Source of the DNA: Epithemia pelagica
Taxonomy: Eukaryota > Protista > Bacillariophyta
Direction of reading: 5' to 3'
DNA: 64,000 bases
Assembly: GCA_946965045.2 (NCBI GenBank)
Contig: OX337235.1
Location: forward strand, 1 to 64,000
Below, in pieces: positions 1 through 64,000 of this stretch. Numbering within the stretch: the first letter of the stretch is position 1; every line of letters begins with the position of its first letter. The translations under genes were made by a program, and so were the position numbers. The notes under the pieces were generated by a model. The model searched no databases. It was not told the DNA's origin and saw only the letters and a list, made by a program, of their open reading frames with translations.

Positions 1-512
1 CCTAACCCTAACCCTAACCCTAACCCTAACCCTAACCCTAACCCTAACCCTAACCCTAACCCTAACCCTAACCCTAACCCTAACCCTAACCCTAACCCTA
101 ACCCTAACCCTAACCCTAACCCTAACCCTAACCCTAACCCTAACCCTAACCCTAACCCTAACCCTAACCCTAACCCTAACCCTAACCCTAACCCTAACCC
201 TAACCCTAACCCTAACCCTAACCCTAACCCTAACCCTAACCCTAACCCTAACCCTAACCCTAACCCTAACCCTAACCCTAACCCTAACCCTAACCCTAAC
301 CCTAACCCTAACCCTAACCCTAACCCTAACCCTAACCCTAACCCTAACCCTAACCCTAACCCTAACCCTAACCCTAACCCTAACCCTAACCCTAACCCTA
401 ACCCTAACCCTAACCCTAACCCTAACCCTAACCCTAACCCTAACCCTAACCCTAACCCTAACCCTAACCCTAACCCTAACCCTAACCCTAACCCTAACCC
501 TAACCCTAACCC
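1..512. repeat. Telomeric tract (CCCTAA)n, ~85 units; left chromosome end
   Basis: Perfect CCCTAA tandem array from base 1 to 512, joined directly to unique sequence ATGGTTTTGCCC at 513. Confidence 0.99.
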
Positions 513-2899
513 ATGGTTTTGCCCGATCCACAAGGTTGAAGCATAAGTTTATGTCTTCCCGGTGAATTGGTGCACATATCAATTGCTGTTTCTTGATTGC
601 CTCGGAAAGTTGCCTCTTCATTACCCAACAACAATCGTAATGCTTCTAACCGATGCTGACGGCTTGTTATTGTCAGCTGATGGCATACCGAGTCCATGAT
701 CATACATTTGGTACCGATGTAACGATGAAATCGGGCATAGTAGATCTCATGACTGTTGCTCACGCGTGTCTGGTAGTTGGACATTGCAGTCTGTTGGGAG
801 TGCTTACTCAACTCACTCAATGCTGTTGAAGAGACCAATGCCTGACTGTTGCTGTCTGGAAAGAGCAAGTTCACAAGAGAAGTCCAGAACTGTCGAACAA
901 CCACCAAACCAGGACGACTATCCAAGCTGAAAATCTCTTGGGCAACATCCTCAAAGAAAAACCTCCGGTCATTACCATATTGTGGAAAAAATCTCCTTGC
1001 ATTGGGCCCATTCCAAACTTTCAGCACCACAACTCTGAAGAGAAATAGACACCTTGCTATGATCCGAGGCATCTTGTGTTCAACGGGGGGGGGGGGGGGG
1101 GTGGGTTGATCATAAGCTTGCAGTTTGGGTTGTTTACGACTCGGTGCAGAAACATATAAATCTTGGTAGTTTGTATTTTTCCACCGAAGCTGAGTCACAT
1201 CGAGACAATGGACCTCTGAGAACCGATCTGCACCACAGCCAAAACCATGGATGGCAAATTCCAACAAGGCAGTTAGTCGTTCGAACTGACTTTTCACCAC
1301 TTCCTTGCATTCCAAATCTTGTGTGTTGGTACCATCTGGCAGCGATCCCAAACCCTTGGACCACTCCACAATAGTCAAGTCACCAACTAAGCAGAGGAAT
1401 TTCTCGTATGCCTTTCCGACAAAGCATGCATCAAAAATACCATGGGCCTTTTCCACAACCGAAGGAACGACCTTAGACCAATGTGCTTTTTGGAATGCAT
1501 GTCCGTCAATAATGATATTGAAGAACTCATCGACCACAACCTCCCTTTTAGGAGGCTTCTCTTGATATTGCTTCCTCAAAGAATAAATCTTAGGACAGAG
1601 AAAGTGTATTGTAGGACAATGTCTGTACCGTTCCATGACCTGCTCCACCAACTTGCCCTGCCCATCGTAGTATTTTAAGCCAGCCGCAACCCCACAGCGA
1701 AGCAGATGTAAAAGGTCAGCTAGAAAGAGATGAAAGAAGACATGAGATTTGAACAACCAAGTATATTCATTGACAGGGGGAAAGGGGGACTCACCGAGTT
1801 CTTGAGCGGCAACTCCACATGATTTCAACCTCAAGCCATTCTTCGTCTTAGTGAACAACCTCTGCCGAGAGAACAGTAACACTACCCCTGAGTCGGACCA
1901 ACCAGAAATCTCACTGTCGAGTACCAACTCTGTCAGGAGTGACCCAAGAACACAATTTTGGAATGCAGTGTCCACAGAGAATCCATCACCTTCAACCTGG
2001 CGGCAAAAATAGTCCCATCTCTTCCACTGCCTCTGATGCAGGAAACACAAGAGAGAGAGGAGTAGAGGTTTCACTCGTTTGTCATAATCATGTCGATGGC
2101 TGAAATTCCATGAGTGATCCACATCACCATCATGGAAAGCAAACTTAGCAATCCGACTCCGAATGTCTGCTGGAATCCCCATTACGATCGAAGCCATCCT
2201 GTCCAGAAGGTAACAACCAACCTGATAGAGTCGGTTGATTGCAGTGTTATTTCCTCTCTTATGATACTCGGCTTCAAACATAATGCCTTGTTCAATGTCT
2301 CCAAGGGCATTCTCCAACGTGCCAGGAATCATATTACTCAGTACATCGGGCCACCTTCCTAAAGTGTTGCTTGGATGCAATAATGGTTCAATCAAACTTG
2401 CAAACTCGTTGGGTAACCTGCTGCGGGGCAGCGGCATGGTGAATATTGAATTCTCAACTTGAATTATTGGGGTCCAGTCGGTTTCTTGCTGCATGGTTTC
2501 TCTTTGGGGCCTTGGCATGAAGCATCCACACTTCAGCTTGAGGAAAGTCTTGGCAATGACTTTGGCACTAGCGCAACAACCAGCAACGTGCTTCTCGCAC
2601 AAAAGCTTCACATGAAACATCTTGTCACAGTCACTACAGAAATACTTGATTCTTGTATCATTTGACTCATGAATGAAACAATCAAACGGTTGGTTGTTGG
2701 CATTCTCCACAAGAGTGTGTATTTTGTTACCAAGATGTCTCCCAGGAAAGCGAAAGGACACCCCATGAATTTTGGAGCAGGTCTTGGCGTGGCGGGCAAG
2801 ACACTTCATGTTTGCTCGGAAACCACCACCACAGAGCTTACAGACCAAGCCACAGGGTGTGGCAAAGTCCACAAGCCCCAAGTAATTGTCAAACTCCAT
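506..2899 (-). CDS. Telomere-linked Zn-finger/tyrosine-recombinase-like/RecQ-like helicase fusion protein, copy 1, truncated by the telomere just after Walker A
   Basis: First ATG at 2899 (the track start at 2926 is TTG). N-terminal CxxC..H..C..H and CxxC..F..K..C..H zinc-finger-like motifs. YR-like catalytic order GADRFSE (R ~1223), RKQPK, VVRQFWTS (~893), LSKHSQQTAMSNY (H ~800, Y ~773). Then helicase Q-motif FRGNQ and Walker A PCGSGKT. The stop codon TAG (506-508) lies in the telomere. Confidence 0.75.
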   Translation of the reverse strand: MEFDNYLGLVDFATPCGLVCKLCGGGFRANMKCLARHAKTCSKIHGVSFRFPGRHLGNKIHTLVENANNQPFDCFIHESNDTRIKYFCSDCDKMFHVKLLCEKHVAGCCASAKVIAKTFLKLKCGCFMPRPQRETMQQETDWTPIIQVENSIFTMPLPRSRLPNEFASLIEPLLHPSNTLGRWPDVLSNMIPGTLENALGDIEQGIMFEAEYHKRGNNTAINRLYQVGCYLLDRMASIVMGIPADIRSRIAKFAFHDGDVDHSWNFSHRHDYDKRVKPLLLSLLCFLHQRQWKRWDYFCRQVEGDGFSVDTAFQNCVLGSLLTELVLDSEISGWSDSGVVLLFSRQRLFTKTKNGLRLKSCGVAAQELGESPFPPVNEYTWLFKSHVFFHLFLADLLHLLRCGVAAGLKYYDGQGKLVEQVMERYRHCPTIHFLCPKIYSLRKQYQEKPPKREVVVDEFFNIIIDGHAFQKAHWSKVVPSVVEKAHGIFDACFVGKAYEKFLCLVGDLTIVEWSKGLGSLPDGTNTQDLECKEVVKSQFERLTALLEFAIHGFGCGADRFSEVHCLDVTQLRWKNTNYQDLYVSAPSRKQPKLQAYDQPTPPPPPVEHKMPRIIARCLFLFRVVVLKVWNGPNARRFFPQYGNDRRFFFEDVAQEIFSLDSRPGLVVVRQFWTSLVNLLFPDSNSQALVSSTALSELSKHSQQTAMSNYQTRVSNSHEIYYARFHRYIGTKCMIMDSVCHQLTITSRQHRLEALRLLLGNEEATFRGNQETAIDMCTNSPGRHKLMLQPCGSGKTMG

Positions 2900-3257
2900 G
2901 GTGGCTGTTGTCGTTCCTATGGTCAAAATAGGTTTTGGACGTATGACCCTTTGCAGCCAAAAAAGAGGCCCTAAAGAGGGTCATTCACCTCAAAAACTGA
3001 AAAGGCCCTAACACCAGAGATCATTCACCTCAAAATCTTTGAGCGACAAGAAGGAATATGGTTTACTATGGAGAGTTAATGTAGGTTTGCAAATCGACCT
3101 TCTTGTGGTCGAAATCGACCTTTTTGTGGTCGCACTAAAATTTCGCACGCAACAATACAGTGATTCAAAATTGACCTTTTTGTGGTCGCGCATGTGATTC
3201 TACAGAATGAACTTAGTGCGCACGACAAAAAGGTCGATTTCTAGCAAAACCCTTAGG
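513..3257. repeat. Subtelomeric duplicated block, copy 1 (matches 4270-7009)
   Basis: Direct repeat at offset 3757/3753/3752. Differences seen: a few substitutions (e.g. 2567, 2794, ~2886, ~2936), poly-G 17 vs 13, and a 1-bp indel near 3126. Identity ends exactly at CCTTAGG. Confidence 0.97.
3091..3240. promoter_or_regulatory. Cluster of AAATCGACCTTTTTGTGGTCG-like motifs (3 direct + 1 inverted) at the element end; candidate protein-binding sites
   Basis: Copies at 3091-3111, 3112-3132 and 3168-3188, inverted copy at ~3221-3240, 10 bp from CCTTAGG (3251). Also present in copy 2 (~6843-6992). Function is inferred. Confidence 0.5.
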
Positions 3258-3375
3258 CCCAAAGAAGGGTCATTTCACACAAAAATCTGACCCAGTCGCA
3301 CTTGTAGTGACGGGAAATGAAACTAGTCGAGCTAGGACTAACTAATAAGCATGGGCATAGGTATGACTAGAATAG

Positions 3376-3505
3376 GGCTGTTCTAGTGGGCTGTTCTGCA
3401 GTGGGACAGCAGGCTGTTCTGCAGTGGGACAGGGCACTTCTGCAGTGGGACAGAGGGCGATTCTGCAGTGGGACAAGTGGGATGGGGGCTGTTCTGCAGT
3501 GGGAC
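3376..3505. repeat. Minisatellite with TTCTGCAGTGGGAC core x5
   Basis: Core at 3394, 3417, 3438, 3461 and 3492, with variable 7-17 bp linkers. Confidence 0.9.
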
Positions 3506-3791
3506 GCTAGAGTCTACGTAGGCCTACGGACAGGCACTTTCTCCTTAGGGTGTCACAATTGTAGCATCTAAACATGACAAGCCAATGCCCTGATTGGAAC
3601 GGATCTTCTTCACAGGCCGTCTCTGGGATGGAGATGGCGTTCCAGGCCCATTGTTGGTAGCCATTGCTGGTTTCCTCGTGTGCATGGAACAGAGGAAGAG
3701 ACATAACCAGCCGACTCTCAAGCAAAAGCAAGGATGGGCCTCTTTGCAAGAGTCATAATTCATGAAACAACAATGACCTTTTGTTGGGCCA

Positions 3792-3849
3792 ATTGAGGTT
3801 TTCAGGTGGAGATGTTGGTCCTATTGAGGTTTTCAGGTGAAGATGTTTG
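3792..3849. repeat. 31-bp tandem duplication (ATTGAGGTTTTCAGGTG.AGATGTT)
   Basis: Two copies starting at 3792 and 3823. Confidence 0.85.
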
Positions 3850-3996
3850 GCGCGAAGGGGCACGCAGGCGAGCTTTTCGCGCCAAAGAATGGGGGAACAA
3901 CTAAGAGTGCGGTAATGGTTGGTAATCAATGAAATTAAGGACTGATATTGAATATGAGTGCTTAGAAATTAGACTTGAGCGGGGCATAGATATTCT

Positions 3997-4096
3997 GTGC
4001 TCATCTGCACAAGGGGCAGTGCTCTTTTGCAACAAAAGGCATATATATCAGTGCTCATATGCACAGATACTATAGCCCCTTGTGCTCATATGCACA
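3997..4096. repeat. GTGCTCATATGCACA-like motif x4
   Basis: Copies at 3997, 4019 (degenerate), 4051 and 4082. Confidence 0.8.
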
Positions 4097-4121
4097 CGTT
4101 CAAATCCTACGGTGTCTAGTA

Positions 4122-6652
4122 CTAAAGACACCCAAAAAAGGCAAATATCCTTAGGGCCTTGACTTTGACCATTTGATAGCTAGCCAAGAAGTTGTAGGGA
4201 ACAAGAAACATGTTGGTCGAAGTCTTCAGTCCTCGAATGGATTCCACCACACAACGCACCAAGATGTTCATGGTTTTGCCCGATCCACAAGGTTGAAGCA
4301 TAAGTTTATGTCTTCCCGGTGAATTGGTGCACATATCAATTGCTGTTTCTTGATTGCCTCGGAAAGTTGCCTCTTCATTACCCAACAACAATCGTAATGC
4401 TTCTAACCGATGCTGACGGCTTGTTATTGTCAGCTGATGGCATACCGAGTCCATGATCATACATTTGGTACCGATGTAACGATGAAATCGGGCATAGTAG
4501 ATCTCATGACTGTTGCTCACGCGTGTCTGGTAGTTGGACATTGCAGTCTGTTGGGAGTGCTTACTCAACTCACTCAATGCTGTTGAAGAGACCAATGCCT
4601 GACTGTTGCTGTCTGGAAAGAGCAAGTTCACAAGAGAAGTCCAGAACTGTCGAACAACCACCAAACCAGGACGACTATCCAAGCTGAAAATCTCTTGGGC
4701 AACATCCTCAAAGAAAAACCTCCGGTCATTACCATATTGTGGAAAAAATCTCCTTGCATTGGGCCCATTCCAAACTTTCAGCACCACAACTCTGAAGAGA
4801 AATAGACACCTTGCTATGATCCGAGGCATCTTGTGTTCAACGGGGGGGGGGGGGTGGGTTGATCATAAGCTTGCAGTTTGGGTTGTTTACGACTCGGTGC
4901 AGAAACATATAAATCTTGGTAGTTTGTATTTTTCCACCGAAGCTGAGTCACATCGAGACAATGGACCTCTGAGAACCGATCTGCACCACAGCCAAAACCA
5001 TGGATGGCAAATTCCAACAAGGCAGTTAGTCGTTCGAACTGACTTTTCACCACTTCCTTGCATTCCAAATCTTGTGTGTTGGTACCATCTGGCAGCGATC
5101 CCAAACCCTTGGACCACTCCACAATAGTCAAGTCACCAACTAAGCAGAGGAATTTCTCGTATGCCTTTCCGACAAAGCATGCATCAAAAATACCATGGGC
5201 CTTTTCCACAACCGAAGGAACGACCTTAGACCAATGTGCTTTTTGGAATGCATGTCCGTCAATAATGATATTGAAGAACTCATCGACCACAACCTCCCTT
5301 TTAGGAGGCTTCTCTTGATATTGCTTCCTCAAAGAATAAATCTTAGGACAGAGAAAGTGTATTGTAGGACAATGTCTGTACCGTTCCATGACCTGCTCCA
5401 CCAACTTGCCCTGCCCATCGTAGTATTTTAAGCCAGCCGCAACCCCACAGCGAAGCAGATGTAAAAGGTCAGCTAGAAAGAGATGAAAGAAGACATGAGA
5501 TTTGAACAACCAAGTATATTCATTGACAGGGGGAAAGGGGGACTCACCGAGTTCTTGAGCGGCAACTCCACATGATTTCAACCTCAAGCCATTCTTCGTC
5601 TTAGTGAACAACCTCTGCCGAGAGAACAGTAACACTACCCCTGAGTCGGACCAACCAGAAATCTCACTGTCGAGTACCAACTCTGTCAGGAGTGACCCAA
5701 GAACACAATTTTGGAATGCAGTGTCCACAGAGAATCCATCACCTTCAACCTGGCGGCAAAAATAGTCCCATCTCTTCCACTGCCTCTGATGCAGGAAACA
5801 CAAGAGAGAGAGGAGTAGAGGTTTCACTCGTTTGTCATAATCATGTCGATGGCTGAAATTCCATGAGTGATCCACATCACCATCATGGAAAGCAAACTTA
5901 GCAATCCGACTCCGAATGTCTGCTGGAATCCCCATTACGATCGAAGCCATCCTGTCCAGAAGGTAACAACCAACCTGATAGAGTCGGTTGATTGCAGTGT
6001 TATTTCCTCTCTTATGATACTCGGCTTCAAACATAATGCCTTGTTCAATGTCTCCAAGGGCATTCTCCAACGTGCCAGGAATCATATTACTCAGTACATC
6101 GGGCCACCTTCCTAAAGTGTTGCTTGGATGCAATAATGGTTCAATCAAACTTGCAAACTCGTTGGGTAACCTGCTGCGGGGCAGCGGCATGGTGAATATT
6201 GAATTCTCAACTTGAATTATTGGGGTCCAGTCGGTTTCTTGCTGCATGGTTTCTCTTTGGGGCCTTGGCATGAAGCATCCACACTTCAGCTTGAGGAAAG
6301 TCTTGGCAATGACTTTGGCCCTAGCGCAACAACCAGCAACGTGCTTCTCGCACAAAAGCTTCACATGAAACATCTTGTCACAGTCACTACAGAAATACTT
6401 GATTCTTGTATCATTTGACTCATGAATGAAACAATCAAACGGTTGGTTGTTGGCATTCTCCACAAGAGTGTGTATTTTGTTACCAAGATGTCTCCCAGGA
6501 AAGCGAAAGGACACCCCATGAATTTTGGAGCAGGTCTTGGCGTGGCAGGCAAGACACTTCATGTTTGCTCGGAAACCACCACCACAGAGCTTACAGACCA
6601 AGCCACAGGGTGTGGCAAAGTCCACAAGCCCCAAGTAATCGTCAAACTCCAT
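4122..6652 (-). pseudogene. Zn-finger/YR/RecQ-like fusion, copy 2; frameshifted at the poly-G tract (13 G) and truncated after helicase motif Ia
   Basis: ORFs 4814-6679 and 4122-4829 together reproduce copy 1. The reading extends past Walker A to a motif-Ia-like FLVPYNFLASYQ, then loses helicase character at CCTTAGG (4149-4155). The frameshift may be a homopolymer sequencing error. Confidence 0.7.
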
Positions 6653-7009
6653 GGTGGCTGTTGTCGTTCCTATGGTCAAAATAGGTTTGGGACGTATGAC
6701 CCTTTGCAGCCAAAAAAGAGGCCCTAAAGAGGGTCATTCACCTCAAAAACTGAAAAGGCCCTAACACCAGAGATCATTCACCTCAAAATCTTTGAGCGAC
6801 AAGAAGGAATATGGTTTACTATGGAGAGTTAATGTAGGTTTGCAAATCGACCTTCTTGTGGTCGAAATCGACCTTTTTTGGTCGCACTAAAATTTCGCAC
6901 GCAACAATACAGTGATTCAAAATTGACCTTTTTGTGGTCGCGCATGTGATTCTACAGAATGAACTTAGTGCGCACGACAAAAAGGTCGATTTCTAGCAAA
7001 ACCCTTAGG
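4270..7009. repeat. Subtelomeric duplicated block, copy 2
   Basis: Near-identical to 513-3257. Confidence 0.97.
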
Positions 7010-7040
7010 GTTCTTGATAACCAATCTAACAGAAAGCCCG

Positions 7041-7740
7041 AAACCGCTTTAATTGTAATAGCGTGATTGGAATGAAGGACAGAGCTGAGTGAAACAAGCA
7101 ACAATCAGACAGATGCCCCAAGCCGCTTTAATTGTAGCGTGGTGATTGGAATGGCAGAGCTGCAAGATAGTGCAAGTGTCAAAGATAGGACAAATGTCGA
7201 CAATATTTCGAATGCTCTGGTGGTCGTTCTTCTTCTTGGGTTCCTCTTCTTCTTGTTTTCCTGTTGTAGCGGTTTTGGAGTGAAGGTTGTGGTTGAAAGG
7301 AAGCAAGCAACAATCAGACAGATGCCCCAAGCCGCTTTAGTTGTAGCGTGATTGGAATGGCAGAGCTGCAAGATAGTACAAGTGTCAATGTCTCGAATGC
7401 TCTGGCCGTGCTTGAGTTCCTCTTCTTCTGGTGCAGCGGTTTTGGAGTGAAGGTGGCTGAAGAGGAAGCAAGGAACAAAAAGGTGGCTGAAAAGGAACCA
7501 AGCAACAATCAGACAGATGCCCCAAGCCGCTTTAATTGTAGCGTGATTGGAATGGCAGAGCTGTTAGGTTGGTGAAAGAAGTTGGATAGGTGAAAGGATT
7601 GAAAAGGGAATCTCGGCAGAGAGAAAGCAAGCAACAAAAAGGTGGCTGAAAAGGAACCAACCAACAATCAGACAGATGCCCCAAGCCGCTTTAATTGTAG
7701 CGTGATTGAATGGCAGAGCTGTTAGGTTGATGAAAGAAGC
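7041..7740. repeat. Degenerate tandem array with a conserved ~65-bp core (CAACAATCAGACAGATGCCCCAAGCCGCTTTAATTGTAGCGTGATTGGAATGGCAGAGCTG), 4 full + 1 partial copies
   Basis: Cores at ~7099, ~7308, ~7503 and ~7662, partial at ~7044. The 95-145 bp intervening segments are related to each other. Confidence 0.9.
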
Positions 7741-8479
7741 TGGATAGATAATGGGATTGAACAGGGGAATCTCGATAGCGTTGGGTGATCGATTGCTGTT
7801 GTTGCTGCTGCTGCTGTTGTTGTTTGTTGTGGTGTGTTGGGTGGAGGTGGAGGGAGATGAATGAGCATCGATTCTGGTGGTTGTTGATTGTTGAATGACT
7901 AGTATGCTAGGTTGTTCGGTTTTATTCGATGGATCAGAGTGTCGAGTTGGTAATCCCCGCGGTTTGGGTGATTGGGAAGGAGGATCCATCTGAGACATTC
8001 TTTGGGACATCCATGTGCGTCAGTCTTTCTGGCAGCTGCTGTGTGATGTGGTGGGAGTGGAAATTCGTGATTCAAAGGTGAGGGGACAGACGCTTGCGCA
8101 TGAGGGTTGCGTCATGCGCGTCTCGGGGGGGGGTCAAGCGCGCCAGATAGTTGTAGTGCGCATTATCGGAGTGTGGCGCGCGTTATTCGTGGTTTGATCG
8201 CGGGCTTGTGCGCATTAAAATTGTTGCATGCGCGTGATAGTTAGCTCGATCTCTAGAACTAGCTAGAGAAATGTGCATTGTTAGACCTAGATTTGCAGAT
8301 TTAGTTGGGAAAGCAGGATTATAGTTAAAAACTGCGCATATAAAAATAAACTGCGCATAAAAAATTTTAATTCGGCGAATTTTTTCTAGAAATTCGCTTT
8401 TGGGGGTGGAAATCAAGCGCCAGGGCCCATTTCCCTCCTTAGATGTACGGCCACCCCATCATGATCCGACCATCACATG

Positions 8480-8960
8480 CTTCATATCGGTACCATGGCA
8501 GTGCATTGTGAGGGGCACAGTGCATGCGGGCCATTCTAGGAAATGACCAATACAGTGACGCTGTAATACGGCACAATAGGAGACCATGATGGCGTGAACA
8601 TACATTAGAGTTGCTGTTTTGCTATCAATACACTGTGTAACTACTACTGTGATGTGTATTGTGTACCAATAGGTGTCCAAACAATGCAAGATAAGAGCCA
8701 TATAGTTCATTTGAGTTGCTTCGTTCGAAATGGCAAGACGTCGCTTCCGTATCTCTGCCACGAGGCATGGCGCCTATGAGTCTGATGCATAATAGCCTTA
8801 ACCTTTAAATTTTGGTGATGCCGATGCATTCTGCACTATTGGTTTGAGGTCTATGACTAGGTAGACAGGTTTCACGAGTCCAAATAGGTGCACAACAACC
8901 TGTGCAACACCATGGCCCGTGTTGTTATCGTGGTGGAGGAAATGAGATATGCCGGCCGAC
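8480..8960 (-). pseudogene. Possible highly degenerate RecQ C-terminal remnant (motifs V/VI, Zn-binding region)
   Basis: Across shifting minus frames: STT..GHGVAQVVVHLFG, then RGRDTEATSCHF (compare GRAGRDG..A.C.L), then QRHCIGHFL..C...HC. Weak, by eye only. Confidence 0.25.
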
Positions 8961-9177
8961 TGGAAACAGGTTATTTTTGGCAAATAGGTATGGGGGTGGC
9001 TCAGAGAAATTACACCCTATAAGCCACCCCCGCTAGGGGGTATCCTTAGGATTATCATTGAGACAAAACTCCTTTAGCGTTAGTCCCTATCCATGTTGTC
9101 ATGTTACAATGGTCATATTGAATATAATCGCGCGGGAGAAAAAATGGCGCACCAGAGCCCGGCTTAATTGGTTTTTC

Positions 9178-9284
9178 AGCTCAAGTGCAAAGTGGCATAT
9201 CAAAACCAAAGCTCAAGTGCAAAAGGGGCCATACCTAGCTGTACCCACGGGAGCTCATATGCAAAATATGCAGCTCAAGTGCAA
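9178..9284. repeat. AGCTCAAGTGCAA / AGCTCATATGCAA motif x4
   Basis: Copies at 9178, 9210, 9252 and 9272; related to the motif at 3997-4096. Confidence 0.8.
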
Positions 9285-9939
9285 CCCGTAGAAAGCTACG
9301 GGCTCTGGTACAAAAACTAGAATCTAGACCTAAATTTCCTTAGGGTCATCGTCCTGGCTGCGGCCACTGTTGTTGGTGTAAATAGATGCGCTGTTGGGGG
9401 AAAGCCCACACATCAAAAGCTTGTTGGGCCACATGGGTCAATGGGACAATCGGTCGCCGAAAACTTGTACATACTGACTGACAAACTGTACGAGCTCGTA
9501 AAGGGGATTTACCCAAGCAATCCTATTGGGCATGGGGGCTTGCCAAACTTGCGATGGCTCCCATCCATTCTGTGTCCATTTTATTTGGTTGGGTATTTCA
9601 AGGCAGTTCCAAGACTTTCCCTTTCGTGTTGTGGCGTATCGTGCTTCTCTTGTGCGTGTCTATGCGTCCGACGACAGCAAAGCAGCAGCAATAACAACAA
9701 CAAGAACCTATTGCCGGTGGAGAAACCGACAAGGTTTATACTTGATTGGTAGAGGACATTGAATCCGGAGACGACGACGCCAGGCGTTGATTTGTTCAAG
9801 GGAAACGACCGCTCAATTTGTAGCAGTCTTTCGAGTTCATCGAGTCGGCAACGACAACAACAGTACCAACATTGCTCTGTGACACATACGTCTCATAACA
9901 ACCGCGGCCAACAATTTTACTACAATCACGCAAAAAACA

Positions 9940-12900
9940 ATGACTGCGGCGGTGGAGACGTCTACCGTTTCTCCTCCGGCGACTCCAAAAGCCAACAAGA
10001 AGAAAAAGGTCAGAAAGTCATTGTCGCTGACAGAAGAATCCATTGAAAATACCATTGAATCTCCCAATCGCTCCAAAAAGGAAACGACTACTACCAAGTC
10101 CAATAAGGAACGCAAGGAGAAAAAGGATTCGAAACTAAAAACGGGCAGCAATCACGGCAAAAACACTACTAAGGACGAATCACCATCCGAATCGCCGACA
10201 CGTTCCAAGGATGGAGATTCTTCGCCTCCTTCCTCCAAAACGTCCTCCCGCGACGACAATCCACTCAAAGCATCCACCAAACAATCAAAACCCAAAATTC
10301 GTCGCAGTCGTAGTGTGAAACGCATGGGAGGACGAGAATCATCCAAAAAGCTGTCTTCCTCGTCCAAAACCAAGTCCGACAACGACCCAGAGGATGACCA
10401 TAAGGCACGTGCTCGACGAAGTCGATCGCAACCAGCCCCTCGCAAGAAGCTTATCTCAAGCCTCACCAATAGTAGCTCCTCGAAACCATCTTCCGAAAAC
10501 AGTCTGCGCAAGTCCTCTTCGAGAAAATCAACGAGTGAAGCGACAAACAACAGGGACGACAAAGAATCAGAAATATCGCCGCCGTCTTCTCCAGGAAAGC
10601 GTGATGCTAAAGGTACCGACAAATCATCAAAATCATCCAAAGCATTGGGTCCATCGATTCCCGACATGAATTTGTCGAAAGACCCAATCAGCCTTTCTCC
10701 AAAAGACGACAAGGCAGAGCAGAAGAATATCAAGGATGGCAACGGCAAAGAGTCGAGCGATGCGGATGGCACCTCCGCCGTCGCAAAAAGCCGCAGTCCC
10801 CTTGCCAAGAAAGAATCACTCAAATCCAAAACTGATTCAGTGTCACCATCTCAATCACCAAAGAAATTACGACGGGCTCGATCCAGTAGTCCAGGTGGTG
10901 CGGTCTCCAAAAACAAACTACGGAGTGGATCCAAGAAAGATGGAACCACCAGCAGGACTAAGAAAGCGGATCGCAGATCCAAAATGTCACAAAGCATGTA
11001 TGCCTCCACATCATGTTTGCCCAGTATGGGCGACAATGGTCAGGAGGACCGTCGGGACGACAAGGATCATCATCCCTTGCATTCCTCCTTCTCTCAAATG
11101 ACGCCGTGGTATCAAGAGAAATCTCAAAACAGTACTACCACTACTCCTACCGTCGATACGGACCTGATCCTTTCTCCCACACGCAGCGTCACCAGCCCCA
11201 AAACCAAAAAGAAAAAGAAAAGCAAGTCTTTGGATCAATTGAAAGCAGAGTTGTCGATTGGGCATCTGTCTCTAGTCGACGGCAGCCCAGAAGAAGAAAA
11301 AAAGACGGAAAAGAGACGGAGTAGGGGACGGAGTACCAACCGGCGATCTCATGCCACCAATGCTAAGGACGATGATGGCGATGACCCTGACAGAGATACG
11401 ACCAAGAAGAAAAAGAAAAAGAAAAAAGAAAAGACCGACGACGAAGATGGCAAAGATAAGAAGAAAAAAGATAAAAAGAAGAAGAAGATTAAAAGAGTCA
11501 AGGAGGAGAAAGCCAAAGACGCGGACACAACATTGGAGGACTCCATTCACTTGATGATTGATGACGACGAGAATGATGATCATGTCTTTGATGATAATGT
11601 CTCACCAGTCCAAGCCCCGCTGCAAGAACAAGACGAACCACAACCGAAACGATCTTCGTTAACGAACCGCACCGCGAAATCCCCAAAACCAAACAAGAAT
11701 ATGAAGAGGTCTGGCAGCTCTCATAGTAGTGGAACGAGCAGCAAAACACCCAAAACTTCCAGCCCCAAAAAGAAAATCGACAAGGCACTCCGAAATAGCA
11801 GCCATGGAAAGAAAGAAGATCCTCCTGCTCCAATATCCACGGATGTCCGGGATTCACCGGAATCCAAACAACAGTCTAGCCAAGCCATTGCCGACGAATC
11901 AAACACCACTACGACCAAGGCTTCTACTACGTTGATGATAGAGTCTTTGTCTTCTCCTCCTACTTCACCGTCATCCGCCAAACGATCCAAGTCCGAACAA
12001 TCTACTCTTGAATCCTCTCCGAAACAAACGTCGTCACCCTTTTCCGCTAAAAACAGCACACAAACGCTGCCAAGTGGCTCATCCATGTCGATGGAAACAA
12101 ACGGCACGGCGTTTCCATCTTCTTCATCGCCTTCTTCTTCTTCTCCTCTACCGGCCAGCAAATGCGTTTCGGACCCTGATAAGAACCAGACACCTTCAGA
12201 GTCGCCTTCAGGCTCTTCTTCGGTCGAAATCGTAGGAAAAGAGAATGCACAACAGCAACAGGAAATGCGAAATCCTGAGGACAACTCGCCAGTGGTCGAC
12301 GAGCACACAGAAGAACTGGATTCTGATGATAAACTCGCAAAACCGCTCTCGTCTTCAAACAACGTGACGCTTACATCAAGAAAGGACGATGATGTAGGAG
12401 ACGCAGAGTATCGGACGCCTGATGAAAGCATTACGAGCACATCTGAATCAATGTTCAAGGATATAGAACCAACGGTGTCAAGTGAATTCACAGCAACTGG
12501 ATCACTGAGTGATAAAACCTCAACAGAATTACATGAATCCCATGCCACAGCACAAGAATCCTTCCAAGAAACACTCCAAACAGAAGAAGAAAGCAAGAAA
12601 GATGACACTGGCATGCAGAGTGGTCAGGATTCGCCTTCGATAGCAAACTCGTTCTCGCCAAGCACGGACGAGGGCAAGATAGTTGACGAAGACAAGGTAT
12701 CACCATCGATGGACGAAACTCTGGAGGAACCAGTTCGCGAGGACAAGCAAGTGCCATCGATAGAGGACCTAGAAGAGAGACCAGTTAGCGAGGACCAGCA
12801 ATCACCATTGATAGACGACGTTCGACAGGAAGCAGTTGACGAAGACAAGGAATCACCGTCGATGGACGACATTTCAGAGGCCCTAGAGGAGAAACCACTT

Positions 12901-15297
12901 AGTGAGAACCAGCAGCTACTATCAATAGACGACCTTGCAGAGGAAACCAAGGAATCACCGTCGATAGATGATAGTCAGGAGGAACCAGTTAGCGAGGACC
13001 ACCCACCTCTCTCCGTAGACGACCAAGAAGAGCAACCAGTGAGTGAGGATCAGGAGCTACCATCATTAGATGACCTTCGAGAGGAAGCAGTTGACGAAGA
13101 CAAGGAATCAACGTTGATGGATGAGATTGCTGAAGAACCAGTTAGCGAGGACAAGCAAGCGTCATTGATAGAGGGCCTAGAAGAGAAACCAGTAAGCGGG
13201 GACCAGAAATCTCCATCGAAAGACGACCTTGGAGAGGAAGCAGAGGACGAAGACAAGGAACCATCGTCGATGGATGGCATAGAGGAGGAAGCAGTTAGCG
13301 ATGACAAGCAAGCACCATCGATGGACGACCTACATGACAAACCAGCTACTGAGGCCGAGCAATCACCGTCGATAGACGACGTCCCAGAAGAGCAATCACC
13401 ATCAATAGACGACCTTCATGAGAAAACAACTGACGCGCAAATTATCGAGAATACAACCCTTGTCGTGTCTTCTTCATCGTCATCTCCACCCGAAGAATCA
13501 TTACCCGATGTGGAGGAATCGGCTTTGCGGAACGATTCTTTGTCCTCCGACGGCTCAGGCGCTCGACTTGGTGAAAATGAAGTGGGGAACATTAAACCAT
13601 CTTCTCCCGAAGGCTCAGTACCGGACGACGATAGTATCAGTACCTGCAGTAGCAGCAGTGACGCAGACATTTCGTTCTCGCAACAACGTCTACTCCCTGG
13701 CCGCAAACCACAACGTCTGAATCCACCAGAAAGCCAAACACACCCACGGCACACACGATGGAATTTTGGTCGAGTACATGAGTACTTTGTTCGACCAGAC
13801 GATGCCACGTTTTACAAGAATGAGGACTACATACGAGCTGCTGTCAATTTGCAGCGTTGTATTCGGGGTTGGAGGGCTCGATTGGTTCATCGCCTTCGTG
13901 TTCTGGAATTGACCCTGTCACAGCAAAAGACACTGTTGCGGCAAGCCAAGCTCCAAGTCACTGAAGAAATGAATAAGGAGAGGCAGACTGTGCTGAAAGA
14001 AGCCGACACGGAGCGGCGACAAATGCGGAAGGAGTATTCTGCGCAATCTACCAAGGTCGCGGGAGAATCCTTGCGCATTCAAAACGTACAATTGGAAAAA
14101 GAAAATCAAGATTTGCAAATTGAAATTCAACGATGCAAAGCGATCAATGGCCGACTTGTCAAAAAAGCTGCGAGTAAAACAACCGACACAGCCAAAGACA
14201 ATGGGACTCCCGAAAGTAAGGAAAAGAACAAGGACGAAAGCAAGGCAGATCGTAAGGAAAAGAAGCTCCAGCGACAGATATCACAATTGCAAGATCAACA
14301 AAAGCAGTTGAGATTGGTGGAAAACATGTATCAAGAACGTACCATTCAACTGGTTCATCGCATCCAAGAATACATGGAACACTATTGTCCTGCCGAACAT
14401 ACCATGAAACTGAGCTACCAAAAGTTTGCGGGGAGAGTGGTAGACTTGCTCGAGTCGCATGAAGCAAATGACGATGACGACATGTATTTTTACAAGGAAT
14501 CCGAAGAAGATCGAATGGAACAATTAACGGAATGGGTCATCTCTGCAGTGGTGGCGATCCCCGACAATACCCTGCCGTATCCCTCCAGCGAGATTTTGCA
14601 CATCAACATTGAGGAGTACAATAGCAAGAAAATGACAAAGAATCAAGACATTGGTAATGGGCAAGCCACTGAAAAGTCACCTACTTCGACCAAGAGTATT
14701 CACGGTTTGTCGGTTCCACTTTTGTCACCGTCCATCCCGTCCAAGTTTTTGTTGCCGTCACCATCAACTCCCGTTTCCTCCAATTCACCCAGTGCTCTGG
14801 CATCACCTTCGCATACATCCCCCGGGTTCTCTCCCTCTTCTCCAGGTGGGTTTGAAAAATCCTTGGCCAAAGCCTTGCCTTCCGCGCCCTTGCCGTTGTC
14901 CCCGGATCCCCACCAAGTCCGGCGACGACGAGCCGGAGGGATCCCTTCTCCCCGAATGCCTCAGCGACGAGCTATGGCAGGGCGACCGAGACCATCCGTC
15001 CCAGCCCCTTCTCTCGTGGACGCAAATGACGAGGACGCGGCATCGGACTATACCGAAGAGAGTGTCCACTCGGACTTTACCGAAGAAAGTGTATCGTCTT
15101 CGTCATCGTCCGACTATACCGAAGAAAGTATCGATAAGAGTGACAACGACAGTGACAGTGAGGAAGAAGAAGAAATGGAAGAATTGGAGATTGTCGAAGA
15201 AGAAGAAGAGGTTGAGGAGGATGACAATGACGCACCGACAGACACGGCGAAAACGACACGGGGATCCTCTGTAGTAATGGAAACCATTCCAGAGTAA
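9940..15297 (+). CDS. Large low-complexity protein (1785 aa) with Lys/Ser-rich N-terminus, acidic repeats, IQ motif and coiled coil
   Basis: Uninterrupted 5.36-kb ORF. IQ-like LQRCIRGWRAR at ~13852-13884, followed by a heptad-rich region. Confidence 0.85.
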   Translation: MTAAVETSTVSPPATPKANKKKKVRKSLSLTEESIENTIESPNRSKKETTTTKSNKERKEKKDSKLKTGSNHGKNTTKDESPSESPTRSKDGDSSPPSSKTSSRDDNPLKASTKQSKPKIRRSRSVKRMGGRESSKKLSSSSKTKSDNDPEDDHKARARRSRSQPAPRKKLISSLTNSSSSKPSSENSLRKSSSRKSTSEATNNRDDKESEISPPSSPGKRDAKGTDKSSKSSKALGPSIPDMNLSKDPISLSPKDDKAEQKNIKDGNGKESSDADGTSAVAKSRSPLAKKESLKSKTDSVSPSQSPKKLRRARSSSPGGAVSKNKLRSGSKKDGTTSRTKKADRRSKMSQSMYASTSCLPSMGDNGQEDRRDDKDHHPLHSSFSQMTPWYQEKSQNSTTTTPTVDTDLILSPTRSVTSPKTKKKKKSKSLDQLKAELSIGHLSLVDGSPEEEKKTEKRRSRGRSTNRRSHATNAKDDDGDDPDRDTTKKKKKKKKEKTDDEDGKDKKKKDKKKKKIKRVKEEKAKDADTTLEDSIHLMIDDDENDDHVFDDNVSPVQAPLQEQDEPQPKRSSLTNRTAKSPKPNKNMKRSGSSHSSGTSSKTPKTSSPKKKIDKALRNSSHGKKEDPPAPISTDVRDSPESKQQSSQAIADESNTTTTKASTTLMIESLSSPPTSPSSAKRSKSEQSTLESSPKQTSSPFSAKNSTQTLPSGSSMSMETNGTAFPSSSSPSSSSPLPASKCVSDPDKNQTPSESPSGSSSVEIVGKENAQQQQEMRNPEDNSPVVDEHTEELDSDDKLAKPLSSSNNVTLTSRKDDDVGDAEYRTPDESITSTSESMFKDIEPTVSSEFTATGSLSDKTSTELHESHATAQESFQETLQTEEESKKDDTGMQSGQDSPSIANSFSPSTDEGKIVDEDKVSPSMDETLEEPVREDKQVPSIEDLEERPVSEDQQSPLIDDVRQEAVDEDKESPSMDDISEALEEKPLSENQQLLSIDDLAEETKESPSIDDSQEEPVSEDHPPLSVDDQEEQPVSEDQELPSLDDLREEAVDEDKESTLMDEIAEEPVSEDKQASLIEGLEEKPVSGDQKSPSKDDLGEEAEDEDKEPSSMDGIEEEAVSDDKQAPSMDDLHDKPATEAEQSPSIDDVPEEQSPSIDDLHEKTTDAQIIENTTLVVSSSSSSPPEESLPDVEESALRNDSLSSDGSGARLGENEVGNIKPSSPEGSVPDDDSISTCSSSSDADISFSQQRLLPGRKPQRLNPPESQTHPRHTRWNFGRVHEYFVRPDDATFYKNEDYIRAAVNLQRCIRGWRARLVHRLRVLELTLSQQKTLLRQAKLQVTEEMNKERQTVLKEADTERRQMRKEYSAQSTKVAGESLRIQNVQLEKENQDLQIEIQRCKAINGRLVKKAASKTTDTAKDNGTPESKEKNKDESKADRKEKKLQRQISQLQDQQKQLRLVENMYQERTIQLVHRIQEYMEHYCPAEHTMKLSYQKFAGRVVDLLESHEANDDDDMYFYKESEEDRMEQLTEWVISAVVAIPDNTLPYPSSEILHINIEEYNSKKMTKNQDIGNGQATEKSPTSTKSIHGLSVPLLSPSIPSKFLLPSPSTPVSSNSPSALASPSHTSPGFSPSSPGGFEKSLAKALPSAPLPLSPDPHQVRRRRAGGIPSPRMPQRRAMAGRPRPSVPAPSLVDANDEDAASDYTEESVHSDFTEESVSSSSSSDYTEESIDKSDNDSDSEEEEEMEELEIVEEEEEVEEDDNDAPTDTAKTTRGSSVVMETIPE
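12676..13420 (+). repeat. Intragenic degenerate repeat, ~15 units of 13-20 aa (EEPVSEDKQSPSIDDL-like)
   Basis: Recurring GAGGAACCAGTTAGCGAGGAC...CCATCGATAGACGAC units. Confidence 0.85.
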
Positions 15298-15652
15298 ACC
15301 GACCTTTGGTTCGTGAAACTCGTAAACTCTACGCTTGTATTGCGGAACAAGCTCGATATCATCTCATGATCGACAAAGGACTTTTGATTTCACGTTCCGC
15401 AAATGGAGTTGCGTCGCAACGTGTCTCAAAAAATTATGTATGTATATAACAAGGCTCACGATCGGTGACCTTGTCCCTCCGCTATAATGGCATGGTATGG
15501 TATATTGTCTAGACTACAAGGGAGTTATTCTAGACTGTACTTTCGGATCTACCTATGCATCTTTACATCCTATATGTACTATTGTGGACCCCGTTGTTGC
15601 TCCAGTAGTAGTACGAGACGGATTACTCGTTTTTCTTTCGTCCTTGATTCCT

Positions 15653-17356
15653 TTATTCGGTGGCAGGCTTGGGCTTTTTGCTGGTAGCTGCATCATTTGT
15701 GGACGATGGTGGCGGTGCTTTGCGTTTGGATCGTACCATCAAGGTGGTTTGCGCCGTGGCCGACAGAGCGGTGGCCGTGGCCGATCCAAAGGCTACGGAT
15801 TCCTCGGCCGGTGGGGCACTGTCGTCGTTTGGGTCGTCGGGAACGGCAGCCGCAGCAGCCACAGTGGCGGCGGCCGCCGCCGTGATTTCGGATTTGAGCG
15901 CCGTGACTTGATGCAATCCTTCTTCCGAGACCAAGGCCTCATTGACAATTTCTTGAATGTCATTCAGTAATTCCAGGACGGAATCATCCTTGTCGTTGTC
16001 GTCCTGTTGTTGTTGATCCGTGTTGGTGTTGGATTGAGTCTGTTGGACATGGTCTCGTAAGGCTTGCACATGCGAACGCGCTTGTTGCCAAACTTCTTGT
16101 GTGGTGGGCGTGGCCCCAGCGGACGACGACGACGAGGACACTTTTTGATCGTCCTTTGTGGTCTTGTTGTCGTGGGGTACCAAGACGTTGGGAAGAACCG
16201 GAAGAGTCCTTTCTGCAGTACTGCTACCACCAAGAGCCGAACAGGCATGTTGCGTCAAGAGTTGCGCGCAAGAGGCATAATGTTGCAAGGACGCTTGTCG
16301 CCATTCGTGCAATTGATCTGGTAACACGACAGGCTCCTGTTCCTCGTCGGTGGGTTCCACAGCTGCAGCTGCTGCCGCCGCAGTTGGTTTGGCCTCCTTC
16401 TCATCCTCCTTGGCAGTAGTCGTATTGGAATCGTCTCCCCGGGTCGATTCGTGTCCGACCAAGAGCGAATAGGTCAAGGCCAATTGGTAATGCACATCGG
16501 CCAGGGATCGGGGTGTCGTTGTCGTTGTAGGATTCTCAGAGGCTTGTTGTTGTTGTTGTTGTCGTAGGGTGAGACAGGACTGATAATTGTCCACGGCCTG
16601 TTGGTATTGTCCATTCAGGCGTTGCAAATCGCCCTGGCGCAACCAAATTTGCGCCAAGTCCAACGACAAGCTTTGCAAAGCGTCACTGTTCTTGTTTGGA
16701 TCGGGTTGTTGTTGCTGCTGCTTGTCTTGAATGTAGCTTTGCAACAAGAGTCGACTGGTATCCAAATGTTCGTAGGCAATTTGCAAATCGTCCACATCCT
16801 CCTCGGGATCTGCCGTTGGTGCTGCTGCTTGTGGTGGTTGCGAGTGGGAGGGCATGACAAAGACCATGTCGCGGACAGTTTGTTCCGCACCATCTTCATC
16901 TTCGTCTTGGTGTTCCTCAGGAGCCGACTCTTCTTGTTCTTGTGGTTGCTGTACTGGATCGTCTGGTTGCTGCTCTTCCATGGAATACAAGAGCGTCGTG
17001 CCGTACAGATAATGAAAGGGTGCCAAGGAGGGATGCAACGAGGCCTCGTCCAACGTCATGTTGCTGCTTATCGTTGTTGCCGTCATGAGACGTTCCAATT
17101 GCGCCTCCAACCCATCGTGCTGAATCAACGACAAGGCGGTTTCATAATCGCCCTGATTCAAGGACTCCTTGGCTTGTCGATAGACCGTCGATGCCTTGGA
17201 CGATTCGTACGTATCCAGTGGAGGAGCTGGCGGGTTTGTGGTCGAGGTAGACGAGTCCTGGGTGGTTCCGGCAGATGGCTTGTGGTGAACCATTGCGTCT
17301 GACGGTGTGGTTTGCGTCGTGGTAGTGGGAACGGTCGATGCCGGTGGGGCTGCCAT
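15653..17356 (-). CDS. NASP: NASP/Sim3-like SHNi-TPR histone H3-H4 chaperone
   Basis: LAPFHYLYGTTLL, acidic interruption, DDLQIAYEHLDTSRLL, LAQIWLRQGDL...AVDNYQSCLTLR, RSLADVHYQLAL, C-terminal NLS MVRSKRK. Probable start MAAPP at 17356. Confidence 0.85.
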   Translation of the reverse strand: MAAPPASTVPTTTTQTTPSDAMVHHKPSAGTTQDSSTSTTNPPAPPLDTYESSKASTVYRQAKESLNQGDYETALSLIQHDGLEAQLERLMTATTISSNMTLDEASLHPSLAPFHYLYGTTLLYSMEEQQPDDPVQQPQEQEESAPEEHQDEDEDGAEQTVRDMVFVMPSHSQPPQAAAPTADPEEDVDDLQIAYEHLDTSRLLLQSYIQDKQQQQQPDPNKNSDALQSLSLDLAQIWLRQGDLQRLNGQYQQAVDNYQSCLTLRQQQQQQASENPTTTTTPRSLADVHYQLALTYSLLVGHESTRGDDSNTTTAKEDEKEAKPTAAAAAAAVEPTDEEQEPVVLPDQLHEWRQASLQHYASCAQLLTQHACSALGGSSTAERTLPVLPNVLVPHDNKTTKDDQKVSSSSSSAGATPTTQEVWQQARSHVQALRDHVQQTQSNTNTDQQQQDDNDKDDSVLELLNDIQEIVNEALVSEEGLHQVTALKSEITAAAAATVAAAAAVPDDPNDDSAPPAEESVAFGSATATALSATAQTTLMVRSKRKAPPPSSTNDAATSKKPKPATE

Positions 17357-17930
17357 GGTTGACAAGGATGCTGTCAGCGAACAACGAGAAAAAGGATTGT
17401 GGCCCTGGATGGAGGGATTCGTTGCTCCTGCGCCATGATTCGAGGCACGACGGGCGTGAGGAGGAGAGGAGAGCCGTCGTGTTTTTGCTATGTGGGAATG
17501 AAATGCGCCCAGAACAATGGCTGTGCAGGCGCGAGTCAGCAGGCTCTCAAGGCCCGCCCGAAAATCACACCGCGGGGAGTTCTTCGGGGCGAACTTGCAT
17601 TCCCAACCCTCCACGTGGAAGATGATCGAAAAAGGAAGCGAGAACCAAGCATCGATCCAATAGAGGTGAAGGCTTCACTCTTCACAAACCAGAACACATG
17701 ACAATCCAACATCCAACGGAGAGTGTTGTCAATGAAACACATCTCCAATGGACTTCCCTCGGATTCCGAATGTGCCTTTTTTCGCAACTGGACAACCAAA
17801 AATGCGAATCCAACAATGAACTCTCTCCAAAGGTGAAAAGGAAGCTCTCGATGCTTCCTCATCGATCCATCTCACAATCCATTTGGACTCATAATAAAAA
17901 CAAGAACCACCAAATCAACAACACAAAATC

Positions 17931-18869
17931 ATGAAGAACGTCAAAAACCACCACCACAATGATGCTTCGACGGGACGTCGCCTCCTGGGCTGGATGCTGG
18001 TCGCCACCGCCATGCTGCTACAAACGACAAGGACAAGTGCTGCAGATCGTGGACTTCGTGTCGGATCTCGTCCTCGAAACTCTACCCACCAAGAGGACGA
18101 GACTTTCACCACCAACACCACGACAAGCAACGACACTACGGTAGATGTGGATGGCACCATTGCGGTACGTATCTACGGGTTGAAAGAATGGCCGGGTGTG
18201 CCTGCTTGTCTCATGGAGCCGCCTTCTTTCTCTTCTTTGTCTCGTTTGAACTGCTTGTTTGTTTGCTTAACTGTCTCTTATTTTTGTGGTTGTGTTGTTG
18301 TGGTGGTTGCGAATGGCGACACCATGTTCCCCCAGTGCGGCTGCGCGGGCCGTCAAGATCCCATTCCCTTTTATGTGGCGGGACCCGACAGGATTACCTT
18401 TGCCCAGGCACGGGTCCTGGCTCCTCCCGATGTGGACGGGGCCACTTGTGTCTTGGCCCGAGCACCGGCGACCGAGTACCAACGCATTCAAATGGCCGTC
18501 ACCTGTCCCTATTCGGAAAAGTGCTGGTTGGCCGCATTGGCCACACAAGGCTTTGTCGAAACACCTGTCTGCAACAGTCGACGATCCGACACGTACAATG
18601 AAACGGCCTGTCGCGAGCTTCGACTCGTCTTTCGCAATTTGGACCATGACAATGCGGCGGATGAATCGTCGGTGATGATTCCAGTCGAGTATTGGGCCGA
18701 CGGAGAACCCAGCAACAAGAACAATGACAATCAATTCCGTCTCGTGATAAATTCCTATGCCTCTGGCTCGGGTGGATGGTTGTTTGCCGTCAATGGGCAA
18801 GAGATTCACAAACCACTCTTTCAGTGCTGTCATGACGATATACCGTCCACCTGTCCCTTTTGGGTGTAG
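17931..18869 (+). CDS. Putative secreted Cys-rich protein; probable in-frame intron 18165-18335
   Basis: Signal-like LLGWMLVATAMLLQTTRTSA. Conserved with a paralog at 21058-21591. GTACGT donor at 18165, CTTAAC branch-like site, CCCCAG acceptor at 18335 (171 bp, phase 0). Confidence 0.65.
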   Translation: MKNVKNHHHNDASTGRRLLGWMLVATAMLLQTTRTSAADRGLRVGSRPRNSTHQEDETFTTNTTTSNDTTVDVDGTIAVRIYGLKEWPGVPACLMEPPSFSSLSRLNCLFVCLTVSYFCGCVVVVVANGDTMFPQCGCAGRQDPIPFYVAGPDRITFAQARVLAPPDVDGATCVLARAPATEYQRIQMAVTCPYSEKCWLAALATQGFVETPVCNSRRSDTYNETACRELRLVFRNLDHDNAADESSVMIPVEYWADGEPSNKNNDNQFRLVINSYASGSGGWLFAVNGQEIHKPLFQCCHDDIPSTCPFWV

Positions 18870-19619
18870 GGGAACTGGAATTATTATTGCCACGTGAAAC
18901 GAACGGCTCAAAGCCGGATCGAGTTCATCGTGAATACGAATGATGATTGAGAAAACAGCAGCAAGTACATTTCACAGGACATGACAATGGAAGCAATCGG
19001 TCTTGGTCTATAGGGACCAATAGAGGAGACAAACAACGTTCACATTACATGGGAGAGAAGTTCATAACGAAACTGTGGACAATGAATGAAGAACATCAAC
19101 CAGCCATGACGTATACAATCTTTAGAGCTAAGGATTCTCGACTTGTGAGGATCCCCAGATTTCTAAGATGAAGAATGTGTTTGTGTGATTCCTCCCTCAC
19201 TCCCCGACACAATGTTGACTGTGCGTGCCGTTACGTAGTCACTTGGACGTTACTGCAGCTTCAGAATAACATCAAAGGTCTGCGTGTGGTGACGAGAACG
19301 TCGCCTGGACAGTCAGAAAGTATTGGCTTGCCAAGCGCTTTCCAGAAGAAAACCAAAGATAATGCCTACAGCTATCATTTCCAGGGACCACTATACAGTG
19401 TGCAAAGGAAACAAACGCCCCCTTGTGAGAGACATTCATTCAACTTCACGATCTCGTTGTCACATCGTCTCATCCAGTCACAAGATACGAGCACTGTGAC
19501 AAGAAAGTATCTCTGTTTGCTCGACAAAAGTCAGTGGAATCGATGGTCCTATGTACCCAATGCCCATTGCTTTGTCGATACGCAGACAACAGTTGTCCTG
19601 TCAACCCATCGTATTTTTG

Positions 19620-20640
19620 TTTGGCTTTCGCTGGACTGATTTGGGCATTTACAGCATGTGCCTCTTGTTGGAATGTCAGGCCTGGTTGAAACAAGTCTAT
19701 CATTACGATACCTTGTCGCCGCAATCATCTCATGCCGCCGAAACGGCAACGGTAGCAGCCGTGAATCCTCCGAATGATACCTCGGGATCCAGGACCGAAT
19801 CGTCGTCGCATCGAACTCGACGAGCCTTGGGACGACAAATATCCACGGCGTCCAATACATCGCCATCTACCTCGTCCGACCCGCACGAGGTTCTATGCTT
19901 GCAAACCTTTTCGCAAGTGGCCCAAGTCGCCCAAAAGCCTCCTCGTCGTGGGAAGTCTCCAATGACATGGCCTTGTTCGGTGTCAAACTGGTCATGTGTG
20001 GCCGCGTCTTGTTAAGATGGATTCACGATCTCAGTTGGCTCAATGCCACGGCCAATGCCTTTATGATACTGGCCATTGCCACGGCCACCATTGCCGGATT
20101 GATTCAATTTGTGCGAAACCAACAACAGCAGCAAAACGACAATAACGACAATTGGCAAGACTCCCCACACTATCCACAAAACACTGAGAATGACGACGAT
20201 CCAATGCACTCCTCCTCGTCGTCCAATCGGTCTCTGGTGTCGCCCATGAGTACCTTTGTGGCCGACATGTTTTTTGCCTCAAAAGGCATTGGATTGGTCT
20301 TGCTCGTCGAAAATAGCTTTTCCGCGGGACGGTCCACAACCATGACGACAACAAGGACCACGCCGACGAGAATGTGGCCATTCTTTGTTTTTGTGCCACG
20401 GTCGTCGTCACGGGGTGTACCCATGCCCTGTCGGATATTTGGGTGAGCATGGCGGCGAACCACAAGAATTGAATCGTTTTATGATGATATGGAGCTCTTT
20501 TTGGAACCAAGCGTTTGCGGGAGAAACCAAACCAACACAGAGTGCATGACACCCAACAATTGGTAAGGGAGAGGGACACTGTGTGTGCCGTGGTTGGAAC
20601 GGCAGCGTTCGACCAACAAAACCACTCTCTCACCAAAATC
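19620..20640 (+). pseudogene. Amino-acid transporter pseudogene fragment A (inverted copy of parts of 41350-43390)
   Basis: GIYSMCLLLECQAWLKQVYHYDTL, WIHDLSWLNATANAFM, DMFFASKGIGLVL and the 3' end match the intact gene. Frameshifts and two internal deletions (~100 bp and ~950 bp). Confidence 0.9.
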
Positions 20641-20659
20641 ATACAAGGACACATTGCAC

Positions 20660-21055
20660 AAGGTCAGCACAACACGTAAAGATAACAATACGCATGATAA
20701 CGATAACAGATAGACTTTTGTTTTTTTTTGGTTTTTGGTTTTTGGTTTTGGTTTTGGTTTTGGTTTGGCAGCAATTTGATTTTCAGCAGAGGGTTTTTGG
20801 TTTTGTGTGAGCACTTGGCGAAGGACACTTTTGCTGCTTCTACGAGACCAGCCAAAAAGTAAAGTAGACGATGCCGGTTTGCGTGTGTCGGCCGTCGGCA
20901 CGGCAATGGAGGTGCGGCGAGTCGGCGCTTGACGCAAGCAACAATCCACCATGACGAGGACTACGGATACACACACAACTCACAACTGACCCTGCCACCA
21001 ACAACGGCCACAACAACCAACCATCCTTCTCATGCTCCACCTCCTCGAGATGCAG
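20660..21055. repeat. Direct copy of segment ~40230-40590
   Basis: Shared CAATACGCATGATA, GTAGACGATGCCGGTT..GCCGTCGGCACGGCAATGGAGGTGCGGCGAGTCGGCGCT and CCCTGCCACCAACAACGGCCACAACAACCAA. Confidence 0.9.
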
Positions 21056-21057
21056 GG

Positions 21058-21591
21058 TTCAAATGGTCGTCACCTGTCCCTATTCGGAAAAATGTTGGCT
21101 GGTCACCCTGGCCACACAAGGCTTTGTCAACAGTCGACGATCCGACACGTACAATGACACGGCCTGTCGCGAGCTTCGAGTTGTGTTTCGCAATTTGGAC
21201 CATGACAATGCAAATGAATCGTTCATGATGATTCCGGTCGACTATTGGGCCGACGGAGAACCCAACAACAAGAACAATGACAATCAATTCCGTCTCGTGT
21301 TGAATTCCTATGCCTCTGGCTCGGGTGGATGGTTGTTTGCACACTCCAAAGAGCACCTAGCAAGAGATTGTAGAGAAATTGTCGGCCATTGTTGAAGGGA
21401 GCCCAGTCAGAACAACGACAGACTTAAACCTCCTCGATGGGACATGGGTACTTGCCTTTACATCCAACACTCGTCAGTTCGAAATCTACGCGAATTCTTC
21501 AAATACCAGCGTCAATGGACAAGAGATTCACAAACCACTCTTCCAGTGCTGTCATGGCGATATACCGTCGACCTGTCCTTTTTGGGTGTAG
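21058..21591 (+). pseudogene. 5'-truncated, frameshifted paralog of the secreted protein at 17931-18869
   Basis: MVVTCPYSEKCW...WLFA and VNGQEIHKPLFQCC match. Carries an extra 169 bp (21341-21509) and lacks 15 bp. 3' flank homology continues to ~21900. Confidence 0.85.
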
Positions 21592-22243
21592 GGGAACTGG
21601 AATGGCCAAATGAAACCAACGGCTCAAAGCCGGATCGAGTTCAGACGACTGATAAAGTAGCAGCATGAAGGTTTTGCAGGATAAGACAATGGAAGCAATC
21701 GGTCTCGGTGTAGAAGGACCAATAGAGAGAAGACAAAAGGCATTCGCTGCACTATGCATGCTTCACCATTCCTTGTAAACGAACAACAACAGTACATGAA
21801 AGTAAAGTTCAAAACGAAACTGTGATCAGCGTCAACCAGCCATGACACAGTTGCAATCTGTAAAGCAATGGACGACTCTCGGGGTTTTGTGAGTGTTCCT
21901 ACAAAAGGCGTCCCTTGTTTGATGGAATGTGTGTATATATGATACCTCAGTATACGAGCAGAGGTTCGCTGCATCGTCGGCGTCAGGTGGCAATGCATCA
22001 AAGGTCCTCGTGTGGCGATTGCAACTAGGCCATGTTCAGAGTCTTTGGATTGTCATGCTCCGCAGGCTGGGTCATTGGAATGATTGATTTCTCAATGCAA
22101 ACCAAACATCGCCTCAAGGGAAAACGTGAACCATTCTTTCTAGTCATTCTCTTTCTAGACTACCTACATACTCTCGTTCTACGTACTCCCACTCTTCCGG
22201 TACTCTCATTTGTTTTGTCATGGTCCTTTCCTTGTACAAAGTT

Positions 22244-25200
22244 TTATTCGACCGAATGTGCTTCTTCGGGTTGTTCGGGACGTTTGCCAAAAACTCCTTC
22301 GAGAATGGCTTGATGTTCCATTTGATGAATCTTGCCCATCCCCGTGGCCGGTGCCGCCGAAACGGCACGTCCCACATAGCGGGCTCGTTTTTCCTGACCA
22401 TTTAATTCTCGCGTGGCCGTCATGATGCGGGGCATGCAGTAGGCATAGGCACCCATATTTTTGGGTTCCTGTTGGGCCCACACCACATCATTGGCATTGG
22501 GATATTTGAGACATTGCTTGGCGACACGATCAAAGGGAAAGGGAGCAATTTGTTCCAATCGAATCAAGGCCACATGCGTGGCCTTGCGAGTTTCGCGTTC
22601 TTGCAACAATTCGTAATAAATCTGTCCGGTACACAGCACCAAGGTGGTGACGGCTTCGGGATTGGCCACAATGGTGGAATCGTGTTCGTTAATGACACGT
22701 TTGAATTGCGTACCCGGTCCCATTTCATCCAAACTGGACACGCACTTTTTGTGCCGCAACAAGTTTTTGGGCGACACGACAATGAGTGGTTTGCGGAAAT
22801 CGCGATGGATTTGACGGCGCAAACAATGAAAAAAGTTGGCCGGAGTGGTGCAATTGACAATTTGCCAATTGGATTTTTGAATTTGGCGACGTTCGTCGGC
22901 CGCCAATCGAGGAATGTGATGGGGATCTTCATCGACTTGTTGCAAAAAGCGTTCGACGCGACACGACGAGTGTTCGGCGCCTTGTCCATCAAAGCCGTGG
23001 GGCAACAACAAGACCAATCCGGATTGACGCATCCACTTGTCTTCGCCGGAACTGATAAATTGATCAATCATGATTTGGGCGCCATTCACAAAGTCTCCAA
23101 ATTGAGCCTCCCACAAGACGAGAGCATTGGGATTTTCCAAACTATAGCCATGTTCAAAGCCCAAGACACCAAATTCGGACAAGATCGAGTTGCGGCACGT
23201 GAATCCAGCCTGTGTATCGGGCAAGGCCAATTCTTCCATGGGAGCACTGGGATCCATGGCCTTGGCCAACGAATTCAAGGGTGTAAATTCTTGTTCCGTT
23301 TCTTGATCCTTGACCACGGCATGTCGATGACTAAAGGTTCCTCGTTGGACATCTTGTCCGGTAATGCGAACATGATTGCCTTCGAGTAGCAAACTTCCAT
23401 AGGCCATGGCTTCGGCTGTACCCCAATCAATGCCATGTCCCTGTTCGGCCATTTCCCGACGGGCCTTGAAAATCTTTTGCATTTGTCGATGCAACTTGAA
23501 TCCTTCCGGTACCGTTCCGGCTTGAATGCCAATGCGTCGCAAAATATCGACATTGACACCGGTCGGACGAATGCGACTGTTTTGCGATGGACCCTTAAAG
23601 CCTTTCCAGTTACTACTCAACCAATCGGAATCCTTCTTGACATGGGTTTTGGAGGCGCCAAAGTCTTTTTCATAACTTTCCATGACAAAGGACTTGATTT
23701 CGTTGCATTCCTCGACCGTCATGCTCCCCTCTTGAATCAATTGCTGTTCAAAGACTTGCAGCGTGGTGGGATGTCGGGAAATTTCCTTGTACAAGAGGGG
23801 CTGCGTAAAGGCTGGTTGATCCAATTCATTGTGTCCATTGCGTCGATAACAAATCATGTCAATAATGACATCGCTGCCCCATTCATGTCGCCATTCAATG
23901 GCCGTTTCCAGGGCCGCCACGACGGCCAAGGGACTGTCGCCATTGCAATGAAAAATGGGACAATTAAAGGCCTTGCCCAAATCAGAACAGTACGTCGTAC
24001 TCCGCGAATGGACGGGGTTGGTGGTGAAGCCAATTTGATTGTTGACAATGACATGAATGGTACCGCCCACGTTAAAGTCGGGGACTCGTGCCATTTGCAT
24101 GGTTTCATAGACAATGCCCTGACCGGCAAAGGCGGCATCGCCGTGCAACAAAATGGGCACCACGTTGCGCACATCTTCGGGACGATTGCCACAATAATAT
24201 TGTTTGGCCCGAACCTTGCCCGTCACGACGGGATTGACACATTCCAAATGGGAGGGATTGGCCACCAAACTCAAATGAATCCGACGGCCATCCGGATAGG
24301 TCCGATCCATGGAGGAACCCAAATGATACTTGACATCCCCCGCCATGGCCCAATGACTGTCGTCGTCGTCTTCCATGTCACTGCGTTTGGCCATTTTAGA
24401 AAAGTGCTCCACTTCGAACTGTAATGGTAAGTAAAGAGAGATCGATAGAATCATAAGAATAATAATAATCAAGAGAAAAGAGAGGAATGTGGTGTGTAAG
24501 TAAAGCGACAACAAGAAACAATAGAGTCGAGTCCCAACCACCCCGCAACGACAACGACAACACACACAGAGAGTCACCATGCAAACAAAATCACAATTCA
24601 TATACACGTACATGAGTTCCTTGAAATTCGGAAAAGATGAGTGGCATGGGTTTGCGCATGACATTGGCCAAGACATTGAGTCGTCCTCGATGGGGCATGC
24701 CCATGACAAAGGAATGAACACCGAGTTCCGAGGCTCGATCAATGGCGGCCTTGAGAGCGGGCACAACAGCTTCGCCGCCATCTAATCCAAAGCGTTTGGT
24801 GGTATTGAATTTTTGCGCCAAAAAGGTTTCAAAGGAATCGGCAAAACACAGTCGTTCGTAAATGTGTTGCTTGGTTTCCCGGTCGTAGCCGAGCCATCGC
24901 GGATGTTCGACGCGTTGTCGAATCCAATTGACTTGATCGACATTGGTCATGTGCATGTATTCGACGCCCATGCCCGATTGACAATAGGTTTTGCGCAATT
25001 GCGCCAAAATTTTTCGTAAGGTAATGGCATGACCTTGCAAACTCAATTGGGCCAATTCTTCCAAATAACCCTTGTTGCCACCCGACGATCGTCCCAAGAA
25101 ATGCAAGGGTCGGTCCAAATCCACGGCTGGATCAAAGCCATGATACTCCAAGGTCAATTCCGGGGGGTATCCCCCTTCACTGTGACTCAAATCTTGTACA

Positions 25201-25736
25201 TTGGAGGGTCGGTACGGAAAGGAATCGCGCGAATGCATGCCCAATGGATCCAAATTGGCTGCCAAATGACCATTGACTTGATAGGCCCGAATCAAATGCG
25301 CCACACCCAAGGAATCGGACGGCGTCGTATTTGTGGTGGATGTTGCAGTACTACTGGTGGTCTTTTGGGGACTGGCCACAATGGTGGGACGATTCCAGTT
25401 TTGTTCTTGGTAGGGTTCCTGATTGTGTACCACCGTATCAAAATAGGTTCGCCACGAAGCTTCGACCGAGTCTGGATTGGTACAATACCGGTCGTACATT
25501 TCTTCGGCATACAAGGATGTGGTACCCGTCAAAAAGGTTTCCGTGGGACGAGCTGCTGCATCGTCGTTGTCGGCTGGTTGGGGTGCCGCAACACTCATCC
25601 ACCGAACACTTTGGCTTTGGAGACGACGATTGATGTGGTGGTGCAACAACGACCAGGAGCGACGACCCACAAGACTCATTCTCATTGCTCGCCTTGTTGT
25701 CGTCGTTGTCATTCGTAAGCAAGCTGCCGATGACAT
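22244..25736 (-). CDS. OGDH: 2-oxoglutarate dehydrogenase E1 component (mitochondrial), 2 exons: 25736-24612 and 24418-22244
   Basis: Motifs IRAYQVNGH, KRFGLDGGE, GMPHRGRLNVL, GDVKYHLG, LVANPSHLE, HGDAAFAGQG, GQDVQRGTFSHRH, WEAQFGDF and HGFDGQGAEHSS. GTACGT..ACAG intron 24611-24419 restores the frame. Arg/Ser-rich transit peptide. Confidence 0.97.
24419..24611 (-). other. Spliceosomal intron of OGDH (193 bp, GT-AG)
   Basis: Joins ...EFQGTH to FEVEH...; canonical donor and acceptor. Confidence 0.9.
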
Positions 25737-27024
25737 GTTGAGATTCCTTATACGAGACACTGAAAGAGACACGAGAGTCGAAACAACACAGTAGTGCTTG
25801 CCCTCTCGTTTGCCCGTTGCAAGTCGAGTTGCTGTTTGTTGCCAGCACCCAAACACAAGAGAAGAACGATTCGATGGAGAACACAACACTTTACAAGGCA
25901 GACAAAAGAGACAAAGACACACCAACAACTCGCACAAGAGACGAAGAAGAATCAGCGATGATGGCGACTGCTTTGTGGTCTGTGGATGTGCATCCATGTG
26001 CAACAACAATGTGTGCGTGTCTTTTGCAGTGCAGCAGCCGCCGCCGAACCCTTTTTCGTTCTCGATTCTACACGATTGGTCCAATCTCTGTCGGAACCAT
26101 GTCACAGCGAAGTCAGGTTGCACACGTACATACGGACAGGCCGAAGACAGCTATCGATGCTATTTTGCATTTGTAGTTTGTGGCCATAGTATCTTCCATC
26201 TTCCATCATGGAAGAAGGTACTCCTACCTATTATTCGTCGACTCGAAAAGGAATGATTCGTAGTCGCAACCTCTTCTAAGGATTCTCAGAAAGAATGGTG
26301 TGGGAACGGCTCTCTTGGTCTCTCGTCGACGGTCCTCGTCCTCGTCGTACACAAGAGTCAAGGCGATTCGACTAGACCCCATTCTGCGCGTTCCGGTAGT
26401 ATCCCTTCCTTCTCTCCAAGAAAACCATTGCACAATGTCAAAGTTCTATCGTGTTCATGCTAATCTATCTTGTTACAATCACGTGTACCTCCGATGGCTC
26501 GAGCTCCAGCGTTCCTGGATACAACAGTGGGGCATTCGCAAAAGACGGGTGGATCCTCCTTGAACAAGAACAGGATCGCCTATGAACTTGAAAGTGGGAC
26601 GGTGGTAGAAACTACTCTTTCTCACTGCGGACCTATCCAACGTGTTGGTCTGGACCTACATGCTCAACATCATATTCATCTAACCCAGGACATGGTAGTC
26701 GACCGCATGGCGGTAAACATCCCGATGGTCGCAATCAAACACACCATGAGCCAGTGAGCGGTTCATGTACCTTCTCGTACTCGTACGACCGTTTAAACGT
26801 AGGTGGGGTCTGACGTCCGATGGCGAAACTCACTATTGCACTGGTTTTTGTTTGTTTGGACGGTCGGTCGGTGCACACGTAAAAGAGGTCTGCTTCAGTG
26901 CAGATCCAAGATTCAGATCAAGTACATGTTTCAATCCTATTTTACCGACCCTCCACTTCTCGAGTTCAACGTTCACCATGGCGAGAGCAACGTAAGTTGC
27001 GCGCCAACACCAGCACCAACGTTA

Positions 27025-29604
27025 CTATGTCACGCTCAGTCTGTCTTGAGCACGAAGAATCTGGGTCAGATTGTTCGTAAAAATACGAGTAGTCGGATGG
27101 TCATCACCAAGTACGCGTCGACTTGACGACAAAACCTCGCGAGCGAGTGGCTCTGCCTCATTCAATTTCCCTTGGTCTCGAAGCAATAATGCCATATTGT
27201 TGATGGAAGTAAGTGTATCATGATGGTCATCACCAAGTACGCGACGACGTGACGACAAAGCCTCACGGGCGAGTGGCTCTGCATCACCCAGTTGGCCTTG
27301 ACCATGGAGAAAACAAGCCATATTGTTGATTGAAACAAGTGTATGAGGATGGTCATCCCCAAGTACGCGGCGACTTGACAACAAACCCTCACGGGCGAGT
27401 GGTTCTGCCTCATAAAAATTGCCTTGATCTTGAAGCACCGAGGACATACGGTTAATGGAGAATAGTGTATGAGGATGGTTTTCCCCAAGTACGCGACGAC
27501 TCGACGACAAACCCTCACGGGCGAGTACCTCTGCCTCGTAAAAATTGCCTTGATCTTGAAGCACCGAGGACATCTGATTAATGGAGAGTAGTGTATGAGG
27601 ATGGTCTTCCCCAAGTACACGACGACTTGACGACAAACCCTCACGGGCGAGTACCTCTGCCTCGTAAAAATTGCCTTGATCTTGAAGCAATGATGCCATA
27701 TGAAGAAAGGAGAGTAGTGTACGAGGATGGTCTTCCCCAAGTACACGACGACTTGACGACAAACCCTCACGAGCAAGGGGCTCTGCCTCACCCAATTTGC
27801 CTTGACATTGAAGAAATACGGCCAAATTGTTGATGGAATTAAGAGTTTTAGGGTGGTCATCCCCAAGTACGCGCCGACGTGACGACAACGCCTCGCGTAC
27901 GAGTGGCTCTGCCTCACTCAATTTGCCTTGAGCATGAAACAATGCGGCCGTGGTGGTGATCGAAACAAGTGTATCAGGATGGTCATCCCCAAGTATGCGA
28001 CGTCGTGAGGACAACGCCTCACGTACGAGTGACTCTGCGTCACCAAATTTGCCTTGACCTTTAAGCACGAAGGCCATATTGTTGATGGAAGCAAGTGTAT
28101 CAGGATGGTCATCACCAAGTGCGCTACGACGTGACGACAAAGCCTCACGATAGAGTGGCTCTGCCTGACCCAATTTGCCTTGGTCTTGAAGCAATAAGGC
28201 CATATTGTTGATGGAAGTAAGAGTATCAGGATGGTCATCACCAAGTGCGCTACGACGTGACGACAAAGCCTCACGATAGAGTGGCTCTGCCTGGCTCAAT
28301 TTGCCTTGATTGTGAAGAAAACAAGCCATACTGTTGACGGAATGAAGTGTATGTTGTCGTGTAACATCTTTAGTGGTGGTTTTTGTACCGAAAGCTATCA
28401 CCTTGTCGCAGTACCAGTTTCGCACCCATTTCGTAACTTCGCAGTTTACTGTATAATGCCCAACAGTCTCCATTTTGTTTAAGATCTCTACACGTGCAAC
28501 ATTGTCGTACGATTTTGCTTCTGTTGTCTTGATTTTGGTCTTGATGTTTCCAAGGGATTGCTGGACTTTTTCATCCCCCACTGAAACAGCTGTAAGGAAA
28601 CCCTTCAACTCGGCTTGGCTCATCAATATTTGTGCACTGGCCTTGACTTGAACGGCATTGAATACCTCCCAAAGAACCCAAATTTGTTCCAATGTATGAA
28701 GAACTTGATCCCATTTTTCCAAAACCAACGCAATTCTCTTGATACTCTCGATTTGCTCCGGCAATCCGTTGATCAAGTCTTTGCGTAGTTGCATGACGGC
28801 TTGGGACTTGCCTTGTCCAGTCCAAGCAAATTGATCCACGCAAAAAACGTCTAGCCATATGTATTCTCCTCGGACTTGCTCTAAAATTTGGATGAACTTG
28901 GAGAACGAATACCGGCCTGTATAGCTCAAGAACAAGGTGGGTAACTCTTTTGTGATCGCACCACCACGAAAGGATGCTTTAGTTACATCATCCAAAGATT
29001 CATGGAGTACTTCGACATGGTTCACAAGCGGGCCTGACCATATATCCAGTCGAGCTTGAAGCAGTTGAATGACACAGACCTCGCGTAGGAGAAACATATT
29101 ACAATCGGCCTTCAATAACGTTGCAATAAACGGAATTCGACAAAAGACGTCCAAGATCCAATCTACGGATACTCCTGCTTTCGACATTAGCGAAGAGGAT
29201 GCTTCCGCCATGGACAAATCTCTTTGTGTCAACATTTGAATCATTTCGGATGTGGTACGGCTGTTACCAGTAGCATGAGTGGGTTCTTCCAAGCAAGATT
29301 CACCATATAGTTCTCGGGCAAAAGAAATCTGTTGTTCGAGTGTCGATTTCGTACCCACTTTCTCCAACCATTCTCCAAACTGCGATTGACTTGTAGTCTC
29401 ACCACCAGAGTCCACAGAAGCTTCAGTTTTGGCAACCATCTTGCGTTGCTTGTCTGGTGGTTCCTCTTTATCAGGCTCTTTTTCGTCATGCGGATCACGT
29501 GCTCGTGGTTTTTTCGTCTCTTTCATCTTCGCACCCACTTTCTTCAACCATTTTCTAAAGTTTGATTGGCGAGCAGTTTTAGCAACCTCTTTGTTGCTCA
29601 TCAT
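27025..29604 (-). CDS. HET/TIR-like domain + ten 42-aa TPR (kinesin-light-chain type) repeats
   Basis: FLSYTG, YIWLDVFCVDQ and IWVLWE motifs (~28670-28935). Ten repeats of consensus SINNMA..L..QGKL.EAEPL.REALSSRRRVLGDDHP.TL at ~27085-28345. Confidence 0.9.
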   Translation of the reverse strand: MMSNKEVAKTARQSNFRKWLKKVGAKMKETKKPRARDPHDEKEPDKEEPPDKQRKMVAKTEASVDSGGETTSQSQFGEWLEKVGTKSTLEQQISFARELYGESCLEEPTHATGNSRTTSEMIQMLTQRDLSMAEASSSLMSKAGVSVDWILDVFCRIPFIATLLKADCNMFLLREVCVIQLLQARLDIWSGPLVNHVEVLHESLDDVTKASFRGGAITKELPTLFLSYTGRYSFSKFIQILEQVRGEYIWLDVFCVDQFAWTGQGKSQAVMQLRKDLINGLPEQIESIKRIALVLEKWDQVLHTLEQIWVLWEVFNAVQVKASAQILMSQAELKGFLTAVSVGDEKVQQSLGNIKTKIKTTEAKSYDNVARVEILNKMETVGHYTVNCEVTKWVRNWYCDKVIAFGTKTTTKDVTRQHTLHSVNSMACFLHNQGKLSQAEPLYREALSSRRSALGDDHPDTLTSINNMALLLQDQGKLGQAEPLYREALSSRRSALGDDHPDTLASINNMAFVLKGQGKFGDAESLVREALSSRRRILGDDHPDTLVSITTTAALFHAQGKLSEAEPLVREALSSRRRVLGDDHPKTLNSINNLAVFLQCQGKLGEAEPLAREGLSSSRRVLGEDHPRTLLSFLHMASLLQDQGNFYEAEVLAREGLSSSRRVLGEDHPHTLLSINQMSSVLQDQGNFYEAEVLAREGLSSSRRVLGENHPHTLFSINRMSSVLQDQGNFYEAEPLAREGLLSSRRVLGDDHPHTLVSINNMACFLHGQGQLGDAEPLAREALSSRRRVLGDDHHDTLTSINNMALLLRDQGKLNEAEPLAREVLSSSRRVLGDDHPTTRIFTNNLTQILRAQDRLSVT

Positions 29605-30287
29605 TCCACAATATCAAGAGATCAATATCGAGGTTGTATTTCTGAAGTTGTGAACCACACCTGCAATGGATCTTTTGTTCATGTTGTTCATCAGTCGCGC
29701 TGTTACCGCGCGCTCCAAAGCTCTGTAGCTATTGTCGTTGTTAGGACTGTTTCGATATCCTCCGTTGGGGTGTAGTTTTGGATTCCGCATATAGGATGCG
29801 AATCTCGCAACCTCCGCTGTTCTATATCCCGCACCGCTGCTCCCTTGTTTCTGGTATTCTTGCTACTGCGCCAATGACGGCAAAGGTAGCTCCATATAGC
29901 CACACAGCTCATGCAAGAGATGGTCCGTTCCTCACTGTCGTCCTAACGTTAGAAAACAAGAAATCGTAGATGGAGATATGGTGAGAGTATAACATGATTC
30001 TAAAGTTGTGATTTTGCTTTTGGTCTTATTCGTCGCAAGGTCAAGATTGAGATGATGTGTGACAGACTCTGGTTCGTTTGGTAAAGGATCAAAACCAAAA
30101 ACAAACGAGGACCACAATCACCGACGACAACAATAGATGATATCTATCTCTGACGGATATACAAGTGTGTGTTTCGTCAAGACAAGGCATTCTCCAACTT
30201 CACGCTTGGATTGTGTCGAGGATTTGCTACTTGCTTGTATTCTCTAGCAAATGGCATTGCTGCTTCCGCCATTCACATGGCAGGAGG

Positions 30288-31751
30288 TCATGCCGGTTCC
30301 TCGTGGTCGTCCTCCAACCCGTCACGAGCGGAATAACCGACACACGACAGAATATCCTCTTCTTCTTCTTGTGGTTGTTGCTTTGTAGTAGTAGGACGAT
30401 CATTCTTGTCATGTCGCCCCGGTTCCATCCCGACAGTCATTTCCAAAATGGGCAATCGTCCGCGTCGTCCCTGGTTGGTCAACAATTGCGCCTGTTGCTG
30501 GGCCACCGCTTGTCGTTGCTGTACCACTTGAGACGAATCCGTGTCGTGTCGACGATAAAAGACGGCTTGAATCGTATCGAGCAAATTGTCGGGCAAGGCC
30601 AGGACTACTTCATTCCACTGAAACGCCACTGGGGCCACCGACTGTTGTGAATGAGCTGGAAAGTAGGTTTGCTGCCAATCGACGACGGTTTGCCATTGCT
30701 CGGGTGGCCACGACCGTGCACCGGAATACAAGACAAAGGTGCCCTGTTGCGTCGAATTGTAAATGGTGGACGCATTGCACACGGAATGGCCCAAGAGTGT
30801 CGACAATTTGCGATACCACAGTGTTAAATAGGGAATCACGGTCATGTTGTTCGGTGGAGGATGATTGTAAGGAAATGGAGAAGAAGGAGGGGCTTGGATT
30901 GTTTGGTTGGATAGGGAGTCCTGCTTGTGCCACCGTAGAGCTGGTGGTCGTCGAACTTCATCATTAGTTGTGGCAGTTGTCGTCGTGGTCCATTCCCAGG
31001 CCACGGCCAGTTCGGTATGGGCAAAGCCATGGCGATCCAAAAACTGGGTACAGTCCAAGGAATTCCAAGCCGTGTCACGGCCAAACATGCGATCCTTGTA
31101 CTCAATCAAGTGCTGTTTCAGCTCACTGGCATTCTGCCACTCTTGGCCTTGATACACAAAGGACCGTGTCGGATCTTGCAGGGCCGTATCGAAGGACCAC
31201 GGTCCACATCCCTGGTCGTCGATTCGAAAGGCGGATGCCGCATCGGTGGGATACAAGCACTGAATTTGTACACGACTTGGATCCAGCACAATGCCCACTT
31301 GCGATGGCACGGGAAGAACCGCCTGCGTTCCCAGGTCTTGATTGATCCATGAAGCGGACCAGTGTGTGTCGGTCAAATGCAAGGTACACGAATCCAAGGG
31401 AAAACACATGGACACCAACAAGCCATGAGTCATCAAATAGCGAGTCAAGGAAGAATAGGAAAAGGAGGTGGTTGTCGTTGTATCAGTAGTAGTATTGGAC
31501 ATAGTGTTTGTGGTTCGGATCCACTCCTTCTTGTTGTTGTTGCGCTTGTTGTTGTTCTTGTGGGGGACAAAGCGTTGAGTATTGCGAAAATTTTGCGACA
31601 GTCGATGCGCCAAGGAACGACACGGTTCGTCATCATCGGCATCGTTCTTGTCGTTGTTCATGTTGTGGCTTGTCCTACGGCGGGAGGCTCTGTGGCTCGT
31701 TGTGCTCTGGTTCTGGTTCTGGTTGTTGTTGATGAAGTTGTGGTTGGGCAT
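30288..31751 (-). CDS. Uncharacterised protein (<=487 aa; true start uncertain)
   Basis: Long ORF with a globular core: GLLV..F, WSASWIN, GIVLDP, CLYPTDAAS..R...GCGP, WPPEQW, QWNEVVL. Confidence 0.7.
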   Translation of the reverse strand: MPNHNFINNNQNQNQSTTSHRASRRRTSHNMNNDKNDADDDEPCRSLAHRLSQNFRNTQRFVPHKNNNKRNNNKKEWIRTTNTMSNTTTDTTTTTSFSYSSLTRYLMTHGLLVSMCFPLDSCTLHLTDTHWSASWINQDLGTQAVLPVPSQVGIVLDPSRVQIQCLYPTDAASAFRIDDQGCGPWSFDTALQDPTRSFVYQGQEWQNASELKQHLIEYKDRMFGRDTAWNSLDCTQFLDRHGFAHTELAVAWEWTTTTTATTNDEVRRPPALRWHKQDSLSNQTIQAPPSSPFPYNHPPPNNMTVIPYLTLWYRKLSTLLGHSVCNASTIYNSTQQGTFVLYSGARSWPPEQWQTVVDWQQTYFPAHSQQSVAPVAFQWNEVVLALPDNLLDTIQAVFYRRHDTDSSQVVQQRQAVAQQQAQLLTNQGRRGRLPILEMTVGMEPGRHDKNDRPTTTKQQPQEEEEDILSCVGYSARDGLEDDHEEPA

Positions 31752-31988
31752 GGTACATTCGTTCGACGACCTCCTCTCCTAGTATCTTGGATCTTTTGCT
31801 TCTTTTGGAAATGGATCAAATGATGTATTCCACGTGGAGGCGTTAAAGTGAGCGACTCCAATGCGATTAAAAGGCTTTAAAAATCTTGTAAAAATAACCT
31901 CTCGACTCTCAGATCCCAAAGGAATACGAATAACGACTAGATACCTCAACCCTCAACCTCAACCTCTACCGTCTACTCGGACGAGTAC

Positions 31989-32593
31989 TAGAGGTGGCTC
32001 CAGCAACAGCTCATCTCTGCTGGAGCTAGGTAAGCGCTGGAGACTGGAGACGTCTCTGCTGGAGCTAGGTAAGCGCTCCAGCTGGAGAAAAGACTACCTG
32101 TGCTACCATGATGAAAATACTTAGCTAGAAGCTAGTGAATCTATCTTATGGTGAGAACACATGTTCCCAATTCTCACGTAAAAAATGTAACTCTGTAACG
32201 GTGGAAGGCTCCAGTGATGCTTGTTTCGCAGATATGATCAGTCCTGCAATACTGAATGCCCGTTCAGAAGAGGCAGCAGTCGCAGGCAGTGCAAAATATT
32301 TTCTTGCTAGGCGCCAAATGTTGGGAAATTCACTTACTTTCATCCGTAGTGCCATCCATATCAGGCTCTTCCACCTTTGATGAGTCATCATTATCATTGT
32401 AATCAGACATTGTGGAAGGCAGTGTGGAGCAAATGAATGACACAGGGTCAGCAATGACCAGTGCGGAGCAAATGAATGACATGCAACAGGCAACAGGCAA
32501 CAGGCAACAGTCACAGAGAACGGCGACCAATGTAGCGCACTTTTCCAGCAACAGAAAATCTCTGCTGGAGTTTCTCCGCTGGAGCCACCTCTA
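31989..32593. mobile_element. Complete non-autonomous hAT transposon (605 bp)
   Basis: Perfect 16-bp TIRs TAGAGGTGGCTCCAGC (31989-32004 / 32578-32593). Perfect 8-bp TSD ACGAGTAC (31981-31988 / 32594-32601). Subterminal TCTCTGCTGGAG repeats. Minus strand retains the hAT C-terminal dimerisation domain (FPNIWRLARKYFALPATAASSERAFS...LRENW). Confidence 0.97.
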
Positions 32594-33349
32594 ACGAGTA
32601 CTCGTACAATAGACGCAGCTGTTTGTAAGGTGAGTGGATAGTGGATGGAGAATTTGCACTTATAGATCTCCGGCATAAAGATCACGGGAGGACGTCAGCA
32701 GAATGGTAGAGATTGGAGCAACTGATAAACTTGTTATCCAACGATCCTCATAAGAATCATATAGAGTATCCATCTCCTACCAATTACGAATATATTCCAA
32801 AGTGCCAAAAGACGCGTCGTATGTCGAACTTTCCTTCCCAAGTGAGGTTTGACTATTCGCGATTGTCATTCGACGCAATCGAATTGCATCAAACATTCAT
32901 ATCAAGAATCAAGAGGCATAACAATCACTCCGAACTCCGAACCCAACGAGAAAGGCTGGACATTCATGGTAGTTGTGCTATGGCTGTAATACTGTGCTGA
33001 GTCAGTGCAACCCTTTCGAGACAAAGTTGATTGCGTGGGAACTGGGAACACTCCATCGAATGGACAATGGACAGTTCCAAGAGAAAAAACAAAAAGAAAT
33101 TTTACTTTCCATTTTGGCATTGCAACAGGGGAACAAAAATGTTTCGGTTTCTGCTGCACACTTCTTGAGTTTCTAGGTAGAACTGTATAGGAAGTCTACC
33201 TATCTAGAGAGGGATCCAGTTTCGTTTTGCGTTGTGTTTTTTGCAAAACCGTAGATGACTTGCATTTTTTAGATGACTTTGTATTTTGGACAAGGACCAT
33301 TGAGCTTTGGTGGTGTTTTCCCTGTCAGATGCTACCCATTGCTACTTAA

Positions 33350-35083
33350 ATGGATCGAGCTGATGTGGCGCGTTTGCAATCTGGTGTGAACACGTCACCC
33401 ATAAGACCAGAATCAGCCCAACCAATGTCTACGTGCTACGAGATTTACCAACCTGTTCTCACTTTTTGCTCTCGCGACGAAAACGAGAAAAGAACCACCA
33501 TCAGCATGACATCTCGCACCGGCAACAACAAGACTCTGGAGAATGGTCGTCCTTATTCTGGCGATCCTCCCCTTTTGACGGTTCCTACTAATATTCCAGA
33601 CGACGAAACTACCACCATGGCTCGTTTTAGCAGCAAGGACGCTACGGCTACGACTCTTCTCCTCCACAAGACACTGGTGGCAGTCCAGCAAGATACCACT
33701 CGCTTCTTTGACACCCAAGACAAGGACGACAACAACAAGGCCCTTACCAAGACCGAGCATGCTACGGATTCGACTTCTACTACTTCTACCAATGATGATG
33801 ATGCCGTCCACGTGTTGAATTATGCCAAGGCCGACTTGACGGATCCAACGCGATTGCAAGAATTGTTGCAAGCCTTGGCATTGGAATCGACAACCTCCTC
33901 CACCTCCTTGTCATCGTGCTTGCATGTGGATTTGCACGGTGCCACCTTTTCCGGACCACAAGACTTTGCTCGTGTGTTGGCAGCCCTTCAAGACTGTCCG
34001 CAACTGGTACGGGCCAACTTGTCCAATTACTTGTGTTGTGATTATCTCTCTTCTTCTCCACAGACTCCGACACAACAGCAAGAGGAAGAAGAACAAGACG
34101 AGCATGAACCAGCCAAGGCCCTCGAGTCCTTTTTGATTCATGCACCACCACGGTTGCAAAGCTTGGATTTGTCCGGTCACTTGTTCAAGAATCCATCCCT
34201 AGTCCAAGAATTGTGTCGGGGATTGCAACACACACGGGCGCCCTTGCAAGAATTGTACTTGCACAGTTGTCTCTTGAGTGAAAGTAGTGCCCAACGCGTT
34301 TTGGACAGTGCCTTGGTGCAAGATACCCTCCAAGTGTTGGATTTGGGTGCCAATGACCAATTTGGACCCAACTTGTTGACAAACCATGTCGCTCCGTATT
34401 TGCAACAAACCCAATCTTTGCAAGCCTTGATTTTGGATCATTCCAGTACCATGTTTGCTGGCACTACGACTGTCAAGGACTTGCAACCCTTTTGGCAAGC
34501 CCTGTCGGACAATACGACCTTGCAACGCTTGAGTTTACGCTATTGTCGATTGACTCACGCCATGGGTCACGCTCTGTTGCGGGCCGTGGCATCGGGATCC
34601 AATCAAACCTTGCGAGAATTGGATTTGGAATTTACGGGATTTGGCTTGCGCGATACCGGCAATGAAACCTTGATTCAATTGATTCCCCACATGACGGCCA
34701 TGCGGACGCTCAAACTGTATACCGTCTATCCGACGCCCTTGATTCCATCCCTCTTGCAAGCCTTGCATTCCAATACCAGTTTGCAATCCTTTCGACCTCG
34801 TCTCGTCGTTGGATCAAAGTCGTCCGGCGGCAACCACCACCACAAGACCAACATCAGCATGCCTCGTCGAACCAGTCACCTGCTTCGTGCCGAACAGGCG
34901 ATTCGGACCATTTTGCAACGCAATCAAACCGTAGAGACCAGTCACTCCATGCTAGTAGCACCCCGTGTTGCTCCGGCCCTCTTGCCACAGGCCTTGGCCC
35001 AGTTGCAAGCGACGGCACCGACTGCCTCGTATGCCGTCTTGCAGCATTGGTTGCCCGAAGCGTGTCTGGTCGAAAACATCTAA
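33350..35083 (+). CDS. RNI-like leucine-rich-repeat protein
   Basis: LQSLDLSGH, LQELYLHSC, LQVLDLGAN, LQALILDHS, LQRLSLRYC, LRELDLEFT at ~28-aa spacing. Start codon uncertain. Confidence 0.85.
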   Translation: MDRADVARLQSGVNTSPIRPESAQPMSTCYEIYQPVLTFCSRDENEKRTTISMTSRTGNNKTLENGRPYSGDPPLLTVPTNIPDDETTTMARFSSKDATATTLLLHKTLVAVQQDTTRFFDTQDKDDNNKALTKTEHATDSTSTTSTNDDDAVHVLNYAKADLTDPTRLQELLQALALESTTSSTSLSSCLHVDLHGATFSGPQDFARVLAALQDCPQLVRANLSNYLCCDYLSSSPQTPTQQQEEEEQDEHEPAKALESFLIHAPPRLQSLDLSGHLFKNPSLVQELCRGLQHTRAPLQELYLHSCLLSESSAQRVLDSALVQDTLQVLDLGANDQFGPNLLTNHVAPYLQQTQSLQALILDHSSTMFAGTTTVKDLQPFWQALSDNTTLQRLSLRYCRLTHAMGHALLRAVASGSNQTLRELDLEFTGFGLRDTGNETLIQLIPHMTAMRTLKLYTVYPTPLIPSLLQALHSNTSLQSFRPRLVVGSKSSGGNHHHKTNISMPRRTSHLLRAEQAIRTILQRNQTVETSHSMLVAPRVAPALLPQALAQLQATAPTASYAVLQHWLPEACLVENI

Positions 35084-36059
35084 CGAGACGGGAGCAAAAC
35101 GACTGACTGACTGACGGTCAATACAAACGAGACGCTGGACAACTGTGCACCAAGTGTACTGTTGCATGATTGGACCGCTAGGGAACAACATGAAAGCCAG
35201 TGATACTGGTCGAGTTTGTACAACCATGCCATTCTCTCACGATACACTCGATTTGGATTGGAACTGCTGGACCATGACGCGCAAGGCATGTGGATCGCCT
35301 TGCATCCAGAGACATATATTCGTCCAAAATTCCGCGCCTCGGTTGGTCTGCTGATCTTGTGTTTTTCGTGAGGGTCCGTCTCACAGTATGCGGGTGCTCA
35401 CGGCAGCAGTAGGGGGAACTCCCGCAAAATCGAGTCGGATCTTGTTCGGTTCGGCCTGGAGTATGTCGTCGTGTCGCCCTCCTTGTACGTCGATCTCATG
35501 TCAGTGAGTGGGAGTAAATCTTCGAATATACAAGAATAGAAGAGACTCACAACAGTATGATTATCTAGCTAGCTATTCGACCAAACTCCAGAAAACAAAG
35601 AGCAAACAACAATGTGAAAGATGGCAGTGTTTCATACTCCGACGGGTGGTGTCTGTAGTGTAGCCATACCCGTTGGGTGTCCTAGAGACCCCCTGCAACT
35701 ATATATTCTCTACTACTACCTATTAGTAGATGATGTATACTCGTTTCCCCAGCAGTCCATGTGAAAGGCTCTCTTTTCTATCAGGAATAGGCAAGACTCT
35801 ACCGAAACACACCCAGCAAGCAAAGACTTATCCCGACCAAGAAACGCGTAGTATAGTAGACCAAACAACAACTCTGGGACCAAGGGTCTGTACGATTCAA
35901 AACACTGCTGGTCGGACGTGGAGAGAAGACACCAAAAATAATAAGAAACGACCACTACAACAAATATCAACAACGCAATCTGGTCCTCGCCTCTTGTTCG
36001 GTACTATCATTTTAGATTCTGAAAGCGCACGTATCATGGTGGATCATTCGTAGTGTTGT

Positions 36060-37650
36060 CCTTGTGCCGTTCATTCATTCGAAAAAAACCCAGGAAGAAC
36101 GATTTGCTTCCGAATTGTCAGCACGCGCGCCCGACGGGCAGAGTGTCCGTCAGTACGGACAGAGTGTCCGTCAGTCGACAGCGCGAGTGTCACATCCTGA
36201 CTTATGACTGGCGAGATGACTGTCTGTGTCGACCATCACACACATTCTTTTTTCCTTCATCGCCACTCGCCACCCATGATCCACAATCCACACCAAAGAG
36301 TCAACAAAAGAGACACTGTGTCTGTGGACCATCCTTGACAAGCTTGACGTGGTGGGATTGTGGTCGAGTGTGTCCTTTGTTGTGGTGATCCTTTTGGTTT
36401 CCGTTTGCAACTTTGGCTGGTAAAGATACAACATCATCATCCTCTCTTCCTCTTTGGCCAGTTGTTCTTATTCTTCCTCCTCTTTTCTGGGTGGAACGTT
36501 TGCCTTGTGGTTGTGATAGTTGTCGATCCAGTTTGGTTCTTTTCCGTCATAAAAACCTTTAACAAGTCAAGTATGCAACCATCTGCTTCTTCCACTGGTC
36601 GACTGGTTCGCCACAGCAGTGCTTCCTTGTCTCGTTTGGGTAGCGCCGATTCCGGCCGACGAGCAGTCGACATGGCGCCCTTCCCTTGGTGGCCTTGCCG
36701 CCATCACCACCGGCATCTCAATCCTCTTCGTTATATCAACCCATTCCAAATGTACAACCAGCAGTAGCAGCACCATCATCCTTGTTACAGCCACCCGAGG
36801 AAGACCCCTTGCAGCGAACTGCGTGCGACCACCACCACGAGTCAGACTCGGCGTCTTCTGCTACGACAACAGGAGAACCACCACCTCTGTCTTCCATGCA
36901 TACCGACCGAGAAGGCGGACAAGGGTGAATGATGATGATCATCTTTTGCAGATTTCATGGTTGGATACGAGAATCAGATGCCTTTGATGATTGAACATGG
37001 AACACACAACAGACAGTGGTTGATCCAAGGTTGTTTCACCAGTTCTCACGAGACATTTAGCTAACGGTGGAGCATGAAACCGAACGACAGAGATTGCTCT
37101 GAATGAGGGACTTTGCACCTCTATGGCTGGTTCCACCACGCAACTCGCGCGAACGACAGACGAGAAACCGACCGAGAAGGCTGACAAGGGTGAATGATGA
37201 TGATCATCTTTTGCAGATTTCATGGTTGGATACGAGAATCAGATGCCTTTGATGATTGAACATGGAACACACAACAGACAGTGGGTGTTTCAAGGTTGTT
37301 TCGCCGGTTCGCACGAGTCATGGAGTGGAGTATTTGTGCCGGTACTGGCCTTGTTTACCCTAATTTGTGCCCAACGCATTTACAGCATATGCTTGTTGTT
37401 GGAGTGTCAGGCCTGGTCGAAACAAGTCTATCATTGCGATCGCCTGCCCTCGCCGCAACTACCCACCGACGCAGCAGCCGCAACAGCCGTGAGGACTCCC
37501 CATGATACGTCGTGATCGACCACGGAGTCCTCGTTGCATCGACGAGCCTTGGTGAGTCGACAACTCGCTACGGCAGCATTGGCATCTTCGTCGTCCTCGT
37601 CGTCCTCGGACCACATCGTCAACATGCCAGCCTTGCAAACCTTTTTGCAA
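36060..37650 (+). pseudogene. Amino-acid transporter pseudogene fragment B (inverted copy of promoter and 5' CDS, 44425-43080)
   Basis: GATTTGCTTCCGAAT promoter match. ATG at 36573 gives MQPSASSTGRLVRHSSASLS. CLLLECQAWSKQVYH at ~37390. Interrupted by a ~130-bp direct repeat (36904-37040 / 37168-37305). Confidence 0.88.
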
Positions 37651-37861
37651 GTGACCCAAGTACAGTCATCCATCACGGCGCGTTCCACGACCGACAGCGT
37701 GGACAGGCAATGCTACAATTCCCTAATACCAAACTCTGGCATGGCAAGAAACCACGGTTGCGATTCAAGCTTTACCTGTCTCAGGTGGGATTGTCCGCGA
37801 CGTGGATCCAATGGGTAGAGACTCCCGGAATTTGGGACTATCCCTGATTCATGGGCCATTC

Positions 37862-37972
37862 ATGGCTGGTCGTCGCCATGGTTGTGTTAGTGCTGTCATT
37901 GGCCACCGCATCTTTGTCGTTGGAGGACACAAGGGAAGTCGTGCGATGGCATCGGTTGAGTCATTGCAATTC
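37862..37972 (+). pseudogene. Isolated Kelch-repeat fragment
   Basis: MAGRRHGCVSAVIGHRIFVVGGHKGSRAMASVESL matches the Kelch R..h...v....IyvvGG....l.svE pattern. No long ORF. Confidence 0.55.
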
Positions 37973-38649
37973 GACGAGACTTGTGATGACACGACCAATC
38001 AGACTGCTGCTACAGTCTTGTCGTCGTCGTCGGTGTGGGCGAGGACCCCAAGCCCTGATATATCCATCCAGACCAGGACAACTTGCTGCGGTTCGACGAA
38101 GTTTACACTGTCGACTTCAAGGCCAATGTCCGGTTGGTTCTTTTGACGCCCAGTCTCCTCAATTTGTGTCGAGACATCTATCCAATGCCCGGTGTGGCCG
38201 CCACGTGCAATAGGAAACAAATCAATGCCCATTTCTTTCGCCTGTCATGCCGAATGGAACAAGTACAGTGTCATTCCGCGCGGACTTGGCTTTTTTGGAA
38301 CTCTTGGATATGCATACGCCGCACGATCGTGACAGTTTTGTCAGTGCTAACCACCACCCTCCACCCAATGCCCGGACGGTCCTGGCCGCCCTGCCACCCT
38401 CCACAACCACGGAGGACAGTCCTCCCGACGAGCGTCCTGCATCTCCACCACACAAAACCACAACAATGGCACGCCACTCTCCAGCACGCATCGCAAAGTA
38501 TCGTCGTTTGGAGATTCCAAGTCGTCCAAGAAAATGATCAAATACGTGAAATCTCTCATGCTCGAAACTGGTGGAAGCCGACGTACGGAAGCTAGACAGG
38601 TAGTCTCTAGTGCGTACAGCTCTTGGTGCTCGCGACGTCAACGCGGCTG

Positions 38650-39515
38650 TACAATGAACGGGTGAGGCGACAGGACGTCAATGGACGCCTGACAGGCACT
38701 ATGGCACACCCCAGAGGCTAATCAGAGGAGCCCCCAAACTCGTAAAGGGTAGGCTACCGTAAATGTTGGGTCTATTGCACCATTGCTTTATAGCACCAAA
38801 CGCATGATTTAACTGCTAAAGGAGCCTGTCTGCCAGAAATTCGCCCGCCCTTCCCTCCAACAGAGCCCCACTTGCTCTAAGAAGTATATAAAGAAGAAAT
38901 CATAGTTGTAGTGGAGAGCGTGGGGGGAGAGACCATGCCAAAAAATCCTTATCTTTCACGAACTGACTGCATACATTTCGACCTTATATAACATTAGAAG
39001 GGTACGTCCGATCTTAATGAAACGCAGTGATTCGGAAAGCGCGTGACGAGCTCTTTCGAATGATGGTCTCACCATCGGTCAATTCAATAGTGTTCTTGAG
39101 TTATTCTTTCAAGCAATTTCTGGAATTATTCTATTATAGATTCAAAAAATTAACCACCAATCCGTTGAGGCCTACTACTTGGGCCTATAGTAAAAAGCAT
39201 CCGGTCAATCAACGGATGGTGCAATAGACCCAACATTTACGGTAATCAAGAGGTAGCCCGAATCTCTAGGCTAATCAAGAGGTAGCCCAATCTCTAGGCT
39301 AATCAAGAGGTAGCCCAAATCTCTAGGCTAATCAAGAGGTAGCCCAATCTCTAGGAGTACATACAATTTGAACGGTGGAGGCGACAGGACGTCAATGGAC
39401 GCCTGTCATGCAACTTTATGGCACACCCCACGCCGTATTGTATGTAACTCCTGAGGCAATCAAAGGAGCCTCTAACTCGTTGCTGGCTAATCAAGAGGTA
39501 GCCCTAATCTCTGTC
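38650..39515. repeat. 714-bp-spaced direct repeat with a hairpin, plus a 28-29 bp tandem array
   Basis: GAGGCGACAGGACGTCAATGGACGCCTG is identical at 38664-38691 and 39378-39405. (CTAATCAAGAGGTAGCCCAATCTCTAGG)x4 at 39243-39355, a fifth copy at ~39487 and a degenerate one at ~38718. Confidence 0.85.
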
Positions 39516-41518
39516 TGGCACAGAGACCAAAGTCTCTGTGCCAGATACCTGGTAACACAAGGACAAGTCCTCATGCCACCAGGGTTTTGTGATAACACCG
39601 ACAGCCGACACACCAACAACGACCACCAACAAGGACCACCAACAAAAGGACATCTCCGACAAGGACTCTAGCTAGACTCAGCCGATGTAATCGTAAGAAA
39701 CAGAAGAAGGGGTAGAGTGAGTAGGTTGAGTAGGAAAGATTCATTACCGACATGACTGTGCGCACGTACCACTAGCAACCGACGTAACTAACCACACGAC
39801 CTTCCAACCGTCTCGACCGACGCACACCACAGACATAAAACGATCCCAGCAACGGTTCTCGAGGAGGGGGGAGTTCTTCGACAATCGGGGGCGGATCTTC
39901 AGCTTCGAGGGGGAAAGTCGGGGGAGCTTCTTCTTCGTCATCTTCACCAGCAACTCCGGGAGCTTCTGCTTCTTCCGGTTCATGTTCAAGCTGCTCTGCA
40001 ATAGAAGGCAAAGAAGCAAGAAAGGAGCGGTAAGATTTTTTGTACTTTTTCTTCACAGTACTGTATTTCAACAGTAAAGTGAAGGACACCGATACTGGGG
40101 ATTGCCGCGGCATCGGAACAGGCACGAGCACGAAGGAGCCAGCGCCGGTCTTGCGACGTTTGTTTGTGTACAAGACACACTCAAAGCCGCGACCGCGCTT
40201 GCGCTTCATGTCACTACAACAACACGCGAAAGGTGAAGACCGACAACACACAATACGCATGATAGGATACTTTCCAAGAGGATTCTTGTTTCAGCAGGTT
40301 TTGTTTTTCAACAGAGAGGGTTTTTTGGTTTTGTGTTTGGAGCGCACTTGGCCTACGACCTACGAGACCAGCAAAAAAGTAGAGTAGACGATGCCGGTTC
40401 GCGTGTGCAGGCCGTCGGCACGGCAATGGAGGTGCGGCGAGTCGGCGCTGGACGCAAGGAAGCAACAATCCACCAAGACAATGGCGAACAACCACACAAC
40501 CCACAATGGACCCTGCCACCAACAACGGCCACAACAACCAATCATCCTCGAGTGCCGCCATCCTTCTCATCCTCGAGATGCTTGACACTTCATCGTAAAC
40601 AACATCAACAACAGTCCGCAACCCTCGACCACAACCACTACCCTCTTATTTATGACGCCAGTCGGATTCTTCTCGTACAAATCAAGTCACTTCACAGAGT
40701 GCCAGCGTGTGAAGCTCCACTTTCTATCCTTTCCAACGTGCAGACTCGAACACAAACTGTTGGAACGATCCCATACTACGATACTCCATCGGTAGGAGTA
40801 GGAGTAAGACTATCATTATCCTACTGTCGGATTCCTCTGGGGATCTTTCATGCATCCCGTACACCAACGGTAGTATGGAAAGAACAATGTCATCGATAGT
40901 AGTTATTTGGCTGTTCCAATCGTGTCGCGTTGGACGAAATCAAGGACAACAATGACGACGACCAAGAACCCGTAGAACCGACAAACGTGATTGGAAGCCG
41001 CAATGCCGCTTGTTCGTATACAGAGGAACGAATGAGACTCTTTGTACATAGAGTGTTGCAAGCAAGAAACGAATGAAGAAGCAAGGAATGATCACCACCA
41101 GACGAGTCGAACGATTCTGTTACACTATAATAGCGAATATAGCGAACGATCGAAAGACGTCGTTTGGCCAGATTGGTAGTAGTACTTTGGCGTTTCAAAG
41201 GGTTATGAATTGGTTTCCGTCTCGTCTTGTTCGGGGTCCCTATTCGTATCGTGTTGGTCCAACCAAAAAGAGGCTCCATGAGAGTCGAGTCATAGTCATA
41301 GAGAGGGACACGATCTCTCGGAGTGTCTTGTCGTCGTCGTCGTCGTCGTGTGCATGATTTGGAGAGAGGGGTGAGGTCGGTCCCAAGCCGACGTTCCAAA
41401 CACTACACACCATGTCTCTTCTACTGTGGGTGTCACAAACGGTGTTGGTTGGTAAGGTGTTCTTTGGCAAACCCGCTCTTGGACCGGTTCCAAAAAGAGC
41501 TCCATATCCTCAAGTCCT

Positions 41519-43840
41519 TCACTGCTTGTGGTTGGCCGTCATGCTTCCCACAATATCCGACAGGGCCTGGGTACAGCCCGTGACGAGGACCGTGGCACAA
41601 AAACCGAGAATGGCGACATTTAATACCATGCGTCCGACGGACGCCGGCGCAATGCCTCGATGGTGCAAGACCATGTGCAACAGACCGGGCAAGGCGGCCA
41701 ATCCCGTTTGTCCCACGGCTCCCACCAAGGCAATCAAGGTGGCCAAATCATTCACCAGCCACACCAACAGGGCCAACAACCAGACCACCACCCAGCGACG
41801 GACAAACCACCAAGGATCATTGTTCGTGGTTGTAGGAGTAGTAGGAGGAGTGTTGTTGGTGTCGTCTGGGGGACAGGGAGCCGTAGTCGTTGTCGTATTT
41901 GGAGGCGTCGTAGGATGATAGCGTGCCTCCTCCTCGAGGGGAGCCGCAGCAGTCTCGTTCGTGGCACGAGTCGAAGGAGGATGCTGCACCGCCATTAATG
42001 GACGATTCACCAAGAGCAATCCATCTTCTCCTCCACTACTACTCGTACTGCTCCCTTGACGACGATTCCAAGGCCAGGGTGGTGGAGCAGATGGCCTGAT
42101 TGGACAACTGGAACTCGCTTCACCTCCGCCCTGGCGACGGTCCTGTTGTTGTTGTTGCTGCTGAGACGACCCCCACCACCATTCTTCCACGACTTGCATG
42201 GCGGGCGTAAATTGCAAGGGAAAGGTGAGAGCGACCGCGACCAGAACCAAGACATTGACGACGGCAAACCAGGGATTGTCGGCATGTTCGTGCTTCAAAA
42301 AGGCTGTCACACTGCCCGATTCAATGTAGGGATAGCCCAAGGAAGCGGAAATGCCAATGACGGCAAACAAGGCCGCGACGGTCGTCATGCTTTGAATCAA
42401 CAGGGTGGAAAAGGAAGAAGACGACGAGGATGCTGAAGCTATCGACGAAGAAGGAGACGACTGCTCTTGTTTCCGTCGTATTGTTGCTGTTGTGGTTGTC
42501 GTTGTGGTTGTTGTGGGCAATGAGGAGTTTATCATTGGATCGGCCATAGTCGTTGGACTGGAAGTGGTGCTCCTGGTTGTGGACCGTCCCGCCGAAAAGC
42601 TATTTTCGACGGGCAAGACCAATCCAATGCCTTCAAAGGCAAAAAACATGTCGGCCGCAAAGGTACTCATGCGCGACGCAAGAGAACGATTGGAGGATTG
42701 CGTGGTATCATCGTCATTATTGTTTTGTGAATAGTCTTGCCAATTGTCGTAATTGTCGTCGTCGTTCTGTTGTTGTTGGTGATAGGTTTGCACAAATTGA
42801 ATCAGTCCGGCAATAGTGGCCGTGGCAATGGCCAGGAGCATGAACGCATTGGCCGTGGCATTGAGCCAACTCAGGTCGTGAATCCATCGCAACAAGACGA
42901 GGCCACACATGACGAGTGTGACGCCGAGCAAGGCCACGTCATTCGAGACTTGCCAGGACGACAGAGAGGCTTGCAAATTGGTCGACACCAAACTTAAAAA
43001 GACACAACAGACACCGCCCTGTTGCACAAAGAGTAAGACTTGCACGACACGACGAGCCGTCACCGATCCCCCCAAGGCGACTTGGGCCACTTGCGAAAAG
43101 GTTTGCAAGGATGGCACGTCGTGATTGTCGGACGAGGAGGAGGACGATTCCGATGCGGTGGAAATTTGTCGTCCCAAGGCTCGTCGTGGATGCGACGACG
43201 ATTCCGTCGTCGTGGATCCTGACGTGTCATGAGGAGGATTCACGGCGGCTGTCGTTTCACCGGCCTGGGAGGACTGTGGCGGCAAGGTATCGTAATGATA
43301 GACTTGCTTCAACCAGGCTTGACATTCCAACAAGAGACACATGCTGTAAATGCCTTGGGCACAAATGAGGCCAAACAAGGCCAGCGCCGGTCCATACGAC
43401 AAAAAGGACGTTCCACCACTGTGGCCCGCCATGAGGGCAAAGGCATGGGGCAGATTCAAACAGCCCGGTCCCAAATTGCCCTTGATCAAGGCCATGCGAG
43501 CGTGCATGGGAGACAAGGGCGGTTCAGCTGCGGATGCTCGTGTCGCAGCAGAAGCCGAGTCTGTCTCGTGGTCGTTCGCAGTTTGCTGCAAGGGATCTTC
43601 GGGTGGCAACCAGGATGACGATGATGGTACTGCTGCTGTTGCTGGTTGGACATTGGGAATGGGTTGATAGGACGACTGAGAAGATTGAGGTGGTACTGGC
43701 AAGGCCACCAAGGGAAGAACACTGGTGCCATGTCGACTGCTCGTTGGTGAAAGGCCCGAAGAATCTGTACTGCCCAAACTGGACAAGGAGGCACTGCTGT
43801 GGCGAACCAGTCGGCCGGTGGAAGAAGTAGATGATTGCAT
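41519..43840 (-). CDS. Amino-acid/auxin permease family transporter (SLC36/AVT3-like)
   Basis: ALIKGNLGPGCLNLPHAF, YSMCLLL, DMFFAFEGIGLVLPVENS, LTFPLQFTPAMQVVE; multiple hydrophobic segments. Confidence 0.93.
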   Translation of the reverse strand: MQSSTSSTGRLVRHSSASLSSLGSTDSSGLSPTSSRHGTSVLPLVALPVPPQSSQSSYQPIPNVQPATAAVPSSSSWLPPEDPLQQTANDHETDSASAATRASAAEPPLSPMHARMALIKGNLGPGCLNLPHAFALMAGHSGGTSFLSYGPALALFGLICAQGIYSMCLLLECQAWLKQVYHYDTLPPQSSQAGETTAAVNPPHDTSGSTTTESSSHPRRALGRQISTASESSSSSSDNHDVPSLQTFSQVAQVALGGSVTARRVVQVLLFVQQGGVCCVFLSLVSTNLQASLSSWQVSNDVALLGVTLVMCGLVLLRWIHDLSWLNATANAFMLLAIATATIAGLIQFVQTYHQQQQNDDDNYDNWQDYSQNNNDDDTTQSSNRSLASRMSTFAADMFFAFEGIGLVLPVENSFSAGRSTTRSTTSSPTTMADPMINSSLPTTTTTTTTTATIRRKQEQSSPSSSIASASSSSSSFSTLLIQSMTTVAALFAVIGISASLGYPYIESGSVTAFLKHEHADNPWFAVVNVLVLVAVALTFPLQFTPAMQVVEEWWWGSSQQQQQQQDRRQGGGEASSSCPIRPSAPPPWPWNRRQGSSTSSSGGEDGLLLVNRPLMAVQHPPSTRATNETAAAPLEEEARYHPTTPPNTTTTTAPCPPDDTNNTPPTTPTTTNNDPWWFVRRWVVVWLLALLVWLVNDLATLIALVGAVGQTGLAALPGLLHMVLHHRGIAPASVGRMVLNVAILGFCATVLVTGCTQALSDIVGSMTANHKQ

Positions 43841-44819
43841 CGTACTGGACTTGTGGTTATTGTTGTTGTTTGTGGAGGGAGAAACGAACCAACACTGTCA
43901 CGGCATGAATGGATCCACAACACAATCTCACAACTACACGGCCAAAAGTTCCACCCAAAAACAAAGAAGAAGAAGGTCCAAGGAAGACGAGACGGAAGAG
44001 AGGATGATGATGTTTTATACACAGCGCAGCCAAAGTTGCCAACGGAACGGATCACAACAACAATGGACACACTTGACCACACAATCCCACCACGTCAAGA
44101 GCTCGTCCAAGAATGGTTGTCGTCCTGGGTTTGGTCTCTTCTATTGTATAGTGTCTTTGGTGTGATATGAAAGAAGGGGAGGAATGATGGCATGAATTGA
44201 TGGCAGTAGGAAACCAAAGTATATGTGGCGCACGATCGACAGACACAGAGTCTCCCCAGTCAGTCAGTCAGTCAGTCGCAGTCGCAGGGGGTGAATGACT
44301 CCGCTGTCGACCGACGGACACTTGCTCGGTAGTGCAGTCCATTCGGAAGCAAATCTTCCCCCAAGATTTGAAACTGTCTGATCGCTGTCGCAAAGACATG
44401 AAGGGAACCGCACAATGACCCTGACCCTGACGTCCGATCGCGAGGAATGACGTACTGCAGTGTTGCAACTGCAGTGGGAAAGATTCCGGCGACCGGAATC
44501 GGACAGACCATCCTGAGAAGATTCGTGGTTCGTGGTGTCGATTGCCAATCCATCACATCATGTCACGTCAAGTTTTGCCCACACAAATCGACAAACGTCA
44601 ACTCTTTTTTTTTGGTGTTGTTGGTACCAACGGAGGACGGAGGAAGAGACTTGGGACTTTCTCTCTCTCTTTTCTTCTCTAATATCGAAAAGCTCCACGA
44701 ACGATTGGCTCTCTCGATACTACCAATTGATCTCTCGATACTACCAATCTCTCTCTCTCTCTCTCTAGCTAGCCAGAGAAACGAATTGAAGAGTCATTCT
44801 CATTCATTCATCATTCATC

Positions 44820-46808
44820 ATGTGGAGTCGTTGTTGGAACCGTCCTCGGTCCTTTTTGTCGTCATCGACAGTGGCTCGATCCAAGAATCCCCTCTCCTCG
44901 GGCATTGCCAAGCGACGATGTGGCTTTGTGGCCGCTGTCGACAACATTTGGACCACCAACTCTTCCACAACAACAAGTAGTGGCATTCCCCTCTTGATCA
45001 ATGAACGCACGTTGGATCAAACGACGGCCAAATTGTATCATCGAGGACCGGATGGCCGTCACACGGCCCGGGGTTCCATCTTTACGTCTTCAACTTCGAC
45101 TCAAGCAGCAGCACAATGGTCCATGGGCCATCAACGCTTGGCCATTGTGGATCCGACCAATGCCCAAGCCGACATGCCGTTTGTCTTGACCTTTGGCGAT
45201 ACAACCGTTCGTTTGGTGGCCAATGGCGAAATTTACAATCACGAAGCCGTCTACGAGCAATTGGTGCAAGATCATGGCTGGACCTATCCCCGTCAATCGC
45301 ACTCGGATTGTGAAGTCATTGCCCATGCTTGTGCCTGTCTCGGACCCGAACAGGCCACGCGACTGCTCGATGGCATGTTTGCCTTTACCGTATTAATGGT
45401 CGAACAATCCTCGGCAACACCACCAACGGCTCGCTTGTTTTGTGCCCGCGATCCGGTCGGCATCAAGCCCTTGTACTATGGCATGACCACGAATGGACAA
45501 GCTCATGTCTTTGCTTCTGAACTCAAGGCCTTGGTCGGTCATGTCCAAGCCGATACCGTCACCGCCTTGCCGGCTGGTCATTATTGGTCGCCCGATCAGG
45601 GCTTGCAACGCTATTACGAACCGGCCTGGTTGTTGGACGATTCCTACCAACCAGCCGTTCCGCAACCGACGGACGACGAATTGCGCACCGCCTTTTCCAA
45701 GGCCATTCAAAAACGCATGATGGCCGATGTCGACTATGGCTTTTTTCTGTCGGGTGGCGTCGATTCCTGCATTGTCAGTCACGCATTAATGCCCCTCTAT
45801 CGACAAGCCACGGGCGACGATCGACCCATTCCCTGTTTTACCGTGGGCATGGAAGATTCGCCCGATTTAATGGCGGCAAAAGCCATGGTGCAAGCCTTGG
45901 GTTGCAGCAAGCATGTCGATCATCGACCGCGCATTTTTACTGGAGCCGAAGTCTTTGACTTGATTCCCAAAATTATCTATCACATGGAAACCTACGAAGC
46001 TGAATTGATTCGGAGCTCCATTCCCAATTGGCTCTTGGCCGAACGAGCCGGGGCCGATGTGAAAATGGTCTTGACGGGCGAAGGTGCCGATGAATTGTTT
46101 GCCGGATACTTGTATTTCATGGATGCCACGACGCCCGCTCAAGTCCAGACGGAATTGAAGCGCATTTATGCCAAACTCGGCGATATTAATTTGCATCGGA
46201 CCGATCGCATGACCATGGCGCATGGACTGGAAGCCCGCGTGCCCTTTTTGGATACTAAATTTACCGCCTTGGCCATGAGTGTCGATCCTGCGCGCAAAAT
46301 GGTCCATCGCGAGGCCGTGGCCAACAATGCGCCAGGACGGGAAAAAACCATGCTCCGTCAATTGTTTCAAGAACCGAATGCCAATGGTCATTCCATTCCG
46401 TCCGCCGTCTTGTGGCGCGCCAAGGCCATGCAATGCGAAGGCGTCGGAGAAGATTGGGTGTCGCAATTGCAAGAAAAAGTGTCGAGTTTGGTCACGGATG
46501 CCGAATTGGAACAAGCCGCCACGACCTATCCCTTGAATCCACCCCAAACCAAGGAAGAAGTCTATTATCGAAAATTGTTTAACGACTTTTATCCCCACAT
46601 GTCACATGTCGTGAATCCCTGGGAAGGTGGATGTCGCGCCGGGGGTGCCGCCTGGGAAAGCCAAGCCTATACCCGTACCGGATTGGGCAATACCAGTCTC
46701 TTGACCCATGCCTTTCAAAAAAAGTCATCGTCGACCACGCCAGCGGCGGCCTTTTCGACCTGGACGACCCAACGCCGATCCGTTTCGACCCGACCGGCAC
46801 TACACTGA
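44820..46808 (+). CDS. ASNS: Asparagine synthetase (glutamine-hydrolysing) with a 33-aa N-terminal presequence
   Basis: CGFVA, GHQRLAIVDP, NGEIYNH, SDCEVI, LDGMFAF, RDPVGIKPLYYG, LSGGVDS, VLTGEGADELFAGY and DRMTMAHGLEARVPFLD. Confidence 0.96.
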   Translation: MWSRCWNRPRSFLSSSTVARSKNPLSSGIAKRRCGFVAAVDNIWTTNSSTTTSSGIPLLINERTLDQTTAKLYHRGPDGRHTARGSIFTSSTSTQAAAQWSMGHQRLAIVDPTNAQADMPFVLTFGDTTVRLVANGEIYNHEAVYEQLVQDHGWTYPRQSHSDCEVIAHACACLGPEQATRLLDGMFAFTVLMVEQSSATPPTARLFCARDPVGIKPLYYGMTTNGQAHVFASELKALVGHVQADTVTALPAGHYWSPDQGLQRYYEPAWLLDDSYQPAVPQPTDDELRTAFSKAIQKRMMADVDYGFFLSGGVDSCIVSHALMPLYRQATGDDRPIPCFTVGMEDSPDLMAAKAMVQALGCSKHVDHRPRIFTGAEVFDLIPKIIYHMETYEAELIRSSIPNWLLAERAGADVKMVLTGEGADELFAGYLYFMDATTPAQVQTELKRIYAKLGDINLHRTDRMTMAHGLEARVPFLDTKFTALAMSVDPARKMVHREAVANNAPGREKTMLRQLFQEPNANGHSIPSAVLWRAKAMQCEGVGEDWVSQLQEKVSSLVTDAELEQAATTYPLNPPQTKEEVYYRKLFNDFYPHMSHVVNPWEGGCRAGGAAWESQAYTRTGLGNTSLLTHAFQKKSSSTTPAAAFSTWTTQRRSVSTRPALH

Positions 46809-47926
46809 GAACATGCCTCCTCCTCGATACACGAGCAACCGCAGTTTGAGAGTGCCATGGTTCGTCCCAGTCATTCCCTGTATGATCCTATTATTATTAT
46901 TATTACTATCAAGAGCAGCACTGCCAAGAGACGAGATTGCGTACGGAACATTGGTCTGAGTTTCACAGTCGGCATTTTTCCGAGGCCTTTTCACTATATA
47001 TTCCTGTCCAAACGAACGCATCTTTACCCATCATTGCGACAGCCATGGCGAATACATGCCCGGCATGTGGTCGCTTGCCAGTTATTCCAGGAGTGTATAT
47101 CCTCCTCCGCAAAACCTCGACGACAACGACCAGCCGCAGTGGAACCCGAACGACACACACACACACACACACAAGTCCTCGATCGCCACCAAGCATTAGC
47201 AGTTTGAGTGGTTCGCCACATTGCAATAGTCACAATCCCTACAATAAGGAATCCAACCACAACCACAACCACAGAGAACTTGCCATGCTATATAGACTAC
47301 CGAATACTATAGGACTTGATCCACTACTGGTATAGATCATCATCCAAGCGATCGATTCCGCTCGTGTGCCCTATAGTGACTGTTCCAGAGTAGTTGCACA
47401 CACACACACACACACAATCCACGTCGTGTCATGTCTATCTACCTACCTAGTTCGTTTTGGAGGGAGCAACACGGCAACAGGTTCTTGTCGTCCACAGAGT
47501 TGCAACCACCATACCAGTGTTTTTTGTGTGGAAGCGGTTTGGGCAATTCTTCTTCTTCTTGCCAACAAAAAGTCAATTCGACAAACTGGAACCAGTGGGC
47601 GTTGTTTGTGGTTGTCCCGTTGTGGCAGCAAACGAGAATTTGCGGTGGTTGGATTGGTTGGGTCGAGACCGTGGCACACCCACACACACACACACAAGAC
47701 ACGATTTTTTTTCTTCTTCTTCTTCTTCTTCTTCTCTTCCAAAAAGGCGCCAATGGTTGGTGTTCTTCGGGCGAGGGTTGCTTCATTTTGTTACATGTTG
47801 TTGTTGTTGTTGTTGTTTCGTTGAGTGGTGGCTTGATCCAAGTGACCACCGCCAAGTTGGACGGCACTGGAGGAGCTATTCCTCCTCTCGTTCGTTCTTC
47901 TTGTTCTTGGTGATGTGTCGTCGTTG

Positions 47927-49819
47927 TTAGTGTGGATAGTGGTCGTCGTCATGTTTCTTGGTTTGGGTGTGGTGGGGTGATGATGATGATGCGTGTTTGG
48001 GTGGTTGTGTTTGTGGTGCGGGTTGTTGATTGCTGTACCAGACCAGAGTGACGGTACCGGTCGTGACCAGGACATTGCCGGTCCACCCGGTAAGTCCAGG
48101 CCAGGGACTGACATGGGCAAGACTGGCCAAGACTTCGGCCACGACGGGTTCCATGAGGGCTGCCACGGCAATGACGAGCGGATCCAAATATTGCAAGCAA
48201 TGGGCATAGCCCATGACACCGCCCACATTGCACAAGAGGACCAAGACCAGTTCGAGCGGTAAGCGATCCATGCGAGCAAAACTGAGCCATCCCCACAAGC
48301 CGTGATTGGGATTGGCATCCCAGGTCACGACCGGGACGCCACCTGGTTGTGCGTCATTGGTTTCAGAAGTCATGGTTGTCGTCGTCGTGGTGGTCAACGA
48401 AATCCACACCAAGGCATAGAGAGAACTGCCGGCCATGACGGACCATAAAAACAAGGGCAAATTGGTCATTTTTCGTCGAATTTCCTTGGCCAAGGTGAGG
48501 TATCCCACACCGGCAATACTGGACACGAGGGCAAAGGCATTGCCGACCATGGTCCACCACAGGGCGGCCCACAAGGATGATGAATTGGACGAGTCGGTTT
48601 GGTAATGATCGTGAACTGTCGCAATGGCATCAATGCCATGTCGATGATGATGGTGATGATGCGATCGATGCGAGGCGGCATGAGGATCCATGAGTTCGTT
48701 AGTGTCCAAAGTACTACTGCTGCTGGTCGTGGTTGCCGTGGCGGCAGCGGAATCGTGCGAGCACAGGAGCACGCCGCCAAAGGCCACGAGGGCGCCTCCG
48801 GCTTCCCAGACCGACACGGGTTGCTTCCAGCAAAAGACTTTGAGGACGAGCAAGACGAGGGATTGGGCATTGCTCCAACTCACGGCATTGCCAACGGTCG
48901 TATATTGCAAGGCCAAGACAAAGCAGACAATTTGACAAGTATAAAAAAAGGAAATGAGGGCCAAGCGGGGGAGGAGGAACCACCTTGGAGGAGTGCTGGA
49001 ATTGGACTTTGTAGGAGCCGCGGCGCTTGGTGTCGTGGTTATCTTTGTGGTCGTGGCATGCCACCAGAGCGCAAGGGGACTCAGTACCAGACTGGTGGCC
49101 GTGGTACGCCAAAAGACCTTGAGGACCGGTGTCGAAACGGAATGTTGCAATTCCAACAAGGGTCCAATGGCCGACAAGGAAACCGTGGCCAATAAGAGTA
49201 AAATGTAGACACTGGTAGGAACGGCCGACGATGGAGTGGGCGTGGTTGGAAAAGTAGTTGTTGCTTTGGAGGAGGAACCAAGGTCCACGGTAGAGTGTTC
49301 CAGTGCTGCGGTTGGTGGGTCCTGGCTTCCTTCCAGAGACGACGACAAGATGGGTATCAATTGTTGTTCTTCTTCCAAACTATACAAGTCTGTCCCCGAA
49401 TCGTACGAGTGCAAATCGTCCGGGTCCGACAAGGAGGCGGCTGTTGTCGTAGTATGATTGTGAGAATTTGGATTGACCAGGGCAATGCCCCCACTGTTGG
49501 TGGAACGATTGTGATTGTTCTGGGAAGAACCCAGGAATGTGGAAGAAACCCAGCCATACCACCAGGACCGAACAGGAGGAGAAGGGTTTCTCCTTGACGA
49601 ATGGATCGTCGTCGCATGATGATTGTTATTGATCATGGGATCACTGGTTTTTCGTTTCATGGGACGTTTGCGTCGTCGTCGTTGGGGGGAAGGATGATGA
49701 TGAGGCATGGTGGATTCGGTCAAGGAGGAGGAATGTGCCGACGTCGATCGATGCGTGACGGTCGTGCTGGGTATTGGAATGGACGACGATCCCATACTAC
49801 TCGTTGCGGAAGAGTCCAT
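47927..49819 (-). CDS. EamA/DMT-family transporter
   Basis: Two EamA-like halves (KVFWR..., ALQYTTVGNAV; GNAFALVSSIAGVGY, LQYLDPLVIAVAALMEPV). Probable start MDSS at 49819. Confidence 0.85.
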   Translation of the reverse strand: MDSSATSSMGSSSIPIPSTTVTHRSTSAHSSSLTESTMPHHHPSPQRRRRKRPMKRKTSDPMINNNHHATTIHSSRRNPSPPVRSWWYGWVSSTFLGSSQNNHNRSTNSGGIALVNPNSHNHTTTTAASLSDPDDLHSYDSGTDLYSLEEEQQLIPILSSSLEGSQDPPTAALEHSTVDLGSSSKATTTFPTTPTPSSAVPTSVYILLLLATVSLSAIGPLLELQHSVSTPVLKVFWRTTATSLVLSPLALWWHATTTKITTTPSAAAPTKSNSSTPPRWFLLPRLALISFFYTCQIVCFVLALQYTTVGNAVSWSNAQSLVLLVLKVFCWKQPVSVWEAGGALVAFGGVLLCSHDSAAATATTTSSSSTLDTNELMDPHAASHRSHHHHHHRHGIDAIATVHDHYQTDSSNSSSLWAALWWTMVGNAFALVSSIAGVGYLTLAKEIRRKMTNLPLFLWSVMAGSSLYALVWISLTTTTTTTMTSETNDAQPGGVPVVTWDANPNHGLWGWLSFARMDRLPLELVLVLLCNVGGVMGYAHCLQYLDPLVIAVAALMEPVVAEVLASLAHVSPWPGLTGWTGNVLVTTGTVTLVWYSNQQPAPQTQPPKHASSSSPHHTQTKKHDDDHYPH

Positions 49820-50615
49820 TGTGTCGTTGGTCCTTCTTCTTTTGGGGTTTGCCGATCGATTGGACAATCCTCTGGAGAGTGGAGTTGTTGTGTTATCTCG
49901 TCGTTGTTGTGGTTCGAGAGAGAGAGGAGAGAAGACCAAAGACCGCATGCACGTTGCGCAAGCCACGTATCTACCAAAGATTCGCCTTGGGGCTTGGTCA
50001 TTGTGACTGTCTGTGCGGTCATATCGGAAGAGCGGACAGACGCCTTGATATCGGATGCACGGACAGACGAATGATGACGCGGTCGGATCGACGGACTTGT
50101 GGGGGGCTGACTGACACCAGATCATCCCCCACAGCCCAAACGTGAGGTGGCATCCTTCGTGCCACTAATACGGAGCGTCTCCGAAAGAGTCATGATGAGT
50201 ATGGCAAGAAGTAGGTGGTTTCTCTCCCCGGGACGAGGAGTAGAAGTGAGAACCGTGAGAACAACAAAGAGAACCGAACACAAACGATCCCCTTCCTGTG
50301 CTCGCCAGAACACGAACCAAAAAAACACAACCGTTCTGCTGGCAGTGCCTTTACACCTCTTTGGCAAAACACACCACCAACCAACCAAGCAGCATCGCCA
50401 CAACGAGAACAGCAGCGTCAGGCACGAGCCACGGTGACTGTTGTCGAGTCGGTTGGAGTGCCGTTGTGTCGTATTGTTTGGACTCTTTGGACCAATCACG
50501 TTCTCTCTCCCTGTCTCGGTTGGTCTGGACACTCCCACTACTACTTGTCCTTCTTTGGGACGTGAACGTTACACCATTGCCTCACGAAGAAATTCAGAGT
50601 TTTACCTTCACCATA

Positions 50616-52091
50616 ATGGCTACAACCCAACCAAACAACAACTACTCCTACCACAACCACAAGAATCCAATGGCTTCCTCCTTGCCCTTTCCGTACAGTC
50701 CTCGACGCAACATTATTTTTGGAACGCATCCATCGTCGTCGTCGTCATTCGTGTCGTCTTGGAAGGAACCAGCACTGCAGTTCCAGCAGCAGCCACAACA
50801 CGCAGGGCAAGAACCACCACCACGACGACGACAAGTGTATCACAGCCATTCTTGGAACCCTCTGTCGTCGAATGACAAACCACCCTGCAACGCACCACCT
50901 CCAGCAGCAGCAGCACCTCCCGAATGGTCCGTCGTAGTACCACCTCCTCCGGTTGTGGTCTTGGACCACAACCAGAACCACCACCCAAAGTCCTGGACCA
51001 ACCACCACCACAACCACAATAATAATAAGAACGTCACACCACCACCACCAACTACAACAACACCGTTTGATGGCTGGTTGGAACTCTCCTGCTCTTTGTC
51101 ATCATCATCCTTGTGCTCTGTCACGTGCGATTCCTCCAGTGTCGGTACGCATCCGTCCGTGTCGTCGTCGTCCTGCTATTACGACGACCATGCGTGTCCG
51201 GTTCACCACCACCACCCCAAAAAGAAAACGGTACGGTGGAACGAGGCTGGCAATCAATGGCATGAGGCGCCCGACCACGACAAGAATGATAACCACAACC
51301 ACAATTCACCGTTCTTGATGTGGTATAGGGCAAAGGACTATGAACGATTTACCAAAGAGTACTACGATCAAGCAGTTGTGCGAGCCTTGCAACAGCAACC
51401 ACAACAATTGTATTGGTTGGAGGACGAGGCACGCATCCGCTTGTCGCACGTATTTCGACAGTGCAGTAATCGCCGCCATTCGAGAAATCACCACCAACAA
51501 CACAATTCTCCCACAGCTCACACGGATACGAGTAGTAGTGACAATGAGGAGAAGGATGATACCAGCACATCGACCGAGGACTTGGCCCTCTTGTATTATG
51601 ATTGGAAAAATGATTCGGATCATTCTTCCAACAACAACAATGACAATGACGACGAACCAGAAACCTTGGTGGGCTTGGAAGACGTGTGGTTGACCGCCTC
51701 GTGTCGATTGCAAGGCCGCGTCCGATCCAATGCCTGGCATCGTTTTGTGGTGGAACGACTCCCCGAACTGGAATCGACGACTGCAACAACGACTGTCGTT
51801 TCAGGAGTCCGAACACGACAATCCGCATCTTCCACGAAACAAGAACAACAAAACACTAGTTCTCCTCGCCACTCGGGGCGTCGCCGTCGCCGTACCAATC
51901 GCCGGCAATCACTGCACGAGGCCAGTCAAACCTTGTGCCTCCCCGCTCAACGCTTTGCCCATGCCATTGCCCAGGGTCTAGCGCTGGCGTTGGATTGGCA
52001 AGATGAACAAGAAGAAGAAGCAGTACAACAACAACAAGAACAAGAACAAGAACATGAACAACAACAAGACGACGACGAACCGCACTCCTGA
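50616..52091 (+). CDS. Diatom-type low-complexity protein with KTVRW (RVxF-like), WY...DY..F and GLE motifs
   Basis: ORF 50298-52091, probable start MATT at 50616. Motif order KKTVRW - MWYRAKDYERF - GLED. Confidence 0.75.
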   Translation: MATTQPNNNYSYHNHKNPMASSLPFPYSPRRNIIFGTHPSSSSSFVSSWKEPALQFQQQPQHAGQEPPPRRRQVYHSHSWNPLSSNDKPPCNAPPPAAAAPPEWSVVVPPPPVVVLDHNQNHHPKSWTNHHHNHNNNKNVTPPPPTTTTPFDGWLELSCSLSSSSLCSVTCDSSSVGTHPSVSSSSCYYDDHACPVHHHHPKKKTVRWNEAGNQWHEAPDHDKNDNHNHNSPFLMWYRAKDYERFTKEYYDQAVVRALQQQPQQLYWLEDEARIRLSHVFRQCSNRRHSRNHHQQHNSPTAHTDTSSSDNEEKDDTSTSTEDLALLYYDWKNDSDHSSNNNNDNDDEPETLVGLEDVWLTASCRLQGRVRSNAWHRFVVERLPELESTTATTTVVSGVRTRQSASSTKQEQQNTSSPRHSGRRRRRTNRRQSLHEASQTLCLPAQRFAHAIAQGLALALDWQDEQEEEAVQQQQEQEQEHEQQQDDDEPHS

Positions 52092-52671
52092 GTCATGTGT
52101 GTGTCTTGTACAATTGCCTGCTTCTTATAGAGACACCAATCTCTTGGAGTCGTAACCAGGGAACGTGCGATGATGATGATGATGATGATAATGATGATAC
52201 GGCAGGGACAGTTTTGGTTTTCAGAGTGTGCTGGGACACGTTTCGCCCCAACGACCAAACACAATCTCCAAACACAACCACAACAACAAAACCGCGTTCC
52301 CCACAGTGTCGTCGTCTTTCATCCTTTGCGCAAGAGGCCAAGTGAGTGAAACCTGTGGTTGTGCGTACAAATCCGCCAGTCGAACGCTTTGCACAAGCCG
52401 TGACACAGAGGGCTTGGTGTGCTGGCCTTTTGGAATGACACAAGACAAACAACACGAACACAGGATCCCGACAACAGCACTCCACACTCTAGTTTCTTGT
52501 CACAAGATGATGTACAACACATACACAAGAATATACCAAGTAGAATTGTAGATTATTATGCTATAGAAATTCTCTGAAGCTATAGAAATTCTCTGAAATG
52601 TATGTGTATATATGGTTGTGAGTGAGTTGTGTAGAATAGAGGAGCCGACCGCATAGGCGTGATGCCTTGGT

Positions 52672-55600
52672 TTAGAGTTCTAGGAACTCATGCATGGATC
52701 CAGCTTCGGCCAAAATGTTATCAAATTCCGACATGTCATCCAAATCAATGTGGGCCCGTCCTAGCATGTGGGTAAAATCTTCGGAAGCATTGCTGCTGGT
52801 GGTTGCAGCACCAGCTGCACTCGCACTAGCCGTCGTTGTGGCGCCCCTCCCCCCGGTTGAAGCAGCAGCAGCCGCCGCGGCGGAAGAGGAGGCATCGGAG
52901 GAGGAAAAGCGATCCAAGGGATGGATGGAGGAATTCCGTACAATCGCCGAAGCCGACGATGGTGTTCCATGAGACTCTTCTCCTTGCTGCGAGTAATCCT
53001 CCATGGGTGGAATAAGGTGGTGTCGTTCTTGTCGCAACTGCTCTTCCCGTTCTTCTTCTTGTCGTCGCAGTTTGCGTTCTTCTTGTTCCCGACGCTGCAA
53101 TTCTTGTTGCTTCCGTTGCTCTTGTTGTGCTTGTCGTTGTTTTTGTTGTTCCTTCATACGACGATGGGCATTAATCTGAGAAGCCAACGATGAGTCTGTG
53201 GCATAGTAGTCATCCGTATCATTGCCATCATCATCTTGGTCGTCATCGGCATCGCCACCGGCATCTCGTTCCTCTTGTGTGGTCAAGTCAATAAAGGTTT
53301 GCGATGGTGGATCTCGTTTCTTGCGTCGTGAGGAACGTCTGGGCCGGGGACCTGGTGCTCGTCGAGGAAGAGGTGTCATGGCTTTTTCCGATTCCTCTGG
53401 TAATGAAGCATGTGACTGTAAGCGAGGCTGTTGCAAGGAGGAGAATTCGTCGTGGCGGAATCGCGGTGTGTCGTATTGTTGTTGTTGTTGCTTGGGAAGA
53501 ACCGAACCCCGGGCCGTCCGTGCCACCTTTCTTCGAATTTCCATGGACACGGGAATGTCCTCCTCCAATGGCCAGGGTAGATTCTCCATCATTGTGTTAT
53601 TGGTGTTGTGTCTTGAATAAGTGTCTTGTGGTTCTTCGGCAAAGGGGTCTTGCTGTTGTTTGGTTGATTTGCGAGTTTTTCCTCCCATGATCGACCAGTC
53701 TCTCTCATCGCTGTTCCGGTCGGAAGCGCTGGACAGTGTGTGGTAAGTGCTGGCCATTGCTTCGGGAGAAAGGGGTTGTGTGGTACTGGTGGAACGATCG
53801 GGGGGAGAATAAGGTGCTTTGCCCGGTGGGGAAGGACTTCGACTGTTCTTGTGGTTGTTTCCTGCTCGGATGTGACCATCGAGGGCAGTTACCGATCGTA
53901 ACTCGTCACTATCGTCTTCATTCGACATGCTTTTGATCCATGACAAACAGGCATTGTCCAGAGCCCGGCCCATGTGCTCTTCCAAGATGCCGCCCCTTGT
54001 CTTTTTGGTCTTTGCAGTCTCTCTGCGAGGCCGCCTTGTTCCAATTGCACCAGGAACCATGGATGTTCCAATGCTCTCCTCTTGACGTGACGATGACATG
54101 GAGGATTCAAGGTCGTTACGGACAGTGGTGGTCATTCCTTTCAAGTTCTGAAGCAAGGCAAAGGAATCCATTGATGTGTGTTGTGAACCAATTTCGGCGC
54201 AAAGAAGTCGTTCTTCCAAATCACACAATCGCAGCAACAGCTTTCGTTTCTCCAGCAGTGATCGTACGCCTTGACTTTCGTCGTCATCATCTACAATATC
54301 CTCGTACAGTTTGTCCCGAACCTCGTTCCCCTTTGCAGTCACTTGCTTGACTCGGTTGTGAAGCTCGGCTAATTTTTTGGCCTCTTCCAACAGCCTGACC
54401 TTCAAGCCAGTGACATTTTTGTCCTCCATAAACTTTCCGGAATGATCCAACTGAAAAGCCACGTCTTCCCACACACCTTCGGCTGCATTCCATACCTGTA
54501 AGGTGTCGTGTTCGGGATCAAACGCCTCTTCAGCGTGTTCAGAATGAGAAAGCCGACTCACAGAGAGTTCGTCAAATAAGTCTCCATATCTGGTATCAGT
54601 ACGTTCATCATCATCCACCTCATTTTCCCCACCAAATGAATCCTGGCTCACACTACCTGTTCGAGCTGCCGATGAGTCTGATTTCGAATGCCGTTTGCGG
54701 CCATACTTTTCGGGAACGCTGGACAAGTCGGTGACATCCGGTGGCGATAACGACTTGGTAGTATTCGAAACCACTCCCGTACAGTCCGAATCTCGTGAAG
54801 TCACAGAAGAGTGGTCTGGAACTCGTTCTGGTTCGCTAAGCAACAAGGAGAGGGAGCTATTTTCAATGCTGACCGTTTCATTCCGATGATCTTTTGAATC
54901 ATCTTGGTTTTGCATGGCATCGACTGGAGATGATGATGTAAAAACGGATGCACTGGAATCATCTCGACTCCTCTGTTCATTTGCAACTGTTCTCGACTTT
55001 TGGTCATCAGCGGGCTGGAAAAACATGAGAGGGGCTCCTTGTGATTCATCACGGACTTGCGCCTTAGTATGATCTTTGCCGGTGACATGATCCTCTTCCC
55101 GAGACATCCCAGATAAATAAACCGAACTTCTTTGTGTATCCGAGCCGCTCGTTGCCTCGTCTTGACTGTCTTCTGCCGCAGATGTCGTGACAGTCCAAAA
55201 TACTCTGGATCCGTCCTCTTCCGTTTCGGTCTTTAGACCACAAAATTTGGTATTGGGATCATAGTGAGAGTACAGAGTCTTGAGCACCGACATCTCTCCT
55301 CCCCACTCGGTTCTGCCATGCAACGGCGTGTTATGTCGCTTTTCTTTCGATGGAATCTGCGCTGTGAAATCCAGCATGCCTTCCTTGAGATCCTGATATT
55401 CGTTGTACTCATCAGCATCTTTGCTGTAATTTCTGGCACGGATCTGATGATCAATGTCTTTCGCGAACGCTTCCCAATGCTGAGGAACTGCCGTGATGCT
55501 GTCGTCCAGAAGTGATGTCGCAAGTAGCGATAAGGCTTTTTCTCCCCGCATCTGGATCATCCCAACAAGCATAAGGGGCAAAAGTCCTGAAACCACTGTC

Positions 55601-58600
55601 GCTGGATCGTCCAGCACAAATGGGTAGGATGAGTCAGATTCACCCACAACCGGGAACCCGTTATTCTCGTCGATCAGATAGAAGTAACCCTTCCCTTTCT
55701 TGTAAAAGGCCAGTACTTCTTCTTCAAACTCTTCGATCTTCTCAAATGCGTCTTCTCGTAAAGTCTCATCGTCTGCTTGCTCGTACAGCGATATACCGTA
55801 TTCTTTCTTGGATTTTGCATCAACATAGTACAAGATACTGCACGGATCTGTGAGTTGCAACAGATATTCAGCGAATTTCATGGCTGCAGGAGCTGATTCA
55901 GGGGAGGCCATCCCGACAGTGCCGTCGTCCAAGCGAGCAAGCATGTAGGGGAGAATCACAAAACTTGTCGGTACAGAGAAGTCTCTGACGTTGAAGAACT
56001 CTCTGCAGAGATAACCCATAGAGTAGTCGGCTGTTTTGGAAGAGAGGGCATCGGAACGGATACTTGAGGGAACTCCAGAGGACCCGTCTGTTACCAGGGA
56101 TGAGTCCGAACTCTTTCCAAGCCGATTCTTGATGATAGCTACGGATGCCTTGGTTGCAACATCGAGAACATTCGCACCATTAGGAGCTTTTGCTTCGCCC
56201 AACTTTTGTACCAAATCTAAAGGAAGTCCGTTGACAATCCTTTTGACCCGACTTGTATTGGAGTCCCGATCACCACCTGGACTGGAATTTGAACAGAACC
56301 ACACCCAAACGAGCTCCGATGCAACAGTAAGGCCGAGGGATTGATCGTCTCTGACTTGCTGTGCTTCAAAAAGGATCCGTGACTCATATCGCTGCAAACG
56401 TGTTTCATCGGATATGAAGGGTTCCACAGGATTGTATGCGAATAAAAGGTCAGAACGACTGATCGCGTCTTCCCTTGAAGTTGGAGTGTTCTTGATCTTT
56501 GACCATTTCAGCTTCGGACCTGATGATGCCGTGATTTCCCATTTTGGATAATCCGTCGACAGGCTATCATGGAGCTCAACCGGTAAACAACCATCCGGTA
56601 CAAATGTCGTGACTTCTGATACGTTGCAAGGTTCCGAGGCGGCAGCCGGGTAAGTCTCGAGTGCCTGACGGAGCGTCTTCACTGGAACCGTAAAGATTGT
56701 AGCAATATGAAGAGGAAGAAGTTCTCCGAAGCTTCCAGGCTCACCACACAGATGCGCATGCTTCACGACCGGACTTAGAACTATGTCGATGCATCTCGAC
56801 ATTGAGTGATACAATTTCGTGATTGCTTGGTTTGCCTCACCAGATCGTTCGTTGTCCCCTGCGGCTTGCTCATAAATTCGCTCGTACCACGTGGTTTCCC
56901 ACTTCATGAGATTTCTTGCCAAGAGGTGAACTGGCAAGTCACCGCCTCTATCAACTAGCTCACACGCAGGAGCAAAGTGATTTACAACAACTTCAATTTT
57001 CGCATACAGACTTTCGATGTCATTGACGAGACTGTCGTTGTATTTCTCGGGCCATTTAGATTTGCGGTCCTGCAGTCGACTAGAGCAGATGCAATGCAGT
57101 GCCAATCGACCATCCGTATGTCGTTTCAGCTGTGCCATGAGTGGATCCGAAACAAGAATGCGCTTGATATCGTCGACTGAGCTCTCTCCTCCAGAAAGAA
57201 GATCAAGAAGCATTGCTAAATTGTGCGAATCCATGCTCATACGTTGTCGAGAGCCCTTATTGGTTGAGTCCGACATTGAAGATTCATTTGCGTGATGGAC
57301 ACCAGAGGTTACATCACTCCCACTCCGTTCTCCCTTGGTGTGTGTCTTTGATTCAGCAGACAAAGAGCCACGTTCCGCGATACTCGAGTTCTGGTCATTC
57401 GTCAAACTACTCGCTGCGTTGGCGTTTTGCTGTCGTTTCTTTGTCTCTTCTGCGTTTGCTTTGTGCCGTGTTAACCTAGATAGCAGTTGAGCAAATCTTG
57501 CTTTTGGCCTTCCCAAGAACGACGGAGATTTGTTATCTCGATCCTGATTGGCCGTTTCTTTCTCAGTCGCAGTATCCCCAGTAACAGCTGTTGTCACTGC
57601 GTGATCTGAATGCTCCGTCAAAGGTCTCTCCGCATCGACCATTTCTTGGAAAGTGTGATTCGCTGCGTCTGGGGTTCTGGGCTCCTTTTCTCTTGTTTCT
57701 TCGGGTACCGATTCTGTAGATGTAGATTCCCCAGATAAGGGCTTTGCTTGTTCACTTTTGACTCCTGGTTGACGGTCCTCCCTTGTGCTCATGGGAGCCA
57801 CGTTGGTCTCTTCGTCATCGTTCTCATGTGAATCACCGTTAGTCTTGGACGCATCTGAATCACTTTCTTCGTTAACAGAGGAGACGAATTCAAGTCCATA
57901 TGGGGACAAAGTAGAAAAATGATGCACACTGTCCTCCGTCGACGCCATCTTCGCTCCTTCGTTTCCATCTTTAGTAGACGGAGCTGACTCTGAATTCTCT
58001 TCCAGGAGATGTATTTCAGAAATGGTTTCGTCAAGTGACTTTTCATGAGTATGGTCCTCTGATGAGCCATGTCCCGAAGTGTCTACTGATGCAACCAAAC
58101 TATCATCATTGCCCTGTTTCTTTCCACGACTTCGCTGAGATTTCTCAACGGTTATCATCGATTTGTCTACATCTGAACCAGTCTCTTCGATGCTGCCCTC
58201 ACTTGATGTCTTACGAACCGAGTCGTTGTGATCGCTGGCTGATGAAGAACCACTAGAAAAATCATCTGAAACTGTGCTGAAGATATCCGCCGCCACTGAT
58301 TTCCACACTGAGACGGCTTTTTCAACTGTGTTGGATTCTCCAGCATTACCCTCGGACGGGATGTCGTCATTCTTCATTGTGCTGCTGGCTGGTGCATTAT
58401 CATCATCAAGGGAGGATTCACTGGTTTCGATCCATGGCTCATTGACCTGTTTGTCCGTTTGGTTCGCACTGTCACTGATACTATTAGGTGAATTAGCGAC
58501 AGAAGCATTGCTCGTGGAAGCATCTGGCGAAAAGTCGGAAGATGTGTTCACCTTGGTTTCGGGCTTATGGAGGATCTCGGTAGCTCTCTCCAGGAGCTTC

Positions 58601-61600
58601 TTGGCCATTGCATTGGTAGGGTCTTCATCCTCCTCAGCTGGATCGTCCGCTTTGTTGCTCAGAATGGATCTAGCGGAAACTATGTTAAAGTCGTCGCTGT
58701 CTCCGTGCTCCTCATGGAACGACTCCTGTTCTTGATCGTTGATGGGGGCGGTGGCTGCTTTTTCTGGCGTTGGTCCACCGACAACTTGTTCAGACTCCAC
58801 ATAGGTTGTCTTCTTTGATGGGTTAAGAATACGAGACGCCCGCTCGAGTATCTGTTGTGCCAGAACATTCGTTTCTTCTTGCATTTTAGGTACGTTCTTG
58901 GTGTCGTCACTGCTTGGTCTATTCTCATGAGTGCCTTGTTTACTATCGCTATTCTCAGATGAAGGAGAATCATCTTTATGAGCATGAGGCTTGGAAAGAA
59001 TTTGGGTACCAAGCTCGAGAAGTTGTTGTGCACGTAGATTTGTCTCGTCAACTTGTTCCGTTTCGCTTCTTTCGAGATCATATTTTTCGTCGACATGAGC
59101 CATTGATGCTGTCATCATGTGTGCCTCATCATGAATAATGCCACTTTCGTCAGCAGAATGTGGTTCGGGTGCTGGTTCGAGATCAGTTTTAGCTCCATGG
59201 TTGCCGGGTGAGGCGACCATTTGGTCATTTAGGATGTGATCTGAATGTGCCGAATCAAGACTCAGAGTAGAGTTTGCCAATGGGATTTCGTTTCTCAATT
59301 CCGGTTCAGTCTGTTGCGATTCAACCTCCATTGTAAGGTTTGGCATTATTGTTTCCTTTGGCTCATAGTTCACTTGCTGTGCCAGATAAGTCTCGTTGTA
59401 TCGCGATATAGCCGCAGACAACATGTCAAGCGTGGCAAATGGATTGAACGTAGTCCCTTTCTCGTCACTGGTTGTTTTCGTTTGTCGTTCATAACTGTTC
59501 AAACATACATCGTTCTCGTCTTGCTCCTCAATCACAGAGTTTTCTTCTTCTTTTTCTGAAGCTACTTCAGTGATGTCCTTCACCTTGAGTTCCGGTTGTG
59601 ATTGAATCTTTTGAAGAATGGATTCTTGAAGCTGCTGAATCGTGTCCGCATCATGATCCTGTTCATTTTTCTCAATGAGCGCGAGATCATGGGGAGATGA
59701 ATCCTCACCTTCATTTTCGCCACTATGCTCCATCTCAGTCTCTGAAAATTGGGATGGGAAAGGAACCAACAAATCATCGACCTTGGGTGGTGGCGGTCCC
59801 TCGTATACAACCATTTGACTCTCGTCGGGCGGTGGAAATTGAACCAGGAGTTCACTCGACTCTTCAGGTGCACCGGTCCAAGGTACCATATTGTTGAAGG
59901 TAGCTTCAAAAAGCGGACCATGTGGTGGCAAACGATAATCGGTAACAATCGTGTATGCTTCTGTGCCATTTCCCGACGGGTGAGCAAAAGGAACCAACAT
60001 GGACTCCACTCCTTCTTCTTCACACTCTGTCGGTGGTGGAAACGGAACCAACAAAGTCGAGTCGTCTGGATTCGACTTAACGTCCTCCTCACCAACGGAG
60101 CTTGCTGTAGCATTCTCCGCCGCTGTTCCATCCAGAGACGAAGAAGTGATCGCGTTCTCCGTGTCCGGTTCCTGGAAGGGATTCGTCGAATCAACAATCA
60201 TATCGCTCGTGGCCACATCAGTACCAGCTTCTTGAGGAAACGAGTATTTTATTCCCAGTGTGGCAGTATCTTCTGGACCGTGTGGTTGCTCCATCTGGCT
60301 TGGAAGTGACTCTGTTTGCTCCTCTTTTCTTTCTTCGCCAGGCGTGGAATGGAAAGAATGCGACAATTGAATCATGGACGAAAAGAAAACATTGGACCAA
60401 CTCTCATTACTTGCTCTGTTGCTTGTATGTTCTAAAGACTCCACGTGTCCCTCAGGTTCCGGCATGACCGCCTCTTCTTGACTCTCCAACGCCGTGGGGT
60501 CTTCCATGAGGTCATCCGATTCCGAAAGGATCTCTTCCATACGAGTAGTATGTACGTCGTATTCTTCAAAAAGCTCTTCGTTTCCCATTGTATCGGCATA
60601 GGGACCATCGGTAGGCACCATTTGCTCTTCCAGGAACTGTGCCACCGTTTCTTCCAGTCCATAATGAGGAAATTCCAAGTGCTTATCGTCGGATGCATGG
60701 TTTTCAATCTCGGGTGACGATAACGTAGGAACCAAAGGTTTTTCTTCTTCTAATTCTTCGGCTGGATCGTCGCCTCCGTTGCTCAAGGACGTGTAAAGCT
60801 CCACCATGGCAGCCACTCTCCCCGGCTTTCGGCGTACATGGGATTGGCTTGTATCGTTCATGGACGCATTCCAAACTGCCGTCGGGGGAGGTTGTTCCCT
60901 CCATTCACTATCGTGACTTGCCTGCTGGAACGTCTTGGCGTGCTGGTGTTGGTCAATCTCGGCTTCTTTTCCGGAATCTGTTGGAGAAATGTGAAGCAAG
61001 GATTCCCCGGGTACTCGACTCATTTTCTGCTGCTGGTTTGGAGTACGAGGCCCCTTCTTGTTCTGTAGACTGGAAGGTTTGGGCGTCTGAGTGGAAGCAA
61101 CGGACAAACCCAATGACGGCACCACCTCTTGCGGATCATGGCTCTTGTGCGGTTCTCGAGTAACACGATTCCTATTTGGTGTGCTCCAAGAGCCGGACGT
61201 ATACAACTCTCGTTCTTCCTTTGGAGCTTGTGGGCTGGAAACTCCCGACTGCTGCTGCTGCGGTTGAGGAGGCCTCAATGGCGACAAGCTAGAGGTTCGT
61301 TTCTTTTTCACATAATCACGATCCCGTTCCAACAAGGCTTTGAGAGACGGCTTGCTGTCGTTGGTCGTGGCGGAGGAATACTGACTCGAAACTTGTGGAG
61401 ACGTTGGAGGAGAAGCCAGCGTGTGGGACCTCTTGGGAGACAAGGGAGGATACATGGAGGAGGACGAGGGTGTAATGTCGCTGTTTGGACTCAACTCCAT
61501 GGGATGATGAGCATGAGGGTCAGTTCGACGAGGAATGTTCATACCCACTGGCGTCTTGGGGGCCGTGGTTCCATTCGTTTCGTTGCTGGTACCATGCCTG

Positions 61601-63828
61601 GATGGTTCTTGCTCTGATGGTTTGGCCGTTGGCCTCTTTCCTCCTCCCCCTGCTCCGTGTCGTTTCAGTTTGGTGGCACGCAAATCCTGTTCCAACAGTT
61701 CCTGGAGGGATGGTTTTCGTCGAGGACTGGTAGTGGTACCGCTCGGACTGAAACTGGCCGTACTGGCTGTGGTGGCGGCCGTTCCCGCTCCTGGACTCTT
61801 GGGAAACCGTCCCGGGAGAGACGCCGACGAAGTGGTGGTCGTATGCTGCGTGGTAGTGGCGCTTTCTCGTCCAGGACTGTTGGTACTGCTCTGACTTGTC
61901 GTGAGCATCATCATCATCATGGGGGACAGGGGACGAGTAGCACTTGGAGGAGGCCGACGAGGAGAACTCGGACGAGACGAAGCAGCCGACACTGCACTTT
62001 TGTTGGAAGAAACCATGTGTGCCGCAGGAGTTTGTTCTCGAATGGGTTCCATACTGGGACTTTGCGGAATGCTCCAAGTGGAGGAAAGGGGAACAAACTG
62101 TGAATCTTCTTGTTGTTCGTGTTCTTGTTGCTGACGGTGGGCATCGGCCGCCAAGGCAGCTGCAGTCGCCGCCATGTGTTGTTTCTTGACGGCACGATCT
62201 CGTTCCAACAAGGCTCGCAACGAGGGTTTGTGCGTCAAGGAAGTGGACATGGTGGAGACACTGGCAATGGTACTCGTCAATTCTTCGAGAAACAAGGAAG
62301 AGGAGGACATGTTACTGGGACTCGTGGTCATGGGTGGTGGTGGAGGCAACCAGCGTTTGGAAATTTTTTGGTTCGGGGTCTTATTGGAGCGTGAGGCCAT
62401 GCCGCCACTGCTTGTACTGGCCAAAATATCTTGCAACCGCTTGGAAGACGTGTACGTTTGTTCCTCATCCTCCTCATGCGCTTCTTTGGCATTCGTACTA
62501 CTAAACCGTTGGGTACTATCGGGGGCCGCATCCTTCCAATCATCACCGTCATCATCATTATAGGGAAACGACAAGGAATCGTAGCAAGGTGGGATGATTT
62601 CCATCTTGGCTTCCTCCTCCGGGTCGTTCTGGTGTGGCGTGCGACCTACGGCTGCTGTCGTTGTGGTGGTAGTCTTGGTGGTCGTATTGGCCAGTGATGA
62701 CGTGCCCTTCTTCCACCCTCGTCGTCCTTTGGGTGGTTGTGGTTGTGGTCGCTGTGGTTGTTGATTTTGAGTGGCTTGTTGTTGAAAGGCGGACAAGATA
62801 CTGTGAAAGGACGACGAGGACAAGACGGGAAGTTGAGGTGGTGGTGTTAAAGGTCTGGGACTCTGAGTCGAAGACTTGGATGCCACAGAGGAAGCTCCTC
62901 CATTACTACGCAGTGCACTCGTACCGACCCGACGAAGATTGGTCTTGTTCCAAGCCAATGGTGTCCTCTGTGGCTGTTGTTGTTGTGGTTGTTGTTGCTC
63001 GGCCAAGGACGAGGAGGCAACCGACGAACGTGCCACAGATTGTTCCTCCAAATCTTGTCGTTCTTCTTCCATTCCGGCTGCTGTGGAGGACGGAATTGGT
63101 GCCTTGGTAGTATTGCTAGTAGGTCGAGGAGGCTTGTGGTAGTGGTACTGTTGTTGGTTTTTGGGACTGGGTGGGTAAATCACGAGGGGATCGCTCGAGT
63201 CCATGGGTTGGCCCTTCTTGTTGGTGATTGGTGTCGTTGGTGTCATGGTCATGTTGAGATTCTGATGTCTACTACTCGTCGTGCTATCCAGTCCTCCTCC
63301 CGTCGAGGCACTGTCCAAGGTAGATTCTTCTTCCCAGGGTCGTTGATAGGACTGATACGAGACAGCATGAGGAATTTTCAAGTGTCGTTCGATGCGGTGT
63401 CGTTCCGCCACCTTGGCTTGAATGTGTCGTTGGCTTTTGGGAAACCATCGTCGTTTGGTAATGTCGGCAATTTGTTGTTCTTGTCGATACTGACGCAATT
63501 GTTTGCGAGCGACATGTCGCGCCGTGCGCCACGCCTTGCCGCGGGCTTGGTAAATGACTTCGACGCCCAAGGAGGGCAATTCCTCCCGCAGCGGCAACGT
63601 GGGTGGTTTGCTCGTGAGACACGTGACACAAATATCCACCTGACGCGTCACATCCCACGACGACGAACATGTCGATGTCGATTCTGCCGAAGACGAGGAC
63701 GACGTCGAGGCGGCATCGGGCACGGCCATGGGAGACGCATCCGGCAATGTTCCTCGATGACGCGTCTCGACATGAATGGTTTCCAGGGGTGGTGGAGGCG
63801 TGGGAGGAGGTGTCCACTCAGACGACAT
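52672..63828 (-). CDS. Giant 3718-aa protein with ankyrin-like repeats and a globular domain embedded in low-complexity/coiled-coil sequence
   Basis: 11.1-kb stop-free ORF. GRLALHCIC, GDLPVHLL and GELLPLHIA (~56700-57115). VPTSFVILPY..GYFYLIDE..YPFVL (~55600-55980). Coiled coils near 53050-53160 and 54050-54400. Confidence 0.88.
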   Translation of the reverse strand: MSSEWTPPPTPPPPLETIHVETRHRGTLPDASPMAVPDAASTSSSSSAESTSTCSSSWDVTRQVDICVTCLTSKPPTLPLREELPSLGVEVIYQARGKAWRTARHVARKQLRQYRQEQQIADITKRRWFPKSQRHIQAKVAERHRIERHLKIPHAVSYQSYQRPWEEESTLDSASTGGGLDSTTSSRHQNLNMTMTPTTPITNKKGQPMDSSDPLVIYPPSPKNQQQYHYHKPPRPTSNTTKAPIPSSTAAGMEEERQDLEEQSVARSSVASSSLAEQQQPQQQQPQRTPLAWNKTNLRRVGTSALRSNGGASSVASKSSTQSPRPLTPPPQLPVLSSSSFHSILSAFQQQATQNQQPQRPQPQPPKGRRGWKKGTSSLANTTTKTTTTTTAAVGRTPHQNDPEEEAKMEIIPPCYDSLSFPYNDDDGDDWKDAAPDSTQRFSSTNAKEAHEEDEEQTYTSSKRLQDILASTSSGGMASRSNKTPNQKISKRWLPPPPPMTTSPSNMSSSSLFLEELTSTIASVSTMSTSLTHKPSLRALLERDRAVKKQHMAATAAALAADAHRQQQEHEQQEDSQFVPLSSTWSIPQSPSMEPIREQTPAAHMVSSNKSAVSAASSRPSSPRRPPPSATRPLSPMMMMMLTTSQSSTNSPGRESATTTQHTTTTSSASLPGRFPKSPGAGTAATTASTASFSPSGTTTSPRRKPSLQELLEQDLRATKLKRHGAGGGGKRPTAKPSEQEPSRHGTSNETNGTTAPKTPVGMNIPRRTDPHAHHPMELSPNSDITPSSSSMYPPLSPKRSHTLASPPTSPQVSSQYSSATTNDSKPSLKALLERDRDYVKKKRTSSLSPLRPPQPQQQQSGVSSPQAPKEERELYTSGSWSTPNRNRVTREPHKSHDPQEVVPSLGLSVASTQTPKPSSLQNKKGPRTPNQQQKMSRVPGESLLHISPTDSGKEAEIDQHQHAKTFQQASHDSEWREQPPPTAVWNASMNDTSQSHVRRKPGRVAAMVELYTSLSNGGDDPAEELEEEKPLVPTLSSPEIENHASDDKHLEFPHYGLEETVAQFLEEQMVPTDGPYADTMGNEELFEEYDVHTTRMEEILSESDDLMEDPTALESQEEAVMPEPEGHVESLEHTSNRASNESWSNVFFSSMIQLSHSFHSTPGEERKEEQTESLPSQMEQPHGPEDTATLGIKYSFPQEAGTDVATSDMIVDSTNPFQEPDTENAITSSSLDGTAAENATASSVGEEDVKSNPDDSTLLVPFPPPTECEEEGVESMLVPFAHPSGNGTEAYTIVTDYRLPPHGPLFEATFNNMVPWTGAPEESSELLVQFPPPDESQMVVYEGPPPPKVDDLLVPFPSQFSETEMEHSGENEGEDSSPHDLALIEKNEQDHDADTIQQLQESILQKIQSQPELKVKDITEVASEKEEENSVIEEQDENDVCLNSYERQTKTTSDEKGTTFNPFATLDMLSAAISRYNETYLAQQVNYEPKETIMPNLTMEVESQQTEPELRNEIPLANSTLSLDSAHSDHILNDQMVASPGNHGAKTDLEPAPEPHSADESGIIHDEAHMMTASMAHVDEKYDLERSETEQVDETNLRAQQLLELGTQILSKPHAHKDDSPSSENSDSKQGTHENRPSSDDTKNVPKMQEETNVLAQQILERASRILNPSKKTTYVESEQVVGGPTPEKAATAPINDQEQESFHEEHGDSDDFNIVSARSILSNKADDPAEEDEDPTNAMAKKLLERATEILHKPETKVNTSSDFSPDASTSNASVANSPNSISDSANQTDKQVNEPWIETSESSLDDDNAPASSTMKNDDIPSEGNAGESNTVEKAVSVWKSVAADIFSTVSDDFSSGSSSASDHNDSVRKTSSEGSIEETGSDVDKSMITVEKSQRSRGKKQGNDDSLVASVDTSGHGSSEDHTHEKSLDETISEIHLLEENSESAPSTKDGNEGAKMASTEDSVHHFSTLSPYGLEFVSSVNEESDSDASKTNGDSHENDDEETNVAPMSTREDRQPGVKSEQAKPLSGESTSTESVPEETREKEPRTPDAANHTFQEMVDAERPLTEHSDHAVTTAVTGDTATEKETANQDRDNKSPSFLGRPKARFAQLLSRLTRHKANAEETKKRQQNANAASSLTNDQNSSIAERGSLSAESKTHTKGERSGSDVTSGVHHANESSMSDSTNKGSRQRMSMDSHNLAMLLDLLSGGESSVDDIKRILVSDPLMAQLKRHTDGRLALHCICSSRLQDRKSKWPEKYNDSLVNDIESLYAKIEVVVNHFAPACELVDRGGDLPVHLLARNLMKWETTWYERIYEQAAGDNERSGEANQAITKLYHSMSRCIDIVLSPVVKHAHLCGEPGSFGELLPLHIATIFTVPVKTLRQALETYPAAASEPCNVSEVTTFVPDGCLPVELHDSLSTDYPKWEITASSGPKLKWSKIKNTPTSREDAISRSDLLFAYNPVEPFISDETRLQRYESRILFEAQQVRDDQSLGLTVASELVWVWFCSNSSPGGDRDSNTSRVKRIVNGLPLDLVQKLGEAKAPNGANVLDVATKASVAIIKNRLGKSSDSSLVTDGSSGVPSSIRSDALSSKTADYSMGYLCREFFNVRDFSVPTSFVILPYMLARLDDGTVGMASPESAPAAMKFAEYLLQLTDPCSILYYVDAKSKKEYGISLYEQADDETLREDAFEKIEEFEEEVLAFYKKGKGYFYLIDENNGFPVVGESDSSYPFVLDDPATVVSGLLPLMLVGMIQMRGEKALSLLATSLLDDSITAVPQHWEAFAKDIDHQIRARNYSKDADEYNEYQDLKEGMLDFTAQIPSKEKRHNTPLHGRTEWGGEMSVLKTLYSHYDPNTKFCGLKTETEEDGSRVFWTVTTSAAEDSQDEATSGSDTQRSSVYLSGMSREEDHVTGKDHTKAQVRDESQGAPLMFFQPADDQKSRTVANEQRSRDDSSASVFTSSSPVDAMQNQDDSKDHRNETVSIENSSLSLLLSEPERVPDHSSVTSRDSDCTGVVSNTTKSLSPPDVTDLSSVPEKYGRKRHSKSDSSAARTGSVSQDSFGGENEVDDDERTDTRYGDLFDELSVSRLSHSEHAEEAFDPEHDTLQVWNAAEGVWEDVAFQLDHSGKFMEDKNVTGLKVRLLEEAKKLAELHNRVKQVTAKGNEVRDKLYEDIVDDDDESQGVRSLLEKRKLLLRLCDLEERLLCAEIGSQHTSMDSFALLQNLKGMTTTVRNDLESSMSSSRQEESIGTSMVPGAIGTRRPRRETAKTKKTRGGILEEHMGRALDNACLSWIKSMSNEDDSDELRSVTALDGHIRAGNNHKNSRSPSPPGKAPYSPPDRSTSTTQPLSPEAMASTYHTLSSASDRNSDERDWSIMGGKTRKSTKQQQDPFAEEPQDTYSRHNTNNTMMENLPWPLEEDIPVSMEIRRKVARTARGSVLPKQQQQQYDTPRFRHDEFSSLQQPRLQSHASLPEESEKAMTPLPRRAPGPRPRRSSRRKKRDPPSQTFIDLTTQEERDAGGDADDDQDDDGNDTDDYYATDSSLASQINAHRRMKEQQKQRQAQQEQRKQQELQRREQEERKLRRQEEEREEQLRQERHHLIPPMEDYSQQGEESHGTPSSASAIVRNSSIHPLDRFSSSDASSSAAAAAAASTGGRGATTTASASAAGAATTSSNASEDFTHMLGRAHIDLDDMSEFDNILAEAGSMHEFLEL

Positions 63829-64000
63829 GACGCTATTCCTTTTGCTTTGCTAACACAAACACAAGGGAGTGCGGTGTTGTGGCTCACACGTCTTGATTGT
63901 TGTTTGTGGTTTTGGATCGATCTTGGGGTCCAATCGTATACCAACACTACACGTAGCGGGGAGAGCCTCGATTGGTTCAAGACTTTCTCTGCTCCAAGAA

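Follow-up and report, generated by a model that had tools for sequence, protein, structure and literature searches.

The first 9.3 kb after the telomere at this diatom chromosome end are probably a head-to-tail stack of truncated chromosome-end elements of the same kind as fungal TLH and yeast Y' elements. The last gene before the telomere encodes a middle domain which models as a putative recombinase/topoisomerase with an intact R-K-R-H-Y active site. By the window we mean the whole 64,000-nucleotide stretch of DNA that was analysed.

The window opens with a terminal telomere repeat (positions 1-511), which reads (CCCTAA)n here and (TTAGGG)n in the direction of the genes. The repeat arose by de novo addition behind ...ACCATG, within the open reading frame of the first of two direct copies of the same A-type gene (512-3257 and 4269-7009). 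The original prediction put the identity of the two copies at about 99.8%, and BLASTN gives 99.67% over 2,746 columns, or 99.85% when only substitutions are counted; the differences are four substitutions and two indels, one of 4 nt in a G-run (1085-1088 versus 4841) and one of 1 nt elsewhere. Both copies lie on the minus strand, so that, as had also been predicted, both genes face the telomere. The copy 1 frame (506-2926, minus strand; 806 codons, first ATG at 2899) encodes two zinc fingers together with a conserved region of the N-terminus and the domain of recombinase fold, before it is truncated by the new telomere repeats in Walker A (PCGSGKT, 515-535), the first repeat supplying the TAG stop codon; where copy 1 has ACCATGGGTTAGGG, copy 2 runs on as ACCATGAATATT. 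Upstream, the minus-strand leader of copy 1 (2927-3257) ends at a fixed start, CCTAAGG (3251-3257; CCTTAGG on the plus strand), which is the joint onto the previous stump. Copy 2 belongs to an A-type module at 4156-7009 (minus strand; start CCTAAGG at 7003-7009) that consists of a leader and two frames, 4814-6679 and 4122-4829, split by a frameshifting 4-nt deletion at 4841. It is broken between GCCCT and CTTGG, 49 amino acids past Walker A, at a junction with unrelated DNA. The Q motif (FRGNQ, with Q778 in copy 1) and Walker A (amino acids 798-804 of copy 1) were correctly predicted to follow the recombinase domain; motif Ia (LVPYNFL), which had been placed with them, is found in copy 2 only, where the 4122-4829 frame carries Walker A from 4292 and motif Ia from 4205. 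Helicase motifs II-VI are absent from both copies, and neither can make a helicase. Copy 2 was cut by the later joining of other element stumps and copy 1 by breakage and telomerase healing. The A-type copies drift almost neutrally, with a dN/dS of 0.77 between a window copy and a copy at another chromosome end. The copies in the window are non-functional stumps that record the history of additions at this end. An assembly artefact is an unlikely source of the duplication, as independent assemblies and contigs join the same module starts to other partners.

The middle domain (amino acids 453-740; 707-1570, minus strand) is assigned to the tyrosine-recombinase/topoisomerase-IB fold by AF2, VIA-align, Foldseek and residue conservation. 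Its AF2 model is confident (pLDDT 92.8, pTM 0.89). In an unbiased VIA-align comparison with 48,161 representative PDB chains, ranks 1-27 (Z 9.3-5.1) all belong to the tyrosine recombinase/topoisomerase IB superfamily and comprise Xer, Cre, integrase, topoisomerase IB, Flp and Ndc10 chains, whereas unrelated folds score only below Z 5. The top Foldseek matches are nearly all from the same superfamily, with weak E-values (0.09-2) to solved recombinases. Catalytic residues in canonical order had been predicted, and on the minus strand the codons of R568 (1223-1225, motif GADRFSE), K598 (1133-1135), R678 (893-895, motif VVRQFWTS), H709 (800-802) and Y718 (773-775), the last two within SKHSQQTAMSNY, follow that order, with the canonical H-to-Y spacing of nine residues. 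The prediction went astray in reading VVRQFWTS as HxxR: this motif supplies the second arginine, and the position of the HxxR histidine is occupied by L, T, I or V across the family, never by H. All five residues are retained in 147 of 152 aligned relatives (97%), a degree of conservation among diverged members which argues for retained chemistry. His-II is lacking in every one of them, and the pentad is of the topoisomerase-IB type. Searches of Pfam, PDB sequences and profiles with the 806-aa frame and the domain alignment detected no similarity to recombinases, and homology to them therefore rests on the fold and on the pattern of motifs; hhalign pairs residues of the domain with Cre R173/K201, lambda Int R311/H333/Y342 and the LRH...GHS...Y of HP1 Int. 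Catalysis can be lost within this fold, as in Ndc10.

Comparison with individual members of the superfamily places the domain nearer to Xer and Cre than to topoisomerase IB or the telomere resolvases. The poxvirus and human topoisomerases IB and the resolvases TelK, TelA and ResT share the fold (Z 7.3-4.5), and topoisomerase IB also shares the R-K-R-H-Y pentad without the recombinase His-II. Vaccinia topoisomerase cleaves at (C/T)CCTT, and most module starts have (C/T)CCTTAGG on their bottom strand; the resemblance fails in a module variant that begins CCCTAAGT instead of CCTAAGG, and may be a coincidence. For the resolvases the scores are Z 4.5-4.8, with no match to the Pfam model ResT-TelK_cat, and whereas these enzymes belong to hairpin telomeres, the diatom chromosome ends in open TTAGGG repeats.

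Relatives gathered by exhaustive protein search show what an intact element encodes. In full-length relatives (1,150-1,850 aa) a pair of N-terminal zinc fingers precedes the domain of tyrosine-recombinase/topoisomerase-IB fold (about 290 aa), which is followed by a RecQ-type helicase and, at the C-terminus, by CCHC knuckles. Walker A, a DExH motif about 113 aa later and a CCHC knuckle are present in 44 relatives with a length of 1,150 aa or more. Pfam DEAD and Helicase_C match in 40 of 40 helicase regions scanned, and RecQ_Zn_bind in two relatives. The helicase family profile finds RECQL5 (E 2.5e-23) and E. coli RecQ (1e-17), then RECQ1, BLM and WRN, all of them ranked before eIF4A (2e-14). 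On these matches the helicase of the full-length relatives is RecQ-type, in agreement with the RecQ-like assignment originally made from the stumps, which themselves lack a helicase. The two zinc-finger motifs of copy 1 (CxxC-x12-H-x3/4-C; 2573-2842, minus strand; amino acids 29-50 and 97-118) keep their positions in 12 relatives, are C2HC rather than C2H2 in the A-type copies, and match no Pfam model. Two recombinase-helicase lineages which are only about 25% identical coexist in one genome.

The closest known counterparts are the telomere-linked helicases of fungi. Published TLH proteins consist of two C2H2 motifs, a 'TLH domain' of unknown function and RecQ (bioRxiv 10.1101/2024.02.27.582403). 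Among Swiss-Prot structures the best matches to the diatom domain lie just before the helicases of S. cerevisiae Y'-Help1 (E 7e-5 to 5e-3 across eight paralogs) and S. pombe Tlh1, ahead of XerC/D. Clusters in the AlphaFold DB match in the same pre-helicase region of fungal proteins annotated 'DNA 3'-5' helicase', and the Atlas neighbours of the domain are likewise fungal. Since the same fold appears to precede the helicase in Y'-Help1 and Tlh1, the diatom proteins would form a diatom branch of the TLH family, and the fusion of recombinase-like domain to helicase would be a family trait and not a diatom novelty. The original prediction had cited fungal TLH as a separate precedent; the likeness stands, but the structure search indicates that the pre-helicase domain is shared. 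By the same modelling, the 'TLH domain' looks like a recombinase, a connection for which we found no paper in the literature searched, and TLH in diatoms was, as had been stated, not reported in the papers searched. Diatom and fungal families have in common their place as the last gene before the telomere, multiple subtelomeric copies, frequent truncated paralogs, two N-terminal zinc motifs and, directly before a RecQ-type helicase, a conserved domain of about 250-290 aa which appears to be alike in fold. The diatom element differs in its C-terminal CCHC knuckles and in its stacking at a fixed CCTAAGG joint. S. cerevisiae Y' elements (Y'-Help1, YRF1) similarly form subtelomeric tandem arrays with a large helicase frame. 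Short telomere-repeat tracts lie between Y' copies, which amplify by homologous recombination in survivors, whereas each diatom joint consists of one inverted telomere unit, always at the same position; the two pre-helicase domains are alike in fold.

Multiple copies and telomere association, both implied by the original prediction, recur beyond the window. A second chromosome end (L001) terminates in (TTAGGG)n and carries homologs, and in Fistulifera solaris no other gene lies between a homolog with R-K-R-H-Y intact and (TTAGGG)n, the telomere being 2.3 kb away. The fold, the conserved residues, and the number and position of the homologs were the three points on which the original prediction could have failed, and it failed on none. 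The metagenomic contigs of distant homologs (L002-L006, L012-L015) contain neither telomere repeats nor informative 7-mers, and neither support nor contradict telomere linkage. The sequencing runs matched behave as DNA assemblies, with contigs of up to 509 kb.

Between and behind the two A-type copies lie further stumps, all on the minus strand. The 'C' stump (3258-3549, about 298 bp; start CCTAAGG at 3543-3549) includes a tandem repeat of 23 bp and breaks off at a CCTAA pseudo-site. It represents, in inverted orientation, the 3' trailer end of a different element type; in L001 the same sequence extends into an inverted recombinase-helicase gene of 951 aa. The 'B' stump (3550-4155, about 610 bp; start CCTAAGG at 4149-4155), cut between ACCCT and TTGG, is the leader of a B-type element whose full-length gene of 1307 aa is found at L001:15723-19646. 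Two older modules follow copy 2, at 7010-9050 (start CCTAAGG at 9044-9050) and 9051-9344 (start at 9338-9344). Every stacked module in the window thus starts with exactly CCTAAGG, one inverted telomere unit plus G, and meets the preceding module at a point which varies but always lies just before CC. The break falls right before CC in all eight distinct junctions for which an intact reference copy exists, and identity on the recipient side decays from there (CC in 8/8, CCT in 5/8, CCTA in 2/8). Across the window, L001 and L010 there are 19 CCTAAGG sites at module boundaries, of which that at L010 1221 may be due to chance; they include at least six unrelated module starts and both element orientations. 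Modules are attached via either element end. In runs of the same organism the contigs part company precisely at 3253, 3547 and 4155, and in genomic runs word depth is high and alternative junction partners are many. The whole window holds six copies of CCTTAGG against 3.5 expected, and because 13 of 100 shuffles reach six the signal lies in placement and not in number: all six share one strand, lie no further in than 9.3 kb and coincide exactly with module boundaries, and neither CCTTAGG nor CCTAAGG occurs in the remaining 54.6 kb. We rejected the possibility that the joints are interstitial telomere remnants, as the unit is inverted and always single copy.

From this anatomy we infer that the joining at CCTAAGG is made by the element's own recombinase domain. 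In such a reaction the recombinase-like domain of a full-length copy, for example the 1307-aa B-type protein, would cut the terminal CCTAAGG of the element, and the cut end would be joined to a CC-containing site or end in the recipient subtelomere. This might occur by site-specific exchange of chromosome ends, in which everything distal, telomere included, would be carried along, or by topoisomerase-like strand transfer, for which 2-5 bases of pairing would be enough for ligation. The zinc fingers may target DNA, while the RecQ helicase may unwind or process the joint, or help to copy the donor. Distal ends left exposed would afterwards be lost by erosion or breakage, up to the point at which another element, or telomerase, provides a cap; this would leave proximal ends intact and distal ends truncated. 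Microhomology-mediated end joining by the host, acting on a linear molecule whose end is defined, would also yield a fixed end on the donor side and 2-5 nt of identity on the recipient side. The original suggestion of a self-propagating element is thus backed by the anatomy of the junctions, whereas both copies from which it was drawn are dead stumps. Similar end stacks, with one fixed and one eroded end and a telomere-like attachment sequence, are built head-to-tail by the Drosophila retroelements HeT-A and TART and by the Penelope-like elements Athena and Coprina. The diatom elements share all of these features but have no reverse transcriptase, and their fixed end is the 5' end, a polarity opposite to that of target-primed addition. 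A retroelement-like addition primed by the G-overhang was rejected, as the genes face the telomere and no reverse transcriptase is present.

The strongest competitor to enzymatic joining is a host telomere-maintenance family that was passively amplified, the domain and RecQ serving the cell by acting on telomeric recombination intermediates or as the telomerase backup proposed for Y'-Help1 and Tlh1. The stack would then reflect break-induced replication and unequal crossover and not joining encoded by the element. We consider this unlikely, although several observations fit it: conservation of the fold from fungi to diatoms, the induction or amplification of TLH and Y' helicases in telomerase-negative survivors (literature summarised in bioRxiv 10.1101/2024.02.27.582403), and the 3.75-kb A-B-C period, compatible with unequal crossover. 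Indeed, the A-B-C-A order could have arisen from a single unequal crossover in a 3.75-kb tandem unit, with no separate addition of copy 1. Passive amplification leaves unexplained, however, why at least six unrelated module types have the same 7-mer start and why the breaks in recipients always fall before CC, and near-neutral decay in mostly truncated copies is not what is expected of a selected host gene; nor do two lineages with about 25% identity in one genome sit well with it.

More doubtful still is a reading in which the host's end-joining machinery attaches a linear element, either extrachromosomal or excised, with CCTAAGG at its physical ends, through CC or CCT microhomology, and the domain only binds DNA as in Ndc10 or acts elsewhere. 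Both the short, decaying identity on the recipient side and attachment by either element end would follow naturally from such a process. A defined linear end would nevertheless still require a sequence-specific cutter, and the pentad is conserved in 97% of the 152 diverged members. Least probable of all, in our judgement, is an ordinary cut-and-paste transposon of the Crypton type, with a circular intermediate and a preference for terminus-like subtelomeric targets. Cryptons, eukaryotic tyrosine-recombinase DNA transposons (PMC3212892), do resemble the diatom family in encoding an enzyme of this fold and in the short identity between terminus and target that the Crypton model postulates (the CACCG end of CryptonF-1_cRei, for example, goes with CAYCG targets; PMC9977147). 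Here, however, the copies seen are subtelomeric stumps without exception, terminal and not interstitial, and each module has lost its distal part and belongs to a stack directed at the telomere; no complete element with two direct sites in unique DNA was seen, Pfam, PDB and profile searches give no similarity to known recombinases, Cryptons among them, and no Crypton with the RecQ helicase that is fused in the diatom family is described in the papers searched.

We return to enzyme-made joining to consider what it would mean for the family as a whole. It is conceivable, and we suggest it tentatively, that the TLH elements (yeast Y', fungal TLH and the diatom family) are an ancient and unrecognised mobile class, in which a topoisomerase-IB-like tyrosine recombinase fused to a RecQ helicase uses a fixed telomere-like site to graft the element and a telomere seed onto chromosome ends. 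If so, they would be the DNA-based equivalent of retrotransposons that target telomeres, and their enzymes might offer a way to repair ends without telomerase. Although the presence of TLH and Y' genes at the chromosome ends of fungi was already known in the 1990s, to our knowledge nobody has explained how they arrive there or what the 'TLH domain' does. Should the domain be functional and CCTAAGG be its footprint, the spread of these elements between ends would become a directly testable enzymatic reaction, in a family that spans opisthokonts to diatoms, and would add a novel means by which DNA elements of eukaryotes construct or mend the ends of chromosomes.

The tyrosine-recombinase reading of the middle domain (the ~290-aa part preceding the helicase; aa 453-740 of the window ORF) made in the original prediction is upheld here, since the recombinase fold was found and the catalytic-type residues are conserved. 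Searching the 806-codon ORF against Pfam and PDB sequences gave no matches, and an exhaustive HMMER search returned 193 clusters, of which 120 reach E ≤1e-10. In a 46-sequence alignment the sole invariant pre-helicase residues are R, K, R and H, with Y in at least 90%, and the R-K-R-H-Y set (R568, K598, R678, H709 and Y718 in the window ORF) is present in 147 of 152 relatives aligned to the family HMM. The H-to-Y spacing is nine residues, as it is in XerD, Cre, lambda Int and vaccinia topoisomerase. The HxxR histidine is absent throughout the family, a pattern like that of type IB topoisomerases. The AlphaFold model has a pLDDT of 86.9 over aa 396-806 and 92.8 over aa 453-740, and in a structural scan of 48,161 PDB representatives ranks 1-27 all belong to the recombinase/topoisomerase IB superfamily (Z 9.3 to 5.1; archaeal and bacterial Xer, Cre, phage, integron and Tn1549 integrases, topoisomerases IB, Flp, Ndc10 and SSV1 Int), with unrelated folds solely beneath them. 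In profile-to-sequence alignments, which are statistically weak, the conserved residues fall opposite Cre R173 and K201, lambda Int R311, H333 and Y342, and the corresponding residues of HP1 Int.

Among the retrieved proteins of the family, 44 have lengths of 1,150-1,850 aa, with Walker A at ~aa 600-900, DExH ~113 residues on and a CCHC knuckle ~350 residues further. A profile of 40 helicase regions ranks RECQL5 (2.5e-23), E. coli RecQ (1e-17), RECQ1, BLM and WRN above eIF4A (2e-14), and two members match RecQ_Zn_bind. This ranking and these matches justify the predicted term 'RecQ-like' for the family; it does not extend to the two window copies, which are without motifs II-VI. L001, an ENA assembly contig with modules 98% identical, represents a second chromosome end, from this organism or one very close to it; it carries a full-length 1307-aa paralog of the B-type, a 951-aa copy in inverted orientation that matches DEAD, Helicase_C and zf-CCHC, and additional stumps.

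Next to the perfect (CCCTAA)n telomere (1-511), self-comparison of the window gives direct copies at 512-3257 and 4269-7009 with 99.67% identity over 2,746 columns, differing by four substitutions and two indels, one of 4 nt in a G-run and one of 1 nt. Both hold the same minus-strand gene and are thus directed at the telomere, as had been predicted, and every motif quoted in that prediction is present. The copy 1 ORF (506-2926, minus strand, 806 codons) terminates in ...PCGSGKTMG*, its stop codon being the first TAG of the telomere repeats. Where copy 2 continues with ACCATGAATATT, copy 1 reads ACCATGGGTTAGGG, so copy 1 was broken within Walker A and then healed by telomere addition. Copy 2 is split into two minus-strand ORFs (4814-6679 and 4122-4829) because of a 4-nt loss in a poly-proline tract, and extends 49 residues beyond Walker A before unrelated DNA. 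The G-run of this tract (1085-1088 and 4841) varies in length across copies: besides the 4-nt deletion in copy 2, 11 nt are absent from contigs of runs X1, X3 and X4, and the L001 copy is shorter. Such variation may reflect a mutational hotspot or homopolymer read error. Between the window copies and the A-type copy of L001 there are 31 non-synonymous and 11 synonymous changes (dN/dS = 0.77). No full-length A-type copy is present in the window, L001 or a third locus, L010; the longest there is 950 aa and likewise ends at a CCTAAGG joint. Both window copies are best seen as relics, possibly mobilised in trans by intact B-type copies.

Block comparison of these three loci places CCTTAGG (CCTAAGG in gene orientation) at every homology-block boundary. 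The window has six such sites, confined to the 9.3 kb nearest the telomere, while its other 54.6 kb are free of them; L001 has seven and L010 six, that at 1221 being possibly a chance match. Downstream, the 7-mer is followed by a start from a small fixed set: the A-type gene leader in both window copies, the leader of the 1307-aa B-type gene, a third type's 3' trailer in inverted orientation, and others. Upstream lies the variable truncation point of the previous module. Across eight distinct joints with an intact copy of the upstream module, the break falls directly before CC in all eight (chance ~(1/16)^8), before CCT in five and before CCTA in two. The donor end is thus fixed, the recipient has CC at the joint, and truncation is distal. 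In genomic runs of the same organism, contigs part from the window sequence precisely at 3253, 3547 and 4153-4156, beyond which they carry the intact forms. Read outwards, the stack begins with older modules (9344-7010), followed by A (copy 2), the B and C stumps of 610 and 298 bp respectively, A once more (copy 1) and finally the telomere. Element lineages with only ~25% protein identity and with leaders that cannot be aligned share the 7-mer, which speaks for a functional site and not for common ancestry.

Several further features of these regions were recorded. One and the same nucleotide is the cut point of the A-type gene at two different chromosome ends (L010 9351 and window 4155), where the gene is joined to two different B-type leader variants; this indicates a pseudo-site that recurs (GCCCTCTTGG) or else a joint that was inherited and underwent conversion afterwards. 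At 7057-7774 an older module contains a family of ~200-bp and 159-bp repeats with a conserved core, CAACAATCAGACAGATGCCCCAAGCCGCTTTAATTGTAGCGTGATTG. In L001 a ~178-bp satellite (19688-22386) occupies the 2.7 kb from the full-length 1307-aa gene to the telomere, which starts at a GGGTTAG pre-existing in the satellite unit. Inward of the stack, the first gene is a 1785-aa ORF (9940-15297, plus strand) that has a strong A-over-T skew, carries a tandemly repeated 51-nt (17-aa) unit at 12687-13380 and gave no Pfam match; a very long 3718-aa ORF (52672-63828, minus strand) has no Pfam match at an E threshold of 1e-4. Ordinary genes begin ~20 kb from the chromosome end (22244-24781, 44820-46808 and 27025-29604) and include 2-oxoglutarate dehydrogenase E1 component, asparagine synthase and a TPR-repeat protein.

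The architecture, the fold with its conserved active site, the telomere linkage and the joint rule form the established part of this account; from them we infer that the recombinase/topoisomerase-like domain makes the joints. Chromosome ends might be exchanged at the 7-mer against pseudo-sites containing CC, or the element end might be moved onto a recipient strand by topoisomerase-like transfer; either way, CC(T) identity would supply the few base pairs that such enzymes need for ligation. In the rival accounts, the gene serves host telomere maintenance and is amplified passively, a linear element is attached by host microhomology joining, or the element is an ordinary Crypton. The bottom strand of most module starts, (C/T)CCTTAGG, resembles the poxvirus topoisomerase target (C/T)CCTT; since a variant module start, CCCTAAGT, is without that target, we treat the resemblance as a curiosity.

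Telomere linkage recurs in another diatom, Fistulifera solaris, whose homolog GAX27885.1 (FisN_13Hu001) is the final gene of an 850-kb contig, is oriented towards (TTAGGG)n 2.3 kb off and retains R-K-R-H-Y. A single CCTAAGG occurs in 16.7 kb of this locus, 3.2 kb upstream of the homolog and right after the last ordinary gene, a placement that is suggestive, not significant. The 7-mer is abutted by a RusA-family Holliday-junction resolvase gene (6354-6743 of the locus L011, from BDSP01000259.1; PF05866, E 4e-14), which lies at the same distance (3.2 kb) upstream of that telomere-linked helicase gene. For other homologs, metagenomic contigs are uninformative on telomere linkage and the 7-mer.

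In Swiss-Prot the domain finds its best structural matches, none of them a recombinase, in S. cerevisiae Y'-Help1 (eight paralogs, E from 7e-5), encoded by the subtelomeric Y' element, and in S. pombe Tlh1; all align immediately upstream of their helicases and rank before XerC and XerD. Among AlphaFold DB clusters, two uncharacterised proteins lead (E 4e-16 and 1e-11), possibly from Thalassiosira pseudonana given their accession prefixes, followed by many fungal 'DNA 3'-5' helicase' proteins aligned at the same relative position. Language-model neighbours are fungal too; when the domain is taken by itself, Phage_integrase, NDC10_II and protelomerase come next among the named sets. Our literature search found no paper in which 'tyrosine recombinase' occurs together with either 'telomere-linked helicase' or YRF1, and nothing on subtelomeric RecQ genes of diatoms. 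Telomere-linked helicase (TLH) proteins are known from fungi and Monosiga, with two N-terminal C2H2 motifs, a ~250-aa 'TLH domain' of function described as unknown directly before the helicase, and RecQ motifs (bioRxiv 10.1101/2024.02.27.582403). The diatom protein has this same layout, the two conserved zinc motifs included, with its recombinase-fold domain at the position of the 'TLH domain'.

Follow-up and report, generated by a model that had tools for sequence, protein, structure and literature searches.

In Epithemia pelagica, the plus-strand 7-mer CCTTAGG reads 5'-(C)CCTAAGG on the complementary strand and represents the fixed terminus, on the centromere side, of one-ended cassettes that are stacked at the chromosome end. 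Toward the telomere, this terminus reads 5'-CCCTAA(GG), a single telomeric repeat in inverted orientation with respect to the terminal tract. The best reading of the pattern, to which a probability of roughly 0.55 is assigned, is that eroded ends have such cassettes grafted onto them, with CCC microhomology at the joint. The window, i.e., the whole stretch of DNA that was analyzed (64,000 nucleotides, OX337235.1:1-64000), begins at the left chromosome end and was compared with eight other chromosome ends of the same genome (locus L012 shows that the window and the ENA assembly represent one and the same DNA). A preliminary description had presented the motif as a same-strand delimiter of subtelomeric modules, and this observation is confirmed as real, with validity beyond the window.

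The pile of units in the window

From the telomere inward, the following features are found:

1..510, plus strand: telomere tract (CCCTAA)n, read directly, with 84 of the 91 CCCTAA of the window
513..3257, minus strand: distal A-type unit, 2,745 bp, with its fixed head at 3257; it runs to the telomere, which cuts its ORF
506..2926, minus strand: ORF of distal A, 806 aa, with a zinc finger-like Cys/His part at the N-terminus, a recombinase-fold domain and the start of an SF2 helicase, ending at Walker A (GSGKT, 518-520)
R 1223-1225, K 1133-1135, R 893-895, H 800-802, Y 773-775, minus strand: putative catalytic codons of distal A
3088..3249, minus strand: subterminal repeats of the A head, a 22-25-mer in three direct copies and one inverted copy adjoining the terminus
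3251..3257, plus strand: motif site 1, where the head of distal A abuts the truncated B unit
3258..3549, minus strand: B-type unit, 292 bp, head and 21-23-bp repeats, cut on the telomere side
3543..3549, plus strand: motif site 2, head of the B unit abutting the truncated C1 unit at CCCT
3550..4155, minus strand: C1-type unit, 606 bp, 5' portion of a second family, whose recombinase-helicase protein is homologous
4149..4155, plus strand: motif site 3, head of C1 abutting inner A, whose truncation lies at element position ~2,850 (CCCT)
4156..7009, minus strand: inner A-type unit, 2,854 bp, with its ORF split into 4814-6679 and 4122-4829
7003..7009, plus strand: motif site 4, at the head of inner A
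7010..8446, minus strand: F-type unit, with a degenerate terminus, CCTTAGA, at 8437-8443 and 160-210-bp repeats at 7040-7780
8447..9050, minus strand: E-type unit, ~604 bp, a putative family with its head after TCCTAAGG
9044..9050, plus strand: motif site 5, head of unit E
9051..9344, minus strand: G-type unit, 294 bp, the innermost, with a strong subterminal hairpin (DNA fold z = -5.2)
9338..9344, plus strand: motif site 6, the innermost junction, between the first unit and chromosome-specific sequence

From the inside out, the pile is thus ordered G, E, F, A, C1, B, A, telomere. The distal A unit aligns with A-type copies at other ends from their head on. Its nearest relative is the inner A unit, with 99.66-99.67% identity versus 98.4-99.2% to other ends, and by this comparison the last A was probably copied from the inner A of the same chromosome end. 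The ORF of the inner A is split by a G-run of different length at 4844-4856. The B head follows the motif also at L001:2256, L001:6380, L002:3717, L002:4556 and L004:5924, and longer B copies elsewhere extend past the break of the B unit in the window. The C1 unit matches L001:3496, L001:12745, L005:8484, L005:16926 and L007:20617, where it continues into an ORF of 1,275-1,316 aa. No copy of the E unit was found among the other chromosome ends examined. The homology of the F unit to L005:7826-8486 runs from window position 8445, and the flanks on the centromere side are unrelated; in L005, the unit is cut at CCC and the C1 head follows.

A recount of the plus-strand CCTTAGG copies agrees with the six positions described (3251, 3543, 4149, 7003, 9044 and 9338), of which five are independent, since 3251 and 7003 are one site present in both copies of the tandem duplication. 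The spacings of 292, 606, 2854, 2041 and 294 bp are correct, the next base is G in four cases (giving TTAGGG), and a scan of the 64 kb found neither CCTTAGG nor CCTAAGG in the other 54.6 kb. The sites were also described as boundaries, and they are. The duplication, which equates 512-3257 with 4269-7009, ends exactly at the motif; the similarity of copy 2 to longer copies at other ends breaks off at 4153-4155, i.e., at a motif site; and beyond 9344, there is ordinary sequence with no match to other ends and a large ORF from 9940. The degenerate seventh boundary, CCTTAGA, had been missed, and it is there that homology to another end begins. Contig graphs of three public runs have branch points at 3253 (site 1), 3547 and 3551 (site 2) and 4153-4156 (site 3).

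The number of CCTTAGG copies in the whole window is unremarkable (6 versus 3.52 ± 1.74 expected, with at least 6 in 13 of 100 shuffles). Their clustering is unusual. After one copy of the duplication had been deleted, CCTTAGG was the sole 7-mer with five copies in the 6.1-kb subtelomere, outside longer repeats, and none on either strand of the remaining 54.6 kb. The motif also exceeds the background at another end, L001, where 8 copies were counted versus 1.28 ± 1.05 expected and none of 100 shuffles reached 8.

Fixed heads, variable tails and microhomology

The polarity of the motif is common to the chromosome ends. In the window and the eight other ends together, 33 sites point toward the telomere and 2 away from it; the other ends alone hold 27 in the telomere-relative polarity of the window and 2 reversed. 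The telomere-side flank of the motif invariably belongs to a small set of family-specific heads (A, A', B, C1, C2 and others), and the centromere-side flank is a different, distally truncated unit each time. Every copy in all families is cut on the telomere side, and the unit lengths range from 50 to ~4,400 bp (A, 278-4,025 bp; C, 141-4,440 bp; B, 50-3,263 bp). The orientation of the motif tracks the chromosome end, not the gene, as B units bear the homologous gene reversed. The motif is a polar, element-associated joining site that delimits modules here and at other ends. No nested insertions were seen among the stacked units, no reciprocal products were found, and the lost distal part of a truncated unit was never present further out on its stack. 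Three centromere-side breakpoints are reused with different telomere-side partners: A278 (B or A'), A2844 (C1 or C2) and A3103/3267 (C1 or A). This reuse also fits exchange at existing motifs.

The constant sequence is not CCTTAGG itself. Because CCCTAATAG is the end of subfamily A', only CCCTAA is constant, and the true fixed sequence, overlooked earlier, is (C)CCTAA(GG) in the minus-strand reading, although some termini are degenerate (TCTAAGG). The partner site was studied at fourteen junctions, those whose truncated unit also exists as an uninterrupted copy that could serve as the reference. In 13 of them, 3-6 nt are shared with the left end of CCCTAAGG, and the reference copy of the fourteenth has CCCC at the break. 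The uninterrupted copies read CCC, CCCT, CCCTA, CCTAA or CCCTAA at this point, and CCC occupies only 1.1% of positions. The base after CCC is T in 8 of the 13 junctions versus ~28% expected by our own estimate, which indicates that pairing reaches variable lengths. Imperfect sites keep the base of the recipient, as at L004:2674 and at motif site 1, where the shared microhomology is CCTAA and the preceding base (window 3250) is G, not C. Atypical junctions are an interstitial (TTAGGG)2.8 at L004:12640-12656 and a break without the motif at L005:7689.

These partner sites bear on the earlier suggestion that CCTTAGG is a 7-bp overlap core of the lambda type. The full motif is on the incoming unit only and the recipient shares 3-6 nt, so a symmetric crossover core is rejected and the motif is the fixed terminus of one partner. 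The suggested resemblance of the target to a telomere unit stands, CCCTAA being one telomeric repeat.

The subterminal repeats of the A head together form a long inverted repeat. The predicted DNA fold of the subterminal repeat has z = -2.9 in A and -5.8 in A', and the arms change together between A and A'.

The recombinase-helicase protein

The protein encoded by the cassettes combines zinc fingers, a tyrosine-recombinase/topoisomerase-IB-fold domain and an SF2 helicase. An AlphaFold model (pLDDT 90, pTM 0.86) points to the tyrosine recombinase/topoisomerase IB fold for the catalytic domain. With VIA-align, the best structural match was the archaeal Xer recombinase 4a8e_A (Z 9.3, rmsd 4.1 Å, 162 residues aligned); the top 30 matches were all tyrosine recombinases, topoisomerases IB, protelomerases or derivatives, and unrelated folds reached Z of 4.3 at most. 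The top Foldseek hits fell in the same families but with E of 0.1-1. Among 49 sequences that are 18-32% identical to the query, R139, K169, R244 and H275 are invariant and Y284 is conserved in at least 90%. The residues R-K-R-H-Y occur in the order of the superfamily, with an H-to-Y spacing of 9, and as judged from this conservation, they are its putative catalytic residues. The first His of HxxR is absent from the domain, as in topoisomerase IB. The proposal that the element carries its own tyrosine recombinase is thus borne out at the level of the domain, by its predicted fold and conserved R-K-R-H-Y.

The recombinase domain had no sequence-profile match in Pfam (Phage_integrase, DUF3504) or among PDB sequences, and Pfam detected no domain in the truncated window copy; the full-length relatives have DEAD and Helicase_C. 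In comparisons aimed at Y'-Help1, TLH and RecQ helicases, the helicase matched only generic SF2 proteins (eIF4A-type chains at E ~0.004; DpdF and XPB were under the cut-off). Over 1,200 aa, the A and C proteins share 25% identity, and relatives in public data form 334 clusters. No CCCTAA terminus was found with the distant homologues, which lie on short metagenomic contigs.

Routes of addition and known systems

According to the preferred reading, a complete cassette comprises, toward the telomere, the CCCTAA(GG) terminus, a family head that often has a subterminal inverted repeat, one large gene for the zinc finger, recombinase-fold and helicase protein, a 178-bp satellite and the telomere. 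Sequence would first be lost from the tip of the chromosome. The 3'-ending strand of the tip would then pair with the ...TTAGGG-3' end of the complementary strand of the cassette via CCC, and sometimes via CCCT, CCCTA or CCTAA. The cassette with its own telomere would be joined on or copied from the pairing point, and repeated rounds would leave a polar pile of tip-truncated cassettes with the motif at the start of each. Erosion presumably precedes addition, the recombinase-like domain may make the precise end or perform the joining, and the helicase may supply the single strands.

The requirement for 3 nt could equally reflect microhomology-mediated repair by the host. Host repair alone, in which break-induced replication or annealing heals eroded ends and happens to enter at CCCTAA heads, is rather unlikely; the encoded protein would then have no catalytic part in joining and might be, e.g., a telomere-linked helicase with another role. 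Such repair does operate here, as seen from the clear capture at L004:12640-12656, which was primed from a short healed telomere at GGG microhomology. The microhomology of just 3-6 nt is variable, and the base of the recipient is kept at mismatches, which is typical of primer-template annealing. The last A copy appears locally templated, and many very short units (50-450 bp) resemble template switches. However, 3 nt cannot account for the fact that, in five or more unrelated families of heads, entry is almost always at the first base. Families with proteins only 25% identical have the terminus in common, and the subterminal inverted repeats co-vary between A and A'. Taken together, head-precise entry, the conserved terminus and the co-varying repeats argue for a specific factor at that end.

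It is very unlikely that the units were added through RNA, i.e., that transcripts from CCCUAAGG were reverse-transcribed, e.g., by nearby copia-type elements, and that cDNA ending ...TTAGGG-3' annealed to eroded ends, similarly to Ty1-mobilised yeast Y' elements or to a mirror image of HeT-A. A transcription start would give a fixed 5' end, the terminus lies ~350 bp upstream of the A-type ORF, and RVT_2 retroelements are present in these subtelomeres. Yet the gene in B units is opposite in orientation to the motif, 5'-truncated ends are never found, and poly(A) traces are absent, full-length copies finishing in satellite and telomere.

The model of the preliminary description, in which both partners carry a 7-bp overlap and circular cassettes are integrated and excised reciprocally by the recombinase, as in integrons or Cryptons, is highly improbable. 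The recombinase-fold domain, the polar stack and the varied telomere-side partners of three breakpoints would be expected from it, and direct repeats of 4-6 bp are the presumed recombination sites of Cryptons (PMC3212892). Against it, recipient sites have CCC to CCCTAA only and never the full motif, A' lacks GG, sizes are not fixed and truncation is on the same side in all copies. Nested insertions and reciprocal products are missing, the assembled contigs of four public runs held no circle junctions, and free cassettes, linear or circular, were not seen in assembled contigs. Chance clustering or an assembly artefact is effectively excluded: although the motif count of the whole window is within the shuffle range, the clustering and strand bias are extreme, the pattern repeats at eight further chromosome ends, and the branch points of three separate runs agree in position.

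In integrons, each cassette is a complete unit that can be excised and has attC sites as its boundaries. The idea of integron-like stacking holds for the polar stack and the module-delimiting site, but not for fixed-size, two-site cassettes, and no circle junction was seen in the assembled contigs. Integrons and the single-strand integration of CTX phage by XerC share with the cassettes an enzyme of the tyrosine-recombinase family, a polar stack, a site beside the crossover that is folded or forms a hairpin, and the need for few identical bases at the exchange point. Unlike integron cassettes, those described here are truncated, have no attI/attC pair and have a chromosome end as partner, and their recombinase activity is putative. 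An array of discrete cassettes with constant content and complete sites on both sides was rejected, as the same family occurs at many lengths, always with telomere-side truncation, and the recipient shares 3-6 nt with the motif.

Telomere-linked helicase elements, such as yeast Y', fission-yeast tlh1/2, Magnaporthe TLH and Ustilago UTASa, have long been suspected of a mobile-element origin. In layout, the cassettes are like them: the gene nearest the telomere is a large SF2-helicase ORF, with multiple copies across ends (nine here) and tandem copies. They differ in the fusion of the helicase to a tyrosine-recombinase/topoisomerase-IB-fold domain and in having a single exact terminus, which is an inverted telomere unit, with joining at CCC microhomology; the copies of Y' have telomere-oriented TG tracts between them and spread by homologous recombination. 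The Drosophila elements HeT-A, TART and TAHRE are non-LTR retrotransposons that encode Gag and reverse transcriptase and attach by a 3' oligo(A). They also form polar head-to-tail piles, with new copies at the very tip, a fixed end toward the centromere and variable telomere-side loss. The cassettes, in contrast, have canonical TTAGGG telomeres, a CCCTAA fixed end and a recombinase-helicase. An array of the HeT-A type was rejected because the cassette proteins have no reverse transcriptase or Gag domain and the fixed end is CCCTAA, not oligo(A).

Topoisomerase IB and protelomerases, enzymes that act at or create DNA ends, resemble the cassette domain in catalytic fold, as judged from the structural matches, and topoisomerase IB also has the pentad R-K-R-H-Y without the first His of HxxR. 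The cassette domain differs from them in being fused to a helicase and zinc fingers within a repeated cassette, and no palindromic hairpin-telomere site of the protelomerase kind was seen. Cryptons are tyrosine-recombinase DNA transposons, with CryptonS present in a diatom; they are bordered on either side by direct repeats of 4-6 bp (TATGG in most cases for CryptonS), occupy dispersed sites, lack a helicase and are thought to move as circles (PMC3212892). The cassettes are one-ended, occur at telomeres only and have no Pfam DUF3504 or Phage_integrase signal. A Crypton identity was rejected, as the centromere-side end alone is fixed, the other end is a truncation or the telomere, and all copies are at chromosome ends. 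Endogenous nimaviruses have telomere-repeat-specific tyrosine recombinases with a zinc-binding domain of the C2H2 type and insert inside (TAACC)n arrays, with repeats on both flanks (PMC10871703). They share with the cassette protein the tyrosine recombinase, the zinc-binding domain and the link to telomere repeats, whereas the cassettes have a single inverted unit at one end, and their targets are CCC in non-telomeric DNA. The stacking of such cassettes looks like an undescribed route for rebuilding chromosome ends.

A polar motif and the units behind it

The first 510 bases of the window are filled by (CCCTAA)n, the repeat of human telomeres, so the window begins at a left chromosome end. 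CCTTAGG is found at 3251, 3543, 4149, 7003, 9044 and 9338, on the + strand in all six cases, and neither the motif nor its complement occurs at any other position within the 64 kb. Its total in the window is unexceptional (6 vs. 3.5 expected; at least 6 in 13 of 100 shuffles). As this count is not significant, all 7-mers were surveyed instead, after one half of the tandem duplication (512-3257 and 4269-7009, 99.67% identity) had been removed. CCTTAGG was then the only 7-mer present five times in the 6.1-kb subtelomere, outside longer repeats, and absent from the other 54.6 kb. The preliminary description was right about the spacings of the sites, the reading TTAGGG at four of them and the end of the duplication at 3257/7009. 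The helicase similarity of the second copy, which it had also ended at a motif, stops at 4153-4155 when set against longer copies.

The minus-strand ORF of 806 aa in the window (506-2926) has relatives confined to one ENA assembly. One contig of this assembly is 99.99% identical to the window, and the assembly therefore represents the same genome. Eight further contig ends (L001-L008) were compared, all turned so that the gene is on the + strand and the telomere at the right; L001 is terminated by (TTAGGG)n. In this orientation, CCTAAGG occurs 27 times on the + strand and twice on the opposite strand, which, with the window, gives 33 sites pointing one way relative to the telomere and 2 the other. 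L001 has 8 matches vs. 1.3 expected, a number reached in none of 100 shuffles. The proposal that the motif is a feature of subtelomeres thus withstands the comparison with other chromosome ends.

On the telomere side, the motif is followed in every case by one of a few family-specific heads. The centromere-side flank differs at each independent junction and corresponds to the interior of another unit. Since C precedes CCTAAGG at 28 of the 33 sites, the terminus of the units can be written as CCCTAAGG.

Unit families: head (sequence after the motif, toward the telomere) and unit lengths; a few rarer head types also exist
A: head gttttgctagaaatcgacc; 278, 1,812, 2,844/2,854 and 3,103/3,267 bp
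C: heads atatttgcc (C1) and atatttcac (C2); 141, 606, 789, 1,158, 2,329, 2,884, 3,342 and 4,440 bp
B: head agaaagtgcc; 50, 292, 452, 1,240 and 3,263 bp

In every unit copy compared, the head is retained and the telomere side is cut. Cassettes of fixed content between two sites are not compatible with families that occur at many lengths with the head always kept. The missing distal parts of truncated units were not found further out, and their absence rules out nested insertion.

Units of the window, from inside to outside
9344-9051, G unit, innermost
9050-8447, E unit
8446-7010, F unit
7009-4156, A unit, inner
4155-3550, C1 unit
3549-3258, B unit
3257-513, A unit, outermost, followed by the telomere

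There are seven boundaries in this stack, not six, because degenerate TCTAAGG termini also exist and one of them lies at 8437-8443; homology to L005 starts at this boundary, and the centromere-side flanks are unlike. Another family with a degenerate terminus is seen at L008:10878-10900, where a unit of the subfamily A' is cut and followed by cgTCTAAGG and another head type (aggttttttgaag); CCC microhomology is absent at this break. At L005:7689-7826, an A unit breaks just 5' of CCCC without a motif, and about 137 bp of unmatched sequence precede an F head. The first chromosome-specific gene past the window stack is an intron-less 1,785-aa ORF (9940-15297), the product of which is of low complexity, rich in Ser, Lys, Asp and Glu, and contains repeated acidic units. 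Copia-type (RVT_2) genes occur in or beside the stacks at L002:5722-9636 and L007:4784-6334 and 15757-19074.

The subfamily A', which is about 93% identical to A and present in L002, L003, L006 and L008, has the terminus CCCTAATAG in place of CCCTAAGGG, which reduces the invariant part to CCCTAA. This is one telomeric C-strand unit in the direction opposite to the terminal tract, and the complementary strand of every unit ends in ...TTAGGG-3'. An inverted repeat that is always exactly one unit long rules out attachment of the Penelope-like/Athena type and, equally, ordinary interstitial telomere tracts.

A full-length terminal copy consists of the terminus, a leader of about 350 bp, an ORF of 1,300-1,450 aa, a 178-bp satellite and the telomere. 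The satellite was located at L001:19694-22386, at L002:14293-17698 and at the end of L003; the L001 telomere begins within a satellite unit. Significant subterminal inverted repeats are present in the heads of A (z = -2.9), A' (-5.8), C1 (-2.6) and G (-5.2), and none was detected in the heads of B and E. Between A and A', both arms of the repeat are altered together, from GTCG/GTGG to CCGG (window 3088-3249; L003:9660-9735), which suggests a putative conserved hairpin or binding site for a dimeric protein. The B units contain a homologous recombinase-helicase gene in reverse (L001:6786-9683, minus strand), the product of which shares 27% identity with the A protein over residues 421-1208 of the latter, and they show CCCTAAGG on the centromere side despite the reversed gene. 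Judging from this arrangement, the polarity of the motif is set by the chromosome end and not by the gene. The reversed gene in B units, together with the lack of 5' truncation and of poly(A), also disfavours the addition of units by an RNA/cDNA route.

Microhomology at the junctions

Each junction was set against an uninterrupted copy of the truncated unit where such a copy exists, which was the case for 14 junctions. In 13 of them, the uninterrupted copy matches the left end of CCCTAAGG over 3 to 6 nt at the breakpoint. The shared bases are CCC (five junctions), CCCT (five), CCCTA or CCTAA (two) and CCCTAA (one); at the window junctions 3257, 3549 and 4155, they are CCTAA, CCCT and CCCT, respectively. 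The fourteenth reference copy also has CCCC at the break, plus a substitution just upstream. CCC occupies only 1.1% of positions in these loci, so the microhomology is not due to chance. T follows CCC in 8 of the 13 junctions, compared with about 28% expected by our own estimate, and this excess indicates that pairing reaches variable lengths. At imperfect matches, the base of the recipient is kept, as with the G that precedes CCTAAGG (window 3250) and with CCTCTAAGG at L004:2674. Three centromere-side breakpoints are seen again with different telomere-side partners, which means that existing motifs are re-used. These conclusions rest on direct comparisons of flanks; an automatic test of BLAST breakpoints against the motif was uninformative, as truncation points project on all full-length copies and satellites add noise.

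A model in which CCTTAGG is, as suggested in the preliminary description, a 7-bp crossover core, and in which circular cassettes are exchanged reciprocally, is contradicted on four counts. Recipient sites hold only part of the motif, GG is missing from the A' terminus, the truncations vary in length and are all on one side, and nested and reciprocal products are absent. In three public runs from this organism, contigs branch at 3253, 3547/3551 and 4153-4156. In the Logan contigs of public runs, which are assembled contigs and not raw reads, no circle junctions were seen, and the only joint leading backwards corresponds to the tandem duplication. An interstitial GGGTTAGGGTTAGGGTT, oriented as in a normal telomere, separates a truncated A unit from the C-unit interior that follows (L004:12640-12656). 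The C sequence is joined at GGG, in a stretch that is GGGAG in intact C copies; the arrangement resembles an end that was healed and subsequently captured sequence via GGG microhomology.

The two A copies of the window are nearest to each other (99.66% identity, compared with 98.4-99.2% to other ends), which implies that the template of the outermost A was the inner A, on this chromosome end or on its sister chromatid. Copying began at the terminus of the inner A, from a tip ending in ...GCCTAA within B. The two copies differ in the length of a G-run (1083-1101 and 4844-4856) that corresponds to poly-Pro in the opposite-strand ORF; the distal copy has the single 806-aa frame, and the inner copy is split into ORFs of 621 and 235 aa. 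The ENA contig matching the window terminates at this run, so assembly or sequencing error may cause part of the difference. The main rival to an element-encoded activity is microhomology-mediated copying by the host alone, which accounts for both the local templating of the outermost A and the short, variable microhomology but leaves the precise entry point unexplained.

A recombinase-like domain fused to a helicase

In full-length copies, Pfam detects DEAD and Helicase_C alone; the helicase matches are generic SF2 and give no confirmation of a RecQ assignment. Between the A and C proteins, identity is 25% across about 1,200 residues. For the region preceding the helicase, 334 clusters of relatives were found among public proteins. 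In an alignment of 49 diverse members, R139 (window codon 1223-1225), K169 (1133-1135), R244 (893-895) and H275 (800-802) are invariant, and Y284 (773-775) is present in at least 90%.

A first structural model, based on 8 sequences, was poor (pLDDT 55), and prediction became decisive only with the 49-sequence alignment, for which AlphaFold gave a pLDDT of 90 and a pTM of 0.86. An exhaustive structural comparison ranks 30 tyrosine recombinases, topoisomerases IB, protelomerases and derived folds first. They are headed by 4a8e_A, the archaeal Xer recombinase (Z 9.3, rmsd 4.1 Å, 162 residues aligned), and the first unrelated fold appears at Z 4.3. Foldseek lists the same families, at E 0.1-1, and searches of Pfam, NCBIfam and PDB sequences returned no match to the recombinase domain. 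The domain is without the first His of HxxR, which leaves the pentad R-K-R-H-Y that is typical of topoisomerase IB.

All six window sites (3250-3257, 3542-3549, 4148-4155, 7002-7009, 9043-9050 and 9337-9344) read (C/T)CCTT and then AGG on the + strand. Poxvirus topoisomerase IB, an enzyme with the fold predicted for the cassette domain, cleaves at the pentamer (C/T)CCTT. This pentamer is absent from the A' terminus, and the likeness may be taken as a lead only. Metagenome contigs from other, AT-richer organisms (L009, L010 and L011) contain distant full-length homologues, which are about 1,600 aa long and include DEAD and Helicase_C; in L011, tandem repeats of about 200 bp lie upstream of the gene. 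Neither a CCCTAA terminus nor a telomere is visible on these short contigs.

Possible mechanism and significance

The data fit a cycle in which the chromosome tip would erode into the last unit and a new unit would then be attached via its fixed CCCTAA end. The attachment point may be the first CC(C) that is usable in the strand ending 3' at the tip, and this strand would pair with the ...TTAGGG-3' end of the complementary strand of the incoming unit. That a specific factor defines the unit end is indicated by the presence of exactly one repeat unit at the joint, by a terminus kept across families with 25%-identical proteins and by the co-variation of the subterminal repeats. The recombinase/topoisomerase-like domain encoded by every family would be the obvious candidate for this factor, and the helicase could supply single strands. 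The stacks may represent a new class of mobile DNA, namely one-ended, telomere-carrying elements that their own helicase-fused tyrosine-recombinase/topoisomerase-IB-like enzyme would cut precisely at an inverted telomere unit and graft at CCC onto uncapped ends. This reading is tentative and is given a probability of about 0.4.

In position, the units recall the Y'/TLH telomere-linked helicase elements; their polarity resembles that of HeT-A arrays, and little identity is needed, as in integron or CTX-type single-exchange systems. Tested against the definitions of Cryptons, integrons and telomeric retrotransposons, the units do not qualify as any of the three. Diatom Cryptons have TATGG direct repeats and no helicase (PMC3212892), and recombinases specific for telomere repeats are possessed by nimaviruses (PMC10871703). 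A full-text literature search found no description of elements such as these.

Many fungi and protists have telomere-linked helicase genes at their chromosome ends, and an origin of these genes as remnants of mobile elements has long been suspected. To our knowledge, no mechanism of their mobility has been established. The helicase-recombinase fusion and the precise polar joint provide a concrete model that can be tested with oligonucleotides, purified protein and a Tyr mutant. If joining is performed by host repair, the stacks are still an unusually clean natural record of repeated end erosion and healing. If it is performed by the enzyme, they would add a new type to the DNA elements of eukaryotes and might serve as a tool for end-specific DNA joining, and they would provide a third route for maintaining or capturing chromosome ends, beside telomerase and telomeric retrotransposons. 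Should the reading as a new class be true, it would mean a DNA-based, telomerase-independent rebuilding or takeover of chromosome ends and would account for the spread of telomere-linked helicase genes.
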